Source of the DNA: a virus
Lineage: Duplodnaviria; Caudoviricetes
Direction: 5' to 3' (one strand)
Length of the DNA: 58,514 nucleotides
IMG/VR virus record: IMGVR_UViG_3300032157_000372
Coordinates: 1-58,514 of that record
Part shown: one piece after another, positions 1 through 58,514 of the stretch
How positions within the stretch are numbered: the first letter of the stretch is position 1
How the letters are laid out: the number at the start of each line of letters is the position of its first letter
Notes under the pieces: generated by a model
What the model saw: only the letters and a program-made list of their open reading frames with translations
Database searches by the model: none
Told to the model about the DNA's origin: nothing
Program-made: the position numbers and the translations under genes

Positions 1-1056
1 TCACAATCCGTTCTTACCGTCAATCTTGGCCATGGCGGAGGCCGCGAGCACCTTCTGGCGCGCCTTCTTCGTGTAGCGGCGAATCATCTGCGTCGTCGTG
101 TGGCCGGTGACCGACATGATCTCCAAATCGCTCGCGCCGGCTTCGGCAAGCGCCGTCGGCGTGGTGTGGCGCAGGCCGTGAAAATGGTACTCGTCGAGCC
201 CAAGGCCATCGAGGTGCGCGCGCAGCTCGTGGATGAATTCGGTCTGCTTGATCGGCGTGCCGTCGGCGCGCGTGACGAAGAGGAGGCCCGGGAACGAGCA
301 GGAGGCGAGATACTCGCGCAGCCGCTTGACCGCGGGGATCTCGAGCTCGACGATCGGCCCCTTGCGGCCCTTGCCGCGCTTTGCTTCCGGCCGGCCCTGG
401 CGGATCGTGAACCACTCGCCGTCGAAGCGCGCGCGAGAGAGCCGCAGGATGTCGCCCTCGCGCTGGGCCGTGTAGAGGCCGAGCATGTAGGCCGTGCGCA
501 TCCAGGCCGGCATCTCGCTCGCTTCGAATGCGGCGCGCGCCTGCGCCGGCCATGGCAGATAACTTTCGGAGTCGTTGAGCCGCACGATGCGCGCGGCCGG
601 ATTGCGGTCAGTGTAGCCGAGGTCCATGCCGATCGTGAAGGTGCGCGAGACGGCGGCGACGAAGAGATCCTGAGTGCGCGAGTTCGCCTTGAGCTTGTTG
701 CGCAGCCTCACGATGTGCTGGCGGCGCACGTTGTCGGCCTGGTAATCGCCGAACGGCGCCAGGTGGTCGAGCGCGCGGGCGTAGCCGGCCTGCGTCTTGG
801 GCGCGAGAGCGGCCCACTCGGGCGAGGACTTGAAATCGCGGATGAGCGCGCGCAGCGAGCCGGCGATGATGGGCTGCATGATCTCGGGGGAGAGGGAGGC
901 GAGCGCCTTCGCATACTCGCGGCGGAAATCCTCGCTCGTCGGATCGTCGGGGAGGCGGCGGAACACGCCGCGCCAGCGGAAATAGAGATACGTGTGACCC
1001 TTGGCGCGCTGGCGCACCACGTACATCGGCAGGGGCCTTGGCTCAGGGAGCGGCAT
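1..1056 (-). CDS. int: Tyrosine recombinase / phage integrase
   Basis: Catalytic motifs AQREGDIL, FHGLRHT, GHTT...RRY; N-terminal arm-binding-like region. Confidence 0.95.
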   Translation of the reverse strand: MPLPEPRPLPMYVVRQRAKGHTYLYFRWRGVFRRLPDDPTSEDFRREYAKALASLSPEIMQPIIAGSLRALIRDFKSSPEWAALAPKTQAGYARALDHLAPFGDYQADNVRRQHIVRLRNKLKANSRTQDLFVAAVSRTFTIGMDLGYTDRNPAARIVRLNDSESYLPWPAQARAAFEASEMPAWMRTAYMLGLYTAQREGDILRLSRARFDGEWFTIRQGRPEAKRGKGRKGPIVELEIPAVKRLREYLASCSFPGLLFVTRADGTPIKQTEFIHELRAHLDGLGLDEYHFHGLRHTTPTALAEAGASDLEIMSVTGHTTTQMIRRYTKKARQKVLAASAMAKIDGKNGL

Positions 1057-1336
1057 CGATGGCTCGCATCAGATCGTCGGGAGTCTCCTCGCGCGCCGAT
1101 GATGAGCTAAGTTTCGAGCGCCGGTCAACCGCGGCGTCGAGCGCCTTGCGGTCCCATTGCCGGCGGCGGCCGTCCGCCAGCGGGCCGGGATAGGTGCCGG
1201 CCTCGACCGCATCGAGGAACGCCTGCGACGAAAGGCCGACGTAGGCGGCGGCGAGCTCGAGGTCGAGAATGCGCGGCGGCAGGCCGCGCCGGATGAGCTC
1301 GTCGATCGCCTGCGTCTTGGTGATGTTGCCCGTCAA
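1043..1336 (-). CDS. Excisionase-like HTH protein
   Basis: PPRILDLELAAAYVGLS...RRQWDRKALD winged-helix pattern; overlaps int start; TTG start inferred. Confidence 0.75.
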   Translation of the reverse strand: MTGNITKTQAIDELIRRGLPPRILDLELAAAYVGLSSQAFLDAVEAGTYPGPLADGRRRQWDRKALDAAVDRRSKLSSSSAREETPDDLMRAIDAAP

Positions 1337-1632
1337 AACCACACCTCGACGATGACGGGGTCGTCCTGGGCATAGCGGCCGAGGTTCGTGAGGCCGGGGT
1401 TCTGGCACAGCAGAGCAAGGCGCAGCGCATCGAGCGAGGGGGCAAAGAGCGCCTTCGTCGTCGGCCCCGAGAGCGGCGCCGTCTGCCCGCAGCGGACGAC
1501 GCTCAGGCGCGCCACGTACCCCGCGGGGTAGTCGGCCGGTCGCGCGGTGACGACCCACATGCAGAGGAAATCGCGCAGGCTCGGGGCGACGACGGCCTCG
1601 TAGTCGATCAGCACGGGCGCGCGCGCCTGCAT
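1333..1632 (-). CDS. Hypothetical phage protein
   Basis: ATG at 1632 coupled to neighbours; PADYPAGYVAR...DDPVIVEVW. Confidence 0.7.
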   Translation of the reverse strand: MQARAPVLIDYEAVVAPSLRDFLCMWVVTARPADYPAGYVARLSVVRCGQTAPLSGPTTKALFAPSLDALRLALLCQNPGLTNLGRYAQDDPVIVEVWF

Positions 1633-1826
1633 CAGGGTGCCTCCCGCAGCGCGGACGCCACGTCGCGCTCCTGCGCGGCGATCTGCGCCTCGGCGAAGTC
1701 GATGGCGGTGTGCGCGCAGCCGTGCTCGCATCTGAATTGCGCGTCCTCCGCGACGCCGACGAATTTGAGGATGGCGCGCGCCCTCTGCCGGGCGGTCCAT
1801 TCGGTGATGGGCTGCTGATCGGCCAT
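1632..1826 (-). CDS. Hypothetical protein
   Basis: 64-aa ORF packed in leftward operon. Confidence 0.6.
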   Translation of the reverse strand: MADQQPITEWTARQRARAILKFVGVAEDAQFRCEHGCAHTAIDFAEAQIAAQERDVASALREAP

Positions 1827-1829
1827 CGC

Positions 1830-2177
1830 TCAGGCCTCCGCGCCGATGCATGCGGCGACCGCGCGCCGATAGTCGCCGCCCGCGCTCCTCATGCGGCGCC
1901 AGGCCTGGCCGTCGGAGAGCTCGTCGGCGAGCCACGCGAAATCGCACACGTACATGATCGCGAGCAGCAGCACGCGTTCGCCTGAGCTCGCGCCGCCGTA
2001 GGCATGTCGTGCGGCGTCGACGAAACACCCCCGCTTCTTGTTGTCGTTGAGGTCGACGATCATCGATCGCAGCATGCGCCAGCTCTGGGCCGCCTTGAGG
2101 TATTCCTCGATCCCCATCTTGATGAACATCGCGCGCGCGGGATGCCCGGCCTTGAAGCTTTGGAAATCGTCGACCAT
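1830..2177 (-). CDS. Hypothetical phage protein
   Basis: 115-aa ORF with GAGGAG-like RBS, packed in operon. Confidence 0.7.
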   Translation of the reverse strand: MVDDFQSFKAGHPARAMFIKMGIEEYLKAAQSWRMLRSMIVDLNDNKKRGCFVDAARHAYGGASSGERVLLLAIMYVCDFAWLADELSDGQAWRRMRSAGGDYRRAVAACIGAEA

Positions 2178-2391
2178 CGCTCAGTCCTCCTCGCCCGCAG
2201 GCGCGTGGCGCGCGCCGACGATGAGAAAATGCGTCTTCCCGAAGCTTCCGGGCAGCTTGACGATCAGGTCGTCATCCTCGGGCTCGCCGTGGCCGCCGTG
2301 CATCCAGTGCAGAAGCGTGTAGACGGCGGACGTGAGCCGGTCGTCGGGAATCATGCTTATCCGCTTTGAACATACACCCTCCAAAGGTTGA

Positions 2392-3441
2392 TTAGTCATG
2401 ATGGCTGTCCATCGTCGGATGCTTCCAAGTTCCTTCGTAAATCCCGGCATAGGTCGGGCCTTCGCCGTTGGTCCCGATGCCGAGCAGCGAACGGAAGGCG
2501 TTGAACGGGTAGAAGCGCCGGTTAAAGCGGAACGTGAACTCATTCAGGTAAGCTTGCAGATGTTGCGGCTCGACGCGGCCATGGTGCGTCCCTTGCAGCC
2601 ACGCCTTGAGGTTCGAAAACACAAGGTGGACGATCGGCAGATATTCTTCCGCGACCTCGGGGTTCCCGGCTTCGACAACCGGCAAGTGCTGGTAGCCGCT
2701 GAGGGCCAGCTTATTGTAGGCCGGGGCGGCGTCGGTGATGACAATAGCGCCGGGCTCGACGGCCTTTTCCACAAAGCCAATCAGGGCCTTAGCCGAGCGT
2801 GCCGGAACGATTTCCAGCCGCAAACGTCCAGCGTAGCGCCCGCCGCGCCGCATGGGCTTGTCGCCTTTCTTGGCGGGGCGCGTGCGCACCTCGACAGCGG
2901 CGGCTACGATGGTCTTTTCGTCAGCGTGAGGGCCGCGACCCTCGCCGGTCGTGACGCCGCCGATGTAGGTTTCGTCAACTTCGACGTGATCGCCGCGCCC
3001 AAGGTTGCCGCCGATACGGTCGCGGCCTTGGCGGACCATGCCGGCGCGCAGTTTATGCAGGATGTGGAAGGCGGTTTCGTACCGGCTCAAGCCAAGCTGG
3101 CGCTGGAACTGCACGGCGGACATGCCCGGCGTCATACTCGACACGAGGTAAGCCGCCCAAAACCAGACGGTCAGCGGCGTATGAGTGCGCTGCATCACAG
3201 TATCGACCGTCAGCGACGTTTGCTTGCGGCAGGCGCGGCAGGTCAAGACGCTGGTCCGCGTCGCCAGTCGGAAGGGCTCGCCCTTGGCTTCGCAGTGCGG
3301 GCAGACAAAACCCTTCGGCCACTTCGCGCCCTCCAGGTATCGGGCACAAGCCGCGTCGTCTTTGAACAATTTCTGGAAGTCCCTGAGAGACTTAGGGAAT
3401 GGCAAGTGTTCCCATTGGAGTACGTCAGCGTGCGGGGGCAT
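2392..3441 (-). CDS. IS1595-family transposase
   Basis: Zn ribbon (CPHC...CRAC), HTH, EVDETYIGG, TDAAPAY, HLVFSNLK, YLNEFTFRFNRR. Confidence 0.95.
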   Translation of the reverse strand: MPPHADVLQWEHLPFPKSLRDFQKLFKDDAACARYLEGAKWPKGFVCPHCEAKGEPFRLATRTSVLTCRACRKQTSLTVDTVMQRTHTPLTVWFWAAYLVSSMTPGMSAVQFQRQLGLSRYETAFHILHKLRAGMVRQGRDRIGGNLGRGDHVEVDETYIGGVTTGEGRGPHADEKTIVAAAVEVRTRPAKKGDKPMRRGGRYAGRLRLEIVPARSAKALIGFVEKAVEPGAIVITDAAPAYNKLALSGYQHLPVVEAGNPEVAEEYLPIVHLVFSNLKAWLQGTHHGRVEPQHLQAYLNEFTFRFNRRFYPFNAFRSLLGIGTNGEGPTYAGIYEGTWKHPTMDSHHD

Positions 3442-3444
3442 GGC

Positions 3445-3852
3445 TCAGAACCCGCCTTCATCGGTATCAATGCCCTTGATCGGCTTTTCTGTAGGCTGCC
3501 CAACCCTCGGACCAAAAACGTCCGAAACTTCACTACATTTTTCGGGCACGGACCCGAGCATTTCGAAATGCTTAGGTTCCAGCGTGACGCTCAGGTCTTC
3601 CCACCGGTCAGGCTCGCCAGTGCGATTGTGAACCGTCAAAACAAACTTGCCGTCATTACGGACCAGCACCTCAAGAGCAACATGGTCCGTTTCCACGATG
3701 GTCGCGACCAGCGCGCCAAACCGCTGTCTTTCAAACTTGGCGGCCGAAGTCGTCATTTTCATCACCCGTGGTTGTTCGGTCGCGGGGTCAAAGTCCCGCT
3801 CCCATTCGGTGCAGCCTGTGCTGTTCGATCCCATCGCGTTGTTCTCCATCAA
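3445..3852 (-). CDS. IS passenger hypothetical protein
   Basis: 135-aa ORF inside the IS, ending 3 nt before the transposase start; start uncertain. Confidence 0.5.
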   Translation of the reverse strand: MMENNAMGSNSTGCTEWERDFDPATEQPRVMKMTTSAAKFERQRFGALVATIVETDHVALEVLVRNDGKFVLTVHNRTGEPDRWEDLSVTLEPKHFEMLGSVPEKCSEVSDVFGPRVGQPTEKPIKGIDTDEGGF

Positions 3853-4124
3853 AGGGCGGAAGCGCCCGATGACTCAACCCTACAGGAAGGTGCTGTATGT
3901 GTCAACCGGATAAGCATGTCGGGAATGACCTGGACGCTGCGCGAGCCGTCGGCGTTCGACTCCTTTGCGTTGTCGTGGGCACGCACGAAAGCCGCCGCCG
4001 TCGCCATGTCCGCCAAGCTCACGCCGTCGAGTGTGCGGGCGTCCGGCTCGCCGATGCCCATGGTCGAGAAGGCGATGCTGTTGATGGCCCGGACGATCTC
4101 GCGCGCCTCGTTGATGTTCATCGC

Positions 4125-4448
4125 TCACCTCCCGTCGTCGAGCACGGCCTCGACGAGGCCGCCGTCGAGCACGCTCTCGACGATCTGGCGCACGAGCTCG
4201 TTGACGTGCAGCCCGCGCGCGTGTGCTTCCGGCGCGGCACGATCGAGCGTGTCGACGTAGAACTGCACCGTCTTGACGTGGCGCGGCCGGCCGGTCAGCG
4301 CCGGGTCGCTCACGATGCGGCGCACGACCGACTTCGGGACGTCGAGTGCGGCTGCGATCTCGTCCGGCGACTGGTTGCGTGCGAGGCGGGCGCGCACGGC
4401 CGCATGGCGGCTGGCGTGGCCCTCGGTCGGAATCGTGGCTGGCATCAA
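4125..4448 (-). CDS. HTH DNA-binding protein
   Basis: SPDEIAAALDVPKSVVRRIV HTH plus possible RHH-like C-terminus. Confidence 0.65.
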   Translation of the reverse strand: MMPATIPTEGHASRHAAVRARLARNQSPDEIAAALDVPKSVVRRIVSDPALTGRPRHVKTVQFYVDTLDRAAPEAHARGLHVNELVRQIVESVLDGGLVEAVLDDGR

Positions 4449-4882
4449 GCGTCCTCCTGATGAAAAAGATCGGGCGTGTGAAACGGGTTGGTGACGGTCG
4501 CCTCGGGGAATGCGGCGAGGACGGCCACGACGGCGGGGTGGGTCAAAAGCTCGGCGTCGGAGAGGGCGGCGTTGCCGACGACGGCCGAGGCCGCGCTCTT
4601 GCGCTTCAAGTCATAGAGCTGATCGCGCAGGCCGCCGATCCAGTTGAGGGTCGCGAGCGCCGCCTCGAGGTGGGCGACGTGGCGTGCCGCGGTTTCCTTT
4701 TTGAGGCGCCCGTTCTCGACCAGGCGAGGGTAGACGTGGGCGCGCGCCCGCAGCTCGCGCTCGATCTCGGCGACCTGGGCTTCGAGCGAGATTTTTTGCT
4801 TGGCGCGATCGGCCTCGCCTCCGGCAAGAGCCGCCGCGCCGGCAACGGCCGCCTGCGCTGGGTCTCTTGGTGTGGCGGTCAT
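4445..4882 (-). CDS. Hypothetical phage protein
   Basis: ISLEAQVAEIERELRARAHVYPRLV motif; ATG overlaps upstream stop. Confidence 0.7.
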   Translation of the reverse strand: MTATPRDPAQAAVAGAAALAGGEADRAKQKISLEAQVAEIERELRARAHVYPRLVENGRLKKETAARHVAHLEAALATLNWIGGLRDQLYDLKRKSAASAVVGNAALSDAELLTHPAVVAVLAAFPEATVTNPFHTPDLFHQEDA

Positions 4883-5109
4883 TGCACGACCTCCCGCTCG
4901 GCGACCGGGCAATCTGGCCGCTCGCACTCTGTCTCGCCGCGGAGCTCGCGCTCGAAGCCGAGCTCGCGCCAGCGCGTGCTCGCGTGATCGAGGTTCCAGC
5001 GCTCCCAGATCGCGACACGCGTCGACACGGGGCGGCTGCACGAATAGGTGCCCGCGCCGTCGGGCCCAAACCGATGGCGGCAGGTCCAGCACGGCCATGG
5101 ATCGGTCAT
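4879..5109 (-). CDS. Small Cys-rich protein
   Basis: CWTC...C...CERPDC; ATGA-coupled. Confidence 0.55.
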   Translation of the reverse strand: MTDPWPCWTCRHRFGPDGAGTYSCSRPVSTRVAIWERWNLDHASTRWRELGFERELRGETECERPDCPVAEREVVQ

Positions 5110-5366
5110 CGCGTCACCGAGGCGACTGAGCGCACGAGCGCCGGGCCGATCGCGGCGCGGACCTCGCTCGGGAGCGGAGGAAGGGTTGAGCGCGGCGCGC
5201 GCCTTTGGCTGCGCATGCCGTCGACGGCAAACGCGAGATCGCGCCGCCCTTCACACAACAGCAGGCAAAGCCGCAGGACCGCGAGCAAGACCCCGATCGA
5301 GAAGCCGAGCAGGACGCGCCCGAGCGGCAGGTCGTAAAGCTGGGCGAACTGGTCGGCGATCGTCAC
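5106..5366 (-). CDS. Small membrane protein
   Basis: Hydrophobic segment VLLGFSIGVLLAVLRLCLLLC; coupled overlaps. Confidence 0.5.
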   Translation of the reverse strand: MTIADQFAQLYDLPLGRVLLGFSIGVLLAVLRLCLLLCEGRRDLAFAVDGMRSQRRAPRSTLPPLPSEVRAAIGPALVRSVASVTR

Positions 5367-5980
5367 TGGCCGGCCTCTCCTTCCTTACTGGTGGCGGGAG
5401 GGGCAAATGCCCTGGCGATATCTGGCTCGGCGCCGTTGTTCGGATCATCCGCCTGCACGCGGTAGACCGTGATGGGATAGGAGCCATCTTCTTCAGCGCG
5501 CATGAAGTGTGCGCCGCACTGGCAAATTCGACCCTTGGCGTCAATCGCGAGACCTCGGCCGCCGTCGACGTGATACGCCTTCCATGGGCGCGGGCCGCGG
5601 TTGATCCATTCCTGCTTGTCACGGAAGGCGAATACGGCCTCGCCGAGCGTGACGGTGACGCTAACCTTGCTCTCCTCCGTCGTGCTTGCGGGAGGGGGAA
5701 GGGCGGAGAGGGCACGCTCATTCCAACTCGAATAGAGCGTTTGCTTGTAGCCGAACACGACTGCTGTTGAGGCGTTGCAGCGCTTGCACTGGATGCATGA
5801 CCCGCCGAAGTTTTCGTCGTTCTCATCAACGTCTGGCGGCTCGAAATCGACGCGCTCTGCATCGGCGCCGCAGAATGGACACGGCCGCAATTCGCCATCT
5901 TCCGGTTCCTCCTCCCCTCCCGGCTCTCGTCGCTCTGTCGCGCGAAGGCGCTCCACCAGATCGTCCCCTGTGCCGGTCAT
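5363..5980 (-). CDS. Lar-family (restriction alleviation) Zn-finger domain protein with extra C-terminal domain
   Basis: LRPCPFCG...IQCKRC...WNER pattern. Confidence 0.7.
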   Translation of the reverse strand: MTGTGDDLVERLRATERREPGGEEEPEDGELRPCPFCGADAERVDFEPPDVDENDENFGGSCIQCKRCNASTAVVFGYKQTLYSSWNERALSALPPPASTTEESKVSVTVTLGEAVFAFRDKQEWINRGPRPWKAYHVDGGRGLAIDAKGRICQCGAHFMRAEEDGSYPITVYRVQADDPNNGAEPDIARAFAPPATSKEGEAGQ

Positions 5981-6414
5981 CGTGGCTCCCCCTTCGACCC
6001 GCCGTTGCGGCGGCGCCATTCGCGCTCATTGTCCCAATCCGCGCTCGGCGGCCGATCGCCGTGGTGCGCGAAGGGGTCTGAATCGGCGAGCCACGTGCGC
6101 AGGCCCGAGCCCATGAGCTCGATCGCGCGCACGACAGCGTCCATGACGTGCTGCTCGAAATGGCCGAACAGGCCGTAGACGGCGAGGAACAAAAACATCT
6201 TGCCGCCGAAGCCGACGGCGCTCGCCGCCATGCCCGAGAGGTAGGCCGCGCCGATGATGGCGAACGCGCCGATCAGGGCGCGCACGGCCGTGACAATGAC
6301 GAGGCGGCGGGCAGGGATGGCGCCGTGCGCGCGGGCGATGGCGGCCCGGCGCAGCCCCCGCAACACACCCGCTCCATTGACGCTTGCGCTCATGGGGTCC
6401 CCCGCCTTCGGCAT
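5977..6414 (-). CDS. Membrane protein
   Basis: Two hydrophobic segments; packed in operon. Confidence 0.55.
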   Translation of the reverse strand: MPKAGDPMSASVNGAGVLRGLRRAAIARAHGAIPARRLVIVTAVRALIGAFAIIGAAYLSGMAASAVGFGGKMFLFLAVYGLFGHFEQHVMDAVVRAIELMGSGLRTWLADSDPFAHHGDRPPSADWDNEREWRRRNGGSKGEPR

Positions 6415-6417
6415 CGC

Positions 6418-6651
6418 TCAATCCGGGTATTTGGCGAGGTGCGCGAGCGCCCAGGATTCCATTGCGTTGGCCTGCGCGAGCGCCTCCTCGGTCTTGGCCT
6501 TGGGCGTGCCGCGCAGCTCGGCCTCGAAGGCCCACGTGCGCACGATCATCGGCGAGAGCTTGTCCTGGGCGCGCAGCACGAACACCGGCTCGTCGTCGGC
6601 CGCCTTGTTGAGGCAGCTATTCGGGTTCTGGATCTCTTCGCGTTTCAGCAT
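6418..6651 (-). CDS. Conserved phage hypothetical protein
   Basis: SCLNKAADDEPVFVLRAQD motif; RBS GAGAGG. Confidence 0.75.
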   Translation of the reverse strand: MLKREEIQNPNSCLNKAADDEPVFVLRAQDKLSPMIVRTWAFEAELRGTPKAKTEEALAQANAMESWALAHLAKYPD

Positions 6652-6664
6652 GTGGTTCCTCTCG

Positions 6665-6708
6665 CTTGCCCATCGCGACGCCTCCGGCTACCGCGATGGG
6701 GCCCGCTA
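6665..6708. repeat. 44-bp palindromic dispersed repeat, copy 1
   Basis: Identical to 20117-20160; stem CCCATCGCG/CGCGATGGG. Confidence 0.9.
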
Positions 6709-6719
6709 TGATCGCGGGC

Positions 6720-6961
6720 GTTGTGGACGATCGACCGGAGCCGGCGGCTTGGCTCACCGCGTGGAGAGCTACCCCGCTCGCCGGCTCCGGTCTCGTTTTG
6801 CCGAAGGCGAACCATCGACAAAGTCCGAAGGCAGCCCTTCAGCCCCCGGCCGTGCTCTGCGCGGCTCCCGCAACCAGTTGCCGGGCGGGAGAAGGCACCC
6901 GCTGGCTTCCGAGCCGCGCAGGTGCTCACCCCGTCGACGCCGTGCGCGTCGATCGCGTGAG
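6720..6961 (-). ncRNA. Candidate structured RNA in leftward early transcript
   Basis: 14-bp perfect stem 6733-6746/6779-6792, two cUUCGg tetraloops on the minus strand, further stems. Confidence 0.45.
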
Positions 6962-7192
6962 AATTGACATCGCCATCTTGAGCGTGCTGCTCGCAGCGTC
7001 GCGGCGCCGGCGCAGGCGGTAGAGCTTGGGATCGACCGCATCGAGGACGGCGGCGGCCTCGCGCATCGCATCGAGCAGGGCGCTCGCCTCGCGCCCCGAG
7101 AGCGTGACCGGCGGGTCGTCGCGGGTTGCGGCCAGCGCGTCGAGCGCCTCCTTGAGGTCGTCGGAATTGTCGGCCGTGGCGCGGATGGTCAT
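6926..7192 (-). CDS. First gene of leftward operon, Arg-rich
   Basis: ATG 7192 with AGGGG RBS downstream of PL; YRLRRRR motif. Confidence 0.65.
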   Translation of the reverse strand: MTIRATADNSDDLKEALDALAATRDDPPVTLSGREASALLDAMREAAAVLDAVDPKLYRLRRRRDAASSTLKMAMSILTRSTRTASTG

Positions 7193-7218
7193 CGCGGTGC
7201 CCCTGATAAGGTTCGCTT

Positions 7219-7270
7219 GAGTTAATGCCAATTAGGCATAATGTCAAGATCAGAGATGCCCAACTGGCAT
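7219..7270 (-). promoter_or_regulatory. PL promoter with two operators
   Basis: TTGACA (-35; 7247-7242 on minus strand); palindromes ATGCC-AATTA-GGCAT 7225-7239 and ATGCC-CAACT-GGCAT 7256-7270. Confidence 0.75.
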
Positions 7271-7369
7271 CGATGCCGGACGGGTGGCACTTATGGCGTC
7301 GACGGTGAACGCACTCGCAGCTAGAATTCCATCATTGAGCACAATGCATTTGCGCGCTGGGGCGGGATC

Positions 7370-7936
7370 GTGGGGAGCGTCGAGGACCGTTTGCGCGAAG
7401 CCGCTGCGGCGGGCGAGATTCTCACGATCATCTACGGCCGTGGAACACAGCCCGGCACCAAGCGCGACATCGTTCCCCTCCAGATCGTCGAAGGCGGCCG
7501 TCTCGAGGCTCGCTGCCTCGCGACGAATGCCTTCAAGACCTTCTTCGTCGCGCACCTGCAAATTGTCGACCCCGGCCACGCGGCGGCGCCTTACACGTCA
7601 AAGACTGCCTACAAGGATCTGTGGGACGTCATGGCGCACCATGGGGATGAGTTCGATCTCATCGGCTGGCATGTCGAAACGCTCGGTGATGCGATGGCGT
7701 TGCGTCGCCGGGCACCCGATGGCTCGCCCATCGGCAATGCGGTCGTGGTGATCGCGCGCCGTGCGCGGCGACCGCCTTGGATCGTCACCGGGCTCGGGCG
7801 AGCCGAGGGGTACGCCGCCCTGCGCGAGGCGGCGCCCGTGTTCGTTTCAATGGCGCGCGAGGCTGCAAGGTCGCCGCCTGCGACGACGGAGAGCGGCGGC
7901 TTCTGGCGTTATCTATGGCGACGTCTGATCGGATGA
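7370..7936 (+). CDS. WYL-like domain protein
   Basis: LREAAAAGEILTIIYGRG...RDIVPLQI...LEARCLATNAFKTFFVAHL resembles the WYL Sm/SH3-like pattern. Confidence 0.6.
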   Translation: MGSVEDRLREAAAAGEILTIIYGRGTQPGTKRDIVPLQIVEGGRLEARCLATNAFKTFFVAHLQIVDPGHAAAPYTSKTAYKDLWDVMAHHGDEFDLIGWHVETLGDAMALRRRAPDGSPIGNAVVVIARRARRPPWIVTGLGRAEGYAALREAAPVFVSMAREAARSPPATTESGGFWRYLWRRLIG

Positions 7937-7953
7937 GTGGTGGGGAGGCGACG

Positions 7954-8514
7954 ATGCGTTTTCTGGCGATTTCAATTTTTGCGCTCGCGATGGCCGGGCC
8001 GGCTCAGGCCTGGGAGTTCGAAGCCGACGAAGACCCGATGACGGACAAGAAAACCGCCGTGATCGTCGAGGCGGGCGACGGCCTTTTCGCTCCGGCGCTG
8101 GGCGCCAAATGCTGGGAGGGCGGAGAGACGCTCTTGATCTTCAACACAAACCAGCCCTATGACGCGAGTGCAAGCTATTTGCCGATGGTGCCGGTCAAGG
8201 TGCGCGTCGACAAGAACGAGATCGTGCCGCTCATCATGATCCCGCAGGAGCTCAGTGGGCGGCTTGTGTTCGCGGACAAGGCCGACGAGGACGGTGGCGC
8301 CGTGCATGAGATCCTGCTCCAGATCCGCAACGCACGTCAGCGCGTCGCCGTCGATCTCGGCTCGCAAGTCTTCCAGTTCTCGGCGAAGCGCAGCGGCAAG
8401 GCCGTCGAGAGCTTCGAGAAGACCTGCGGCCTCGACCTCGAGAAGCTCGCCAAGGCGTCGGCCGGCGACGCGACCGAGGAGGAGGTTGCCAAGAAGCCGG
8501 ACGGGTCGCGCTAG
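7954..8514 (+). CDS. Secreted/periplasmic protein
   Basis: Signal peptide MRFLAISIFALAMAGPAQA; W..EDPMTD motif; GGAGG RBS. Confidence 0.75.
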   Translation: MRFLAISIFALAMAGPAQAWEFEADEDPMTDKKTAVIVEAGDGLFAPALGAKCWEGGETLLIFNTNQPYDASASYLPMVPVKVRVDKNEIVPLIMIPQELSGRLVFADKADEDGGAVHEILLQIRNARQRVAVDLGSQVFQFSAKRSGKAVESFEKTCGLDLEKLAKASAGDATEEEVAKKPDGSR

Positions 8515-8515
8515 G

Positions 8516-9121
8516 CTATTTCACCCGCAGCGAGCGGTGTGTGGCGATGATCACGCCCTTGATGTGCACGTCCTCGGTGGCGATGTTGAGCGGGGGCAGG
8601 TTCTCGCCCGAGCTGTTGGTGATGAGCAGGCTCGGCGGCACGAACTGGCGCAGGATCGTCGTCGCCTTGAGCAGGTCCTCCGATGAGTAGACCTGCGCGA
8701 TGACCGCCTGCAGCGGCTTCACCGCTTCCACCGCCTCGGCATTGAGATCGAGAAAGACCACGTCGCCGGCATGGATGTCGGCCTGATCGAGCGCGTTGCT
8801 CGTGATCTTGTAGGGAACCACGTTGCGCCGCTTCTTCGCGAAGTGCTGCAGGATCTCGTCGTCCTGCGCGCGATAGGGCTCGGCATCATCAGAGAAGCCG
8901 ACGGCCGGCCGGGCGACGCCGTTGCCTTCGTTGAGACCAAGCACTGTCGGGACGTCCTCGCCTAATGCCATCGCGATCCTCTCGGCCAAGGGCACCGAGA
9001 GGCCGCGCTTGCCGCCCTCGATGCGCGTCAAATAGGGCTGCGAGATCCCCGCCTTCTCAGCGAGCTTCTCGACCGTCATCCCTTTCGCCGACCTCAAATC
9101 GCGAATCTTGTTTTTGGGCAT
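8516..9121 (-). CDS. CI-like XRE-family repressor
   Basis: IRDLRSAKGMTVEKLAEKAGISQPYLTRIEGGKR HTH; S24-like C-terminal region; divergent from cro. Confidence 0.85.
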   Translation of the reverse strand: MPKNKIRDLRSAKGMTVEKLAEKAGISQPYLTRIEGGKRGLSVPLAERIAMALGEDVPTVLGLNEGNGVARPAVGFSDDAEPYRAQDDEILQHFAKKRRNVVPYKITSNALDQADIHAGDVVFLDLNAEAVEAVKPLQAVIAQVYSSEDLLKATTILRQFVPPSLLITNSSGENLPPLNIATEDVHIKGVIIATHRSLRVK

Positions 9122-9156
9122 GGCGGCATTAGCCAGCTTAGCGCAGCCCACGAAAA

Positions 9157-9212
9157 GCGCCAGATTGGCATGAGATTACCTGTTGACGACTCATGCCAAA
9201 TAGGCATTAAGT
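9157..9212 (+). promoter_or_regulatory. PR promoter with operators
   Basis: TTGACG 9183-9188; ATGCC-AAATA-GGCAT 9193-9207; GCGCC-AGATT-GGCAT 9157-9171. Confidence 0.75.
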
Positions 9213-9235
9213 GGGCTCGTTGATTCCGGGAGACC

Positions 9236-9496
9236 GTGCTCGTGACGCAGCTTGCCGACTGGCTGAAAGCAAAGGGACTGACGGGGTCAGATCTCGCGCG
9301 CCTCGTCGGCTGCGACGACGCGACGATCAATCGCCTCATCCCGAAGAAGGGCAAGAAGCAGGTGCGCAAGCCGAGCTTGGATCTCGCGGAGAAGATCTGC
9401 GAGGCGACGGACGGCGAGGTGACGCCAAACGATTTCATGGATGCAGGCCCCCGTGCCGCTGCCGAAGAAGCGGACCACGAGCCTGCAACGAGTTAG
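9236..9496 (+). CDS. Cro-like HTH protein
   Basis: LADWLKAKGLTGSDLARLVGC...PSLDLAEKICEATDGEVTPNDF. Confidence 0.85.
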   Translation: MLVTQLADWLKAKGLTGSDLARLVGCDDATINRLIPKKGKKQVRKPSLDLAEKICEATDGEVTPNDFMDAGPRAAAEEADHEPATS

Positions 9497-9499
9497 GCG

Positions 9500-10150
9500 G
9501 CCCAGTTCCGTTGCCGTCTCAAGTCAGTCGCGTTTCACGTGTGGCGTCCAAAGCACCAGTCAGCGTCACCCGGCCCCGGCGCCGGGCGTGTGTGGGGTTC
9601 TGATCTCGAGCAGCCGCTCGACCTCGGACTAAGCAACCCGCGCACGCCTCGCGACGCGACCGGAAACGGTTTCGTCACCTAACCCCGCCGCATGCCGCGG
9701 CGTGTTTAGGGGCTGTCCCTAGACTTGGGCCGCCTGCCCAGGGAGCGCCCGCGCCTCGCGCGGGGGCAATGATCGAAGTGGGCGGCCATTTTCTAGGGTG
9801 GTTGCACCCCGCGGCGCCGGCGCCTCGTCAAGCGTGGCCGGCAGCGGCGGGACCTAGTGCGGGGTAGAGCAGCGGCAGCTCGCCTGGCTCATAACCAGGA
9901 GGTCGTCCGGTTCGAATCCGACCCCCGCTACCAGTTTCGCCCGAAAGGGCACGAGTGGTTTCCGCGGGGAGACCAGCGAGGAAAAGTGCCCCGCCTGACG
10001 CGTCGGACGATCGAGAGCCGGTCAGGCAAACAGCGGTGAGGCGCAGCGGCGGCAGTCGCGGTGAAGCGTAGCGCCTCAAGTGAATTCGCGCGCGCCCTTG
10101 GCTGAGAGGGCGTGTGTTGGGGGGAGTTGTTGCGTCGGCGTTCTTCCGTG
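9500..10150 (+). ncRNA. Candidate large structured RNA surrounding the tRNA
   Basis: Chain of stems, GAAA tetraloops and a multiway junction; no convincing ORF. Confidence 0.45.
9858..9933 (+). tRNA. tRNA-Met (CAT), initiator-like
   Basis: Acceptor TGCGGGG/CCCCGCT, anticodon arm CCTGG-CTCATAA-CCAGG, TTCGAAT loop, encoded CCA. Confidence 0.88.
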
Positions 10151-10208
10151 ACAGCCGCCGGTGAGATGCGTCTCGCCGGCGGCGTTGGAAGCGAAAGGGG
10201 GGAATGCC

Positions 10209-10838
10209 GTGCTGCTTGGGGGAATGGAGTTTGCCGCCGTGAGCGCCGCGCTGGCGCTCTCCGCCATCATGGCGGGGCACGGATTTGCGCGGGCCTTCCA
10301 GCGCGAGGGCGCGGCGACGCCCGCCGCAAGCCGCGAGTCGCCGTCCTTCACGACCACGCGCGACACGTTGCGCTCGATGCAGAGCGCGCCGCTCCGCTTC
10401 CGGCCGATCAACCGCCACGCCGCCGCCATGCGCTTCGTCGCCTGGATGCGCGACAACCACTACACCGATTACCTCACGGTGCCCGAGCTCGATCAGACCT
10501 ACCTCGACTTCTGCCGCGAGGTCGAGGTCGAGCCGATCGACGCGCGGGAGCTGCGCGAGTTCGTGCGCGCGCTCCCCGGCGTCTACCACGGGCGCCCGCG
10601 CATCAACGGCCCGCGCTGGGCCAGGCTGCGCCAGCGCGTCCACGTCGAGCGCCCCGTCCTCTACCGGGTTCTGTCCCAGGTCGAGCTTGAGACCGCAGGC
10701 GTCCGAGCGCGACCGGACACGGTCGGCCCCGAGCCCGGTCAGGACCGGCCATCGGCGGACGCGCGCAAAAAGCAGAGTCGCAAGAGGGTGTTGGCGCCGG
10801 CCGCCGACGTCCAGGAGCCGATGGGGATCGCCGCATGA
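10209..10838 (+). CDS. Hypothetical protein with N-terminal hydrophobic segment and possible winged helix
   Basis: GTG after GGGGGGAA; FVAWMRD...LDQTYLDFCRE. Confidence 0.6.
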   Translation: MLLGGMEFAAVSAALALSAIMAGHGFARAFQREGAATPAASRESPSFTTTRDTLRSMQSAPLRFRPINRHAAAMRFVAWMRDNHYTDYLTVPELDQTYLDFCREVEVEPIDARELREFVRALPGVYHGRPRINGPRWARLRQRVHVERPVLYRVLSQVELETAGVRARPDTVGPEPGQDRPSADARKKQSRKRVLAPAADVQEPMGIAA

Positions 10839-11014
10839 CGCTCGAAGCCGGGCTCGCAACCTATTGGGCGGTCGGCTTCGGCCTTGCCGGCGCGGGCCTC
10901 GCGCTGCGCCCGCTGCGGCACTGGGTCATGCGCCGCCGGCGTTTCGACCTCGGCCGCGTGCTCGAAGTGAGCGGGCCGCGCTGGCGTGCGGAGTGCAACT
11001 GTCTCGACGATTAG
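10835..11014 (+). CDS. Small membrane protein (59 aa, absent from ORF track)
   Basis: ATGA overlap; MTLEAGLATYWAVGFGLAGAGLALRPLRHW... Confidence 0.5.
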   Translation: MTLEAGLATYWAVGFGLAGAGLALRPLRHWVMRRRRFDLGRVLEVSGPRWRAECNCLDD

Positions 11015-11044
11015 TGTCTGCGTTTCAAACACGGGGGAATTCCG

Positions 11045-11305
11045 ATGAGCAAGACGTTCAAGATCCACGTGCGCCAGTACGCCAATGGCGCGGTCTATGC
11101 GCTCACCGACTTCGAGATGAGCGAGCAGGACTCCAAGAGCGGCGTCGCGTTCAACGACATCGTCGACGGGCCATTCGACAATGGGCCGTTTCGCGAGTTC
11201 GCGATCGACGTGGCGGCAACGCCGCCCCACGCGGACACGCCGACGCTCGCGGAGGTGACGGTTCCGACAGTGGCGCAGGGCGAAGTCGCGGCCTCTGCCG
11301 CCTAG
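11045..11305 (+). CDS. Hypothetical protein
   Basis: GGGGGAA RBS; phage-like codon usage. Confidence 0.65.
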   Translation: MSKTFKIHVRQYANGAVYALTDFEMSEQDSKSGVAFNDIVDGPFDNGPFREFAIDVAATPPHADTPTLAEVTVPTVAQGEVAASAA

Positions 11306-11314
11306 AAACGAATT

Positions 11315-11343
11315 GAGCCCCGCAGTTTGCCGCTGCGGGGCTC
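11315..11343 (+). terminator. Hairpin after gene (possible terminator)
   Basis: GAGCCCCGCAG/CTGCGGGGCTC 11-bp stem; weak U tract. Confidence 0.4.
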
Positions 11344-11472
11344 TGAATTTGGTTCCGAGCGTGGGGCTCGGGCAGTGAGACTGTGGATTTCAATCGAGCT
11401 TTGGCTCGGCGCGCAAGCTCTCACGCTTCGCCGCCGCGGTCAAGGCTCTCACGCGGCGGGAAACGGGGACAA

Positions 11473-12663
11473 GTGAGCGACAAGCCGCAAAAAACAGAGC
11501 GCGTGCAACGCGTCGCCGAGCTGGACGACCAGCGCTATTCGATCCAGCCGGCGGACGCCGTGCTCGACGCGAACCTCACGCTGCCGCATTTCCGCGTGCT
11601 CGGCTACATCGGCCGCGTCAACACCTCGCGCGGCTGGTGCGAGTTCTCGCAGAAGGCGTTCTCGAAGCTCACCGGCATCAACCGCACGACGATCAATCTC
11701 GCGCTCTCCGACCTCGTGCGCTGGCGCTACGTCGAGCTGCGCACGCAGAAGACGACGCGCTCCTCGTTCTGCCACTATCGCACGCTGATCGATGACCCGT
11801 TTTTCGACGCCGAGGCCGAGCACGCCGCGCGCGGGGGAGTGTCGGCTGGGGACAACACCCCCCCCGAGGGGGGAGTGTCGGCCGGAGACAACACCCCCCC
11901 GGTGGGGGGAGTGTCGGCTGGGGACAACACATGTGTCGGCTCCACACAACACGGGAGTCGGCTGGGGACGACACCCCCCATTAGTAAAGCTCGCGCGCGC
12001 TCTAGATCAGAGATCAGAGATCCTTCCCCCCCTACCCCCCGCGAGGACGCGGGGGGCTGGGCGAGTGGGTGGGGAAAACCTGTTCGTGAAGCAGTGGACG
12101 AGCTGCGCAAAAGCGCTCTCATCGCCTACGTGGCCACCAACTTCGTCGACGAGGTGCGCGGCACGCTGAGCCCGCCCAAGGGCGTCGACGGCGCCGCCTT
12201 CGTGCGCCAGCTCGCCTCCCGGCTCGGCCGCTTCGACGCCACCGTCCTCAAGGCCACCGCGCAGCACATGCTCGACACGCGCGGCCACAACCTGCCGGCG
12301 GCGCCCGAGATTGAGCGCGCCGCGGCGAGGCTCGCGAAGCTGCCGCCGGCAAGGCCTGCACCGATCGTTGTCGACGCCGCGCGCGTCGAGCGCCCGTCGA
12401 TCTTTGTCGCGCACGCCGCGGCCGTGCGCGCGCGTCTCGAGGAGCGCGTCGGGCCGGACGTGTTTGCGTCGTGGTTTGCCGATCTCGAGGTCGAGCAGAT
12501 CGCGGGCGACCTCGTCACCGTGTCAGTGCCCGTGAAGTTCGTCCGCACCTGGATCGAAACCCACTGGTCGACCGAGCTGGCGGACGCCGTGCGCGCATCG
12601 ATCGCCGGCGCCGAGCGCGTGAAGGTGATCGCGCTCGCCGAGCCGAGGAGGACCGCAGCATGA
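11473..12663 (+). CDS. Replication initiator (N-terminal wHTH, C-terminal DnaA-N-like domain)
   Basis: HTH region, internal iterons, C-terminal VGPDVFASWFADLEV...VSVPVKFVRTWIETHW. Confidence 0.8.
   Translation: MSDKPQKTERVQRVAELDDQRYSIQPADAVLDANLTLPHFRVLGYIGRVNTSRGWCEFSQKAFSKLTGINRTTINLALSDLVRWRYVELRTQKTTRSSFCHYRTLIDDPFFDAEAEHAARGGVSAGDNTPPEGGVSAGDNTPPVGGVSAGDNTCVGSTQHGSRLGTTPPISKARARSRSEIRDPSPPTPREDAGGWASGWGKPVREAVDELRKSALIAYVATNFVDEVRGTLSPPKGVDGAAFVRQLASRLGRFDATVLKATAQHMLDTRGHNLPAAPEIERAAARLAKLPPARPAPIVVDAARVERPSIFVAHAAAVRARLEERVGPDVFASWFADLEVEQIAGDLVTVSVPVKFVRTWIETHWSTELADAVRASIAGAERVKVIALAEPRRTAA
11833..11979. repeat. Iteron array / probable replication origin
   Basis: GGGGAGTGTCGGCTGGGGACAACAC units at 36-bp period x3 plus two degenerate copies. 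Confidence 0.8.
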
Positions 12664-13136
12664 GCGCAAGTCTTTCCCCGCGCGCCTCCGGCGCGACCCC
12701 GGACCGCCGCCCGGACATCGAAGGCCGAGAGCACGCGCACGAGGAGCTTCTCAACACGCTCATCCGCCAGATCGAGGATTCGGCGCGCATCGTCGTCGAT
12801 CGCGGCGGCGCCGAGGTCCTGCGCCGGCGTCTCGCACCCATGCTTGACTTTTTGCCCACGGCGACGGCTCCGCCTTTGCCCATCGCGACGCCTCCCGTGG
12901 GCAAGCCAGACCCGCTCGACATGACCTTCGTCTGGCGCGCGCTGGGGCTTGCGATGCGTCGCCTCCGCCTCTCGCAGGACGAGCACAAGCTTTTCAACCG
13001 CGCGGTCGAGATCGTCGGCGCGCTGATGCAGGTGCCAAAATCGTCGCCGCGCGCGAGCGGCGTACCCAACGAGAAGACCGCAACGCCGGCCAAGCCGGCG
13101 CGGGACGACGTGAGCGACGGGCGTGAGTTCACCTGA
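12660..13136 (+). CDS. Hypothetical protein
   Basis: ATGA overlap with initiator; contains a partial palindromic repeat. Confidence 0.65.
   Translation: MSASLSPRASGATPDRRPDIEGREHAHEELLNTLIRQIEDSARIVVDRGGAEVLRRRLAPMLDFLPTATAPPLPIATPPVGKPDPLDMTFVWRALGLAMRRLRLSQDEHKLFNRAVEIVGALMQVPKSSPRASGVPNEKTATPAKPARDDVSDGREFT
12852..12904. repeat. Partial/tandem copies of the 44-bp palindromic repeat
   Basis: TTGCCCATCGCGACGCCTCC identical over 20 bp (12876-12895); 17/20 copy at 12852-12871. Confidence 0.7.
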
Positions 13137-13387
13137 TGCGAGAGGAGGGCGAGATGCCGATGCCGATGATCGAAAGTTTCGTGCTGCTGCTGATCCTGAC
13201 CGGGTCGGACGGCGCCAGCAGCAAGGGCGACGGCGAGATGTGGGTCGTGCCCTCGGCGACTTACTGCGAGCTCGCCAAGGCGGACGCGATCGAGCGCGGC
13301 CACGCGAGCGCGGGGCGCTGCCTGCCGGCGCTGATCGACCTCGAGGCGTGGGCGAGCGTCGCCGCGCGAAAGGAAATCGCGCCATGA
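13136..13387 (+). CDS. Small exported/Cys-containing protein
   Basis: Hydrophobic FVLLLIL and two Cys; coupled overlaps. Confidence 0.55.
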   Translation: MREEGEMPMPMIESFVLLLILTGSDGASSKGDGEMWVVPSATYCELAKADAIERGHASAGRCLPALIDLEAWASVAARKEIAP

Positions 13388-13818
13388 TGCGAACGCCGAT
13401 CAAGGACCCGATCGCCAAGGCGCCGAGCGTCGCCGGCAAGGCGTCCAAGGCCTGGCTCTGCGATCTCGATGCGATGCGCAAGCATCTGCGCGAGGTTCAC
13501 GGGACGGAGCGCCCGGACGGCACGGTCGCGGTTTGGATCGTCGAGGCGCCGTGGGCGCATCCGGCGTGGCACAGCTATGCGATCAGCCTTTTGCATCTCC
13601 GCCCGATCGGCCTCGAGACGAAATTCTACCTCGCGGGCGCGACGCACGAGATCTGGGTGCAGGCGCTTCATCCCGATCATCCGCGGGAGCCGGCGATCGC
13701 GGGCAGCGGTCCTTGGCTCCCGCTCTCGCCGAACAATTTCTCGGCGCAGTTCATCGAGCCGTCCGACGCGGCGGCCGAGCTTCGCGTGCTCAAGGCCGTC
13801 GCGCAGGATTTGCACTGA
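13384..13818 (+). CDS. Hypothetical phage protein
   Basis: WIVEAPWAHPAWHSY motif; ATGA overlap. Confidence 0.65.
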   Translation: MMRTPIKDPIAKAPSVAGKASKAWLCDLDAMRKHLREVHGTERPDGTVAVWIVEAPWAHPAWHSYAISLLHLRPIGLETKFYLAGATHEIWVQALHPDHPREPAIAGSGPWLPLSPNNFSAQFIEPSDAAAELRVLKAVAQDLH

Positions 13819-14639
13819 TGAGCCAAAGAAATTCCGGCCGGGTGCGCATCGCGCGCGACGCCTACAACACCGAGCCGTGGGCGACCAACGTGCTCGTCGA
13901 CGACCTCGAGCGCGAGGGGCTGCTGCCGATGAAATCCCGGCTCGGCGAGCCGCTCGCGATCTGGGAGTGCGCGGCCGGCGCGGGCCTCATGAGCGGCGCG
14001 CTCGCGGCGCGCGGCTACGAGGTCTATGCGTCCGACATCGAAGCGAAGCCGGATCATCCTATAGTTTCGGCGTCGATCCCGTCGCGCGCCGACTTCCTCA
14101 CCGAGACGCTGTGGGTCGACGACAAGCTCCCGTCCGGCATCGGCGCCATCATCACGAACCCGCCTTACAGCCACGCCTATGCCTTCATCGGCCGCGCGCT
14201 CGATCTCACCGAGCGCGTGCAGGGCCTCGTCGCCATGCTGCTCAGGGCCGACTTCGACAGCGCAGGCGGCCGGCGCTGTCTGTTCGGCGAGCATCCGGCC
14301 TGGTGCCGCAAGATCGTGCTCACCGATCGCATCGAGTGGTTCGAGGACCCCGAGGGGCGCGGCTCGCCGAGTGAAAATCACGCCTGGTTCGTGTGGAAGT
14401 GGCGCGGGCTCTCCAACGACCTCTCGGCGACCATCGGCTATGGCGGCATGCCGCCCGAGCTCAAGGCCGAGAAGTCCGCACGCCGGGCCGAGCTGCGCCG
14501 CGCCGCCGCCGAGCTCGAGGCGGCGATTGCGAAGCGCCTCGACAAGCGCCAGGCCGAGCACGCGATCGCGCGTGCGCTCTCCTGCCCGGTCGAGAAGGTG
14601 CGTGCGGTGAAGGCCTTGCGCGCCGGGAGGCGGGGATGA
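13818..14639 (+). CDS. DNA amino-methyltransferase (NPPY)
   Basis: YNTEPWAT, WECAAGAG (SAM motif), IITNPPY, HAWFVW. Confidence 0.85.
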   Translation: MSQRNSGRVRIARDAYNTEPWATNVLVDDLEREGLLPMKSRLGEPLAIWECAAGAGLMSGALAARGYEVYASDIEAKPDHPIVSASIPSRADFLTETLWVDDKLPSGIGAIITNPPYSHAYAFIGRALDLTERVQGLVAMLLRADFDSAGGRRCLFGEHPAWCRKIVLTDRIEWFEDPEGRGSPSENHAWFVWKWRGLSNDLSATIGYGGMPPELKAEKSARRAELRRAAAELEAAIAKRLDKRQAEHAIARALSCPVEKVRAVKALRAGRRG

Positions 14640-15046
14640 CGCGAGCCAAGAGCAGGACAACGGTCGAGAGGGCGCCGCCCCTGACGGTCGACGACGATAT
14701 GGAGGCCGTCGTCCGGGCGCTGCAAGGCAAGCGCCTCCCGCTCGAGGACGAGAAGCGCACGCAAGACGAGATCGAGACGGCGCTCAAGGCCGCGCTGGGC
14801 GAGGCGCGCGTCGGGCGCGAGGTCCGCGTCATGGGCGGCATCATCGACTTTTTCTGCCTCGAGGCGATCGGCGTCGAGGTCAAGATCAAGGGGCCGGTCG
14901 CGGCCATCGGCCGCCAGCTCTACCGCTACGCCGAGGACCCGTCGATCCGGGGCCTGATCCTCGCGACCAATAGGCCGTTCGGGCTCGCGAGCAGCGTGCG
15001 CGGCAAGCCGCTCCTCGTGTTCGATCTCTCGAGGGCCTGGCTATGA
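14636..15046 (+). CDS. PD-(D/E)xK nuclease-like protein
   Basis: E...IIDFFC..IGVEVK...QLYRY motif. Confidence 0.7.
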   Translation: MTRAKSRTTVERAPPLTVDDDMEAVVRALQGKRLPLEDEKRTQDEIETALKAALGEARVGREVRVMGGIIDFFCLEAIGVEVKIKGPVAAIGRQLYRYAEDPSIRGLILATNRPFGLASSVRGKPLLVFDLSRAWL

Positions 15047-15294
15047 GCACCTGCCACGCTGCCGGCTGCGATCGCGAGGCACGCCCCAAGCAGCTCATGT
15101 GCCGGGCGCACTGGTTCTCGCTGCCGCTGCCGCTGCGCGATGCGATCTGGGACACCTACCGCGCCTGGTCGAAGAAAAGCGCCAGCGCGCCGACGCGGCT
15201 CGCGGCCATGAAGGCCTACCGCCGCAACATCCTCGAGGCGCGCCGCGTCATCGCCGAGGCCGAGGGCAAGCTGCATCTCATGGTGCTCCGATGA
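15043..15294 (+). CDS. Zn-finger protein
   Basis: CHAAGC...MCRAHW. Confidence 0.65.
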   Translation: MSTCHAAGCDREARPKQLMCRAHWFSLPLPLRDAIWDTYRAWSKKSASAPTRLAAMKAYRRNILEARRVIAEAEGKLHLMVLR

Positions 15295-15500
15295 GGAAGC
15301 GCAACACGCCGATGCCGCCCGTAGTCGTGCTCGCTCCCGTCGAGGACCTGCGCGAGGCGCTGCACGCGCTGAGCAATGGCGAGCGCGGCTCCGGTCTCAT
15401 CGGGATGGCGGCGGCGCACCTCCGGGCCAAGGCGATCTTGCGCCGGCTGCTCGAGCTGCCGCGCCGCCTGCCCTCCGACGCCGAGGAGGGCACGATTTGA
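15291..15500 (+). CDS. Hypothetical protein
   Basis: ATGA/TTGA coupling on both sides. Confidence 0.5.
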   Translation: MRKRNTPMPPVVVLAPVEDLREALHALSNGERGSGLIGMAAAHLRAKAILRRLLELPRRLPSDAEEGTI

Positions 15501-17248
15501 CCGCCCCACTCCTCGCCTTCAACCGCACCTACGGCTCGCTGCACTACGACGCGGACGCGCGCGGCTGGCGCATTACTGAGGTCGAGCCGCACGTCGCCAT
15601 CAAGCTCAAGGCCAACTTCCCGCGCATCCCGAAAACCGCGCGCCCGCCCTACTTCCTCACGGGCGGCGCGAGCCTCGACGCCGACCTCGCCTGGTTTCTC
15701 ACCCGCTTCCCGATGGTGATCTCGGGCGGCGACAAGCTGCGCCTCGAGGAGCGCAAGACGCTGTTCGAAACCGGCCAGCGCGAGCTCGGCGCGCTGCTGT
15801 CGGCAGACTGGCGCCCCTCGGGCACGGTCGGCTTCCGCGGCAACATGCGTCCCTACAATTACCAGTCGCAAGCGGCAGAGCTCGCGCGCCGCACCGGCCG
15901 CCTTCTCCTCATGGATGACCTCGGCCTCGGCAAGACGATCTCGGCGCTGGCGACGATCACGAACCCCGACTGCCTGCCCGCCCTCGTCGTGCCGCAGACG
16001 CACCTCGTGCGCCAATGGCAGGAGAAAATCGCCGAGTTCACGACGCTCACCAGCCACGTGTTCCGCCAGACCACGCCCTACGAGCTGCCCAAGGCCGACG
16101 TCTACATCTGCCCCTACTCGAAGCTCGCCGGCTGGATCGACTACGCCGAGAGCGCGGGCTTCCGCTCGATCATCTTCGACGAGATGCAGGAGCTCCGCCA
16201 CGGCGAGGAGACGGCCAAGGGGCGCGCGGCCGCCGCCTTCCGCGAGACGGCCGGCGTCGCCATGGGGCTCACGGCCACCCCGATTTACAACTACGGCTCG
16301 GAAATCTTCCGCATCGTCAATCTGCTTGAGGAGGGCATCCTCGGCACCTGGCGCGACTTCATCGAGGAGTGGTGCATCCCCGGCCCCGGCGGCAAGTGGA
16401 TCGTCGACGACCCGCAGGCGCTGGGGACGTTCCTGCGCGAGCAGCACATCGCGCTTCGGCGCACATCCGCCGACGTCGGCCACGAGATGCCGCCGCTCAA
16501 CGTCGTCACGCGCACGATTCCCTTCGACGCCGAGGTCCTCGACGAGAACGAAGCCGAGCTCAAGGCGCTCGCCTTGAAGGTCCTCAACGGCAGTTGGACC
16601 GAGCGCGGCCAGGCCTCGCGCGAATTCGATCTCGCGCTGCGCAAGGCGACCGGCGTCGCCAAGGCGCCGCACGTTGCCGAGTTCGCCAAGGTGCTGCTCG
16701 AAGCGCGGCAGCCGCTCGTCATGTTCGGCTGGCACCGCGACGTCTACGACATCTGGCTGCGCCGCCTCGCGAAGTACCGGCCCATTCTCTACACCGGCAC
16801 CGAGAGCCCGACGCGCAAGGAGAAGGCGAAACGCGCCTTCGTCGAGGGCGATACCAACTGCCTGATCATGTCGCTCCGCTCCGGCGCCGGCGTCGACGGC
16901 CTGCAATACCGCGCGCACACGGTGATATTCGGCGAGCTCGATTGGAGCCCGCAGGTGCACGCGCAGTGCTGCGGCCGTCTGCGCCGCCCCGGCCAGGAGA
17001 ACCAGGTCGACGCGATCTACCTCTACGCCGACGGGGGCACCGACCCCGAGGTGATCGGCGTGCTCGGGCTCAAGGCCTCGCAGAGCGCCGGCATCGTCGA
17101 CCCGCTCAGCGCACCGGGAGAGCAGCACTCGAGCGACACCCGCATTCGCCAGCTCGCGCAGCTCTACCTCGAGGGGAAATCGCATCTCGCGGCCAAGGCC
17201 AAGGCGCCGAAGGCCGCACCGCCACCCGACCAGCACAGCCTTTTTTGA
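15497..17248 (+). CDS. SNF2-family helicase/ATPase
   Basis: DDLGLGKT, FDEMQ, LTATP, GVDGLQ, QCCGRLRRPGQ. Confidence 0.92.
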   Translation: MTAPLLAFNRTYGSLHYDADARGWRITEVEPHVAIKLKANFPRIPKTARPPYFLTGGASLDADLAWFLTRFPMVISGGDKLRLEERKTLFETGQRELGALLSADWRPSGTVGFRGNMRPYNYQSQAAELARRTGRLLLMDDLGLGKTISALATITNPDCLPALVVPQTHLVRQWQEKIAEFTTLTSHVFRQTTPYELPKADVYICPYSKLAGWIDYAESAGFRSIIFDEMQELRHGEETAKGRAAAAFRETAGVAMGLTATPIYNYGSEIFRIVNLLEEGILGTWRDFIEEWCIPGPGGKWIVDDPQALGTFLREQHIALRRTSADVGHEMPPLNVVTRTIPFDAEVLDENEAELKALALKVLNGSWTERGQASREFDLALRKATGVAKAPHVAEFAKVLLEARQPLVMFGWHRDVYDIWLRRLAKYRPILYTGTESPTRKEKAKRAFVEGDTNCLIMSLRSGAGVDGLQYRAHTVIFGELDWSPQVHAQCCGRLRRPGQENQVDAIYLYADGGTDPEVIGVLGLKASQSAGIVDPLSAPGEQHSSDTRIRQLAQLYLEGKSHLAAKAKAPKAAPPPDQHSLF

Positions 17249-17263
17249 GAGAGGGAAAACACG

Positions 17264-17551
17264 ATGAAGCTCACGGACATCTACGACAACGCGACGCTCA
17301 CCGGCGACCGGCAGGCCGCCTCGCAGATCCTGCGCGCGCTCGCCCAGGGCGAGGCCGTCGAGGTGCTCTGCAACGGCACGGGCTATCGCTTCGACAAGGG
17401 CGATCCCGGTCACGCGGCCCTGCTGGCCGAGTTCGCCGCCGAGTTGGGGCGCCTCGACGACAAGCTGCGCGCGCTGGGCATCGACGTCGACCTCAAGCCC
17501 GACGAGCCCGGCGACGGTGACGGCGACGACGAGGAGGGCGGCGACCAATGA
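17264..17551 (+). CDS. Hypothetical protein
   Basis: Good RBS; acidic tail. Confidence 0.65.
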   Translation: MKLTDIYDNATLTGDRQAASQILRALAQGEAVEVLCNGTGYRFDKGDPGHAALLAEFAAELGRLDDKLRALGIDVDLKPDEPGDGDGDDEEGGDQ

Positions 17552-17820
17552 GCGGCAACAAGTACGATGCCGAGCTCAACGCCACGCTGACGCAGGGCGA
17601 GATTGCAAACTTCACCGCCCGCGCGCTCGCCCACGGCTGGCGCCATCCCGACGAAGCGCCGGCCTACCGCGACCTGCACCTCGTCATCCTGCCGAACAAG
17701 ACCGTCGTCCGCGGCTGGCTGGTGACGCACCTGCGCACGCTGCCCCGCGCCTTCTTCACCTACGTCGACGGCGTTGCGCGCCTGGTGGAACCTGTCGCCT
17801 GGTGCGAGGTCGAGCCGTGA
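17548..17820 (+). CDS. Hypothetical protein
   Basis: ATGA overlap. Confidence 0.6.
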   Translation: MSGNKYDAELNATLTQGEIANFTARALAHGWRHPDEAPAYRDLHLVILPNKTVVRGWLVTHLRTLPRAFFTYVDGVARLVEPVAWCEVEP

Positions 17821-18053
17821 TGACCGAGCGCGAAATGCTGGCCAAAGGCTTCCGCCCGATCGACGAGCTCGTCGAGGAGCACCGCCCCGTCGAGTTCCTG
17901 CTCTGGGGCGGCCTCACCTGCCGCGGCTTTTTGATGGTCGGGGTGCCGCACCCGATGGCGCGCACGTTCTGGACCCGCGCCTGGGGCGGCATGCAGAACG
18001 TCAAGCCCGTTGCCTTCCGTCCCGATCCGCTCGAGATGGCGAGGGCGATCTGA
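17820..18053 (+). CDS. Hypothetical protein
   Basis: TGATG coupling on both sides. Confidence 0.55.
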   Translation: MTEREMLAKGFRPIDELVEEHRPVEFLLWGGLTCRGFLMVGVPHPMARTFWTRAWGGMQNVKPVAFRPDPLEMARAI

Positions 18054-19114
18054 TGGGCAACAGGCAACAGGCAACAGGCAACAGGGGCGGCGCCGCTGCC
18101 CGCTGCCCCCTGCCTGCTGCCGCCCCTTACTACTACACCGCCGACATGCTGCCTCCGATGGGCATCGTCGTGCGCGTCGTGTGGGACGGGCGCGGGCCGT
18201 TCGAGGCCGCACGCGTGATGAAGCCGGCCAAGCGCCATCAGCGCACCGAGTGCTGGCTCACGCATCACCACGGCGAGGCGGTATTCCTGCCCGAGGGCGG
18301 GCCCGGATTCGCGCCCATGGAAAGCGACCAGCCGCAGATCTGGCAGCCGCTCTCGGCGCGCCACTGGTCGCTCCCGCTCCCCGAGCGCACGGCGACGCTC
18401 ATGCCCGACGAGGGCCGCATGTGGTCGTCGCGGCAGAGCTTCGGCGCCGTCGACGATGCGGAAGCATCCGACCTCGCCAAGGAAATGGAAAACGACCGCC
18501 ACGCGGCTGGCTCCCATCGCGAGGGAGGTATTGCCGGAGGCGATCCGACCGAGCAACAGCGCGGAGCGCGAAGAAAATTATGGTGGCGCGACGCGACGCT
18601 GGTCAAATACTCCGCGCCCGGCCGCATCGTGAAGCGCGAGGCGGAAGCGCGCATCATGCGCTACCTCGCCGGCGAGGACCTCTCCGGCTTCATCCACGGC
18701 GCGGGCCTGCACCGCCGCCCGTTCGGCCTCTCCGACGACGACCTGCGCGCGCTCGCCGACCTCGAGGGCTCGCGCCTCGCCGACGCCATCCTGCGCTTCG
18801 ATCCCCTCCCTCAGGACTTTGCCGACGAGGAGACGGCCGGCATCTGGTTTGCCGCGCTGGGTCTCGAGGGCGGCGGCCGGGCGCGCCAGCGCGTCCTGAT
18901 CTTCGCCTCGCGCGACCTCGCGCTCTCGTTTGCCGAGATCGGCTCGGCGGCGGGCGTGAGCCGGGCGCGCGCACACCAGATTTACGGCGACGCGATCGAG
19001 CGCGTCTGGGCGATCGCCAACGGCGAGCGCACGGCGGGCATCGCCAAGCGCGACGCGGCGATCGAGCGCATCCGCATCGGCAACCGGCAGCACCGACAGA
19101 GGGAGAGGGCATGA
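18053..19114 (+). CDS. Protein with C-terminal sigma-region-4-like HTH (candidate late regulator)
   Basis: LSFAEIGSAAGVSRARAHQIYGDAIERV. Confidence 0.6.
   Translation: MGNRQQATGNRGGAAARCPLPAAAPYYYTADMLPPMGIVVRVVWDGRGPFEAARVMKPAKRHQRTECWLTHHHGEAVFLPEGGPGFAPMESDQPQIWQPLSARHWSLPLPERTATLMPDEGRMWSSRQSFGAVDDAEASDLAKEMENDRHAAGSHREGGIAGGDPTEQQRGARRKLWWRDATLVKYSAPGRIVKREAEARIMRYLAGEDLSGFIHGAGLHRRPFGLSDDDLRALADLEGSRLADAILRFDPLPQDFADEETAGIWFAALGLEGGGRARQRVLIFASRDLALSFAEIGSAAGVSRARAHQIYGDAIERVWAIANGERTAGIAKRDAAIERIRIGNRQHRQRERA
18056..18123. repeat. Heptamer inverted-repeat element (GGCAACA)4...(CTGCCnn)4
   Basis: Read directly; in frame at gene start. Confidence 0.85.
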
Positions 19115-19117
19115 TGA

Positions 19118-19193
19118 GGCAACAGGCAAGAGGCAACAGGCAAGAGGGGAGGGCGCCAGCAACTGCTGCCTGCTGCCTGCTGCCTGCTGCCTG
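19118..19193. repeat. Heptamer inverted-repeat element (GGCAASA)4...(CTGCCTG)4
   Basis: Read directly; fills 32-aa mini-ORF 19111-19209. Confidence 0.85.
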
Positions 19194-19205
19194 CGGGGCC
19201 GCCAC

Positions 19206-19901
19206 ATGAGCAATCTGAAAAAACTCGCCAAGGATCTCGGTTTGAAGACGGCCGATTCTTTGCCCCCGCGCTCGCCTTCGGCAAGACGCGCGGGACCCGA
19301 AAAGCCCGCGCCCGATCACAAGGCGGCCCGCGAGCGCTGGCCGTCCGACATGCGGCTCGCCTTCGCGGTCGTGGCGCCCGCGGCCTACTGCATCGTGGCG
19401 ACCGACGGGCCGGTCTCGCTCACGCTGCACAATCCCGACGGCTCGGTCGCGCGCCGCTTCGGCCACAACCGCGGCGTCTGGCCGGCCGAGGTGGCCAAGA
19501 CCTCGAATTTCAAGGACACCGTCACGCACAACTACGACAAGTTCCCGCTCGCCTTCTACGGCACGCAGGTGCGCATCTGGGCGCCGACGATCGCCATGCG
19601 CGACGCGGCGGCCGACGACGCGCTCGCCGTGCTCGGCGCCCAGGCCGAGGCCGAGGGCGGGCTCGCCGAATTGCGCCGGCGCGCGCTCGACCTCGGGCCC
19701 GCGATCGACTTCGCGCTGCTGACGCGGGGCCTGCGCGAGCGGGCGGCGTCGCTCGGCATCAAGACGTGGGTCGACGCCGAGCTCGAGGCCTGGCTCGAGG
19801 ACCTGGTCCGCCGCGCCAACGAGGTGCGCGCCAAGAACGGCGGCACCTTCAAGCAGACCGTCGAGCGCCTGGCGTGGAAATCGATCGAGCAGCGGGGGTG
19901 A
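19206..19901 (+). CDS. Hypothetical protein
   Basis: 231-aa ORF, phage-like codon usage. Confidence 0.7.
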   Translation: MSNLKKLAKDLGLKTADSLPPRSPSARRAGPEKPAPDHKAARERWPSDMRLAFAVVAPAAYCIVATDGPVSLTLHNPDGSVARRFGHNRGVWPAEVAKTSNFKDTVTHNYDKFPLAFYGTQVRIWAPTIAMRDAAADDALAVLGAQAEAEGGLAELRRRALDLGPAIDFALLTRGLRERAASLGIKTWVDAELEAWLEDLVRRANEVRAKNGGTFKQTVERLAWKSIEQRG

Positions 19902-19904
19902 GCC

Positions 19905-20342
19905 ATGACGACACTTGAAGACGAAATCGAGGGCATGAGGCAGCGCATGGTCGCCTCGGCGCGGTCGGAGCGCGAGCGCGTGGCCGACCTCGGCGAGCAT
20001 CTGAAGGCGTCCGACGAACTGCTCGTCGGCGACGTGCGCCTCATCACCGCCCAGCACGAGGAGCGCCGGCGCGCGCTGCTCTCCGAGCTGCAGCGGCTCG
20101 CGTCGCGGCTCGGTTACTTGCCCATCGCGACGCCTCCGGCTACCGCGATGGGGCCCGCTACGGTCGCGCGTGTCGAGCAAGCGGGGAGGCGTGATCTTGC
20201 GGCCGATTGCCGATTGCCGGCTGCCGGCCTTCCCGAGGAGCCGGTGATGACGGAGGCCGATTTCATGGCCGAGCTCGCCCGCCACGGACTGCCCTGGCCC
20301 GAGCACGGGCCGCCGCCGCATCGCAACGGGAGGCCGCAATGA
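19905..20342 (+). CDS. Coiled-coil hypothetical protein containing repeat insertions
   Basis: Contains the 44-bp repeat and a GCCGATT heptamer run in frame. Confidence 0.6.
   Translation: MTTLEDEIEGMRQRMVASARSERERVADLGEHLKASDELLVGDVRLITAQHEERRRALLSELQRLASRLGYLPIATPPATAMGPATVARVEQAGRRDLAADCRLPAAGLPEEPVMTEADFMAELARHGLPWPEHGPPPHRNGRPQ
20117..20160. repeat. 44-bp palindromic dispersed repeat, copy 2
   Basis: Identical to 6665-6708. Confidence 0.9.
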
Positions 20343-20665
20343 ACGCGCTGCCGCGAATTCCCGTGGTCCCGGTCGCGACCCTCGCGCTGACCGGTGACGA
20401 GATGTACGCCGGCGTGATCCTCGCGCACGCGTTCAACTGGGCGCAGACGACGACGGTGCTGCTCGAGGATGCGGACGGCGTCGTCGGCGTCGGCAACACG
20501 ACGAGCTGGCCGAACCAGGGGCACAGCGTCACGTTCCGCGTCGAGAAGGCGCGGAGCAAGGCGCTCTCCAACCTGCGCGACTGCCAGCGCATGCGGCGAA
20601 ACTGGCTCGCGAAGTACCCGGCCGCCGCGCCGGCCGCCGCGCGGGTCGGGGAGGGCGTGGCGTGA
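20339..20665 (+). CDS. Hypothetical protein
   Basis: GGAGG RBS, ATGA overlap. Confidence 0.6.
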   Translation: MNALPRIPVVPVATLALTGDEMYAGVILAHAFNWAQTTTVLLEDADGVVGVGNTTSWPNQGHSVTFRVEKARSKALSNLRDCQRMRRNWLAKYPAAAPAAARVGEGVA

Positions 20666-20946
20666 TGCGGGTCTATCACTTGTTCCTGCTCGCGGTCGCG
20701 GCGGCGCTCGGCGGCCTCGCCATGATCGAATTCGGCACGACGGTTTCCGTGATCGAGTGGGGCGCGCGCGTCGCGACGTTCGGCGTCTGCTACTTCACCG
20801 CCATGTGCGCCTGGTTCGGGGGTTTTGTGGGACGTGCGCCGCTGATTGCCGCGCTCGAGGAAATCGCCGCGCTCCCGGCAAGCGAGGGAACCAGCTACCG
20901 CGCCGCCCGCATCGCCCGCGCGGCGCTGGAAAGGGCCGCGGCATGA
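20662..20946 (+). CDS. Membrane protein
   Basis: Two hydrophobic helices. Confidence 0.55.
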   Translation: MMRVYHLFLLAVAAALGGLAMIEFGTTVSVIEWGARVATFGVCYFTAMCAWFGGFVGRAPLIAALEEIAALPASEGTSYRAARIARAALERAAA

Positions 20947-21071
20947 ACATCAAGGGCTACGTGCTGCGCGACGGCAAGCTCACGAAGAAGGGCCGGCGCC
21001 TCGACGCCTCGGCGAAGATCAGGCAGCGCAAATCGAAACGAACCAGGGTCGTGAAACGAGGCCCGGTATGA
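20943..21071 (+). CDS. Very basic 42-aa protein
   Basis: MNIKGYVLRDGKLTKKGRRLDASAKIRQRKSKRTRVVKRGPV; ATGA-coupled at both ends. Confidence 0.55.
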   Translation: MNIKGYVLRDGKLTKKGRRLDASAKIRQRKSKRTRVVKRGPV

Positions 21072-21529
21072 GCGCCTGCAATCGCATCAAGCCCGGAACG
21101 TGCGGCCGCTGCCGCTGGTTCAAGCCGCCGTTTCAGGATCGGCACTGGAAGGGCCGCGTGCGGCGCCAGGTCGCCGGCGCGTGCTCTGTGCGGGAGGATG
21201 AGCTGCGCTTTCGCGATCAGAGCTGCGACCTGATCGAGGGCGGGCCGCCGATCGGCTCGGCGCCGTCGGATCGGATGGCCAGCCTGAATGAGCGCATGAA
21301 GCGCAAGAATTCGGCCGCCCGGCGCCGCCGCATCGAAGGCCAGAAGCGTGTGCGCCAGGACCCGGCCTATCGCGCGGTGCAGGCGGCTGTGATGCGCGAT
21401 GTGATGAGCCGCCCCGAGATGCGCGAAGCGGCGCGTGCGCATGCGGCGACGATCAATCGCGACCCCGAGGTCCGGCGGCGGCAGTGGGCCGGCCGGCGGG
21501 CAAAGGCACAAGAGCGAGGGCGGGAGTGA
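21068..21529 (+). CDS. Cys-rich N-terminus plus basic helical repeats
   Basis: CGRC...C...C; DPAYR/RPEMR/DPEVR repeats. Confidence 0.55.
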   Translation: MSACNRIKPGTCGRCRWFKPPFQDRHWKGRVRRQVAGACSVREDELRFRDQSCDLIEGGPPIGSAPSDRMASLNERMKRKNSAARRRRIEGQKRVRQDPAYRAVQAAVMRDVMSRPEMREAARAHAATINRDPEVRRRQWAGRRAKAQERGRE

Positions 21530-23163
21530 AGCGCAAGCGCTACGACCCCGCCGACAACTCGGCCAAGAGCTACACGGCCGCGGTCGATGCCATTCGCATG
21601 GAGGGCGTCAAGGCCGGCCGCTTCCTGCCGCTTGCCGATCGGCCCGAGGAGATCAAGGCCTCGCCGATCGTCGACGACGTGCGCCGCATCGCCAATGGAA
21701 ATCACGGCCACGCCACCCTCTACCTCGGCGACTGCCGACGCATCGTGCCGCTGCTCGAGAACCTCGACGCGGCCGTGACCGACCCGCCCTACGAGCTCGG
21801 CTTCATGGGCAAGGGCTGGGACTCGAGCGGCGTTGCGGCCGCGTGGGAAACCTGGGGCGCGGTGCGCATCGCGCTGAAGCCCGGCGCGCATCTCGCGGCC
21901 TTCGCCGGCGCGCGCACCTATCACCGCATCGCGGCCGCGATCGACGACGCCGGTTTCGAGGTGCGCGACCAGATCATGTGGATTTACGGCTCGGGGTTTC
22001 CGAAGTCGCTCGACGTTGGCAAGGCGGTCGACGCGCTCGACGTCGTCGGCCCGCGCCGCAATCGCGCGCTGCGCTTCACCGCCTGGATGCGCTCGACCGG
22101 GCTCACGGCGCGCAAGATCAACGCCATCACCAAGACCGCGATGGGCAGCCACTACCTCACCGACGGCGAGCAGCCCGAGATCCCGACGCCGGAAATGTTC
22201 GACCTGCTGCGGCCGCACCTGGCCGCCGTGCCGCCCGACGTCGAAGCGCTCATCACCAGCCGCGCCGTCGAGAGCGAGAACGTCAAGCGGCGGCTGGTTG
22301 TCGGCCAACACGAGAAGCCTGCACATGCCGCGGAGTGGCGCGCGAGCCTCGGCCTGGGCGGTGTCGCGCCTGCCGGCGCGATCTCGCAGGCTTACACCGA
22401 CGACGCCAAGAAATGGGAAGGCTGGGGTACAGCGTTGAAGCCGGGACATGAGCCCGTGTGTTTCGCGCGGAAGCCGCTTTCCGAAGGCACCGTCGCCGCC
22501 AACGTGCTGCGCTGGGCGACGGGGGCGATCCATGTCGACGCTGGTCGTGTCGGCGACGATCGCATGATGCGTGAACGTTCGACAGGCCAACTGCTGACCA
22601 GCAATGGATCGATGGCCGGCGGCAAATACTCGCGCGAGAGTCTGGGCGAAGTCGAAGGCCGCTGGCCGGCCAACGTCGCCCACGACGGCTCGCTCGAGGT
22701 GCTCGAGTGCTTCCCGCCCTCGGCGCGCGATGCCATCCGGTTTTTCTACGCCGCGAAAGCGGACCGGGCCGAGCGTAACGCCGGGCTGAAGGAACTTCCT
22801 CTGAAAGCGCGCCCGACCATGGGCAACGGCATCGGCGGCCAGCCCGATCAGGGCCGCGCGAACAATCGCAATTCGCACCCGACCGTCAAGCCCGTCGACC
22901 TGATGCGCTGGCTCTGCCGCCTCGTGACGCCGCCCGGCGGCATCGTGCTCGACCCGTTCATGGGCTCTGGGACCACCGGCATCGCTGCCCTGCGCGAGGG
23001 CTTCTCGTTCGTCGGCTGCGAGCAGGACGCGGGCTATTTCGACATCGCGGCCCGGCGCATCCAGCACGCCGCCGACATGATCCGCCGCGAGCCTGATCTC
23101 GTGCGCGAGATCGCCGGCGCCATGACAAAGCGCCGCGCCGGCGACCAGGGAGAATTGCTGTGA
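21526..23163 (+). CDS. DNA N4/N6 methyltransferase (beta order)
   Basis: TDPPY, GFPKS, HPTVKP, LDPFMGSGTTG. Confidence 0.92.
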   Translation: MKRKRYDPADNSAKSYTAAVDAIRMEGVKAGRFLPLADRPEEIKASPIVDDVRRIANGNHGHATLYLGDCRRIVPLLENLDAAVTDPPYELGFMGKGWDSSGVAAAWETWGAVRIALKPGAHLAAFAGARTYHRIAAAIDDAGFEVRDQIMWIYGSGFPKSLDVGKAVDALDVVGPRRNRALRFTAWMRSTGLTARKINAITKTAMGSHYLTDGEQPEIPTPEMFDLLRPHLAAVPPDVEALITSRAVESENVKRRLVVGQHEKPAHAAEWRASLGLGGVAPAGAISQAYTDDAKKWEGWGTALKPGHEPVCFARKPLSEGTVAANVLRWATGAIHVDAGRVGDDRMMRERSTGQLLTSNGSMAGGKYSRESLGEVEGRWPANVAHDGSLEVLECFPPSARDAIRFFYAAKADRAERNAGLKELPLKARPTMGNGIGGQPDQGRANNRNSHPTVKPVDLMRWLCRLVTPPGGIVLDPFMGSGTTGIAALREGFSFVGCEQDAGYFDIAARRIQHAADMIRREPDLVREIAGAMTKRRAGDQGELL

Positions 23164-23477
23164 CCGGCCGCGCCGAGAAGGACCTCCTCACCAACGCAGA
23201 GTCTTTGCCCGCGGGCTCGGCTCCGCCAAGACCCGCGGGGCCCGGCTCGGCGCCGAGCGCCGAAATCACCGTCGGCGAGCTGCGCATGGCGGGCAAGCGC
23301 ATCTTCGGCCGCTGCCGCGAGTGCGGCCACGAGCGCACGATCGACCCGATGCGCGAGCCCTTCGACGGCCTCGAGCGCGACATGCCGGTCGCCGCGGTCG
23401 GCGTGCGCCAGCTCAAATGCCGCTGCGGCTCGAAGCAGATCATCACCATGCCCGAGCAGGAGAAAGGGAGCCCATGA
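23160..23477 (+). CDS. Zn-ribbon protein
   Basis: CRECGH...KCRCGS. Confidence 0.6.
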   Translation: MTGRAEKDLLTNAESLPAGSAPPRPAGPGSAPSAEITVGELRMAGKRIFGRCRECGHERTIDPMREPFDGLERDMPVAAVGVRQLKCRCGSKQIITMPEQEKGSP

Positions 23478-23872
23478 TCGACAGAATGGACGTGCGCCGC
23501 GCCGTCGGCGAGGCCGTGAAGCGCATCGAGCGCAACAACGCTGCGGCGCGCGCCGAGATCGCCGCCGAGAAGGATCGCCTGCACAAGCGCTGGCGCGAGC
23601 TGCAGGACCAGGCCGACGCCGCGCGCAAGGCCGTCGACCGCTGCAGCCCGAAATGGCGCGACCGGGAGGACATAGCTCTGCTCGAGAGGCTCGCTCGCGA
23701 GAATCCGGACCTCCGGATCATGGACCGCGAGTTCACGCCGCACATCTGCCCGGTCGTGTGCGAAGTGACCGGGCTCGGCATCTTCAAGGGCGACGAGGTG
23801 CTCGGCGACCCCGACTACGGCGCGTGTGTGCTCAAGGCCGCAGTGAAAGCGACGGTCGAGCCGGTCGAGTGA
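23474..23872 (+). CDS. Hypothetical protein
   Basis: ATGA overlap, GGGAG RBS. Confidence 0.6.
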   Translation: MIDRMDVRRAVGEAVKRIERNNAAARAEIAAEKDRLHKRWRELQDQADAARKAVDRCSPKWRDREDIALLERLARENPDLRIMDREFTPHICPVVCEVTGLGIFKGDEVLGDPDYGACVLKAAVKATVEPVE

Positions 23873-23944
23873 AAGGGGCGGCGCGAGGGCTGTAGAAGGG
23901 CTCGGCAACGGGTCGGCGCGGATACAACGCTAGGAGCAATCGAC

Positions 23945-24151
23945 ATGAGCACGACGGAGCTGCTGCAGGGGTTCGCGAGGGCGGTCGATGCGATGCTGCG
24001 CAACACGACGGGGCGGCGGATAAATTTCAGCCTGATCATCTGGGAGGACGGCGAGGCGAACTACGTCTCGAACGCCGACCGCGCGAGTGTGAAGAAGGCC
24101 ATGGCCGAGGTCCTTGAGCGCTGGGACCAGCCGCATTACAAGGGGCAGTGA
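23945..24151 (+). CDS. Hypothetical phage protein
   Basis: AGGAG RBS; FSLIIW...NYVSNADR motif. Confidence 0.7.
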   Translation: MSTTELLQGFARAVDAMLRNTTGRRINFSLIIWEDGEANYVSNADRASVKKAMAEVLERWDQPHYKGQ

Positions 24152-24169
24152 GACAACGAGGGAGGTCGC

Positions 24170-24424
24170 GTGATGGCTGCAGGCGATTACAGCAAAGTCA
24201 TTGAGGCCGCCAACGGGCTCACGCGCGCCCTAGCTGGGATCGAGATCGAGGGGCCGTTTAAGGTGATCCTCACGGCGGACGCCGGTGCGCGGCTTGCAGC
24301 GGCGCTGCCGCAATACGGGATTGACACGGTCCCGTCTTCGTCGCCCGTCTGGGTTTGGTGTGTGGTCGCAGACGTGCGGTTTGAATGGCCCCTGCACGCG
24401 CCGGCAAGCGATGAGATTTCGTGA
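24170..24424 (+). CDS. Hypothetical protein
   Basis: GGAGG RBS. Confidence 0.55.
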   Translation: MMAAGDYSKVIEAANGLTRALAGIEIEGPFKVILTADAGARLAAALPQYGIDTVPSSSPVWVWCVVADVRFEWPLHAPASDEIS

Positions 24425-24615
24425 TGGCCGCCGCCCGTGCGCCCTGGGCCGAGGCCGATCAGATTCACCACGCGCTCATCGAGCGCGCCGACGCGCTCAT
24501 GGGCTGCACGGAAGGCAGCGAGGAGGAGCGCGAGCTCGTCACCCTCACGGCCATGATCGAGGTTTACGAACAGGCGAGATGGCCAGCGGGCAAGATCGAG
24601 GGAGGCAAGGGATGA
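24421..24615 (+). CDS. Small protein resembling HigA antitoxin N-terminal region
   Basis: ERADALMGCTEGSEEERELVTLTAMIEVYEQARWP. Confidence 0.5.
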   Translation: MMAAARAPWAEADQIHHALIERADALMGCTEGSEEERELVTLTAMIEVYEQARWPAGKIEGGKG

Positions 24616-24791
24616 GCGTCCTCGAGGCGATGAACAAGCTGTTCGAGACGCCGGCGCTCGGCAGCAAAGATCGCCGGCCGTGTTTCGTTGCGCCGGCCTA
24701 CCGCGCGACCCGTGGCCGCTACCGGCCGCTTTCCCCGCATGTGCGTCGGTTCGTATCCTACCGGCGGTTCAAGATGTGGGGATTGCGATGA
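24612..24791 (+). CDS. Small basic protein
   Basis: ATGA coupling at both ends. Confidence 0.45.
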   Translation: MSVLEAMNKLFETPALGSKDRRPCFVAPAYRATRGRYRPLSPHVRRFVSYRRFKMWGLR

Positions 24792-25057
24792 CCCACGTCA
24801 CGCCCGCATCCGAGACGCTGCCCGAGGCCGCACTGCTCCCCGCATGGCGCGCGGCGTGCATCGCCTATCACCGTGAGCGGCGCGCTGGGACCTGGGAGCG
24901 CCACGCGCACGACGCGGCGTGCGAGGCGGTCCTCGCGCTGCGCCCCGACATGACGCCCCGCGCCGCGAGCGACGAGGCGATCCGCGCCATCGCCTACGCC
25001 TCGCAACTGCATCCCCGCTGGCTCTGGGACGGCGTCGGCGCTGGGTCGCAGCCGTAG
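24788..25057 (+). CDS. Hypothetical protein
   Basis: AWRAACIAY...AIAYAS..HPRWLW motif. Confidence 0.6.
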   Translation: MTHVTPASETLPEAALLPAWRAACIAYHRERRAGTWERHAHDAACEAVLALRPDMTPRAASDEAIRAIAYASQLHPRWLWDGVGAGSQP

Positions 25058-25155
25058 CCCCGCGCCCGCAATTCTCGTTCCTCCGCGACACACACAATTC
25101 TCGTGACCGCGGCGGGTATCGCCGAAAGCGATCGCGCTCGCGCAAAAAACGCCCC

Positions 25156-25190
25156 TTGACACTTAACGCAAATCAGCCCATCGCTCGCAT
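25156..25190 (+). promoter_or_regulatory. Probable late promoter (PR'-like)
   Basis: Perfect TTGACA at 25156-25161 upstream of structural genes; -10 not clear. Confidence 0.5.
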
Positions 25191-25214
25191 CAACGTCGCG
25201 AGACGTGTGCAGTG

Positions 25215-25249
25215 AACCCGGCCGGGACCGTCCCCGCGCCGGGTTTTTT
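25215..25249 (+). terminator. Intrinsic terminator (tR'-like)
   Basis: AACCCGGC...GCCGGGTT stem followed by T run. Confidence 0.65.
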
Positions 25250-25252
25250 GTT

Positions 25253-25305
25253 GGGTGGGCGTAGGCAGGCATCAGCGCCCTGCTGCCCGCTGCCCGCTGC
25301 CTCCC
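25253..25305. repeat. Degenerate heptamer inverted-repeat element
   Basis: GGCAGGCA...(CTGCCCG)2 CTGCCTC. Confidence 0.55.
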
Positions 25306-25423
25306 CCTTTCTCGCGCCTGATCCGGCCGCAGTCCAACTCTGAAGAAATCCTGAATAGTTGCTGCCCGCGCCGCGAAGACGGCCGCGAGGAACACGCCAC
25401 GCCGACACACCGGAGCCTCCGAC

Positions 25424-25831
25424 ATGGCCTTGAAGCTTTCGACCGCAGTCCGCAACGCCCGCCTCGACGCCATCGAGAGCACGGCCGGCGCGAGCGCGAT
25501 CATGAAGATGTTCACGGGCTCGGCGCCCGCCAACTGCGCGGCCGCCGATTCGGGCACGAAGGTCGCCGAGCTGGCGCTGCCGTCCGACTGGATGGCCGCG
25601 GCCTCGGGCGGATCGAAAGCCAAATCCGGCACATGGCAGGACGCGAGCGCCGACAACGCCGGCACGCTCGGCCACTGGCGCCTCTACGCCTCCGACGGCG
25701 TGACCTGCCACGCTCAGGGCACCATCACCGCGACCGGCGGCGGCGGCGATCTCGAGGTGCAGAACACCTCCGTTGCGGCCGGCCAGCAGATCACGGTGAC
25801 GAGCTTCCAGTTCAACGACGGCAACGGCTGA
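25424..25831 (+). CDS. Virion structural protein (beta-rich fibre/decoration subunit)
   Basis: MALKLSTAVRNARLDAI...GGGDL...GQQITVTSF; first late gene. Confidence 0.65.
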   Translation: MALKLSTAVRNARLDAIESTAGASAIMKMFTGSAPANCAAADSGTKVAELALPSDWMAAASGGSKAKSGTWQDASADNAGTLGHWRLYASDGVTCHAQGTITATGGGGDLEVQNTSVAAGQQITVTSFQFNDGNG

Positions 25832-25841
25832 GTGACCGGCC

Positions 25842-26345
25842 ATGGCCAGCGGCGATCAGGTCGTCAAGATCCTGCGCGTGATGCCGCCGGGCGCATCGTT
25901 CGCGTATCTCTCTCGGCTGGCAGGCGGCTCGACGCCGGCCGAGAACATCCTCGCCTGGACGTTCCCGGATGCGGCCGCGACGTATCTTGATTTTCTCTGC
26001 GCGTTGCACGGCTATGGCGGTGGCGGGCTCACGTTCCGGCTCGGCTGGGGCACGCCTGCCACGGCGAACAACGCCGTTTGGCAGCTCGCCATCCGCCGCA
26101 TCGCGGACGACGCCGAGGATCTGGATACGTCCCAGACCTACGATTTCAACACGGTGACGGCCCCCGCCCCGTCCGCCACGCTCGAGCTTTCCTACGACAA
26201 TATCGCCTTTACGAACGGCGCCGACATGGACAACTGGGCGGCGGGCGAGATGGCGATCGTGCGGCTCATGCGGGACCCGGCCAACGGCTCCGACAACCTC
26301 GCCAATACCGCCTATCTGTTCGGGCTCTACGGCTACGAGACCTAA
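25842..26345 (+). CDS. Virion beta-sandwich protein
   Basis: Beta-strand-rich 167-aa ORF in late operon. Confidence 0.55.
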   Translation: MASGDQVVKILRVMPPGASFAYLSRLAGGSTPAENILAWTFPDAAATYLDFLCALHGYGGGGLTFRLGWGTPATANNAVWQLAIRRIADDAEDLDTSQTYDFNTVTAPAPSATLELSYDNIAFTNGADMDNWAAGEMAIVRLMRDPANGSDNLANTAYLFGLYGYET

Positions 26346-26348
26346 CCC

Positions 26349-28274
26349 ATGAGCGTCCGCTTCGACGCCTCGGGCGAATATCTCTCCCGCGCTGCCAACC
26401 TGCCGGGCGTCTCGCTCGGCACGGTCTGGGGGTGGTGCCGAGTGGTTGCCGACGTCGGCGCCGACACCGGCCAACCGATCTGCAATCTCGGCAACACGAC
26501 GAATACCGACTACGCCTACGGCCTCTATTGGGAGGGTATCACAGCCGGCGAGACGATGACGGTGTTGTCGTATGACGACGCCACCGCCACGATCAACGAG
26601 GTCGCCTTCGGCTCCAGGCCCGCCGCCGGGACCGATTTTTTCTGGGCCCTCGTGTGTGCCGGCGCCGGCGCGAACCAGATCACGGCCTACTGGTCGGCCG
26701 CCAACTCCGACACCTGGAACTCGGCGCAGACGACGCAGGTCTCAGGTCAGAGCGCGCCGAATGCGCTCTTCATCGGCCGCGATATTCACAACTTCACTCG
26801 CCTCAATGGTCGCGTAGGATTTGTCGGCTGCGCGGACCGGGCGCTTGCGCTCAACGAGCTGCGCATCCAGAAGTACAGCTCGCTGCTCGCCCGTCCCGAG
26901 AGCGCGAATTTCTTTTGGCCCGCCTACGACGCGACGCAGGCCGGCACGGACTACTCCGGCAGCGGGCGCAATGCCACCGTCAACGGCACGCTGACCACGG
27001 AAGACGGCTTCCCGGTCGCCGACATTTTGCATCCCGATTGGGATGGCGCTCTTGCTGCTGGCGTATCCGGCATCGACGGCACGGCCAACGTCACGCTTGC
27101 CGACGACGCGACGAGTGGCGGTGCTGATGTCAGCATTGACGCAGCCGGCGCACCCAATTTCGCGACCGACGCGATCTCGGGCGCAGCGTCGATCGACGTC
27201 TCGGGCGCAGCGAGCCTCACGCTTGCGACCGACATCGTCGCATCCGCGGCCGCCGTCGACATCGCGGCCGCAGCGACACTCGTGCTTGCCGATGATGCCT
27301 GCGTCGCCGTCGGCATCATCGAGACCCTTGCCTCTGGCACGCCGACGCTCGCCGACGACGCGACGAGCGCGGCGGGCGCGGTCGACATCACGGCCGCAGC
27401 GAGCCTCACACTCGTTGACGACACCGTCTCGGCCGCGGCCGAGGTGCCGATCACGGCCGCGGTCGCGCTCACGCTCACGGACGACACGGTTGCGGCCGCC
27501 GCCGAGCTGCCGATCGGCGCTGCGGCCAGCCTCACGCTCGCCGACGATCTCACGGCCTCGGCCGGCGCGGTCGACATCACGGCCGCGACGGCGGGGACGC
27601 TCGCCGATGACACGCTTTCGGCTTCGGCTGCCGTCGATATCACGGGTACGGCGTCGCCCACGCTCGCCGATGACACGAGTTCGGGCACGATCGGCGACGT
27701 CGGCGCCACGCTCACGGGCACGCTCGCGCTCGCCGACGATACGGTTGCAGCACAGGCCGCCGTCGACATCGACGCGGCAGCGGCGGGAACACTTGCCACC
27801 GACACGACGTCGGGTCAGTCCGCAGTTGCCATCGCAGGCACGGCGTCTCTTGCGCTCGCCGACGATGCGCTGACGGCGGCCGGCGAGGTCGGCAACATTG
27901 CCGCCGCGGCGGGCATCGACCTCGCCAGCGACACGGCCTCCGGCCTTGCGACGGTTACGCTCTCGGGCGGCGCCGACATCACGCTCGCCGACGACGTGAG
28001 CGCCGGCACCGCTGCGGTCGCTATCGCGGGAGCGGTCAATCTCACGCTCGCCGACGACACGGTTTCGGGCAACACGGGCGACCAGATCACGGGTGCGCTC
28101 GGGACGACGCTTGCCGACGGCACGGTCGCGGGCGCAATCGTCGTTGACGTCGGCTACCTGTTCACCGTGCGCATGCCCCCCGTGCACACGTTTTCCTGCC
28201 CGCTGCCGGCGCGCCATGACTTCACGGTGCTCATGCCGGCCGTGCACACGTTCACGGTGCGGAGAGCGGCATGA
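26349..28274 (+). CDS. Fibre-like protein: LamG/ConA-like N-terminus plus about 17 21-aa repeats
   Basis: LFIGR...LNGRVG...RALALNEL...DYSGSGRNAT; TLADDT repeats. Confidence 0.7.
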   Translation: MSVRFDASGEYLSRAANLPGVSLGTVWGWCRVVADVGADTGQPICNLGNTTNTDYAYGLYWEGITAGETMTVLSYDDATATINEVAFGSRPAAGTDFFWALVCAGAGANQITAYWSAANSDTWNSAQTTQVSGQSAPNALFIGRDIHNFTRLNGRVGFVGCADRALALNELRIQKYSSLLARPESANFFWPAYDATQAGTDYSGSGRNATVNGTLTTEDGFPVADILHPDWDGALAAGVSGIDGTANVTLADDATSGGADVSIDAAGAPNFATDAISGAASIDVSGAASLTLATDIVASAAAVDIAAAATLVLADDACVAVGIIETLASGTPTLADDATSAAGAVDITAAASLTLVDDTVSAAAEVPITAAVALTLTDDTVAAAAELPIGAAASLTLADDLTASAGAVDITAATAGTLADDTLSASAAVDITGTASPTLADDTSSGTIGDVGATLTGTLALADDTVAAQAAVDIDAAAAGTLATDTTSGQSAVAIAGTASLALADDALTAAGEVGNIAAAAGIDLASDTASGLATVTLSGGADITLADDVSAGTAAVAIAGAVNLTLADDTVSGNTGDQITGALGTTLADGTVAGAIVVDVGYLFTVRMPPVHTFSCPLPARHDFTVLMPAVHTFTVRRAA

Positions 28275-28630
28275 CGACCACCAACATCGCGGGCTACGTC
28301 GCAGGCGACACGCTGCGCGCGCGTTTTCTCGTGCGCACGCCCGACAACTCTGGCCCGCAGGACCTGACCGGCGCCACTGTCATCTGGCGCGCCACCGACA
28401 TGCCGACCAAGGGCGGCGTTCCCGGCGCGGTGAAGGTCACGCGCACGGCGGGGGCCGGCATCACGCTCACCGACATCGCGGGCGGCGTCGTCGATCTCTT
28501 CGTCGCCAGGGGCCTGCTCAAGTGGGTGCAGAACTATTTCCACGAGCTCGAGGTGACGCTGCCCTCGGGCGAGAGCTACACGCCGGCGACGGGGCAGATC
28601 GTGGCCGCGCCGGCCATCGATCGCGAGTGA
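28271..28630 (+). CDS. BppU-like Ig-fold adaptor
   Basis: GDT...DLTGATV...G...YFHELEVT...TGQI pattern. Confidence 0.6.
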   Translation: MTTTNIAGYVAGDTLRARFLVRTPDNSGPQDLTGATVIWRATDMPTKGGVPGAVKVTRTAGAGITLTDIAGGVVDLFVARGLLKWVQNYFHELEVTLPSGESYTPATGQIVAAPAIDRE

Positions 28631-28634
28631 CGCC

Positions 28635-29240
28635 ATGACCGGCATCACCATAGATCTCGACATGCGCGAGTTCTCGAAGAAGGCGCGCCAGATGGGCATC
28701 TTCGCCGAGGATCAGCTCCCGTTCGCGCTCGCCAATTCGCTCAACGACACGATGTTCCAGGATACGCGCCCGCAGATCATCGGGCCGACCTGGGCGAGCG
28801 CGTTCACGGTGCGCAACTCGGGGCTGCCGCGTGCTGCGATCCGCGTCGAGAAGGCGACGAAGAAGGCGCTCACGGCAGGCGTGTACGATGCGCTCGGCAA
28901 GGTCGACCTGGCCCAACACGCCGACGGGGGCGAGAAGACGCACTCGGGGACGATCGCAGTTCCTGTTCGTGACAAGGTCCGCCTGCATGCGCGCGGCAAG
29001 ACGCCGTGGGCTAAGGAGCTGGAGCGCCGCTTCGGTCGTCGCGCCGTGAGGAAGACGGCGCGCGGCCTGTTCGTGGGCAAGGGCGGGCGGCTGCATCTTT
29101 GGTTTTCGTTCACGCAATCAGCACACCTCGACAAGCGTTTTGCGTTCTACGAGGACTTCGAGCGCGTGTCTGTGTCGGGCATCGTGCGCCGCTTCCCAGC
29201 CCACATCCAACGCGCGATCGCCTCTGCGTTCGGACGCTGA
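28635..29240 (+). CDS. Tail completion protein (lambda gpZ-like)
   Basis: QLPFALANSLNDT...FT motif; basic; immediately upstream of cos/terS. Confidence 0.6.
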   Translation: MTGITIDLDMREFSKKARQMGIFAEDQLPFALANSLNDTMFQDTRPQIIGPTWASAFTVRNSGLPRAAIRVEKATKKALTAGVYDALGKVDLAQHADGGEKTHSGTIAVPVRDKVRLHARGKTPWAKELERRFGRRAVRKTARGLFVGKGGRLHLWFSFTQSAHLDKRFAFYEDFERVSVSGIVRRFPAHIQRAIASAFGR

Positions 29241-29260
29241 GAGCGAGGCGCGCGCTCGTC

Positions 29261-29317
29261 GGGTCCTTTCCACAAATCGCCCCCACGCGGGTCACGCCCG
29301 ACCGCGAGGGATCGCTA
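29261..29317 (+). other. Lambda-like cos site
   Basis: GGGTCCTTTCC (lambda cosQ context), 23 nt, 12 nt, then CGCG-N5-TCGCTA; directly upstream of terS. Confidence 0.75.
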
Positions 29318-29349
29318 GAGACAGCATTTTTTTGGGGGGATTCCGCCAC

Positions 29350-29820
29350 ATGGCGACGCAGAGCGAATGCGCCGAGTGGCTTGATCTTTCCGAGCGCCGT
29401 TTCCGCGAGCTTCTCGATCAAGGCGCGATCGAGCGCGCCGAGAAAGGCCAGTACGACCTCAAATCCGTCGTGCAGCAGTACGTGCGCAACATCCGCGAAG
29501 TCGCCGCGGGGCGCGGCGGAGGCGAAGCGCAGACCGTCAAGGCCGATGAGGAAGCACGCTTGCTAAGGGCGAAGGCGGACAAGGCTGAGATGGAAGCCCA
29601 GGAGATGCGCGGCGATCTCGTGCCGGCTGCGCAGATCGCCGACACCGTCAACTCAGCCGTCATCATCATGAAAACGAGGTTAGGTGCCGTGCCGGCGAAG
29701 GCCGCACCCCTCGTCGCCGGCGTCAAATCGATCCCGGCCGTCGAGCGAGTGATCCGTGACAACATCGAGGAGGCGCTCGACGAGCTCTCGAAAACAGAGA
29801 TCGTCTCCGCCGCAGCTTGA
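29350..29820 (+). CDS. terS: Terminase small subunit (Nu1-like)
   Basis: N-terminal wHTH MATQSECAEWLDLSERRF...YDL; coiled coil. Confidence 0.88.
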   Translation: MATQSECAEWLDLSERRFRELLDQGAIERAEKGQYDLKSVVQQYVRNIREVAAGRGGGEAQTVKADEEARLLRAKADKAEMEAQEMRGDLVPAAQIADTVNSAVIIMKTRLGAVPAKAAPLVAGVKSIPAVERVIRDNIEEALDELSKTEIVSAAA

Positions 29821-31792
29821 TCTTCGACACGTCCACCCGGCCCTCGCCCGCGTCATCGCGCAAGCGTTCACTCTTTGTGCGCCGCCGCCCAAGCTTACCG
29901 TCAGCCAATGGGCCGACGCGCACCGTATCCTCTCGCCCGAGGACAGCGCCGAGCCAGGCCGCTGGCGCACGTCGCGCATGGAACCCATGCGCGAGATCAT
30001 GGACACCTACAACGATCCGCTGATCGAGGAGACGGTCACTCAAAAAGGCACGCAAATCGGCTGGACGGCGGTCCTCGGAAACGTCGCCGGCTTCGTGATC
30101 GACCAGGACCCGGCGCCGACGCTGCTCATGCAGCCGACGAAGGCGATGGCCGAGGAATGGTCGAAAGCCCGCCTCGCGCCGATGCTGCGCGACACGACGC
30201 GCCTGCGCGGCAAGGTCAAGGACCCGCGCTCGCGCGATTCCGGGAACACGATCCTGAACAAGGAATTCCCCGGCGGGCGCCTCGCCATCATCGGCGCCAA
30301 CGCGCCGGCCGAGATCGCGAGCCGCCCGATCAAGGTCGTACTCTGCGACGAGATCGACCGCTATCCGCTATCGGCCGGCACCGAAGGCGACCCGATGAAG
30401 CTCGCCGAGAAGCGGCAAGAGACGTTCTGGAACCGCAAACGGTTCAAAGGCTCGAGCCCGACCGTGAAAGGCCGTTCCGCCGTCGAGCGCGAATACGCGC
30501 GATCCGACAAGCGCCGCTACTATGTCGCTTGCCCGCACTGCGACCATCACCAGACGCTCCGCTGGGAGCAGGTGAAATGGGACAAGGTCAAGGGCGCCGA
30601 CGGCAAGAAGGTGCACGCGCCCGAGACTGCGCACTACCAGTGCGAGGATTGCGGCACGCTATGGAGCGATGCCGAGCGCTGGCAGGCAGTCGCGGCGGCG
30701 CCTAAGAAGGGCGCCGGCTGGAAGGCGACGGCGCCATTCCGCGGCATCGCGGGCTTCCACCTCTCGCAGCTCTACTCGAGCTGGGTGAAGCTCGAGAAGA
30801 TGGTGACGGAATTCCTCACCGCCTACGGCAAGCTGCCGGGCACGCATCCCGACGTCGAGCTCATGAAGGTGTTCACGAACACCGTGCTCGCCGAGACGTG
30901 GGAGGAGGAAGGCGAGACCGTCGACAAGTCGGGCATCAACAACCGCGGCGAGCACTACGGGCCCGACGACCTGCCCGAGCAGGCGCTCATCGCGACCGCC
31001 GGCGTCGACGTCCAAGGCAACCGCCTCGAGGTGCAGCTCATCGCGTGGGGCGCGGGCGAGGAATCCTGGCCGGCGCTCTACTTCGTGATCTCTGGCGATC
31101 CGGCGCAAGACCAGGTGTGGTCCGAGCTCGACGATCTCCTGCGCGAACCGCTGAGAACCGCAAGCGGCCGCCTGGTGCGCATCCGCGCGACGTGCGTCGA
31201 CACCGGCGGCCATCACGCCGCGCAGGTGCACGCCTTCTGCAAGAACAAGCTCGGCCGGCGCATCTATCCGATCGTCGGCGTCGCTGGCGCGAAGAAAATC
31301 TGGCCCGTCCGTGCCTCGCGATCGAAGCACGGCCACGTCTACTCGATCGGCGTCGACACGGCCAAGGATCAGATCCACGGTCGCCTGAAGATCCCGGCGA
31401 AAGCCCCGGACGAGGCCAATCCCGGTTTCATCCATTTTCCGCTTCCGAACGAGGACGCACGCACGGACGGCTTCAACGACGACTATTTCGACCAGTTGAC
31501 CGTCGAGAAGGTCGAGACGCGCTACCGCGAGGGCAAGCCCTACCGCGTGTGGACGAAGAAACCGGGCGAGCGCAACGAGGCGTTCGACACGTTCGTCTAC
31601 GCGCTCGCGGCGCGCATGAGCCTCCCTTGGAAGCTGCGCGCCGTCGTCTCCGAGCCCGACGCCGAGTCGGCCGTGCGTGCGCCGAGGCCGAAAGAGCAAG
31701 CGCCGGCGCCAGTCGTTGCCGCGCGCGCCGTCAGGCTCATCACAAAACCGCGCCGTGACCCGGCTGCGATCGCAAGGATGTTCAGGCGATGA
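29756..31792 (+). CDS. terL: Terminase large subunit (GpA family)
   Basis: KGTQIGWT Walker A, LCDEIDRY, SSPT, CPHC, GVDVQ, DTGG, RNEAFD; start uncertain. Confidence 0.95.
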   Translation: MTTSRRRSTSSRKQRSSPPQLDLRHVHPALARVIAQAFTLCAPPPKLTVSQWADAHRILSPEDSAEPGRWRTSRMEPMREIMDTYNDPLIEETVTQKGTQIGWTAVLGNVAGFVIDQDPAPTLLMQPTKAMAEEWSKARLAPMLRDTTRLRGKVKDPRSRDSGNTILNKEFPGGRLAIIGANAPAEIASRPIKVVLCDEIDRYPLSAGTEGDPMKLAEKRQETFWNRKRFKGSSPTVKGRSAVEREYARSDKRRYYVACPHCDHHQTLRWEQVKWDKVKGADGKKVHAPETAHYQCEDCGTLWSDAERWQAVAAAPKKGAGWKATAPFRGIAGFHLSQLYSSWVKLEKMVTEFLTAYGKLPGTHPDVELMKVFTNTVLAETWEEEGETVDKSGINNRGEHYGPDDLPEQALIATAGVDVQGNRLEVQLIAWGAGEESWPALYFVISGDPAQDQVWSELDDLLREPLRTASGRLVRIRATCVDTGGHHAAQVHAFCKNKLGRRIYPIVGVAGAKKIWPVRASRSKHGHVYSIGVDTAKDQIHGRLKIPAKAPDEANPGFIHFPLPNEDARTDGFNDDYFDQLTVEKVETRYREGKPYRVWTKKPGERNEAFDTFVYALAARMSLPWKLRAVVSEPDAESAVRAPRPKEQAPAPVVAARAVRLITKPRRDPAAIARMFRR

Positions 31793-32031
31793 CGGACGAG
31801 GAAAAAGCGCGCCTACAGGCGATCTTCGACGCCATCATTGCGAAAACGACCGGTCGCCAGGTGAGCCAGGCCGGCCACAAGGACAAGCAGACGAGCTTCG
31901 CCAGCGTCCCGCTCGCCGAGATGATCCGCCTCTACCGCATGCTGTGGAAAGCAGAGAGCGGATTGCCTCTCCTCGACGACGTCGGCCAGCCCTTCGTCAA
32001 GCGCGGGCCGCCCGCGCGCCACTACCACTAG
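31789..32031 (+). CDS. Head-tail joining protein (gpW-like)
   Basis: Small ORF between terL and portal. Confidence 0.7.
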   Translation: MTDEEKARLQAIFDAIIAKTTGRQVSQAGHKDKQTSFASVPLAEMIRLYRMLWKAESGLPLLDDVGQPFVKRGPPARHYH

Positions 32032-32040
32032 GGAGCGCCC

Positions 32041-33660
32041 ATGCAGTCTGCAGCACAGACGGCCGCGCCCGCCAAGCGCATTCCGTTCCGCGACGCGCTC
32101 GCCTCGCGCATGATGGCGGGCTCGAGCTCGGCCTACGCCGCGGCCTCGCAGTTCGATCGCCAGATCGCGCTCTGGAACCCGGCGCTGCGCTCGGCCGACG
32201 CCGAAGTGCTGCGCGACGCGGCGAAAATCCGCGCTCGCGCGCGCGATCTCTACCGCAATCATCCCTACGGCAAGCAGATCGTCCGCATGGCGGTCCTCGC
32301 CGTGGTCGGCAAAAAGCTCCGCTACGCGTCCAAGATCAATCACGTGTTCCTCGGCATCGACGAGGAAGAGGCGGAACGCTGGGACGGCGAATTCTCGCGC
32401 CTCTGGGAGCAGTACGCGCACGGGCCAGGCGCCTGGGTCGACGCCGGCCGGCGCCTCAACTTCTCGGCCTTCATGCGCCTTGCCTTGCGCTCGCGCATGG
32501 TCGACGGCGAGGCGCTCGTCGCCGCCGAGTGGATGCGCGGCCGCAGGTGGAAGACCTGCTTTCAGCTCGTCGACGTCGACCGGCTGTCGAATCCGCACGG
32601 ACGGCCCGACAGCGCCTACCTCAAGGGCGGCGTGGTGCTCGACGACGGCTCGGCGCCAGTCGGCTACCACATTCGCAACGGGCACCCGGCCGACATCGGC
32701 GTCACGGCGCCGCTGCGCACCAACACCTGGACGCTCGTGCCGCGAGAGACGGCCTGGGGCCGCCCGGTGATGCTGCACTCCTACCTGCAGGAGCGCGCCG
32801 AGCAGACGCGCGGCATCTCTGATTTCACGACCGTCATTCGCGCCATGCGCATGCAGCAGGAGTTCAGCGAGGCCGATCTCGCCTCCGCCATGATGCAAGC
32901 GATGTACGCGCTCGTCATCAAGTCGAATGCCGACTGGTCGAAGGCCATGGAAGCGATCGGCGGCGAGGTCGAGGTCGACGACAACGGCAACCCGGTCAAT
33001 CCGATGATGGCGATGGCGCTCGACCAGCTCGCGACCGCCGCCGCCTACCACAATGAGGCGAAAATCATCGGCTTCGACGGCGGCCGAATCCCGCACCTGG
33101 TGCCGGGAGAAGAGCTGCAGATGCTGTCGCCCGAGAACAAGGCGTCGAACGCGGCTGAGTTCACGAAATCTGCCGTCAAGCAGTTCGCCGCCGGCCTCGG
33201 CGCCGACCCGATCTCGGTCTCCCAGGACTATTCCGACGTCAACTACTCGTCGGCGCGCATGTCGGTCGCCTCGAATTGGCGCGCGCACGAGGTGACGCGC
33301 GGCGACCTGGTCTACGACATCGGCATGCCGATGGTGCAGGCCTTCCTCGAGGAGGTCGTGCACGCTGGCGTGCTCAAGCTGCCGAAGGGCGTCAAGGAGA
33401 CCGATTTCTACGACGCGCTGCCCGCGCTCTGCTCGGGCAATTTCCTGACCGGCGGCCCGCCGATGCTCGATCCCATGAAGGAGCGCCAGGGCCAGCAGAT
33501 GGGCTGGTCGCTCGGCCTCGACACGCTCGAGGAGATGGGCGCCGAGGAAGGCGACGACTGGAAAGAGAAGATCCGTCAGAAGGGGCGCGAGATCCGCTTC
33601 ATGCGCGAGCAGCGCGTGCCGCTGCCGGGCGAGCCTGTCGTGCCGCCGATGGCGCCTTAG
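32041..33660 (+). CDS. Portal protein, lambda family
   Basis: RARARDLYRN, VDGE, QTRGIS, DYSDVNYSSAR, DPMKE. Confidence 0.95.
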   Translation: MQSAAQTAAPAKRIPFRDALASRMMAGSSSAYAAASQFDRQIALWNPALRSADAEVLRDAAKIRARARDLYRNHPYGKQIVRMAVLAVVGKKLRYASKINHVFLGIDEEEAERWDGEFSRLWEQYAHGPGAWVDAGRRLNFSAFMRLALRSRMVDGEALVAAEWMRGRRWKTCFQLVDVDRLSNPHGRPDSAYLKGGVVLDDGSAPVGYHIRNGHPADIGVTAPLRTNTWTLVPRETAWGRPVMLHSYLQERAEQTRGISDFTTVIRAMRMQQEFSEADLASAMMQAMYALVIKSNADWSKAMEAIGGEVEVDDNGNPVNPMMAMALDQLATAAAYHNEAKIIGFDGGRIPHLVPGEELQMLSPENKASNAAEFTKSAVKQFAAGLGADPISVSQDYSDVNYSSARMSVASNWRAHEVTRGDLVYDIGMPMVQAFLEEVVHAGVLKLPKGVKETDFYDALPALCSGNFLTGGPPMLDPMKERQGQQMGWSLGLDTLEEMGAEEGDDWKEKIRQKGREIRFMREQRVPLPGEPVVPPMAP

Positions 33661-33703
33661 GCTGTGGCCGACGACGAAAAAACGAAGAAATCGGGCAAGG
33701 ACG

Positions 33704-36700
33704 ATGGCTAAGGAGCCGCTGCCGCGCAACTGGAAGGCCATGCGCGCCGATCGCGTGCTCGCCATGGCCGAGAACCGTTTCGGACGGCGCTTTTCGTCGA
33801 AGGCGGCGGCGATCGCCGAGCTATCGCGGCTTCCCAACGCCGAGCAGCGCTCGCTCAAGAAGGTTGCGGTCTCGAAAAGCGAGGCTGTGCGGCGTGCTGG
33901 TGCGTCTGACCGCATGATTTCAGGCATGTCGCAGGGGCAGAGACCGATGGCTGGCATTGCGGACGAGATCAAGGGCCTGAAGAAGGCGGACCTGCAGGCG
34001 ATCGCGCGCGAGGTGAGCGTCAGCACCAAAGGCAGCGTCTCGCAGCTCAGGGCCTCGATTGTGAAGCGCGCCACCGAGCATGCGCGCTTCGCCGCCAAGA
34101 ATTCTGTTGCTGGCCAGCTCGGCATAGGCATGGTGCTCGGCGGCACTGTCGACCAGTCCAAGGTGCGCTCCGCGACGGCGGCCGGCCGCGCCGAGATGGA
34201 GCAGCGCATCAGGGCCGCGATTTCCAAGGTCCGCGGCGGAGGCAGCGCGAGCAGCTCCGTCGAGGCGCTGTCGGCGAAAATCAACGCCACGCTAAAGAGC
34301 CCGACGCGCGAAAGCATCGCCGCCGTGCGCCAGGAGCTTGCCGCGGCGCGCCTCTCGAAGGTCGATGCGCATGCCATCGCGAAGGCCACAGAGCTGCCCG
34401 TCAAGGCGGCGTCGGCGGCCAAGGCGGTCACGGGCCGCCTCGACAAGCGGCTCGGGAGCCTCGCGAGCTTTCTTGCCAAGAAGGCCGCCGTCGGCGGCCG
34501 CGGCGCGGCCGGCATCGCGCTCGGCATAGCCGCGGGCGGCCTCGCGCTCGCCATGACCTCGCGCCAGTCCGAGGCCGCCGAGGGCAAGAAGCGCAACAAG
34601 GGCCCATCGGCGAACACGGTCAAGGCGAAAGAGGCCGAGGCGAACAAGGCCAAGGCGGAAGCCGAGCGGGCCGCCTCCGAATCGCGCGCGCGCGAAGCGG
34701 AAGCCCAGGCCCGCGCCCGCGAGGCCGAGGCGAAGGCCGCCGAGCGCAAGTCCGCCGAGGAGACGAAGCGCGAGGACGCGCGCATCAAGGCCGAGGAGCG
34801 GAAGCTCCGCGCCGGTCGCGAAGGCTACGCCGCGAACCTCAACCTGGCCGCGACCGCGGCCGGCATCGTCGGCGGCGTCGTCGCCGGCAAAAAGATCGCA
34901 GGCAAGGTCAAGGCCGACGACATCGCGGCCGAGAAGCTGCGCACGCGCCAGGCCAAACAACTCGCCGCCGCCGCCAAGGGCGGCAAGGGCGCTTCATCGC
35001 TCAAGGCGGTCGCCAAGACGGCTGCCGACATGAAAATCGTTCGCGCCGAATCGCGCAGTGCGCGGGCTATGAACGTCGCCGGCAAGATCGGTCTGCCCTA
35101 TGCGGCCGCTCTCGTTGTCGAGGGCGTGATCGCGCGCCAGGTCGCTGCCGAGCTCGAGGAGCGCGGTAACGTCGAGGGCGCGGCGATCGCCCGCGGCGTC
35201 GGCATGGCCGGCACCGTGGCGGCGGCGACGCTGATCGGCTCGCGCTCGACCGACCTCGCGTTCCCGACCAAGGCCCCGAACGCCGGCCACGTCGCGAAAA
35301 TCGAAAAGGCGCGCATTGACGCGGCCGAGAAGCCGAAGCGCCGCGCCGCGCGCACGAAAGCGGCCGCCGTCAAGGGCGATCCTGTGGCACAGCTCGCCAA
35401 AAACACGGGCGCGACGCTTTCGAAGGGCGCCAAGGCGCCGGCCGCGGCCGTCGCCGCCGCCGGCAAGGGCCCCGCCGGCTGGTCGGACGCTGCCCGCGCA
35501 GCCTCGGCGAAGGTGCGCGCCGCGAACGCGAATCCTGCCGTCCCGCCGCTGATGGAGAAGCAGCCGGCCGCGGCGAAGGCCCCGAATGCAGCGGCAGCCA
35601 AGGCCGCCGCTCCCAAGGCGCCCAAGGTGGCGACGGCGCCGAAGGTGCCGCCGGTCAAGGATCTGCGCGCGATGGCGAAGGCCGAGGGCGTCAAGGGCGC
35701 TCTCTCGATGAGCAAGAATGCGCTCGCCGCGACGTTGCGCGGGCTCGGCAAGCTGGTGCTGCCAGCCGCGATCGGCCTCACGGGCTATGCGGCCTTCCAG
35801 GACGAGGCCGCGGCCGCCGAGGCCAGCGGCGGTGACGCAACGGCGCAGGGCGCCACGGCCGCGACCAAGGCCATCACCGATTACCTCACCTTCGGCGCCG
35901 GCTCCGAGACGGAGAGATTGATGGCGGCCGGCAAGAGCCGCGGCGAGGCCGTCGCGCGCGGGATTGCCGTCGGCGCGATCAACACGGCGACGCTCGGCAC
36001 GGTGACCGCGCTCGACGAGGTCTACAAGGATCAGGGCGGCGCCGCCGCCTACGTCTTCGACAGCGTGCGCGACGCGGTCGGACATCTCGCGCGTGGCGTC
36101 AAAAAGGGTGTCGAGGTCGCGAAGTCCCGCCAGTCGGGCGAGGGCGAGCCGTCGAAATCCAGCGGCGCGGGCGAGGCGATGGCCGGCGCGGCCGCGGTCG
36201 GCGTCGGCATGGCCGACCACAAGTTCAGCAAGGCGCGGGGCAAGGCGCTGATCGCCGTCGGCGCCGGGCTCATCCTCGACGCCGCGATGAGGTCGGACGC
36301 CAAGGCCGAAGAGGCGCCCAAGGGCGGCCCGGTCGGCTTCCAGAACGAGGCGACGCTCAACGCCGCGCTCGAGGCGCAGGGCAAGGCTGCCTCGGGCGAG
36401 GGAAAGAAGGACGACACGGTCGACCGTGTCACCGACGGCGCCCTCGGCGTGGCGGCCGCCGGCTTCGGCGCAGCCCTCCTCAAGGAGGGGCGCCACAAGA
36501 TTGCCGGCCCCGCATTCCTTGCGCTCGGCACGGGAATGGTGCTGAGCGCGCTGGCGGGTGACGCCGACGCGGCCGAAGCGCCGAAGGGCATGCCGAAAGG
36601 AGCTGACGCGGAGAAATCCGACGCCGGCGTCGGCGCCGGGCTCACAGCGACGGGCGCCGTGCTCGCCGGCGGCGGCATCACGGCGATGAAGTTCGGCGCC

Positions 36701-37036
36701 GATGCGCTCAGGAACGCCGCGACCACGCTCGCCAAGGTGCGCGGCGGCGGCATCGCCGCGGCCGGCATCTCGCTCGCGGCCCTCGGCGTCGGCGCCATGC
36801 ACGAGGGCATCGACATCCTCAAGGGCAAGGAACCCGTGGCGCCGGGCAAGGCCTACCTCAACGAGGCGGCCGAGCGCAAAGCATCGAAGCCCGCGCCGAA
36901 GCCGAAAGCCTCCGTCGGCACCGTGGTCGCCGCGAGCCAGAAGAAGAAATCCGACGGCCAGACGGCCGGCTACACGCGCCGCTCGAAGACCGGCACGTCC
37001 GTCCGCGTCCAAGGCTACCGCACGCCGACCAAGTAG
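33704..37036 (+). CDS. Large Ala/Lys-rich protein of unknown function (candidate internal virion protein)
   Basis: 1110-aa ORF between portal and protease; glycine-zipper segments, SAP/Rho-N-like motifs. Confidence 0.8.
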   Translation: MAKEPLPRNWKAMRADRVLAMAENRFGRRFSSKAAAIAELSRLPNAEQRSLKKVAVSKSEAVRRAGASDRMISGMSQGQRPMAGIADEIKGLKKADLQAIAREVSVSTKGSVSQLRASIVKRATEHARFAAKNSVAGQLGIGMVLGGTVDQSKVRSATAAGRAEMEQRIRAAISKVRGGGSASSSVEALSAKINATLKSPTRESIAAVRQELAAARLSKVDAHAIAKATELPVKAASAAKAVTGRLDKRLGSLASFLAKKAAVGGRGAAGIALGIAAGGLALAMTSRQSEAAEGKKRNKGPSANTVKAKEAEANKAKAEAERAASESRAREAEAQARAREAEAKAAERKSAEETKREDARIKAEERKLRAGREGYAANLNLAATAAGIVGGVVAGKKIAGKVKADDIAAEKLRTRQAKQLAAAAKGGKGASSLKAVAKTAADMKIVRAESRSARAMNVAGKIGLPYAAALVVEGVIARQVAAELEERGNVEGAAIARGVGMAGTVAAATLIGSRSTDLAFPTKAPNAGHVAKIEKARIDAAEKPKRRAARTKAAAVKGDPVAQLAKNTGATLSKGAKAPAAAVAAAGKGPAGWSDAARAASAKVRAANANPAVPPLMEKQPAAAKAPNAAAAKAAAPKAPKVATAPKVPPVKDLRAMAKAEGVKGALSMSKNALAATLRGLGKLVLPAAIGLTGYAAFQDEAAAAEASGGDATAQGATAATKAITDYLTFGAGSETERLMAAGKSRGEAVARGIAVGAINTATLGTVTALDEVYKDQGGAAAYVFDSVRDAVGHLARGVKKGVEVAKSRQSGEGEPSKSSGAGEAMAGAAAVGVGMADHKFSKARGKALIAVGAGLILDAAMRSDAKAEEAPKGGPVGFQNEATLNAALEAQGKAASGEGKKDDTVDRVTDGALGVAAAGFGAALLKEGRHKIAGPAFLALGTGMVLSALAGDADAAEAPKGMPKGADAEKSDAGVGAGLTATGAVLAGGGITAMKFGADALRNAATTLAKVRGGGIAAAGISLAALGVGAMHEGIDILKGKEPVAPGKAYLNEAAERKASKPAPKPKASVGTVVAASQKKKSDGQTAGYTRRSKTGTSVRVQGYRTPTK

Positions 37037-37049
37037 GGCACCCCCGCAC

Positions 37050-38552
37050 ATGACCCAAGGCATTGCGATGCAGTCGCAGTCGCCGGGGACGGCGCATGCC
37101 GACCTCGGCTTCTGGCTGCAGAGCCAGATCATCGGCCAGCCGATGGCGATGCGCGAGGAGAACCTCAATGCGCTCGTCGAATCGATCGCCGCCAACCGCT
37201 TCTCGCTGCCGCGCAACCGCACCACGGGGGCGCGCATCACCGAGAAGGGCACGGCGATCGTCGAGATCCACGGCGTGCTCATCAACCGCATGCCGGTGAT
37301 GGGCACGTTCTGGGGCCTCACGGCCTACGAGGGTCTCGGCGAGCAGTTCCGCCGCATCAAGACCAACGCCGACATCAAGCGCGTGGTGCTCGACGTCGAC
37401 AGCCCCGGCGGGCTGGTCGCCGGCATCCGCACCTGCGCGGACGCGCTCGAGGACCTCGCCGAGGAAAAGCCGGTCTACGCGGTCGCCCACGACATGGCGT
37501 GCTCGGCCGGCTACTGGCTCGCGTGCATCGCCGAGGAATTGTCGGTCACGCCCGACGGCGACGTCGGCTCGATCGGCGTGCGCGGCGGCCACGTTTCCTA
37601 TGCCCAGCTCCTCGATCGTGCGGGCATCGACATCCGCGTGATCAAGGCCGGCCGGACCAAGGCCGACCACGCGATCAGCGAGCTGCTCAGCGACGGCGCC
37701 GCCGCCGAGATGCAGTTCACGTGCGACCGCCAATACGACCGCTTCGTTGCCCACGTCGCGCAACACCGGCCGCTCTCCGAGTACGAGGTGCGCGACACGG
37801 ATGCGCGCTGCTGGGTCGGCCAGGACGCGGTCGACGCCGGCCTCGCCGATCGCGTCGAGACGCTCGAGGAGCTCGTCGAGCGCATCGAGAAGAACACCGC
37901 GCGCGTCAAGCCGCGCCGCAAGCTCAAGACCGACAAGAGTTCCAAGGGCGGGCTCGCCCCTAGTCAGCGTTCGTCAGCGCCACCGCGGGCGCCGGGCGAC
38001 GACGAGCCGACCGCGGCCTACCCCCGCCACAGAGGAGGACGGACAGTGTCCGATCGCAACGAACCGGGCGCTGCCGGCCCGGATTACGCTCAAATCATCG
38101 CGGCCTACACGGCAGGCATCGCCGCGAGCAAGACGACGCCGGCGGCTCCCGCTGCCGGAGCGCCGGCGGCCCCGGCCGCTGCGGCTCCCGCCGCTCCGGC
38201 TGCTGCTGCGGCGCCCGCGACGCCCGCCGAGGCCGCGACCGCGGCGCGCGAGCGCATCAAGGCGATCATGGGCTCGGAGGCGGCCAAGACGCGGCCCGGT
38301 CTTGCCCAGCACATCGCGCTCGAGACCGACCTCGACGCCAAGACGGCGGAGGCGCTCCTCGGCGCCGCGCCGGCCGAGGCCGCCGCCGACAAGGGCAAGA
38401 CCGAGCTCGGCAGTGCGCTCGAGAAGCGCATGAGCCAGGGCGGCAACGCCGCCGGCATCAAGCCGGACGGCTCGGGCCCCGCCGCGCAGCGTCCCTCGCT
38501 CGCCGACCACGTCGCCGCCAAGTATCAACCCGCCGCCAAGAAGGGAGCCTAA
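37050..38552 (+). CDS. S49-family prohead protease/scaffold (gpC-like)
   Basis: DVDSPGG, MACSAGYWLA, VGSIGV, AVDAGLAD. Confidence 0.92.
   Translation: MTQGIAMQSQSPGTAHADLGFWLQSQIIGQPMAMREENLNALVESIAANRFSLPRNRTTGARITEKGTAIVEIHGVLINRMPVMGTFWGLTAYEGLGEQFRRIKTNADIKRVVLDVDSPGGLVAGIRTCADALEDLAEEKPVYAVAHDMACSAGYWLACIAEELSVTPDGDVGSIGVRGGHVSYAQLLDRAGIDIRVIKAGRTKADHAISELLSDGAAAEMQFTCDRQYDRFVAHVAQHRPLSEYEVRDTDARCWVGQDAVDAGLADRVETLEELVERIEKNTARVKPRRKLKTDKSSKGGLAPSQRSSAPPRAPGDDEPTAAYPRHRGGRTVSDRNEPGAAGPDYAQIIAAYTAGIAASKTTPAAPAAGAPAAPAAAAPAAPAAAAAPATPAEAATAARERIKAIMGSEAAKTRPGLAQHIALETDLDAKTAEALLGAAPAEAAADKGKTELGSALEKRMSQGGNAAGIKPDGSGPAAQRPSLADHVAAKYQPAAKKGA
38046..38552 (+). CDS. Nested scaffolding protein (Nu3-like)
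   Basis: In-frame GTG after GAGGAGG; ARERIKAIMGSEAA motif. Confidence 0.65.
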   Translation: MSDRNEPGAAGPDYAQIIAAYTAGIAASKTTPAAPAAGAPAAPAAAAPAAPAAAAAPATPAEAATAARERIKAIMGSEAAKTRPGLAQHIALETDLDAKTAEALLGAAPAEAAADKGKTELGSALEKRMSQGGNAAGIKPDGSGPAAQRPSLADHVAAKYQPAAKKGA

Positions 38553-38555
38553 CCC

Positions 38556-39233
38556 ATGGCCGTCGTCTCCAACTTCCCCAAGCTGTCGAGCGAGTGGCTG
38601 GTCCATGAGCTCGACTCCCGCATGCACCGCAAGCAGGGCACGATCCTCGCCGCGACGGGCAACCTCCCGACCGGCGCCGTGCTCGGCAAGATCACGGTCG
38701 CGGGCGCGTCCTCGGCCGCCAAGTCCGGCGGCAACACGGGCGGCGGCTCGCTGACGCTCGACGTGACGACGCCCGTGCTCGCCGACGCGAAAGCCGGCGT
38801 CTACACGGTGCGCTGCGTCGGTCTCGTCGCCAACGGCGGCCTGTTCGAGGTCAGGGACCCCGACGGCGTCGTGCTCGGCTCCTACACCATCGGCGGCGCC
38901 GCCTTCGCCAAGCACATCAAGTTTGCGATGGCCGATTCCGGCACCGACTTCGCGCTCGGCGACGGCTTCGACATCACGATTGCGGCCGGCTCGGGCAAGC
39001 TCGCCTACTACGACCCGACCGCCGTCAACGGCGCCGCGACGCCCTACGGCATCCTGCTCGATGCGCGCGACGTCTCGGGCGGCTCCGACGTGGCGGGCGT
39101 GGTCGTGACCGGCAACGCCGAGATCATCGCCCTGGGCCTCACCTGGGGCGCCGCGGTCGACGACGCGCCCAAGAAGGCGGCCGGCCTCGTGCTGCTCGAA
39201 AAGCTCGGCTTCATCGGCCGGCAGCTCGTCTAA
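38556..39233 (+). CDS. Head decoration protein (gpD-like)
   Basis: GAVLGKIT...YDPTAVNGA..PYGIL...LEKLGFI; between protease and capsid genes. Confidence 0.85.
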   Translation: MAVVSNFPKLSSEWLVHELDSRMHRKQGTILAATGNLPTGAVLGKITVAGASSAAKSGGNTGGGSLTLDVTTPVLADAKAGVYTVRCVGLVANGGLFEVRDPDGVVLGSYTIGGAAFAKHIKFAMADSGTDFALGDGFDITIAAGSGKLAYYDPTAVNGAATPYGILLDARDVSGGSDVAGVVVTGNAEIIALGLTWGAAVDDAPKKAAGLVLLEKLGFIGRQLV

Positions 39234-39263
39234 CCCCCGACCACACGCATGCCCGCCGCGACG

Positions 39264-39294
39264 GCGTCCGAGCGAAGCTCGGCTCCGCCGAGAC
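39264..39294 (-). repeat. 31-bp REP-like palindrome, copy 1
   Basis: Reverse complement matches 47303-47333 at 30/31. Confidence 0.8.
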
Positions 39295-39347
39295 CTACCG
39301 CGGCGGGGCCCGCGAACGGACGCTGACCCCACACAGAGGACCCTCTC

Positions 39348-40409
39348 ATGCAACTCGATTTTCTGCGCGACCCGCGCTACTCCGTCCGCAACGTGTCGGA
39401 CGCCATCATGAAGATCCCGAACGAGTATTCGCTGCTGTCGCAGTTCGGGCTCTTCCCCGAGAAGGGTATCCGGACGACCTATGTCGAGGTCGAGATCAAG
39501 ACCGGATTCCTCAATCTGATCCCGACCTCGGAGCGCGGCTCGCCGGCGACCGAGTCCAAGCGCTCGACCCGCCAGACCCGCGTCATGAAGACGCTCTTCA
39601 TGCAGAAGAACGCCACCATCCGGCCGTCCGACCTGCAGAACCTTCCGGCCTTCGGAACGCTCGACCAGGCCGGGAACGCGAGCGATGCCTTCTTCGAGTC
39701 CTTCGACAGCGAGCTCACGGATCGTTTCGACGATCTGCAGCGCGGCTACCGGCAGACGCACGAGTACATGCGTTGGGGCGCGCTCAAAGGCGACGTCTAC
39801 GACGCCGACGGCAGCCGCGTGCTCTACAACTGCTACACGGAGATGGGCGAGAGCCAGCAGTCGATCGATTTCGCGTTCGGCACGACCTCGTCGGATACCG
39901 TGATGGCGGCCTCCAAGGCCGGCCGGCGCTACATGGAGCAGAACCTGCTCGGTGAGCCCATGACGCGCCAGCTCGCGCTCTGCTCGTCGGAGTTCTTCGA
40001 CAACGTCTGCAACCATCCCTCCTACCGCAAGTTCTACGAGAACAATCCGGTGGGCAAGAACAACCCCGTGCTCGACGATCTCGGCGTCACCTACTTCCAG
40101 CACGGCACCTGGACCTACATCGAGCACAACGGGCAGGCGACCTACCTCAACGCCGACGGCACGACGGCGACGCGCCGCTTCATCCCCGCGAGCGAGGCGA
40201 TCATCGTCCCGCTCGGCACGCAGCAGGTGTTCCGCTCCTACTTCGCGCCGGGCGAGATGCTCGACGCGGTCAACATGCCGGGCCAGTCGATGTACGCCTC
40301 GCTCAAGGAGCTCGACCACGGCGGCGGCGTCGAGATCCACACGGAATCGGCGCCTCTGTTCCTGGTCCAGAAGCCGCGCCTCGTGCTGCGCGGCTACTCG
40401 AGCAACTAA
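39348..40409 (+). CDS. Major capsid protein (lambda gpE family)
   Basis: THEYMRWGALKG, ESAPL..KPR; position. Confidence 0.93.
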   Translation: MQLDFLRDPRYSVRNVSDAIMKIPNEYSLLSQFGLFPEKGIRTTYVEVEIKTGFLNLIPTSERGSPATESKRSTRQTRVMKTLFMQKNATIRPSDLQNLPAFGTLDQAGNASDAFFESFDSELTDRFDDLQRGYRQTHEYMRWGALKGDVYDADGSRVLYNCYTEMGESQQSIDFAFGTTSSDTVMAASKAGRRYMEQNLLGEPMTRQLALCSSEFFDNVCNHPSYRKFYENNPVGKNNPVLDDLGVTYFQHGTWTYIEHNGQATYLNADGTTATRRFIPASEAIIVPLGTQQVFRSYFAPGEMLDAVNMPGQSMYASLKELDHGGGVEIHTESAPLFLVQKPRLVLRGYSSN

Positions 40410-40436
40410 GAGCCACCGTCACACGCCGCTTTGTTC

Positions 40437-40467
40437 AAGGCCCGCGGGTGCTCCCTGCGGGCCTTTC
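40437..40467 (+). terminator. Terminator after capsid gene
   Basis: AAGGCCCGC...GCGGGCCTT stem followed by T's. Confidence 0.65.
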
Positions 40468-40534
40468 GCCATGCTGAAAGCATGCCTTCGGCATGACGAG
40501 CGCCGTCCGTCAACTCAAAGGGGGGAATTGCACC

Positions 40535-41005
40535 ATGCGCGTGAAGCTCTTGCGCGAGAAGACCGTCATTCTCGATGCCACCAACTCTCAGACCTGGCCC
40601 GCGGATTGGGCCGGCGACGTCGTGCCGGAGTTCCTGAAGCTCTGGAAAGAGGGCGTCGATTACGAGGTCCTGCCTCTCACCGCCGAGAGCCTCACGCCCG
40701 GCCAGCAGTTCACGGCCCAGCAGGCCGCCGCGCTGGCTCTCGTCGCCGAGCAGGTCATCGCGCAGTCGACGCAGATCGACGCCGGCGCTGGCGGTGCCGA
40801 CGTCGCCGATGGTGCCGCCGAACCTGTCGTCGCGCCCGATGTCGACGCGGCCGGCGAGGACGTCGCCAACATGAGCAAAGAGGAGAAAATCGCGCTCCTC
40901 GAGCAGCTCGACGCCGGCCAGATCAACGCTCTCGCTAAGGATCGCGGCGTGAAATACGTCGGCGTCAAGCGCGCGGCGGTGATTGAGGCGTTGGCCTCGC
41001 TCTGA
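40535..41005 (+). CDS. gpFI-position protein with C-terminal Rho-N-like motif
   Basis: QINALAKDRGVKYVGVKRAAVIEAL. Confidence 0.6.
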   Translation: MRVKLLREKTVILDATNSQTWPADWAGDVVPEFLKLWKEGVDYEVLPLTAESLTPGQQFTAQQAAALALVAEQVIAQSTQIDAGAGGADVADGAAEPVVAPDVDAAGEDVANMSKEEKIALLEQLDAGQINALAKDRGVKYVGVKRAAVIEALASL

Positions 41006-41352
41006 TGGCCTTCGACATCGACGCCCTCATCAACACGCACCTCGTCGAGCTGTTCGGCGAGCCGGCGCCCGCCGTCTACGCACCGCTGAAATCGGCGCCC
41101 GGCTGGCCGCCCTTCGACGTCGAGGCGATCTTCGAGCGCGAGCACGGGGCGGTGCTCGACGCGATCGCCAAGTCGGAGCTGAAAAGCTCCGGCCATTCGA
41201 CGACGGTGCCGGTCGCATCCGTGCGCGCCGCGCTGTTTCCGGCCGAGCCTAAGCAAAACGACCAGATCACCATTGGCGGCGTCGTCTGGTCGGTGTGGGA
41301 CGTGCAGCCCGACGGCTCGGGAATGTTCGATTTGATACTTCGAAAAGCCTGA
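41005..41352 (+). CDS. Head-tail joining protein (gpFII-like)
   Basis: PKQNDQITIGG..W.V.DVQPDGSGM..L.L. Confidence 0.8.
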   Translation: MAFDIDALINTHLVELFGEPAPAVYAPLKSAPGWPPFDVEAIFEREHGAVLDAIAKSELKSSGHSTTVPVASVRAALFPAEPKQNDQITIGGVVWSVWDVQPDGSGMFDLILRKA

Positions 41353-41431
41353 CACGAGCATCGGCGGGGCGCACTGGCGCCGCGCGCGCGGTCGCGCGCC
41401 GAGCCGCTCCGCGGCTGAGTGGGGGAAATTC

Positions 41432-41980
41432 ATGCTGATCCTCGAGACGCTCGCCGACGCCGCGCTCGCGCGCCTGGTCGCCGCCAATTTCGCCGGCGGC
41501 AACATCGAGAAACACCGCGACCCGCCGACCGAGGACGACGATCTGCCGCTCGCGTCCCTCACCTACGAGAACGACACGGGCACCGCCGACGGGGATTCGC
41601 GCACCGGCATCCAGGACTTCGTGCACAAGGCGACGTTCACGGTCGACATCCTCGATTGGGCGCCGACCGGCGCCGAGCTCATGGCCAAGCTCGCCATCGC
41701 GAGCGAGACAGTGATGGTGGCCCTCATCGCAGGCCTCGCGACGTGGGACTGCGGCGTCATCGAGGGCATCGGCGGCGTGCGCCAGGTGACGGAGAAGTCG
41801 CCCAAGGGCGCGCGCATCGTCTACCGGCGCCAAATTCAGATCGACGTCCTCTACCGCTCGCAGTGGGAGCCGTCGACGGCGGATCTCGAGACCCTCGCCG
41901 GCGTCGACGTCGACACTGGGCTAGACGCGCCCGACGACGCGCCGGGCATCGGCACCAGCATCACCGTTCCGACAGAGTAG
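41432..41980 (+). CDS. Tail terminator/completion protein
   Basis: Acidic ORF before sheath; DDDLPLA motif. Confidence 0.65.
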   Translation: MLILETLADAALARLVAANFAGGNIEKHRDPPTEDDDLPLASLTYENDTGTADGDSRTGIQDFVHKATFTVDILDWAPTGAELMAKLAIASETVMVALIAGLATWDCGVIEGIGGVRQVTEKSPKGARIVYRRQIQIDVLYRSQWEPSTADLETLAGVDVDTGLDAPDDAPGIGTSITVPTE

Positions 41981-42009
41981 CACCCAAACCCCCAAAGGAA
42001 CCCGACACC

Positions 42010-42204
42010 ATGACCGAGCGCATTTTCGTGCGGCCGGCAGAGGGCAAGACGCCCCGCTCGCCGCTGCCGCCCTACGAGCGCCTGCCCGCAGAGGGTGGCT
42101 GGCGTATCGATGCTGCCGCCTGGCGCCGCCTCGAAAAGGCGGGTGACGTCGTCATCACGAAATCCGACCCGGCCGAGCGTCCCGCGGCCAAGGCCAAAGC
42201 CTAA
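42010..42204 (+). CDS. Mu gp38-like (DUF2635) protein
   Basis: FVRPAEG...LPAEG...WRRLEKAGDV. Confidence 0.8.
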   Translation: MTERIFVRPAEGKTPRSPLPPYERLPAEGGWRIDAAAWRRLEKAGDVVITKSDPAERPAAKAKA

Positions 42205-42217
42205 GGAGCGATAGACC

Positions 42218-43744
42218 ATGCCCGTCAGCTTCAACGCCATCCCTTCCTCGCTCCGCCTGCCGCTGTTCTGGGCCGAGCTCGACCCGAGCCAGGCCGGCAC
42301 GTTCGCCAACTACCAGCGCGCGCTGCTGATCGGCTACAAGAAGACCGCGGGCCCGGCCGCAGCCGATACGCTGATGCGCATCACCTCGCCCGACCAGGCG
42401 CGCGCGCAGTTCGGCCGCGGCAGCCAGCTCGCGCACATGTTCGAGCTCTGGTTCAAGAACAACCTCTTCGACGAGGTGTGGGCCATCGCCATCACGCCGC
42501 CCTCGGGCGGCACGGCGTCGTCGGGCACCATCGTCGTCGCCGGGCCGGCCACGGCCTCGGGCGTCATCGCGCTCTACATCGGCGGGCGCAAGATCACGGT
42601 GCCGGTCGTCTCCGGCGACGCTTCCACGGCGATCGCGGCCGCGATCAACACCGCGATCAACGCCGCCCTCGACCTTCCCGTGACCTCGTCCGTAACCAGC
42701 AGCACGGTCACGCTCACGGCCAACTGGAAGGGCATCGACGGCGACGGCATCGACATCCGCACCAACTATCTCGGGCCCCTCGGCGGCGAGGTCCTGCCCG
42801 CCGGCGTGACGCTCACGATCACGGCCATGGCCTCGGGCGCCGGCACGCCGACGCTCACCTCGGCGATCGCGGGCATGGGCGACCAGGAGTTCGACACGGT
42901 CGCGATCGGCTGGACCGACACGTCGACGCTCAACGCGATCGACGCCGAGTGGGACCACGTCGGCGACAACGGGCGGTGGAGCTGGCTGCGCCAGGTCTAT
43001 GGCCACGTCTACTGCGCCAAGGACGGCACGTCGGGCGACCTGCAGACCTTCGGCGCCGCTCGCAACGGCGGCCACGTCACCTGCTTCGGCTACTACGGCT
43101 CGCCGACGCCGTCCTGGGAGCGGGCCGCGATCTTTGCCGCGCAGGCGCACCGCGCGCTCATGAACGATCCGGCCCGCCCGCTGCACACGCTGCCGCTCAA
43201 CGGCATGCTGCCGGCGATCCCCGATCTGCAGTTCACGAAGGGGGAAAAGAACGCGCTCGCCTTCGACGGCATCTCGGTCGCCAAGGATACCGAGGACGGC
43301 CGCTGTCAGATCGAAACCTCGTTCACGATGTGGCAGAAGAACCCGCACGGGCTCGACGACAACGCGCTGCTCAAGATCCAGACGCTGGCGACACTGGCCT
43401 ACGTGCTGCGCTCGCTGCGCTTCCGCATCGTGCAGAAGTTCCCGCGCCATAAGCTCGCCAGCGACGGCACCCGCTTCGGGCCCGGCCAGGCGATCGTGAC
43501 GCCCAAGATCGCCAAGGCGGCGATCGTCGCCCACTACCGCGAGCTCGAGTACCTGGGCCTGGTCGAGAACACGGACGCGTTCAAGGCCAATCTCATCGTC
43601 GAGCGCAACGTCACCAATCCCGACCGCCTCGACGTTGTCTACCCGCCCGACGTGGTCAATCAGCTCGACGTGTTCGCGGTCCTCGCGCAGTTCCGGCTCC
43701 AGTACCCGGCCGAGCTGCCCGACCAGCCGTTGCCTATTGCTTAG
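42218..43744 (+). CDS. Tail sheath protein (Mu gpL-like)
   Basis: VSFNAIPS..RLPLFWAE, FGRGSQL, DPARPLHTL, FPRHKLA, NQLDVFA. Confidence 0.95.
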   Translation: MPVSFNAIPSSLRLPLFWAELDPSQAGTFANYQRALLIGYKKTAGPAAADTLMRITSPDQARAQFGRGSQLAHMFELWFKNNLFDEVWAIAITPPSGGTASSGTIVVAGPATASGVIALYIGGRKITVPVVSGDASTAIAAAINTAINAALDLPVTSSVTSSTVTLTANWKGIDGDGIDIRTNYLGPLGGEVLPAGVTLTITAMASGAGTPTLTSAIAGMGDQEFDTVAIGWTDTSTLNAIDAEWDHVGDNGRWSWLRQVYGHVYCAKDGTSGDLQTFGAARNGGHVTCFGYYGSPTPSWERAAIFAAQAHRALMNDPARPLHTLPLNGMLPAIPDLQFTKGEKNALAFDGISVAKDTEDGRCQIETSFTMWQKNPHGLDDNALLKIQTLATLAYVLRSLRFRIVQKFPRHKLASDGTRFGPGQAIVTPKIAKAAIVAHYRELEYLGLVENTDAFKANLIVERNVTNPDRLDVVYPPDVVNQLDVFAVLAQFRLQYPAELPDQPLPIA

Positions 43745-43883
43745 CGACGCGAGCGGCGGCGTAGCGGCTTTCGCCCGCTCGCCGCAGTTTCGCTGAAATC
43801 CGGCGCACTGGCGCCGAGCGCCCTTGGCGCATGGCTGCCGCAATCAAGCATCGCGCGCATCGCAAAACTCAGGAGACTCTACC

Positions 43884-44249
43884 ATGGCGAACAACAGGAT
43901 CGCGGGCGTCGCCTTCGTGAAATACGACGGCCGGCAGCTCCCCGTCCGGGGTAGCTGGAACGTCGGCTTCAACAAGCTCAAGCGCGAGGGCCTCGCCGGC
44001 CAGGATCGCGTCCACGGCTACAAGGAGAAGCCCGACGTCCCCTTCCTCGAGGGTGACGTGTCGACCACGGCCGACGTGTCGCTCGACGTCCTCCTCGCCA
44101 TCACCGACGCCACGGTGACGATCGAGCTCGCCAACGGCAAGAGCTACGTGCTGCGCAACGCCTGGACGGCGCAGGGCTACGAGATCGACAGCGAGGAGGG
44201 CAAGATCAAGGTCCGCTTCGAGGGCATGGACATCGACGAAATCAGCTAA
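43884..44249 (+). CDS. Tail tube protein (Mu gpM-like)
   Basis: RIAGVAF..DG, VHGYKE, ELANGKSYVL..AW. Confidence 0.92.
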   Translation: MANNRIAGVAFVKYDGRQLPVRGSWNVGFNKLKREGLAGQDRVHGYKEKPDVPFLEGDVSTTADVSLDVLLAITDATVTIELANGKSYVLRNAWTAQGYEIDSEEGKIKVRFEGMDIDEIS

Positions 44250-44305
44250 CGCGGCCGGCGGGGTGAGGGCCCCGCCGCCAGCTTTCCAACAAGGGGGAAT
44301 TCATC

Positions 44306-44878
44306 ATGACGCAAGACCCGAGAGACGTGCGCCGCCTCGGCGGCGCGGAGTATGCGCCGGGCTACGATCCGCAGCCGTCCGTGCGGCCGGTGCCGCAGCC
44401 GGTTTCGCCGCGTCTACAGGCCTCATTGGATAAAATCATTCCTGAGGAGTGGCGGCAGCAGGCACGAGAAATCGTTGCGCAGGAGATGGCGCAGGCCGCT
44501 CAGGCGCAGACTTTACCTGCACCGCCTCCGCCGCCTGCCCAGGCAACCACAGCGCCCGTGCAGGTCGCTCCGCCTGCACTTTCGACTTCGGGCCCGAACA
44601 CGGTCAAGCTCTCGCGCGCCTACAAGGCGCACGACGTCGACGTGCAGGTCGTGACGTTCCGCAAGTACACGGTTAAGGAGCTGCGCAAGGTCGGCTATCC
44701 GCTGCGCAACGTGTTCGGGCCCGACGGCATGCCGGCCGGCCTCGACGAGCTCCCCGACGTCGTTGCGCGCTACATGTCTGTGCTTTCCGAGCCGCCGCTG
44801 CCGCCGTCGACGATCGATGCCATGGACGTCGACGACTTCGCGCTCTGCTCGCGGGCGATCCTGCTTTTTTTCGTCTAG
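44306..44878 (+). CDS. Tail assembly chaperone
   Basis: Between tube and tape measure; ends at slippery T TTT TTC. Confidence 0.8.
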   Translation: MTQDPRDVRRLGGAEYAPGYDPQPSVRPVPQPVSPRLQASLDKIIPEEWRQQAREIVAQEMAQAAQAQTLPAPPPPPAQATTAPVQVAPPALSTSGPNTVKLSRAYKAHDVDVQVVTFRKYTVKELRKVGYPLRNVFGPDGMPAGLDELPDVVARYMSVLSEPPLPPSTIDAMDVDDFALCSRAILLFFV

Positions 44879-45048
44879 GCCGCGACGACGATCCCGACGA
44901 GGTCATCGACGAGCTCGTCGACCTGTGCTTCGACATGGCGCACATCCTGCACCAGCACCCGGACGCCTTCCTCGACCTGCCGCTCGATGAGCTCAACTTC
45001 TACGCCGACGCCACGGCTCGGCTCGCCAAGCGCACGAAAGGCAAGTGA
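44866..45048 (+). CDS. -1 frameshift extension of tail chaperone (gpGT/E'-like)
   Basis: -1 frame reads RLGRDDDPDEVIDELVDLCFDMAHILHQHPDAFLDLPLDELNFYADAT...* up to the tape-measure start. Confidence 0.75.
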   Translation, partial: FFRLGRDDDPDEVIDELVDLCFDMAHILHQHPDAFLDLPLDELNFYADATARLAKRTKGK

Positions 45049-47234
45049 TGGCCGGACCTCTCGACCTGCGCGGGCGCGCCACGATCTCGAACGGCGCCAG
45101 CGGCACGCTCGGCGCCATCAAGCGCGATCTGGCCTCGGTCGGCAACATGACCGGCCGGCGCACGGTGCCGCTCGGCACCGCCATCACCAACGGCATGATG
45201 AGCGGCGCCGTCGCGACCAAGAAGCTGCAGAACAACCTTGTCGGCGCGACGGCGGGCGCCTGGGCGCTGGTCTCGGCCGTCAGGAAGGCCGAGAGCTTCA
45301 ACCGCAACGTGTTCGGCGTCGGCGTGGCCGCGATCGGCGATTACACCGACCGCGTGAAGGACGCCGCGACCGGCACGGAAAAGGTCGTCGTCGACTTCGA
45401 CAAGGTGCGCGCATCCATGGAGCGCGTGTCGAAGCTCTCCAAGGACCTGGCGCACGAGATCCCCGAGACGCCGACCAAGCTCTCCGGGATCGCCGAAACT
45501 CTCGCCAAGGCGGGCTTCGGCGACGAGAAGCTCGCGGCGGCGACCAAGTGGGCAGCGATCCTGGGCTCGACCGATACCGAGACGGCTGCCTCCGAGCTCG
45601 GTGAGTTCGCCTCCGTTCTCGATACGATCTACAAACCACGCCAGGGCGAGGCCTGGGGCGACTACTTCAAGCGCCAGCTCGACATCGTGCGCATCGCCGC
45701 TGCCGAGACGCGCCTCTCGCTCGCGTCCACCATGGAAGGCCTCCGGCCCTTCTCGGCGCTCTACTCGCTGCTCGGCAACTCCGAAACCGACAACGCGATG
45801 CTGCTCATGGGCGGTGTGCGCAAGGGTGGCGAGGCGGCCGAGGTCGGCCACACGCTGAAATCGGACGCCATGCGCATGCTGCGCTCGACGGCGGAATCGA
45901 CGTCACGGTTCTCGGCCTTGGGCCTCCGGCGCTCCGACTACACCGACCTTTCGGCCATGGACCCGACGCGGGCGGCCGGTAACCTGTCTCGTGTGTTCCG
46001 CTCGGCCGACATCACGGGCAAATTCCGCAAGTCGATCGAAGCCGACATGCAGAAGGCCATCGAAACCGGGACGTTCGACACGGCCGAATTCCAAGACAAG
46101 CTCTTGGCCAAGGTGGCGAAGCGCGCTGGCGTCGACATGAAGGACGACGTCTCGCGCGAGAGCTTCGAGGACAAGTTCAACAACGCCATTTTTGCCGGCG
46201 GCGCGCGCTTCAACATGCGCAAGCTGTTCGAGGACCTGGTTGCCAAAGGCGCGACGGCGGCGGATGTCGGCACCATCTTCGAAGGCCGCCGCATCGGCAC
46301 CAACATCCAGATCCTCGAGGGCTTGAAGGAATTTGGCCCCGAGTTCATGAAAAAGCTCGAGATGGCAGACGGCACCGGCCTTTCTGCGGTGCTCGACCTG
46401 CTCAAGGAAAGCGATTACGGCCGCCTGCAGAAGTTCTCGGCCATGATGGAGGACTTCCAGATCAAGCTCGCCAACTCGGGCGGCTTCCAGACATTCCTTT
46501 CCGGCATCACGGCCGTGTTCGACACGCTAGGTCAGTTGCATCCGGCCGTCGTGAACATCGGCGTCGCCGCCGGCATCGCCGCGATCGCGCTGACGCCGCT
46601 GGCAATGCTGTTCCGCGGCCTCGCCGGAATGGCTCGTGTGCTAAGGGCGGCGCTCGCCTTCGTCGGCATCGGCGGCGCGGCCGCAGCAGCCGGCGGCGCG
46701 GCCTCGCGCATGGCCGCGGGCGGCCTGGCCGGAGCCGGGACAGCGGCGGCAGCGGGCCTCCTCAAGAAATTCGGCATCAAGGGCCTCGCCAAGCTCGGCG
46801 CGCGCTTCATTCCGGGCCTCGGCCTGGTCGTCATGGCGGGCGGGGCGGGCTGGGCCGCCTACGACGCCTGGCAGCGCGGCGAGGACGCGCTCGGCATCGG
46901 CAAGAGCGCCGCGCTGGGCGCGATCGGCCTCGACGGCATCGCGCAGGCGGGCGAGGCCCCGGCCGGCGGCGAGGGCAAGGCCGATCTCGGTCTCGGCGCC
47001 AACGCCGACGGCGCGATCGCGGACGCCCGGTCGGCCGCCGAGCAGATCCGCAGCGCCTTCCTCTCGGTCGACCTTTCGAGCGTCGGGCGCCAGATGATGG
47101 ACGAGCTCGCGGCCGGGATTCGCTCGGGCGGTGCCGCGGCGGTCGCGGCCGCCAACGACGTTGCGGCCCAGGTCCGCGCCGCCGGCGAGCGCGTGCGGCT
47201 CAACACCGGCCCCAACATGCAGCCTGCGCGCTGA
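45048..47234 (+). CDS. Tail tape measure protein
   Basis: Helical Ala/Gly-rich 728 aa with hydrophobic C-terminal region; position. Confidence 0.88.
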   Translation: MAGPLDLRGRATISNGASGTLGAIKRDLASVGNMTGRRTVPLGTAITNGMMSGAVATKKLQNNLVGATAGAWALVSAVRKAESFNRNVFGVGVAAIGDYTDRVKDAATGTEKVVVDFDKVRASMERVSKLSKDLAHEIPETPTKLSGIAETLAKAGFGDEKLAAATKWAAILGSTDTETAASELGEFASVLDTIYKPRQGEAWGDYFKRQLDIVRIAAAETRLSLASTMEGLRPFSALYSLLGNSETDNAMLLMGGVRKGGEAAEVGHTLKSDAMRMLRSTAESTSRFSALGLRRSDYTDLSAMDPTRAAGNLSRVFRSADITGKFRKSIEADMQKAIETGTFDTAEFQDKLLAKVAKRAGVDMKDDVSRESFEDKFNNAIFAGGARFNMRKLFEDLVAKGATAADVGTIFEGRRIGTNIQILEGLKEFGPEFMKKLEMADGTGLSAVLDLLKESDYGRLQKFSAMMEDFQIKLANSGGFQTFLSGITAVFDTLGQLHPAVVNIGVAAGIAAIALTPLAMLFRGLAGMARVLRAALAFVGIGGAAAAAGGAASRMAAGGLAGAGTAAAAGLLKKFGIKGLAKLGARFIPGLGLVVMAGGAGWAAYDAWQRGEDALGIGKSAALGAIGLDGIAQAGEAPAGGEGKADLGLGANADGAIADARSAAEQIRSAFLSVDLSSVGRQMMDELAAGIRSGGAAAVAAANDVAAQVRAAGERVRLNTGPNMQPAR

Positions 47235-47302
47235 TGCCTCACGCGCGCCGTTCGGCCTTCGGCCGGCGCGCTCCGGCGGGGCGGCGCTCGCGCCGGGCGC
47301 CC

Positions 47303-47437
47303 GTCTCGGCGGAGCCGAGCTGCGCTCGGACGCGCCTGGCTGCCGCAAACCTTTGAGCTTGCGCCGACACAAATCGCCCGCGGCCGTAGCCGCGAGCGAG
47401 GTGTAGATCTTGGCGAAGCCGAGCTCCGCTCGGACGC
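47303..47437 (+). repeat. 31-bp REP-like palindrome, copies 2 and 3
   Basis: 47303-47333 and 47407-47437, core GCCGAGCTNCGCTCGGACGC. Confidence 0.8.
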
Positions 47438-47458
47438 CGTACCGAGCGAGCAAACGCA

Positions 47459-47950
47459 ATGGCCGACACCAAGCTCTCGCCGTGGAAAGCCGGGCTGCGC
47501 AACGCGTCCTTTCGCGGCGTGCAATTTCATGTCGTCGACCGCGACTTCGAGAGCGGCCGGCGCATCCACAATCACGAGTACCCCAAGCGCAACTCAAATT
47601 TCCCCGAGGACATGGGAAAGTCGACGCGCGAGTTCTCGGTCGAGGCCTACGTGATCGGCGACGACTACATGAACCGCCGCAACCGGCTCGTGGCGGCCTG
47701 CGAGCAGGAGGGGCCCGGATCCTACGTCGACCATTGGGGCATCACGCAAAAGGTCGTGTGCACCAAGATCAAGCTCGGCGAATCGAGCGAGGAGGGGCGC
47801 ATGTGCCGCTTCCGGCTCGACTTCATCGAGGCGGGCTCGGGCAACTTCGCCCCGGTCGCGATCGCGGCCACGGCCGCCCAGCTCACGACGGCCGCCGGCG
47901 CGCTCGCCGCCGCCGCAACGCAGAGCCTCAACGCGCGGACAAGCCGATGA
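47459..47950 (+). CDS. DNA circularization protein N-terminal domain (Mu gpN-like)
   Basis: LRNASFRGVQF, GRR...HEYPKR, EDMG, DFIEAG. Confidence 0.88.
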   Translation: MADTKLSPWKAGLRNASFRGVQFHVVDRDFESGRRIHNHEYPKRNSNFPEDMGKSTREFSVEAYVIGDDYMNRRNRLVAACEQEGPGSYVDHWGITQKVVCTKIKLGESSEEGRMCRFRLDFIEAGSGNFAPVAIAATAAQLTTAAGALAAAATQSLNARTSR

Positions 47951-48678
47951 GGGTCTATACGCCCGACTACGTCTTCGACGCGACGGCGCGCATCCTCAAG
48001 GCGATGCTGCTGCTGTTCCGGCGCACGCCCGGCCCGATCGCGGACGCGGTCGCCTATGCCGCCTACCGGCGCACGCTCGAGGTGCTGATCGCCGATACGC
48101 GCGCCGCCGCGCGCTCCGCGACGCTCGCCGCCGACCTGGCCGCAATCGCGGCCGGCTACCGGGCGGCCGCCGCCGACATGCGGGCCGTGATCCGCGGCCT
48201 CGAGCGCGTGCCCGTCGCCGCGCGCGCATTTCAGCCGGTCGAGGCGCGCACGGCGACGCTCGCCCGCCAGCGCGAAAACGAGATGGCGCTCTGCCTCACG
48301 TTCGAGGCGCTCGCCCTGGCCGAGATCGCCAACGCGGTCGCCGCGTTGACGCCGCGCTCGCACGACGAGGCCTCGCAGCTCCGTGGCCGCCTCGGGCGCA
48401 CCTTCGACCTCGCGATCGAGCGCGCCTCCGAGCAGGGCGCGATTGCCGTCATGCGGGCGCTGCGCGACGCTCAGGCCAAGCTCACGCGCGACCTCATCGA
48501 GCGCGGGAGGCCGCTGGCGCGCATCGTCGCCTACGAGACGGCCGTGCCGCTGCCGGCGGTCGTGATCGCGCACCGGCTCTATCAGGACGCCTCGCGCGCC
48601 GACGAGCTGCGCGATGAGAACAGCGGCACCGATCACCCTAGCTTCATGCCGACGGCCGGACGGGCCTACAGCCGTTAA
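47947..48678 (+). CDS. Mu gpN C-terminal-like protein
   Basis: PAVVIAHRLYQDASRADEL...HPSFMP. Confidence 0.75.
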   Translation: MRVYTPDYVFDATARILKAMLLLFRRTPGPIADAVAYAAYRRTLEVLIADTRAAARSATLAADLAAIAAGYRAAAADMRAVIRGLERVPVAARAFQPVEARTATLARQRENEMALCLTFEALALAEIANAVAALTPRSHDEASQLRGRLGRTFDLAIERASEQGAIAVMRALRDAQAKLTRDLIERGRPLARIVAYETAVPLPAVVIAHRLYQDASRADELRDENSGTDHPSFMPTAGRAYSR

Positions 48679-48786
48679 TCGCTCACGCGCCGGCGGCAAC
48701 CACCGGGATATTCCCGGTCGTTTCCTGGCGCTCCGCGAGGGCGCGCGACTCCGCGCGGGTCGCCTTGCTCCCTCAAGGAGGTGCTG

Positions 48787-49917
48787 ATGAGTTTCGCTCT
48801 GCCGGGCTTCCGGCCGCAGACGGTCTCGCTGCTCGTCGGCGGCATGCTCTACGAGGGCTGGAAAAAAGTCGAGGTCTCGCGCTCGATCAAGGAGATGGCC
48901 GGCGAGTTCAGCCTCGAGGTCTCCGAGCGCTTCTCGGGCGGCCGCGACGGACCCGCGGTGTTGATGGGCTGGCGCATCCGCCCCGGCGACCCGTGCATCG
49001 TGCTCTATGCCGGCGTCCCCGTCATCACCGGCTACGTCGACGTCTACAGCCCCGATTACGACGCCCGCAAGCACGAGGTGAAGATCCAGGGCCGCTCGAA
49101 GACCGCCGATCTCGTCGACAGCTCTGCCGAGAGCGACGTGCCGAACGGCGAGATGAGGAACGTCGGCCTCGACCAGCTCGCGAGGAAGCTCGCCGGCGCG
49201 CACGGCATCGGCGTCAAGGTCGAGGCCCAGATCAAGGAGCGCTTCGACTTCGTGCGTGCCCATCCCGGCGAGACCAAGCACGAGATGCTCGAGCGCTACG
49301 CCAGACCCGGCGCGGTCGCGCTCACCGACGACCAGTTCGGCAATCTGCGCCTGATGCACGCATTGGGCGGCGGCGGCTTCGCGCTGATCGAGGGCGTCAA
49401 TATCCTCGAGGCCTCCGCGACGCTGCGCGCCGACAACCGCTATTCCGACTACGAGGTCAAGGGCCAGGACCGCGGCTCCGACCAGCAGTTCGGCAAGACG
49501 GTGGCCGAGATCAAGGCGCGCGTCACGGACGGGGCGGTGAAGCGCTATCGCCCGTTCGTGGTCGGCAACGAGACCAAGACGACGAAGTCGCACGCGAGAA
49601 ACCGCGCCGATTGGGAGTGCGCCTCGCGCGCTGGCGAATCGACGCGCGCCGAGGTCACGGTCCTCGACTGGCTCGTCGGCGGCGCCGGCCCGCTCTGGAT
49701 GCCCGGCATGGTCGGCATGCTCGTCTCGCCCATGCTCGCGATCAGCCGGCCGATGGCGGTCGAGGCCGTGCGCCACAGCCAGGACGAGGGCGGCACGGTG
49801 ACGCAAGTCACGCTGGTTCCGCCCGAGGCTCTGAAGCCCGGCGGCGGCGGGGCCTCCGGCGGGTCGGGGAGCGATTCGGCCTGGCTCGACACGAAGCCGA
49901 CGACGGCAGCAGTTTAG
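48787..49917 (+). CDS. Baseplate hub (Mu gp44/P-like)
   Basis: YEGWKKVEVSRS, GRSKTADLVDSS, RYRP. Confidence 0.9.
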   Translation: MSFALPGFRPQTVSLLVGGMLYEGWKKVEVSRSIKEMAGEFSLEVSERFSGGRDGPAVLMGWRIRPGDPCIVLYAGVPVITGYVDVYSPDYDARKHEVKIQGRSKTADLVDSSAESDVPNGEMRNVGLDQLARKLAGAHGIGVKVEAQIKERFDFVRAHPGETKHEMLERYARPGAVALTDDQFGNLRLMHALGGGGFALIEGVNILEASATLRADNRYSDYEVKGQDRGSDQQFGKTVAEIKARVTDGAVKRYRPFVVGNETKTTKSHARNRADWECASRAGESTRAEVTVLDWLVGGAGPLWMPGMVGMLVSPMLAISRPMAVEAVRHSQDEGGTVTQVTLVPPEALKPGGGGASGGSGSDSAWLDTKPTTAAV

Positions 49918-49926
49918 GGGGAAGGG

Positions 49927-50424
49927 ATGGCACAATTCGAAGGCCTGTCGCGGGCCGACGCCCGCCAGCTCGAGCGCATCGTGCGCAACATGATCGTGCG
50001 CGGCGAGATCGCCTCCGTCGACGACGCGCTCAAGATGCAGGAGCTCGGGGTGCGCCTCGAGGACGGCCACCGGCCGACCAAGGTCGAGCACTGGCACCCC
50101 TACGGCATCACCTATCACCCGTTCCCCGGCTCCGAGATCGTGGCGCTGGCGATCAAGGGCAACCGCGACCACGTCGTCATCATTCCCGCCGCCGACCGCC
50201 GCTACCGGCTCAAGAACCTCGCCGAGGGCGAGCTCGCCGTGCACGACGATCAGGGCCAGAAGGTGCATTTCACGCGCGGCGGCCTGGTCGTCGAGACGCC
50301 GAAGCCCGTGACCATCAAGGGCCAGACGATCACGCTCGACGGGCCGGTGCACATCACGGGCCAGGTCACGACCGACGCGGGAATCACCTCGGCCGGCGCG
50401 CACGTCGCCTCCGCGCACGTCTGA
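49927..50424 (+). CDS. Baseplate spike (Mu gp45-like)
   Basis: EHWHPYG, DRRYRLKNL.EGE..DDQG. Confidence 0.9.
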   Translation: MAQFEGLSRADARQLERIVRNMIVRGEIASVDDALKMQELGVRLEDGHRPTKVEHWHPYGITYHPFPGSEIVALAIKGNRDHVVIIPAADRRYRLKNLAEGELAVHDDQGQKVHFTRGGLVVETPKPVTIKGQTITLDGPVHITGQVTTDAGITSAGAHVASAHV

Positions 50425-50433
50425 GAGGCGATC

Positions 50434-50892
50434 ATGGCCGACATCCGCGTCGTTTGGGACCCCGAGCGCATGGCGGGCGAGTGGCTCTTGAAGGGCCGCA
50501 TGCTCGACACCGCGGGCGAGCTCGTCACCGCCGTCGCGGTCGCGCTCTTCACGCACCGCACGGCCGAGGCCGACGATCCACTGCCCCACTTCGCCGCCGA
50601 CCGGCGCGGTTGGTGGGCGGACTTCGATGCCGGCGAGATCTACGGCGCGACGCCGATCGGCTCGCGTCTCTGGCTGCTCAGCCGCGAGAAGCAGACCGAT
50701 GAGACGCGCGCGCGCGCCGCGCAATACATCCGCGAGGCTCTCGATCCGTTCGTCGAGATGCGCCTCGTCGAGCGCTATGACCTCGCCGTCGACTGGTTCG
50801 CCTTCGAGCGGCTCGGCGCCGAGATCACGTTCTACCGCGGGCCGAAGGAGAGCATCGCCGTGCGCTTCGAGAAACTCTGGGATGAGATTTAG
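50434..50892 (+). CDS. Mu gp46-like baseplate protein
   Basis: RGWWAD...GSRLWLL.REK. Confidence 0.92.
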   Translation: MADIRVVWDPERMAGEWLLKGRMLDTAGELVTAVAVALFTHRTAEADDPLPHFAADRRGWWADFDAGEIYGATPIGSRLWLLSREKQTDETRARAAQYIREALDPFVEMRLVERYDLAVDWFAFERLGAEITFYRGPKESIAVRFEKLWDEI

Positions 50893-50963
50893 CGGCGCGC
50901 TCGGCACGGCTCCGCCTACACCTCGCTCGCGGCCACCAACGCGGGCGTCTTAAGGAAACTGCT

Positions 50964-52052
50964 ATGCCCTGGCCGCTGATCTCTCTCCGCGACCGCCGCC
51001 AGCAGGTGCGCGACGACGTCGCGACGCATCTGCCCGGCGCCGACGCGACGGTGCCGAATTCCGTGCTGCGCGTCGTCGGGGATGCGCAGGCGAACCTCAC
51101 GCACGATAACGACCTGCACCTCGACTGGGTCGCGCGCATGATGATGCCCGACACGGCCGAGGGCGAGTTCGTCGAGCGCTGGGCCAACATCTGGCTACCC
51201 CAGGGCCGCAAGGGCGCGGGCTATTCTGTCGGGCTCATCACCGTGACCGGCGTCAACGGCGCCGCGCTCCCGTCCGGCACCGAGATCACGGCCGACGTCA
51301 TCGACGCGGCCGGCCGTGCGGTATCGATCGCCTTCGAGGTGCGGGCCGGCATCACGCTCGCGGGCACGTCGGGCGCCGCCGAGATCACCGCGCTCGCCGG
51401 CGGCGTGCTCCACAACCTCGACGAGGGTGCCGCGCTCGCGTTCGTCAACCCGCCGGCCGGCATCGACGGCGTTGCCACCGTCGCCGCGCCCGGCCTCGCC
51501 GGCGGCGCCGACGCCGAGACCGATCCCGAGCTCATCGAGCGCTACATCGACCGCATTCAGGAGCCGCCGCACGGCGGCGCTCGCCACGACTACGAGCAAT
51601 GGATGCTCGAGGTGCCGGGCGTCACGCGCGCCTGGGCCGCATCCGAGATGGGGATCGGCACGGTGACGTGCCGCTTCATGATGGACAGCGTGCGCGCCTC
51701 GTTCGGCGGCTTCCCGCAGTCCGAGGACCTGGCCGTCGTCGCGGCCTATCTCGACGGGCTGCGCCCGGTCTCGGTCGCCGACCTGTTCGTCACGGCGCCG
51801 ATCGCGCAGGCCTTGAACCTCACCATCGACGACCTCACGACCGACACGCCCGAGGTGCGCACCAACATCGCGCTCGAGCTCACCGAGATGCTGCGCTCGC
51901 GCGGCCGGCCGGGCGCGACGATCTTCGCGTCGTGGATTCGCGAGGCGATTTCTGCCGCAACCGGCGAGGATCACCACAACATCACGATCGCGAACGCGGT
52001 TCCGAGCTCGGCCGGACACCTGATCGTCCTCGGAACGATTACGTACACGTGA
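50964..52052 (+). CDS. Baseplate J / Mu gp47-like
   Basis: PDTAEGEF, GGADAETD, PPHGGARHDY..W..VPGVTRAW. Confidence 0.93.
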   Translation: MPWPLISLRDRRQQVRDDVATHLPGADATVPNSVLRVVGDAQANLTHDNDLHLDWVARMMMPDTAEGEFVERWANIWLPQGRKGAGYSVGLITVTGVNGAALPSGTEITADVIDAAGRAVSIAFEVRAGITLAGTSGAAEITALAGGVLHNLDEGAALAFVNPPAGIDGVATVAAPGLAGGADAETDPELIERYIDRIQEPPHGGARHDYEQWMLEVPGVTRAWAASEMGIGTVTCRFMMDSVRASFGGFPQSEDLAVVAAYLDGLRPVSVADLFVTAPIAQALNLTIDDLTTDTPEVRTNIALELTEMLRSRGRPGATIFASWIREAISAATGEDHHNITIANAVPSSAGHLIVLGTITYT

Positions 52053-52063
52053 GGACCTGACCC

Positions 52064-52753
52064 ATGGCCTGGCGCCCGCGCGATGCCGACGCGTTCACGC
52101 ACGCCTTTCTTGCCAGCCTGCCGCTGGGCGAGGTCTGGCCGCGGGCGCGCTCCTCGACGCTCTACAAGGTCGTGCGCGGCCTCATGGGCGCAGTCGAGCG
52201 CTGGGCGGCGCGCGTCGCGTCGTTCCTCCTGATCGAGGCGTTCCCGCCGGCGTCGTTCAATCTTCTCCCCGATTGGGAGCGCGTGCTCGGCCTGCCCGAG
52301 CCGTGCTTTCCCGCGGCGCAGTCGATCGAGGAGCGGCGCCTGCAGGTCCTCGAGAAGCTGCGCCGCCGGCCCGGCGCGCAAAGCCGCGCCTACTTCATCG
52401 ATCTCGCGCGCCGCCTCGGCTACTACGAGGACGGCCCGTCGCCCTATCAGTTGCCGATCGAGCTGCCGGGCGAGCTTGGTCGCCTCAACCAGGCGACCAT
52501 CACCGAATACCGGCCTTTCATGTTCGGCGTGTCGCGCTGCGGCGATCCCCGCTGGCGCTTCGCGCCGCATCAGATGCGCTTCGTGTGGAAAGTCGGCGTG
52601 CCGGGCCAGCGGCTCACGTGGTTCCGCTTCGGCGCGTCGCGCTGCGGCCAGGACCCGCACCTGCGCATCGCGCGCGCCGAGGACCTCGAGTGCATCCTCC
52701 AGAAGCTCAAGCCCGCGCACACGCGCCTCATCTTCTCGTACACGGGAGCCTGA
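52064..52753 (+). CDS. Mu gp48-like (YmfQ/DUF2313) baseplate protein
   Basis: LPDWERVLGLP, QSRAYFI.LA..LGY, LEC...KPAHT. Confidence 0.9.
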   Translation: MAWRPRDADAFTHAFLASLPLGEVWPRARSSTLYKVVRGLMGAVERWAARVASFLLIEAFPPASFNLLPDWERVLGLPEPCFPAAQSIEERRLQVLEKLRRRPGAQSRAYFIDLARRLGYYEDGPSPYQLPIELPGELGRLNQATITEYRPFMFGVSRCGDPRWRFAPHQMRFVWKVGVPGQRLTWFRFGASRCGQDPHLRIARAEDLECILQKLKPAHTRLIFSYTGA

Positions 52754-52754
52754 C

Positions 52755-54131
52755 GTGAAATATCAGCCGCCTTTCGACCCCGCCTTCGCCGGCGCGCCCG
52801 TGAACGGCATCTACAATGCCGACGCGAACGCCTCCTACGTCAACGGCAACCCGGCGACGGGGCAGGAGGGCTCGATCCCGCCGTTCGAGGCGGTCGAGCA
52901 CACGATGCGCGAGATCATGAAGGTGATCACGGAGGCCGGCATCACGCCGAACCATGCCGACCTCACGCAGCTCTGGCAGGCGTTGCAGTGGCTCGTCGGC
53001 GAGCGCCTGGTCGAGAGCGTCGGCGGCGCGATCCCCGTCTACGCCGGGATCAACGACGGCGGCGCCCACGAGATCCGATCGATCGAGGCCGGCGCCAACA
53101 TCACGTTGACGCTCGTCGAGTCGCCCGCGTCCTCCGGCCAGTACAAGATCCGCATCGCCGCGACAAGCGGCGGCGGCGGCGGCGGCGATCCGCTCCTCAA
53201 CGTCGGCGACGGCGTCGACGTCTTCAAGGGCGTCGCCGGCGGGTTCAGCGAGATCCGCGGCATCAAGGCGCTCGGCGACGGGATCGCCGTCACCCTCGAG
53301 GCCGGCGGCAACAACATCCTGATCGAGAACTTGAAGCCTGGTCAGGCCGGGTATCAGAACAAGCTCGTCTACAGCTACACCGGCGCCGACCAGGAATGGG
53401 TCGTTCCGAGCGGCGTCACGAAGGCAAAATTCAAGGTCTGGGCCCCGGGCGGCGCGGGCGATCATTTCTTCGGCGGCGCGGGCGGCTATACCGAGGCCGA
53501 GCTCCCGGTCACTGCGGGCCAGGTCTACAAGATCGTCGTCGGGCAGGGCGGCGTGAGCCTCGTCAACGCCGGATACACGGCGAACCCCTACGGCTTCGGC
53601 GGGCGCGGCTACGGCGTTTCGATCCCGCCGAACAACACGCAGTGCAGCGGATTTGCCGGCGGCGGCCTGTCGGGCGTCTTCCTGACGAGCGTCACGCAGG
53701 GCAACGCGCGCGTGATCGCCGGCGGCGGCGGCGGATCGTCCAACGACAGCAATGGCAACACCGCCAACCAGTCGCAGGGCGGCAACGGCAATGATCCGGC
53801 GCACTCCGGCGGCGCGGCTGGCATGACGGGCGAGGACGGGTCGAACGACCACAGTCACGGCGGCGGCGGCGGCGGCTACACCGGCGGGCGCGCGGGCGCC
53901 AACGGTCAGACGCGCTCGACGCCGACGGGTGAGTTCAAGGCCGGCGAGGGCGGCGCGGGCTATGTCCACTCTTCGGCGCTCACGCAAACCATCGCGTCGA
54001 CGGTCGAGTTCGACAACCTGCCGCCGAACCGCAACGACGTCGACTACATCAGCGGCATCGGCCGCGGCGGAGAGGACGACGGCGCGCCGCCGTTCCCCGG
54101 CGGCAACGGTCTGATCATCGTCTACTACTGA
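52755..54131 (+). CDS. Tail fibre 1 with glycine-rich domain
   Basis: N-terminal GNPATGQEGSIPP...AGITP..DLTQL anchor; WVVPSGVT...GAGG glycine-rich C-terminus. Confidence 0.8.
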   Translation: MKYQPPFDPAFAGAPVNGIYNADANASYVNGNPATGQEGSIPPFEAVEHTMREIMKVITEAGITPNHADLTQLWQALQWLVGERLVESVGGAIPVYAGINDGGAHEIRSIEAGANITLTLVESPASSGQYKIRIAATSGGGGGGDPLLNVGDGVDVFKGVAGGFSEIRGIKALGDGIAVTLEAGGNNILIENLKPGQAGYQNKLVYSYTGADQEWVVPSGVTKAKFKVWAPGGAGDHFFGGAGGYTEAELPVTAGQVYKIVVGQGGVSLVNAGYTANPYGFGGRGYGVSIPPNNTQCSGFAGGGLSGVFLTSVTQGNARVIAGGGGGSSNDSNGNTANQSQGGNGNDPAHSGGAAGMTGEDGSNDHSHGGGGGGYTGGRAGANGQTRSTPTGEFKAGEGGAGYVHSSALTQTIASTVEFDNLPPNRNDVDYISGIGRGGEDDGAPPFPGGNGLIIVYY

Positions 54132-54140
54132 GGGGCTGGG

Positions 54141-54719
54141 ATGCACATCACTGTGAATATTCAGGACGCGCGGCTCCGTGTCGGCCGCGGCGTCTTCGAC
54201 CTCGCGACGGCGCTTGCGAATGCGGCGGTCGCTGCGGCCTGGCCGTCGACTTTCCACAAGTATCACGCGGTATCGATCGATGCCGCCGGCTCGGCGATCG
54301 CGTCCGTCTATGGTTCCAGCACCGCGGTGGCGGTGGGCAATCTCTCCGCCCTGAGGGCGGCGATCCTGGCCGTGCCCGCGATCGCCGATTGGCTCGCAAC
54401 CGACCTCGATCGGTCGCGCGCCGCCTTGGCCGACGCCATCAAGGCCGAGTGCTCGCGGCGCATATTCGCCGTGCTGAGCGAGAGCACGCAGAAGAACCTC
54501 ACCGCCTATGCCGTCGATCTCAGCCTCAAGCTCGCGGCGGGCGACGCGCTGACGTCGATCGAGGTTTCGGACATCGGGACGGCGCGCGCGGCGCGGGCGT
54601 GGGTCCAGGCGATGCTCGCCAAGTGCCGGACGCTCGTCATGGCGTCGGGCGACTGGAAATCTGACGCGACTTGGCCGCCGGTGCCGGAAGGCGTCGCGGA
54701 GATCGCAGCGCGCTTCTGA
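54141..54719 (+). CDS. Probable tail fibre assembly protein
   Basis: IKAECSRRI...QKN...WP..P motif; follows fibre. Confidence 0.65.
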   Translation: MHITVNIQDARLRVGRGVFDLATALANAAVAAAWPSTFHKYHAVSIDAAGSAIASVYGSSTAVAVGNLSALRAAILAVPAIADWLATDLDRSRAALADAIKAECSRRIFAVLSESTQKNLTAYAVDLSLKLAAGDALTSIEVSDIGTARAARAWVQAMLAKCRTLVMASGDWKSDATWPPVPEGVAEIAARF

Positions 54720-54735
54720 CCTCTGAGGGCTTCGC

Positions 54736-56067
54736 ATGACCTACACGGGATTCCGGTTCACCGGGCTCAACGCGGTGGCCACTCGGCCGGCCGACAAAGC
54801 GCAGGCTGTCGCCGGCAACGTGTGGGCGCGCGACCGCACGAGCGTCGGCGCCGACGACGGCACCGAGCTCGACGCGACGACCCTCAATCGCCTCAAGGCG
54901 AACCTCGAGGGCTTCGTCGCTGGCCTGGGCGGCAACCTCGGCGACGGCGACGACCAGCTCAAGAACGCGGCCATAGCCTACGTGGCGGCGCAGCTCGCGA
55001 GCTTTGCGCCGCTCGCGTCGCCTGCTCTTACTGGCATCCCCACCGCACCGACGGCGACGCTGGGCACGAACACGACGCAGATCGCCACGATGGCGGCGCT
55101 GCAGGCGGCGATCGCGGCGCTCCTCGACGCTCCGCCCGGCGCGCTCGACACGCTCAACGAGCTCGCCGCTGCGCTGGGCGACGACGCCAACTTCGCTGCG
55201 ACGGTGACGGCCGCGCTCGCGCTCAAGGCGCCGCTCGCCTCGCCTGCGCTTACCGGCGATCCAACCGCGCCGACCCAGTCGCCGGGCAACAACTCGACGC
55301 GGATTGCGACCACGGCTTACGTGATAGCAGAACTGGCGGGCGTCTCGGCGTTGTCGTTCAACGGCCGCAACGGCGCCGTCACGATGCAGGACTCGGATCT
55401 CGCCGCGAGCCTGATGCCCTCCGTTTCCGTCGCCTCGGCGGCGACCTGCGACGTGCTCGGCGCGGCGAGCCTGCTCGTCACCGTCACCGGCTCCACCGGT
55501 CCGATCACGAGCTTCGGCACCGGCACCAACCGTTTGCGCTGGGTCAAGTTCGCCTCGACGCCGACCGTCAACCACAACGCCACGAGCCTGATCACGCCGA
55601 CCGGCGGCAACATCGCGGTCGCGGCCGGCGACACCTGGCTCATTCGCTCCGACGGATCGAGCAACGTCACGGTGCTGGCCATTCACAAGGCCAACGGCCA
55701 CGCGGCGGTGGAGGTGCTCTCGTCGAGCTACGTCTCGGCCGACCAGACGATCACGTCCGCCGGGACGCTCACGCTGGCGCATGGCCTCGGCGTCAAGCCG
55801 AAGATGATCGAGTTCACGCTGATCTGCCAGTCGGCCGAGTTCAACTTCTCGGTCGGCGACGAGATATTCTGCGGCCCGGCCGGCGGCGTCGTCGGCGGCA
55901 CCAGCGGCAATCCGGCAACCGGCATTGCGGTCAAGGCCGACGCCACCAACCTCACGCTCCGCTTCGGGTCCGGCACCAACGTCTTCCAGATGCAGAATTT
56001 CACGAGCGGCGTGATCCAGGTGCTCACGAATGCCAACTGGAAACTGCAGGTGAGGGCCTACGCATGA
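54736..56067 (+). CDS. Tail fibre 2
   Basis: APLASPALTG.PTAPT repeats, LDTLNELAAALGDD, LAHGLGVKP. Confidence 0.85.
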   Translation: MTYTGFRFTGLNAVATRPADKAQAVAGNVWARDRTSVGADDGTELDATTLNRLKANLEGFVAGLGGNLGDGDDQLKNAAIAYVAAQLASFAPLASPALTGIPTAPTATLGTNTTQIATMAALQAAIAALLDAPPGALDTLNELAAALGDDANFAATVTAALALKAPLASPALTGDPTAPTQSPGNNSTRIATTAYVIAELAGVSALSFNGRNGAVTMQDSDLAASLMPSVSVASAATCDVLGAASLLVTVTGSTGPITSFGTGTNRLRWVKFASTPTVNHNATSLITPTGGNIAVAAGDTWLIRSDGSSNVTVLAIHKANGHAAVEVLSSSYVSADQTITSAGTLTLAHGLGVKPKMIEFTLICQSAEFNFSVGDEIFCGPAGGVVGGTSGNPATGIAVKADATNLTLRFGSGTNVFQMQNFTSGVIQVLTNANWKLQVRAYA

Positions 56068-56591
56068 CGACGAAATATTATGTCGACGCGAACGGCGCCT
56101 ACCTCGGCGGCTTCGTCTCGCTCACGCGCGGCGATGAGGTGTTCCAGCCGGCCGTGCCCGAGGGCGCGATCGAAGTCGAGGCGCCGCCGGCCGACGGCCG
56201 CATGGTATGGACCGGCAGCGCCTGGACGAGGCCCAAATTCATGCTCGCCGAGTATGCGGCCGGCAAGCGGCGCGCGCTCGTCAACGGCGCGGCGACGATC
56301 AACGTCGGCGAGCGGTCTATTCCGACCTGGCTCGATCCCGAGAGCCGCGGCGCGGTCACGGGCCTCGTCGTCGCCTCGACCCTCGTCGAGGGCCTAACCG
56401 CGCCCTGGAAAGGCGCCGACGGGGATTTCTACACGCTGACCACGGCCGAGATCACCGCGCTCGCGCTCGGCATGATGGGCTTCGTGCAGGCCGCGTTCGC
56501 GACCGAAGCTGCGGTCATCGCCGCCATCGACGCCGAGACCATCACGACCGCGGCCGCGGTCGACGCCGCCGCGTGGCCGGCCGGGCTCTGA
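56064..56591 (+). CDS. Tail fibre assembly protein (DUF4376-like)
   Basis: YYVDANGAYLG, WKGADG.F..L, VQAAFATE. Confidence 0.75.
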   Translation: MTTKYYVDANGAYLGGFVSLTRGDEVFQPAVPEGAIEVEAPPADGRMVWTGSAWTRPKFMLAEYAAGKRRALVNGAATINVGERSIPTWLDPESRGAVTGLVVASTLVEGLTAPWKGADGDFYTLTTAEITALALGMMGFVQAAFATEAAVIAAIDAETITTAAAVDAAAWPAGL

Positions 56592-56614
56592 CGCAATCGA
56601 TCGAGGGGAAACAC

Positions 56615-57463
56615 ATGCACATGCGCATCTCCGCGCACGGCCTCGCTTTGGCCAAGGGATTCGAGAGCTTCGTGCCCTACGTCTACGACGACAAGGTCGC
56701 GCCGATCCGCGGCAAATATCGCGAGTGGCGCCGCGGCGATCCTATCCGCGGCACGCTCACGATCGGCTACGGCCACACGGACGCGGCGAAATTCGACCTC
56801 GGCTTCAAGCTTGCCGACGTGCCGGCAGGTTTCCGCATCACGGAAGCCGAGGCCTGCGAGATCCTCGACGTCGACCTCGACGAATGCGAGCAGGCGGTGA
56901 ACGACCTGGTCAAGGTGCCGCTCAGGCAAGGCGAGTTCGACTCGGTCGTCGACCTCACCTTCAATTTCGGCACCGGCAACCTGCGGAAATCGACGCTGCT
57001 CGCCCGCCTCAACCGCGGCGACAAGAAGGGCGCGCGCGCCGCCTTCGACCTCTACGTCAAGTCAAAAGGCGAGTTCATGCGCGGCCTGCAGCGCCGCCGC
57101 GACGCCGAGCAGCTCCTCTGGGACGAGGAGATCCCGGTCGTGCCGACTGAGCCCGTGCATCACCCGGCCGAGGTCGACCACGTCGAGGTCGTCGAGCCGC
57201 CGGCGAGCATGGTGCAGAGCTCCGAGGGCAACGCGGCCGTCCTCACCTCCGGCACGGGCGCGACGGGCGTCTCGCTCGAGATGTCGCGCGCGGCCGAGAA
57301 GGTCGCGGCCAAGGGCGCCGACGGCGTGCTCGACTACGTGGGCCAGCTCGCGATGGCGCTCCTCGCCTCGCCGACGTTCTGGATGTCGGCGCTCGTCATG
57401 GCGTCGGGTGCCTATCTCTGGTTCCGGCGCCGCTCGTGGTTCCTGGCGCAGCGGGGAGGCTGA
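56615..57463 (+). CDS. GH24 lysozyme (endolysin) with C-terminal hydrophobic helix
   Basis: FESF...YDD, TIGYGHT, FNFG.G, STLL..LN, GLQRRRDAE. Confidence 0.9.
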   Translation: MHMRISAHGLALAKGFESFVPYVYDDKVAPIRGKYREWRRGDPIRGTLTIGYGHTDAAKFDLGFKLADVPAGFRITEAEACEILDVDLDECEQAVNDLVKVPLRQGEFDSVVDLTFNFGTGNLRKSTLLARLNRGDKKGARAAFDLYVKSKGEFMRGLQRRRDAEQLLWDEEIPVVPTEPVHHPAEVDHVEVVEPPASMVQSSEGNAAVLTSGTGATGVSLEMSRAAEKVAAKGADGVLDYVGQLAMALLASPTFWMSALVMASGAYLWFRRRSWFLAQRGG

Positions 57464-57466
57464 GAC

Positions 57467-57868
57467 ATGTTCGGGATTGATCTCGCCGCCTGGCTCGCAG
57501 GAAGCGCGCTGGGCCGCTTCTGGAACAAGGACACCGCGAAGGCGATCGCCGTCGTTGTGGTCGCGCTCGCCGTGCTCATCGGCGGCATTCTCGTCTGGCG
57601 CGCGATCGGCGCCGCCGCCGTCGCGGCCAATGATGCCGGCTGGCGCGCGAAGGCCGCCGCCGCCGCCTACGCCGAGCGCGGCCGCCAGCTCGCTGTCAAC
57701 AGCCGTGCCGAAGCCGCCGCCGCCGCCGAGCGCGAGGTCTACGTCGGCCAGATCCGCGACATGGCCGAGCATGCCGTCACGCTCGAGGCCGAGCTCGCCC
57801 GCCTCAAGGGCGTCGACGGCGATCCGATCATCTATCCGAAGTCGCTCGCAAGGGAGCTGCGCAAATGA
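57467..57868 (+). CDS. Rz-like inner-membrane spanin
   Basis: N-terminal TM plus coiled coil, after endolysin. Confidence 0.7.
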   Translation: MFGIDLAAWLAGSALGRFWNKDTAKAIAVVVVALAVLIGGILVWRAIGAAAVAANDAGWRAKAAAAAYAERGRQLAVNSRAEAAAAAEREVYVGQIRDMAEHAVTLEAELARLKGVDGDPIIYPKSLARELRK

Positions 57869-58212
57869 AGATCGGCAACAGGCAACAGGCAATAGGCATC
57901 CGGGCGCTCGCTGCTGCCTGCTGCCTGCTGCCTCTCTTTCTCGCCGGCTGCGCGAACGGCGACGTGCCGGTCGACTGGCTCGCGCTGACCGAGGCCGAGC
58001 CCGCGCCGGCGCCGTCGCTCCCCGCCGAGTGCGTGTCGAAGGATCGCGCCTGGACAGACGTGCCCGACGCCGACGTCACGCGCTCGCAGGGCGCTGCGAA
58101 CCTCGATCGCAACAAGCGGGCCTACAAGGAGCTGATCGCCAAGCGGCGCATCTGCACGGCCGCGCTGCGCGAGCAATTCCCGACCGCGTGGGCCGTGAGC
58201 GTCAATAAGTGA
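57865..58212 (+). CDS. Rz1-like outer-membrane lipoprotein spanin
   Basis: Lipobox LAGC, Pro-rich segment, extra Cys. Confidence 0.7.
   Translation: MKIGNRQQAIGIRALAAACCLLPLFLAGCANGDVPVDWLALTEAEPAPAPSLPAECVSKDRAWTDVPDADVTRSQGAANLDRNKRAYKELIAKRRICTAALREQFPTAWAVSVNK
57874..57934. repeat. Heptamer inverted-repeat element inside lipoprotein signal peptide
   Basis: (GGCAACA)2 GGCAATA...(CTGCCTG)2 CTGCCTC. Confidence 0.85.
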
Positions 58213-58235
58213 AGCTGATCCTGGAGGGGGAACCC

Positions 58236-58514
58236 ATGGACAAGAGAAAGCTCGAAGCCTTCGGCGCGATCGCGCTGGGCATCGCGGTCATGCTCATCGG
58301 CGTCAAGATGGCGATCACGTATGCGAGCGCGCCCGACGTTGCTGTCGTCGCCGCAGACACGCCCGCGCCCGTCATGATGGCGACGCAGGGCGAGGTCGAC
58401 GACCTGCGCCTCTCGCTCGGCGCCGCCACGGCCGCGATCGAGCTCATGGACGCGCGCGTCGCCCGGATCGAGGCCGAGATCAAGAAAGCCGCCGCCAAGA
58501 AATCGAAGCGCTGA
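58236..58514 (+). CDS. Membrane-anchored coiled-coil protein
   Basis: GGAGGGGG RBS; TM FGAIALGIAVMLIGV. Confidence 0.6.
   Translation: MDKRKLEAFGAIALGIAVMLIGVKMAITYASAPDVAVVAADTPAPVMMATQGEVDDLRLSLGAATAAIELMDARVARIEAEIKKAAAKKSKR

Follow-up and report, generated by a model that had tools for sequence, protein, structure and literature searches.

In phage lambda the divergent repressor and cro genes are followed by an untranslated, structured interval and then by the delayed-early and replication genes (cro-nutR-tR1-cII), and the leftward operon has an untranslated structured interval too, behind its first gene (N-tL1). Structured RNA is also found on the early transcripts of the lambdoid phage HK022, one element per early operon (putL and putR). 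The put sites form a pair of similar elements, each about 70 nt long with two stems. To our knowledge, very little work has been done on how temperate phages of alphaproteobacteria control their early genes. The window analyzed here, the full stretch of 58,514 nt, belongs to a temperate, lambda-like provirus whose host is probably a soil alphaproteobacterium of the Hyphomicrobiales. It has the lambda layout of divergent repressor and cro genes, an untranslated structured interval and delayed-early and replication genes, with a second structured interval after the first leftward gene. No description of this arrangement was found in a literature search.

Extent and gene context of the spacer

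The non-coding spacer runs from 9497 to ~10223 (about 730 nt), between cro and the first delayed-early gene (Table 1). The original prediction had a structured non-coding region after cro at 9500-10150; the non-coding stretch was recovered and its end had to be moved to about 10209-10223. No credible ORF filling 9497-10223 is present in the ORF list and its translations, as the ORFs on the + strand are short (32-60 aa) and one of these overlaps the tRNA gene. None of the spacer ORFs passes a GC3 filter, which is a weak coding test because cro is also missed by it. Comparison of the spacer with 219 loci by tblastx returned the tRNA plus weak, scattered GC-rich matches and nothing else, and the non-coding status is borne out by these results together. 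No RNA run was found among the sequencing runs listed, and two DNA runs yielded identical contigs only, with zero variants.

As predicted, the spacer belongs to the early-right (PR-type) unit; it lies between the Cro-like and O-like modules. The CI-type repressor is 60-62 % identical to the CI proteins of loci L135 and L136, and the Cro-like gene has seven homologues at 57-99 % identity. The operator inverted repeat (I17) consists of 10 nt with 100 % complementarity, and the promoter hexamer was identified by reading the sequence. A promoter scan detected none, PR itself also being missed; co-transcription of the tRNA from PR is therefore an assumption. The first gene after the spacer encodes a hypothetical protein for which a protein atlas gave leads only (all under 0.9, best score 0.86); over its C-terminal part this protein shares 28-31 % identity with the ORFs that occupy the corresponding position in L003 and L135. 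The O-like gene contains iterons (36 bp x 2.7, 11833-11930, tandem repeat score 168) that, judged from the sequence, are likely the origin of replication. The ori iterons of lambda also lie inside the O gene.

Table 1 Features of the early control region (MFE, minimum-energy fold; P, pair probability; positions are those of the window)
Feature	Position	Strand	Basis or remark
Second structured non-coding spacer, 274 nt, after first gene of leftward operon	6652-6925	-	fold z
CI-type repressor gene	8516-9151	-	Pfam HTH_3, E 3e-11
Operator inverted repeat TTGGCATGAG / CTCATGCCAA around TTGACG -35 box (9183-9188), PR-type promoter region	9165-9199	.	inverted repeat I17
Cro-like HTH gene	9236-9496	+	Pfam HTH_26 and HTH_3
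5' half of structured spacer	9497-9857	+	only + ORFs 47 and 32 aa; fold z
Extended hairpin, 66 nt, 13 + 5 + 6 bp, four G.U pairs	9584-9649	+	mean pair probabilities 0.94-1.00
Two-part hairpin GACG..ACCG-GAAA-CGGT..CGTC, GAAA tetraloop	9653-9676	+	in MFE, P 0.93-0.94
CCTAA/TTAGG enclosing CGCCGC/GCGGCG	9677-9710	+	read from sequence
Multi-branch domain with the predicted junction; closing helix CCCGCCGC/GCGGCGGG, or instead hairpins formed locally	9684-9851	+	
Junction CCCTAGA/TCTAGGG	9717-9723 / 9792-9798	+	read from sequence
GGCCGCC/GGCGGCC with inner CCCGCGC/GCGCGGG	9728-9734 / 9781-9787	+	read from sequence
tRNA-Met(CAT), encoded CCA	9858-9933	+	ARAGORN; Rfam RF00005
Hairpin GCCC-GAAA-GGGC	9939-9950	+	6 nt past tRNA CCA end
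Hairpin TGGTTTCC-GCGG-GGAGACCA, 8 bp, one G.U pair	9956-9975 (arms 9956-9963 / 9968-9975)	+	P 0.94
Hairpin module AAAAGTGCCCCGCCTGAC...GTCAGGCAAAC	9982-10032	+	19-nt 5' part matches L003
GCCTGAC/GTCAGGC	9993-9999 / 10021-10027	+	read from sequence
Imperfect rod, ~145 nt, 11 + 7 + 7 + 5 + 4 + 3 + 4 + 11 bp	10034-10178	+	pair probabilities 0.74-1.00
Local hairpin TGAGGCGC/GCGCCTCA	10037-10044 / 10071-10078	+	read from sequence
Purine-rich Shine-Dalgarno-like run and candidate starts (GTG 10210, ATG 10224) of first delayed-early ORF	10196-10226	+	
First gene after spacer, hypothetical protein	10224-10838	+	no Pfam or PHROG family
O-like replication initiator	11383-12663	+	Pfam DnaA_N, MarR_2; phrog_270, phrog_678

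RNA structure and the embedded tRNA

Both parts of the spacer fold more stably than shuffled sequence. For 9497-9857 a z score of -4.32 was found on the + strand (0 of 100 shuffles as good) and -1.67 on the - strand; for 9934-10210 the values were -4.23 (0 of 200 shuffles) and -2.48. Run alongside coding controls, 9558-9857 scored -6.38 on + and -1.82 on -, and 9934-10223 scored -4.63 and -2.13. The empirical control consisted of 42 native coding segments of 300 nt from the same window (mean z -0.71, sd 1.18, minimum -3.42), none of which reached -4. Among 30 segments from other gaps of the window this level was reached by 6652-6925 alone. The bias of the excess stability to the transcribed strand points to RNA and not to DNA palindromes, and part of the asymmetry is explained by the four G.U pairs in the hairpin at 9584-9649. 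Downstream of the tRNA the spacer is rich in G (42 %, C/G 0.60 vs 1.06 in coding DNA).

The segment at 6652-6925 lies right after the first leftward gene, which matches the tL1/tR1 layout of lambda. On its transcribed (-) strand it has a z score of -4.18 (0 of 200 shuffles), and values of -4.63 / -4.38 were obtained in the run with the gap segments. No significant similarity was found between the rightward and the leftward spacer (scores of 17-18 vs shuffle means of 20). The first leftward gene product, P0008 (88 aa), belongs to no family and carries the arginine run RLRRRR.

All helices named in the original prediction were found at their positions by direct reading of the sequence. How they combine is less certain: in the folding models the exact fold appears ambiguous between local hairpins and long rods. 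In the domain at 9684-9851 the closing helix has a P of 0.83 and the inner helices have a P of about 0.5, and forcing the whole predicted junction, of which inverted repeat I6 covers 9717-9734 / 9781-9798, costs 10.8 kcal/mol relative to the MFE. The rod at 10034-10178, which carries inverted repeats I4 and I11, pairs 10034-10061 with 10146-10178 (pair probability 0.93 or more). It competes with local hairpins at 10037-10078 and 10154-10183 and is 5.6 kcal/mol better. The Shine-Dalgarno-like run and the candidate starts at 10196-10226 are paired with 9948-9996 in the MFE. Overall the tRNA interrupts the structure, which consists mainly of local or rod-like elements. GNRA-type loops are few and display no clear strand bias (+/- counts of 2/1 in the window, 0/1 in L003 and 1/2 in L135).

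The predicted tRNA is real: it was called by ARAGORN and by Rfam RF00005, at 58.2 bits (gathering score 29). Initiator tRNA-Met is recognized by an unpaired 1:72, A11:U24 and three G:C pairs at 29-31:39-41. The tRNA of the window has initiator-like features, namely a U1xU72 mismatch, A11:U24 and G30G31:C39C40; its anticodon stem has G:C pairs at 30:40 and 31:39 only, 29:41 being U:A. One C is bulged in the T stem, which could impair this tRNA. The copy in L003 is 88 % identical and differs by compensatory pairs at 6:67, 50:64 and 51:63, which indicates selection on the tRNA. The trailer GTTTCGCCC..GGGC is kept in L003 with a different loop. In a distant blastn search of named phages 318 records matched, none covering 80 % or more of the query; the 20 matches listed involve the tRNA only, with tRNA-Met genes 78-90 % identical. 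One study states that tRNA-fMet is generally not phage-encoded where a VapC nuclease targets tRNA-fMet (PMC10264068).

Relatives with the same layout

Cro-profile scans covered 51 genome loci, 80 of 101 viral loci and 80 of 178 metagenome loci. From about 210 Cro-linked loci three usable syntenic relatives were obtained, L003, L135 and L137, with CI 46-60 % and Cro 40-72 % identical to the window proteins (the CI match of L137 is partial). The spacer after cro measures about 980 nt in L003, which is the only one of the Cro-profile loci fetched with a tRNA 3' of cro, about 550 nt in L135, the closest relative, which lacks a tRNA, and about 260 nt in L137. On folding, z scores of -3.2 and -2.0 (L003) and -5.75 (L135) were found. 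However, the spacers of the syntenic relatives carry different hairpins. Smith-Waterman scores of the window spacer against the spacers of L003, L135 and L071 were no better than those of shuffles, with a single 19-nt block as the exception. This is the 5' part of the module at 9982-10032, which matches L003 3454-3472 (score 28, 0 of 100 shuffles). Outside the tRNA no other similarity to a relative is significant. In L003 the module precedes the tRNA, and in the window it follows it. Hairpins of the same shape as that at 9653-9676, with other stem sequences, occur in the spacers of L003 and L135 (positions 127-148 of the latter). Within the domain at 9684-9851, CTTGGGCCGCC and GGGTGGTTGC are common to the window and L003. 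The helices that the two have in common (GGCCGCC/GGCGGC, GCCC/GGGC and GCCGCCGG/CCGGCGG) are uninformative for covariation because they are identical in sequence. L003 and L135 have a hairpin plus T8 ahead of the first delayed-early ORF and GAGTCC[AG]CG-type iterons just upstream of it; the hairpin repeat of these two loci does not occur in the window.

No homologue of the non-tRNA spacer sequence was found in named phages, in 213 fetched loci or in three pattern scans. Single-protein scans of viral contigs with the 10224 ORF and with CI gave no matches, and no viral relatives came up with a profile built on the first delayed-early ORF. A profile of an 86-aa ORF matched one of 401 genomes of the order of L003, the genome of L003 itself. 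The junction pattern occurred at 0 loci in viral contigs. Some candidates were set aside. The single Cro-protein match in viral contigs (L002) looks unrelated and has no tRNA. The pattern of tRNA end plus trailer was found in two viral loci, L133 and L134, and in L134 the trailer match is the start of the next tRNA gene; by eye the same holds for L133, where ARAGORN calls one tRNA only. The 19-nt module pattern occurred at five viral loci, with flanks that by eye look unrelated and mostly coding.

Explanations and comparison with known systems

About even credence is given to the explanation that the spacer is a modular interval, structured at the RNA level, at the immediate-early/delayed-early boundary, in which an initiator-type tRNA rides as a passenger and is excised from the PR transcript. 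Its site, between the immediate-early (cro) and the delayed-early (replication) genes, is one that we take to correspond to the tR1 position of lambda. The spacer would be built from independent stem-loop modules with fast evolutionary turnover and no single conserved fold, into which an initiator-type tRNA-Met gene may have been inserted as a passenger. The tRNA would be released from the PR transcript by RNase P together with 3' processing, and its maturation would necessarily cut the transcript. The cut would leave a structured tail at the 3' end of the cro RNA and give the delayed-early RNA a folded, G-rich 5' leader; this leader might in addition block access to the ribosome-binding site of the gene that comes first in the delayed-early set. 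The hairpins might slow or partly stop RNA polymerase and so set timing and dosage of the delayed-early genes. They might also shield 0.7 kb of untranslated RNA from Rho, and protect or define the processed RNA ends, the long rods being possible RNase III-type substrates. A role in termination appears weak in this window because its spacer has no canonical terminator on the + strand, whereas L003 and L135 have the hairpin plus T8. Indeed, no intrinsic terminator, defined as a G+C-rich hairpin with a loop of 3-8 nt followed by a T run, was found on the + strand at 9000-10400; the GGCGGCC at 9781-9787 is followed by ATTTTCT, and its hairpin has a loop of 46 nt. Counted against the modular explanation were the lack of a detected promoter, the ambiguous fold, the bulged T stem, the weak GC3 test and the mixed GNRA-loop counts.

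It could be argued that the spacer is a recombination scar, DNA captured with a tRNA gene at a mosaic joint, in which leftover hairpins (old terminators or palindromes) no longer have a function. The sequence is indeed unique to the provirus, being single-copy in the virus record with no phage-wide k-mer repeat family that includes it; modules have been shuffled relative to L003, with the 9982 module on the other side of the tRNA, and L135 has no tRNA. However, all three syntenic relatives with post-cro sequence keep a spacer of 0.26-1 kb despite the compactness of phage genomes, the stability far exceeds that of native segments and is biased to the transcribed strand, and the leftward operon has the same feature. 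Such a functionless origin is considered rather unlikely.

The original prediction also considered a cis-acting antitermination RNA, either of the nut type (with an N-like protein) or of the put type (acting through RNA polymerase alone), that allows read-through of downstream terminators. The position after cro agrees with this, as do the second structured spacer after the first leftward gene, the arginine run of P0008, for which hairpin binding is putative, and the GNRA-type loop of GCCC-GAAA-GGGC. The motif TGGTTGC occurs on the transcribed strand of both spacers and in the spacers of L003 and L071, but it is not enriched in the window (8 vs 4.8 expected; 9 of 100 shuffles have as many). 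Boxes resembling boxA (at most 3 mismatches to a boxA consensus) number 15 in the window and 0 in 9497-10223, no GAAA, GAAAA or GAAGA hairpin is present on the - strand of the leftward early region (6400-7800), the two spacers have no significant similarity to each other, and nothing is conserved with L135. Moreover, the window has no canonical terminator downstream that would have to be overcome. The position thus stood, and boxA, a common boxB-type hairpin and similar paired elements did not, which makes antitermination improbable. At that same low level stands a broader proposal, in which the window and related Hyphomicrobiales-type prophages would have a new, fast-diversifying class of cis-acting RNAs behind the leading gene of either early operon, functional analogues of nut and put in processive antitermination or read-through. 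Lineage-specific hairpin sets would be matched to a small arginine-rich early protein or act directly on RNA polymerase. The embedded initiator tRNA, for its part, would link early transcription with the capacity for translation or with evasion of nucleases that cleave initiator tRNA.

One large dedicated ncRNA comparable to GOLLD or ROOL, which happens to adjoin a tRNA, would account for a large (0.36 + 0.29 kb), very stable and strand-specific fold beside a tRNA. The Rfam search suggested in the original prediction gave no family apart from the tRNA: cmscan of 9000-10700 against Rfam 15 at E up to 10 returned the tRNA and five chance-level rows far under their gathering scores, the whole window at gathering scores gave the tRNA only, and the relatives gave the tRNA plus one chance miRNA row. 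A covariance model (R1) of 9580-9680 had no matches in the spacers of 33 related loci, its best match outside these being at E 0.15 elsewhere in L071, and the syntenic relatives are unalignable. With a structure split by the tRNA and mostly local or rod-like, such an RNA is very unlikely; of the predicted uncharacterised ncRNA, structure on the transcribed strand is supported and a single conserved ncRNA is not supported. A replication origin or other protein-binding region at the DNA level, suggested by the iterons upstream of the first delayed-early ORF in L003 and L135, is hardly credible, since 9497-10223 has no such iterons or tandem repeats, the obvious iterons sit inside the O-like gene, and strand-biased folding argues for RNA.

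If the spacers of the modular explanation control read-through or processing, they would be compact, portable regulatory parts, and would show how the timing of a lambda-like switch is achieved in a high-G+C host with few canonical terminators. If they are inert, they are a warning that a fold z score of -6 is possible without any conserved RNA family. In either case the tRNA is a further example of an initiator-like tRNA in a phage control region.

Compared with GOLLD and ROOL, the spacer is likewise large, structured, phage-associated and near a tRNA gene, but apart from the tRNA it has no Rfam match above chance level, and no conserved core is common to it and its relatives. Like other phage tRNAs, and as in tRNA punctuation, the tRNA is a bona fide gene inside a protein-coding operon, where RNase P processing would separate the flanking RNAs. 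Phage tRNA clusters differ in that the window has a single initiator-like tRNA in a temperate lysis-lysogeny control region; L134, in contrast, is a lytic-phage cluster. With HK022 put the spacers have in common one structured RNA per early operon, which may function with no dedicated RNA family outside the phage group concerned; they are, however, 274 and about 730 nt long and, compared by sequence, have no significant sequence in common. The interval after cro is several times longer than that of lambda, contains a tRNA gene and lacks a boxA-like site, a hairpin common to both operons and a canonical terminator. The gene order of lambda is kept, while the short nutR/tR1 interval is replaced by 0.7 kb of stable, strand-specific RNA structure with an initiator-type tRNA, and the theme of a structured spacer is repeated in the leftward operon.

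Folding and coding status of the spacer after cro

The chain of helices and the embedded tRNA of the original prediction were confirmed and, if anything, had been understated. All helices named were found in place, and the folding energy is beyond chance compared to dinucleotide shuffles, with z-scores (more negative meaning more stable) of -4.32 upstream and -4.23 downstream of the tRNA on the + strand. Comparison with shuffles can favour native sequence, and as an extra control 300-nt coding segments of the window itself, 42 in all, were folded likewise. Their mean z is -0.71 (sd 1.18, minimum -3.42) and none of the 42 reaches -4; alongside them, 9558-9857 gave -6.38 (+) and -1.82 (-), and 9934-10223 gave -4.63 (+) and -2.13 (-). 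Of 30 segments drawn from the remaining gaps, where no ORF was called, 6652-6925 is the one that reaches -4. The strand bias of the folding is caused at least in part by G.U pairs, three of which occur in the 13-bp helix 9584-9596/9637-9649, and points to RNA structure on the transcribed strand rather than DNA palindromes. The 3' half, after the tRNA, is G-rich (G 42%, C/G 0.60 vs 1.06 in coding DNA). If pairs may span no more than 40 nt, the upstream signal weakens to z -1.75, so mid-range helices matter there; the downstream part keeps -3.44.

The region was predicted to be non-coding and looks so from its sequence: the + strand ORFs are short (47, 32 and 38 aa, plus one of 60 aa spanning the tRNA) and all fail a GC3 filter, which missed cro too; apart from the tRNA, tblastx of the spacer against 219 loci yielded only weak, dispersed GC-rich similarities. 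Elements with a pair probability of 0.93 or more were regarded as robust (see table). The rod among them is incompatible with two local hairpins, 10037-10078 of the original drawing and 10154-10183, over which it gains 5.6 kcal/mol, and enforcing the full upstream junction costs 10.8 kcal/mol. The most stable fold pairs GTG 10210 and the purine-rich ribosome-binding run with 9948-9996. The helix chain is real as a property of the ensemble, with no one drawing established.

Features of the window and of related loci (L-numbers, fetched loci; G001, a genome)
Feature	Position	Strand	Remarks
Window
274-nt gap	6652-6925	-	after P0008 gene, then next ORF
P0008	6926-7192	-	88 aa, RLRRRR run, no Pfam or PHROG family
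TTGACA box and operator-like palindrome	about 7250-7215	-	upstream of P0008 ORF
CI-type HTH repressor	8516-9151	-	
Operator palindrome	9165-9199		around TTGACG box
Cro-like HTH gene	9236-9496	+	
Spacer after cro	ends about 10209-10223		
Spacer, upstream of tRNA	9497-9857		z -4.32 (+; 0/100 shuffles as good), -1.67 (-)
Extended hairpin	9584-9649		pair probability at least 0.93
GAAA-capped hairpin	9653-9676		pair probability at least 0.93
tRNA-Met	9858-9933		
Spacer, downstream of tRNA	9934-10210		z -4.23 (+; 0/200 shuffles as good), -2.48 (-)
Hairpin	9956-9975		pair probability at least 0.93
Rod, ~145 nt	10034-10178		pair probability at least 0.93
ORF without family	10224-10838		followed by 59-aa and 86-aa ORFs
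O-like replication initiator	11383-12663		putative iterons within gene
Tandem repeats, 36 bp x 2.7	11833-11930		inside O-like gene; encode repeated GGVSAGDNTPP peptide
Related loci
L003			CI 46%, Cro 40%, 86-aa ORF 40%, Rep 46% identity
L003 spacer			about 980 nt; upstream of tRNA z -3.2 (+), -2.3 (-); downstream z -2.0 (+ and -)
L003 tRNA-Met	3686-3762		
L133 tRNA-Met	4016-4091		
L134 tRNA-Met	3292-3367		
L135			CI 60%, Cro 72% identity
L135 spacer			about 550 nt; no tRNA; z -5.75 (+), -4.1 (-)
L136			CI 62% identity; contig ends 118 nt after cro
L137			Cro 50% identity; spacer about 260 nt
L071 and twins			CI 37% identity
Hairpin repeat	L003 3361-3374, 3656-3669, 5499-5512; L135 1163-1176; G001 contig C21		

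Locus, relatives and homologue searches

A lambda-like gene order surrounds the spacer in this 58.5-kb provirus (G+C about 68%), the sequence of which is identical in two soil-metagenome DNA runs (0 variants between them). The 36-bp repeats are probably origin iterons; in lambda, origin iterons lie inside the replication initiator gene. The closest Cro relatives are labelled Hyphomicrobium, Roseiarcus, Ancalomicrobiaceae, Lichenihabitans and Beijerinckiaceae, which suggests a Hyphomicrobiales-type host. On the strand opposite to cI, a 245-aa ORF (7777-8514, +) lies between this gene and the leftward promoter region. It has no PHROG family, resembles a signal peptide in its middle part and is possibly an accessory gene expressed in the lysogen.

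With a Cro profile 51 genome, 80 viral (of 101) and 80 metagenome (of 178) loci were taken, and a syntenic set was defined by tblastn. BLAST, nhmmer and ARAGORN over the Cro-profile loci found a tRNA-Met after cro in one locus, L003, from a Hyphomicrobium-labelled assembly. A profile of the 86-aa ORF matched one of 401 genomes of the order of L003, profiles of the first delayed-early ORF matched no viral contigs, and the syntenic group is rare. All relatives with sequence after cro (L003, L135, L137) keep a long spacer there, and those of L003 and L135, the two folded, are also unusually stable. Smith-Waterman comparison of the window halves with the L003, L135 and L071 spacers gave shuffle-level scores except for one 19-nt block (window 9982-10000, L003 3454-3472; 0/100 shuffles as good), located on the opposite side of the tRNA in L003. 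Further short pieces common to the window and L003, identified by eye and MAFFT, are the tRNA trailer hairpin, CTTGGGCCGCC...GGCGGC followed by GGGTGGTTGC, a GCCGCCGG...CCGGCGG hairpin preceding a GGGGGAATGC-like run, and a CCCGGC/GCCGGG hairpin shortly after cro. These shared stems are identical in sequence and therefore uninformative on covariation.

L003 and L135 share a phage-specific hairpin repeat, absent from the window, and GAGTCC-type iterons behind a hairpin and T8 terminator, which the window lacks as well. The repeat (CGGCGC-TT-CGG[AT]T-GCCCAC..-A[AT]CCG-CGCCG) has 11 copies in the genome of L003, 10 of these on a 16.8-kb prophage contig and in either orientation. A compensatory change from CGGAT/ATCCG to CGGTT/AACCG is seen, and one copy stops 2 nt before the L003 tRNA. 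Direct repeats of the GAGTCCACGG or GAGTCCGCGATG types (L003 4100-4280, L135 1390-1510) or the GACACGAGAC type (L071 4100-4135) follow a hairpin and T-run terminator and precede the first delayed-early ORF, without a counterpart in the window.

Likeness to GOLLD, ROOL or another known ncRNA was not borne out. Rfam 15 returned the tRNA only at gathering scores over the whole window; at E up to 10 over 9000-10700 it added five rows far below their own gathering scores, one being a miRNA-precursor row overlapping the long hairpin. The loci of the relatives gave the same picture, and in a named-phage search the matches listed cover the tRNA part alone. A covariance model of 9580-9680 had no matches in the spacers of relatives, and a junction pattern scan none in any locus. 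The 19-nt block pattern occurred in five loci with unrelated-looking flanks, mostly coding by eye, and gained no homologue. Nothing in these searches supports a conserved ncRNA family.

The embedded tRNA

The tRNA was called by ARAGORN and scored 58.2 bits in Rfam. In the Rfam alignment it has a U1xU72 mismatch, A11:U24, G30:C40 and G31:C39, but U29:A41; its CCA end is encoded and one C is bulged in the T stem. By the criteria for initiator tRNAs it is presumably initiator-like, but with two G:C pairs where three are expected. The L003 tRNA is 88% identical and keeps U1xU72, and compensatory changes at 6:67, 50:64 and 51:63 indicate that the tRNA gene is under selection. Because L135 keeps a spacer without it, the structured spacer is read as the older of the two and the tRNA as its passenger. 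The tRNA-Met of the window, L003 and two further phage loci (L133 and L134) all start with T and end in ..GCT-A-CCA, giving an initiator-like U1xU72 mismatch, in a sample biased by the choice of two of the four with a pattern requiring a GCTACCA end. The lytic Xanthomonas phage Elanor (L222) carries an unannotated tRNA-Met, 89.6% identical to that of the window, within an 875-nt gap (2290-3164) after its large terminase gene.

Proposed role and the leftward interval

Ahead of the gene of P0008, a candidate early regulator, lies a palindrome, ATGCC..GGCAT, similar to the PR operator. The gap following this gene has a z of -4.18 on the transcribed strand (0/200 shuffles as good); structures on that strand include a rod of 16 bp and loops of the C-UUCG-G type. 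Each early operon has a structured untranslated interval directly after its first gene.

Of the original interpretation, a structured RNA with a tRNA on the early-right transcript stands, a conserved ncRNA family is unsupported, and the nut/put idea comes down to position. Processing of the tRNA would have to cut the early-right transcript. There is about an even chance that the spacer is a modular, fast-evolving series of hairpins marking the immediate-early/delayed-early boundary, limiting read-through, shielding RNA and defining ends. The hairpins would slow or limit read-through, shield the long untranslated RNA from Rho, and define and protect the ends from tRNA processing and RNase III-type processing; possibly the first delayed-early start is hidden in the structure as well.

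The spacer is unlikely to be junk or a recombination scar. A nut/put-like antiterminator would fit the position after the first gene but is rather improbable: the rightward spacer has no boxA-like site, and the two spacers have no significant sequence and no GAAA-type hairpin in common. TGGTTGC, present in both, occurs 8 times in the window against 4.8 expected, which is no enrichment. One large single ncRNA is very improbable, given the Rfam result and the lack of a conserved family, and that the spacer is the origin of replication is scarcely credible.

The layout has a parallel in lambda, where tL1 and tR1 are untranslated intervals after the first gene of each early operon; the two structured intervals of the window occupy the same places.

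Follow-up and report, generated by a model that had tools for sequence, protein, structure and literature searches.

A modular, tail-tagged protein encoded between the portal and S49 protease genes of an uncultured soil prophage

The gene and its place in the head operon

The window, i.e. the whole stretch of 58,514 nucleotides analysed here, belongs to a contractile-tailed temperate phage with a lambda-type head, an uncultured soil prophage with a dedicated tape measure protein among its tail genes (45045-47234). The best portal among GenBank phages is only 34% identical to that of the window, and no cultured relative was found. A search of sequencing runs listed no RNA data set and two DNA data sets, both soil metagenomes from which the window may derive. 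The head genes are arranged as follows:

32041..33660, + strand: lambda-family portal gene (PF05136, E 2.4e-86; phrog_21), directly 5' of P0001
33704..37036, + strand: 1110-aa gene P0001, encoding a modular cargo-like protein of 111 kDa and pI 10.3 (translation, GC3)
37050..38552, + strand: S49 prohead protease, scaffold-like towards its C-terminus (PF01343, E 4.4e-35; phrog_53), start corrected
38556..40409, + strand: head decoration (D-like) and major capsid (E-like) genes (PF02924, PF03864)

The P0001 reading frame is a real gene: its GC3 amounts to 0.89 overall and stays between 0.81 and 0.95 in all 300-nt blocks, like that of the adjoining head genes, a Shine-Dalgarno sequence (AAGGA) lies 6 nt 5' of its ATG, and its homologues begin with the same MA(K)EP start. 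GC3 and the Pfam matches of the flanks confirm the claim of a first-pass annotation that a 1110-aa gene lies between portal and S49 protease. The longest open reading frame of the protease, from 36702, overlaps P0001; GC3 assigns the coding frame to P0001 as far as 37036, which makes the in-frame ATG at 37050, not 36702, the probable start of the protease. Within the late head operon P0001 leaves little space to its neighbours, 44 nt separating it from the portal gene and 14 nt from the protease gene, and homologous loci display equally tight spacing or overlaps. No promoter-like site was found, against 0.5 in shuffles, and terminator-like sites show no excess over shuffles.

An insert at this place is unusual, as had been claimed, the portal and S49 genes being adjacent in 24 of 35 loci of the distant lambda-type clade. 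In the near clade, defined by a portal at least 43% identical and represented by 15 distinct contigs with both flanks visible, this slot holds one to three genes in 12 contigs and is empty in the other three. Every insert of the 12 occupied loci ends in a basic aromatic C-terminal tail, of type A, B, E or GY.R.DG.RV.GYRRA, which usually comes after [YF][LI][ND]..A..KA. In loci L002 and L005, the content is split across two to three genes, each with its own tag. The variable gene number and module content, together with the empty slots, would fit an accessory role in host interaction better than one in essential assembly. Small relatives in the slot (150-177 aa, in L029 and L016) seem to consist of a single hydrophobic segment between a basic N-terminus and a basic tail. 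The first slot gene of L016 also displays a PG_binding_1 match at E 0.0033, which is below the cut-off and is noted as a lead only.

Parts of the protein and their relatives

The P0001 protein is very basic and rich in Ala and Lys, as first described, with 24.5% Ala, 11.1% Gly, 9.4% Lys, no Cys and a net charge of +76. A full-length match to a characterised family was sought, and none was found: the whole protein has no Pfam or PHROG family at E<=0.01, seven segments of it give only sub-threshold or chance-level rows against Pfam and PHROGs (E<=5), PDB sequences yield 0 matches at E<=1, the ESM Atlas search returned no usable match, and none of 50,697 GenBank phage records matches it. A tape measure identity was discarded, the only similarity being phrog_21358 at E 0.2 and the tail module having a tape measure protein of its own. 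Self-BLAST for internal repeats gave no HSPs, and the DNA tandem repeats are just short GC-rich ones in the coiled-coil region. The AF2 model has a mean pLDDT of 45.6, most of the protein being of low confidence.

Hydrophobic windows (KD >=1.4) number 7 where 2.1 are expected (P = 0.002), and uncharged runs of at least 18 aa number 6 where 1.3 are expected; windows with KD >1.6 number only 2, with no excess over chance. All the motifs quoted in the first-pass annotation were found in the protein. However, its glycine zippers are unsupported as a statistical feature, since GxxxG (14 versus 13.5 expected) and GxxxGxxxG (2 versus 1.5) occur at chance level. The protein is made of four parts, namely an N-terminal extension, a core, Ala/Gly-rich hydrophobic segments and a conserved C-terminal module, with the following features:

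33704..33931, + strand: conserved N-terminal domain (aa 1-76) with a core of three short helices at aa 8-53, weakly supported as SAP/HeH-like
33968..34081, + strand: HeH motif 1 (aa 89-126), Pfam SAP at E 0.0026, sub-threshold; AF2 helix-loop-helix, pLDDT 72-76
34499..34561, + strand: hydrophobic Gly/Ala-rich segment 1 (aa 266-286; KD 1.69), kept in 10 of 12 long homologues
34586..35338, + strand: core module (aa 295-545), a charged coiled coil (aa 303-385) and hydrophobic segments (AF2, BLASTP)
35465..35521, + strand: GWSDAAR.ASA..RA motif (aa 588-606) with conserved GWSD
35561..35653, + strand: Ala/Lys/Pro (AKAP) tract (aa 620-650), read from the sequence; most homologues are without it
35654..35737, + strand: HeH motif 2 (aa 651-678), Pfam Rho_N at E 0.039, sub-threshold; low-confidence in AF2
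35837..36088, + strand: conserved module with GAINTATLG (aa 712-795), matched in BLASTP by P0004 (6e-24), P0010 (5e-22) and P0116 (4e-12)
36845..37033, + strand: C-terminal module (aa 1048-1110), in which a linker joins GKAYLNEAAERKAS to the basic beta-hairpin DGQTAGYTRRSKTGTSVRVQGYRTPTK

The N-terminal extension (aa 1-293) carries a rare 55-aa SAP-like domain, modelled by AF2 with a pLDDT of 78 (87-92 across aa 11-50). Its model aligns best with SAP/LEM (helix-extension-helix) domains: the best VIA-align Z is 4.7, SAP/LEM rows range from 2.6 to 4.7, and 10 of 50 among the matches listed are titled SAP or LEM, although a Z <8 for a 45-aa helical domain may merely reflect a common helix arrangement. 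Foldseek found no match to it in PDB and BFVD at E<=0.001. A profile search against PDB returned only a TetR HTH at E 0.09, taken as chance. The SAP/Rho-N-like motifs of the first-pass annotation are present, but both Pfam matches lie under their cut-offs, SAP (PF02037, aa 89-126) with 17.8 bits against a gathering cut-off of 23.9 and Rho_N (PF07498, aa 650-674) with 14.4 against 24.9. The likeness of the protein to SAP/LEM domains comprises the N-domain model and two further motifs weakly resembling SAP and Rho_N, while every match is below a curated or meaningful threshold. Motifs resembling HeH motif 1 also occur in the homologues P0002, P0005 and P0006.

The core (aa 295-1110) corresponds to a standalone gene in sister phages. 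Its aa 303-385 are predicted as a helix (AF2, pLDDT 70-86), the BLASTP matches of P0010 (1e-73) and P0002 (6e-50) span aa 4-537, and P0042 matches P0116, a short form, at 3e-20. The GWSD motif is kept across the 12 long type-A homologues listed, P0016 excepted. The short forms P0114, P0115 and P0116 start with MAKE(T/A)KKQSG or MAEKRTKQQRSGTSKNTV and align from aa 295 of P0001; P0114, P0116 and the L019 gene begin at that place and lack the N-terminal extension. Judging from these alignments, P0001 is a fusion of two units encoded separately in sister phages. The first is the N-terminal extension, which holds the SAP-like domain, an HeH motif and hydrophobic segment 1; the second is a core, putatively a cargo protein, to which the coiled coil, Ala/Gly-rich hydrophobic segments and the C-terminal module belong. 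The earlier term polyprotein-like is thus apt, insofar as the parts are separate genes elsewhere and the first of the AxA segments described below is the N-terminus of the short forms.

The C-terminal module follows the pattern "AYLN..A..KA" and then a basic beta-hairpin, with invariant columns across 19 sequences. AF2 places the hairpin at E1090-1093 and E1099-1102 (pLDDT 64-77), and the terminal GYTRR...YRTP motif is conserved among the homologues. This tag is unique within the window, and a word-index search with the last 71 aa retrieved the protein itself only. A profile of the tag matched ribosomal L6 in PDB at E 3.6, which was taken as chance. Complex prediction between the major capsid protein (39-row alignment) and the C-terminal 71 aa (19 rows) scored 0.00 and is uninformative either way. 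By sequence comparison, P0001 belongs to a small and as yet undescribed group of modular proteins that carry a C-terminal tag.

The four AxA segments and the cleavage question

Four segments had been described as resembling signal peptides, i.e. a hydrophobic stretch followed by AxA and AE or EE. All of them are internal:

34538..34582, + strand: site 1 (aa 279-293, ..SEAAE), seam between N-terminal extension and core
35783..35821, + strand: site 2 (aa 694-706), preceded by the hydrophobic stretch LPAAIGLTGYAAF
36272..36313, + strand: site 3 (aa 857-870), in a module shared with P0006 and P0016, in part with P0008, and with no other homologue
36539..36577, + strand: site 4 (aa 946-958), with similar GG.A.AAE in P0003, P0008 and P0016

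The likeness holds for the small residues at -3/-1 (S-E-A, A-A-A, A-K-A and A-D-A), mostly kept at sites 1 and 2, but not for the rest: the segments are internal, site 1 reads S.A rather than A.A, and it is followed by a basic cluster, AEGKKRNK in P0001 and AEKKKK or AEKKRK in homologues, sites 2-4 being followed by acidic or neutral residues. Basic residues clustered just past a cleavage site disfavour Sec export. The N-terminus of the protein is itself predicted to be a soluble helical domain, with no Sec signal peptide. Processing by host signal peptidase is therefore unlikely, given the internal position of the segments and the cluster KKRNK/KKKK right after site 1.

It was proposed on the basis of these segments that P0001 is a packaged polyprotein, which the S49 protease or signal peptidase cuts at AxA|(A/E)E, past the hydrophobic segments, into pieces that condense DNA or insert in membranes. 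This is improbable in our view, even if several observations speak for it. Four times in the protein, [SA]-A-x-A-[AG]-E comes after a hydrophobic segment, and site 1 is the boundary of units that are separate elsewhere, as expected if a fused form has to be separated again. As to conservation, sites 1 and 2 are kept in most homologues (the site 2 pattern, hydrophobic and then [SA]-A-x-A-[GA]-[EDQ], in P0114 and P0116 included), whereas sites 3 and 4 are found wherever their modules exist, hence in few homologues only. Besides, ejection proteins of SPN3US are cut after AXE by the prohead protease, according to PMC10052503, and all four sites can be read as A-x-E. Nevertheless, the SPN3US and T4 proteases belong to another family than S49, and the conservation of site 1, which on alignment is a gene-fusion seam, can be a relic of the start of the downstream gene (MAEK.. 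or MAKE..). The count of A.A[AE]E is, moreover, only marginally above chance (4 occurrences, where residue shuffles give 1.17; P = 0.034), and one occurrence sits in the coiled coil, without a preceding hydrophobic segment. In other head proteins, A.A[AG][ED]-type motifs occur once each in portal and protease, an uninformative count, and none stands at a conserved place in portal, protease, D or E. Finally, a DNA-condensing role is implausible on stoichiometric grounds, +76 charges per 111-kDa molecule facing about 117,000 DNA phosphates.

A possible packaged protein and its alternatives

We give about an even chance to the reading that P0001 is an accessory packaged internal-head or ejection protein built from fused cargo modules. 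It would be produced from the late head operon and taken up into the prohead via the conserved C-terminal module, "AYLN..KA plus basic aromatic tail", common to all slot genes; trimming by the adjacent S49 protease is possible, and the reading holds either way. At infection, the protein would exit the head; its hydrophobic segments may then interact with the membrane, and the HeH/SAP-like and basic regions may hold the DNA. The DNA-binding assignments, all of them sub-threshold, and the low confidence of most of the AF2 model count against this reading.

Known head proteins offer partial parallels. The first-pass annotation had pointed to MuF-type proteins (SPP1 gp7, Mu gpF; PF04233), an analogy that is correct for other phage types: according to PMC5576092, SPP1 gp7 is a DNA-binding, portal-bound, low-copy minor protein inside the head whose gene comes directly after the portal, and many MuF proteins bear variable C-terminal cargo. 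P0001 likewise lies directly 3' of the portal in a packaging/head module, but is not a MuF relative, the MuF domain being absent among Pfam families of the whole protein (E<=0.01), of its segments (E<=5) and of 29 family members, and its head being of lambda/S49 type. In addition, the conserved element of the family is C-terminal and its N-terminal modules vary, a polarity reversed relative to that of MuF toxins.

Podovirus ejection proteins (T7 gp14-16; P22 gp7, gp20, gp16) are similarly large, mostly helical and internal, with predicted membrane segments although soluble before ejection (PMC8954989 and PMC8402733). For T7 gp16 in particular, the former describes a large protein, soluble despite predicted TM regions, whose C-terminal part is DNA-binding and whose conserved positively charged C-terminal residues are required for infectivity. 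P0001 differs from them by the absence of sequence or PHROG similarity (chance rows at E<=5 for the T7 gp16 and P22 gp16 families), and its phage is contractile-tailed with a separate tape measure protein. Podovirus ejection genes follow the tail genes and, unlike P0001, are not known to adjoin the portal. Contractile-tailed phages with their own tape measure are not known to need podovirus-type ejection proteins, which counts against the reading given above.

The location in the head-assembly cluster, next to the protease, would also suit an accessory scaffold or core protein that takes part in building or sizing the prohead and, once degraded by the S49 protease, is missing from mature virions. 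The long coiled coil and the low-complexity Ala-rich composition are scaffold-like, and the basic C-terminal tail resembles the coat-binding C-termini of scaffolding proteins, as known for the P22 scaffold; the protease/scaffold open reading frames have likewise basic, aromatic tails (..AAKYQPAAKKGA, ..ARFPNPRNSKKRA). We nonetheless hold such a function unlikely, as the S49 reading frame already possesses a scaffold-like C-terminal region, the hydrophobic segments and HeH motifs have no obvious scaffold role, and a slot that is empty in 3 of 15 close relatives, with contents in the others varying between 150 aa and three genes, is not what one would expect of an essential, size-determining scaffold. 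The seven hydrophobic segments, two of them above KD 1.6, could instead place the protein in the inner membrane of the producing cell, where it would be unavailable for packaging. Such a protein might tether portal, prohead or DNA to the inner membrane during assembly, or act late as an exclusion or lysis-timing factor. LEM/HeH proteins act as DNA-membrane tethers and T4 head assembly starts at the membrane; the combination of HeH motifs with a membrane anchor, and the architecture of the small relatives of L029 and L016, would fit this logic. Yet the predicted N-terminus has neither signal nor anchor, the segments are Ala/Gly-rich and marginally hydrophobic, and a conserved location between the portal and protease genes, combined with a C-terminal tag common to the slot genes, would rather be expected of virion components, so that a non-packaged membrane protein has a low probability as well.

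The packaged-protein reading can be extended to a fuller scheme, which we consider rather doubtful: the C-terminal module, AYLN..KA with a basic aromatic beta-hairpin or an RGG-like tail, would be a capsid address loading a rapidly changing set of membrane-active and DNA-binding modules into the prohead, encoded by one to three genes or as a fused polyprotein, which the S49 protease would separate at the conserved hydrophobic-AxA(A/G)E seams and which would be ejected to prepare the envelope and hold DNA. If true, such a cargo system of lambda-type heads would be undescribed. Encapsulins load cargo through C-terminal peptides, and scaffolding proteins bind the coat through their C-termini; by analogy, a short C-terminal tag could route unrelated proteins into an HK97-fold shell, although the putative P0001 tag has no sequence relation to either. 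T4 IPI-III and Alt, with their capsid targeting sequence, and the SPN3US and phiKZ cargo combine a short terminal address on differing cargo with a prohead protease nearby (PMC10052503 and PMC12991175), but those addresses are N-terminal and the proteases T4 gp21-like, whereas the slot genes have a C-terminal tag and an S49 protease. Should these proteins be packaged, tagged internal cargo would be seen for the first time in lambda/S49-type heads, a short and transferable C-terminal address would become available for directing proteins into a capsid type that is well understood, and a natural fused/split series would serve for asking whether S49 prohead proteases process cargo; otherwise, they would simply form a family of orphan accessory genes in uncultured soil prophages. 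The 55-aa SAP-like domain is itself worth flagging, its profile having retrieved just 36 cluster representatives among 1.84 billion (1.84e9) proteins, 26 of which, as we read them, end in a basic aromatic tail of this kind.

Coding evidence and head-operon setting of the 1110-residue gene

The window is a 58.5-kb provirus record from IMG/VR, with a GC content of 68.5%. Since several frames yield long ORFs in such GC-rich DNA, codon-position GC was checked for the ORF at 33704-37036 (+), which encodes the 1110 aa of P0001. Its GC3 lies between 0.81 and 0.95 across all 300-nt blocks, resembling that of the adjacent head genes, and the frame switches only past 37036. Besides, AAGGA is found upstream of the ATG, and the start, MA(K)EP, is the same in homologues. 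P0001 is a real gene in an unusual setting, placed in the late operon within the following order.

Head genes of the window (coordinates, strand where noted, feature)
29756-31792, gpA-type terminase
31789-32031, small gpW-sized ORF
32041-33660, lambda-family portal
33704-37036, +, P0001 gene, between portal and S49 protease
37050-38552, S49 protease, corrected start
38556-39233, D-like decoration protein
39348-40409, E-like capsid protein

The longest ORF of the S49 protease opens at 36702 (added stretch 36702-37049), 335 nt within the P0001 gene, and an in-frame ATG is present at 37050, 14 nt past the P0001 stop. On the basis of codon-position GC and of this ATG, the protease likely begins at 37050, giving 500 aa, and automatic gene callers may mis-start it. 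Between 29000 and 41000, no promoter-like site was detected (0.5 in shuffles), and terminator-like sites were not in excess of shuffles. The tail encoded by the window is contractile, with genes for sheath, tube, tape measure and baseplate.

The D-like decoration protein has 225 aa, and its 116-position HDPD profile is stretched over residues 8-218, so that the protein carries an insertion of about 100 aa; its homologues in contigs L001 and L005 are of equal size. Elsewhere, the provirus encodes an SNF2-type helicase (15497-17248), an N6/N4 DNA methylase (21484-23163) and a protein of 418 aa that includes a phage lysozyme domain (56207-57463).

Occupants of the portal-S49 slot and their shared tails

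A portal profile retrieved 61 viral-contig loci, in which spacing was counted from where the portal match ends to the S49 match, after removal of repeat fetches of the same contigs (L003, L004, L006, L008, L010, L014, L021 and L022). The first-pass annotation had started from the premise that this slot is normally empty, and the survey bears it out in the distant clade (portal 29-34% identical): the two genes are adjacent (<400 nt by match spacing) in 24 of 35 loci, 0.5-1.1 kb apart in 10 and 3.2 kb apart in one. In the near clade (portal identity of 43% or more), both flanks are visible in 15 distinct contigs, the window counted, and the slot is conserved, its genes being plastic and, in three relatives, dispensable. 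An insert of 1.8-4.9 kb occurs in 12 of the 15 (the window, L001, L002, L005, L012, L013, L016, L018, L019, L024, L026 and L029), the slot being empty in L020, L023 and L027. Near-clade contigs ending short of the protease were left out of this count (L007, L011, L015, L017 and L025); in L007 and L011, a family gene opens directly after the portal.

In six distant lambda-type loci (L034, L035, L046, L060, L064 and L070; e.g. L035 10577-10867), the portal and S49 genes are separated by an ORF of 96 aa, a small slot occupant of another kind; its N-terminus, MKTTxRRGLLxLLAALPLAAAAP, is signal-peptide-like and possibly of Tat type.

Each of the 12 near-clade inserts is made up of one to three closely packed genes, every one with a basic aromatic tail; a C-terminal module is common to otherwise unlike genes. 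P0001 bears the only such tag of the window, and its conservation is highest at the C-terminus, where G(K/R)AYLN(D/E)xAxxKA is followed by an Ala/Pro linker of about 20 aa and by the type A tail. Further family members and other slot genes have different tails of like character.

C-terminal tail types
Type A, DGxTxGYTRRxxxGxxVxVxxYRTP
Type B, YKxTWxDSRGRTYxRRDxSVR
Type C, YxRTYxKGPKAGxTExVR
Type E, FGRGWRNGRGxANRxVQ..AQAARxRVGK
Further type, GY.R.DG.RV.GYRRA

Judged by reading, such tails end 26 of 36 representatives of the N-domain, the putatively SAP-like domain at the P0001 N-terminus. On the metagenome contig L009, a tail-C gene precedes an N-domain gene.

The slot also holds shorter relatives, which start with MAKETKKQSG.. 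(L012), MAKEAKKQSG.. (L011) or MAEKRTKQQRSGTSKNTV.. (L013) and align colinearly with P0001 between aa 295 (KKRNKGPSANTV) and the C-terminal end. No N-domain gene is present in L012 or L013, and the L011 fragment leaves no space for one between the portal and the short-form gene. In L002, a coiled-coil/hydrophobic module and an N-domain module form two genes, each with tail E, and the three slot genes of L005 end in tails B, A and B. Given the short forms and these split genes, P0001 is a fusion in which a core cargo protein is preceded by an N-terminal extension (aa 1-293). The term "polyprotein-like" used in the first-pass annotation thus turns out to be literally apt, P0001 fusing units that are encoded separately in L002 and L005. 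The first cleavage site proposed there (..SEAAE|GKKRNK; ..VMAAEKKRK in the relative P0004) is, from these alignments, the fusion seam.

The first ~25 codons of the L005 N-domain gene (4579-6003) are out of frame relative to the near-identical P0026, probably through a frameshift or an assembly error. L002 and L029 share a near-identical 404-aa slot gene, which is followed in L002 by an N-domain gene of 444 aa and preceded in L029 by a gene of 150 aa. This unlike second occupant shows very recent reshuffling of the slot.

Relatives and predicted structure

A word-index search, impaired by the Ala-rich composition, returned five relatives of P0001 from 8000 candidates scored. With a profile built on residues 1-75, 36 of 1.84 billion cluster representatives were matched at E<=0.001, 29 of them at E<=1e-10; they are 78 to 1206 aa long, and the domain is N-terminal in almost all. 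In P0019 (556 aa), it is internal (aa 267-333), ahead of a NUDIX domain (PF00293, E 3.3e-14). Among the 36 is also P0034, a DUF1542/GA-repeat surface protein whose helical match is probably due to chance. Six others (P0025, P0027, P0029, P0030, P0032 and P0033; 78-92 aa) are stand-alone mini-proteins, scarcely more than the N-domain with a leader of 20-30 aa.

No Pfam family was found in any of 29 N-domain family members, and neither P0001 nor the short form P0114 had a match among 50,697 GenBank phage records. The closest cultured portal is 34% identical, and the only named genome among the matches is a Hyphomicrobium MAG. The capsid protein of the window has at least 69 cluster-level relatives, so that the phage lineage is far better sampled than the N-domain family. 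The P0001 family is undescribed and so far restricted to uncultured (pro)viruses.

With six sequences, AlphaFold2 modelled full-length P0001 poorly (mean pLDDT 45.6); its confident predictions are the N-terminal domain, HeH (helix-extension-helix) motif 1, one long helical stretch (aa 303-385) and, towards the C-terminus, a beta-hairpin (aa 1090-1102). Modelled from 30 sequences, the N-domain forms three short helices (pLDDT 78). Foldseek found no match to this model; in a VIA-align comparison with 48,161 chains, the top Z was 4.7, for SLX4 and FAN1 regions, and 10 among the 50 matches listed bear SAP or LEM domain titles. As a weak lead, the model hints that the N-domain might be a third HeH-like unit. 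The motifs quoted in the first-pass annotation are all present in P0001, including the two HeH sequences, which have sub-threshold matches to SAP at E 0.0026 and to Rho_N at E 0.039.

Candidate roles of P0001

The family is best classed with known portal-adjacent internal head or ejection proteins, and we give about an even chance that P0001 itself is an accessory protein of this kind, packaged in the head. The C-terminal module would then serve as an address for incorporation, or as a tail that binds DNA or a partner; the hydrophobic segments could act on membranes following ejection, and the HeH-like and basic parts might hold DNA. Analogies come from four published accounts: T7 gp16 is large, soluble although TM regions are predicted, and DNA-binding through its C-terminal part, and positively charged residues at its C-terminus are essential (PMC8954989); SPP1 gp7, whose gene follows the portal gene, binds the portal and occurs in 1-2 copies (PMC5576092); SPN3US ejection proteins are cleaved after AXE (PMC10052503), and T4 gp21 cleaves after I/LxE (PMC12991175).

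P0001 contains 24.5% Ala, 11% Gly, 16% Lys+Arg and no Cys, with a net charge of +76 and a pI of 10.3; on charge stoichiometry, the DNA condensation suggested initially is unlikely. Hydrophobic windows (KD at least 1.4) number 7 against 2.1 in shuffles (P = 0.002) and uncharged stretches of 18 aa or more number 6 against 1.3, but windows above KD 1.6 are not enriched (2 against about 1.0, P = 0.25), and the supposed glycine zippers dissolve into chance, GxxxG (14 against 13.5) and GxxxGxxxG (2 against 1.5) being at shuffle level. That P0001 is a membrane protein left out of the virion seems improbable, and that it is an accessory scaffold seems equally so.

Cutting precisely at the four AxA sites of the first-pass annotation is likewise doubtful. 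A.A[AE]E occurs four times against 1.17 in shuffles (P = 0.034), one of the four inside a coiled coil, and site 2 is internal in every form, [SA]-A-x-A-[GA]-[EDQ] after LPxxAGxxAxxAF being retained in most homologues. Site 2 is conserved; the conservation of site 1, which reads S.A rather than A.A, may have a trivial explanation as a leftover from the start of the downstream gene. Host signal peptidase is an unlikely agent, given the internal position of the segments and the basic residues after site 1.

In L016 (10584-12113) and L018 (10539-12065), the first slot gene opens with a weak peptidoglycan-binding-like motif (PG_binding_1 in L016, E 0.0033, sub-cut-off) and ends in the GY.R.DG.RV.GYRRA tail; if real, this motif would suit an envelope-directed ejected protein.
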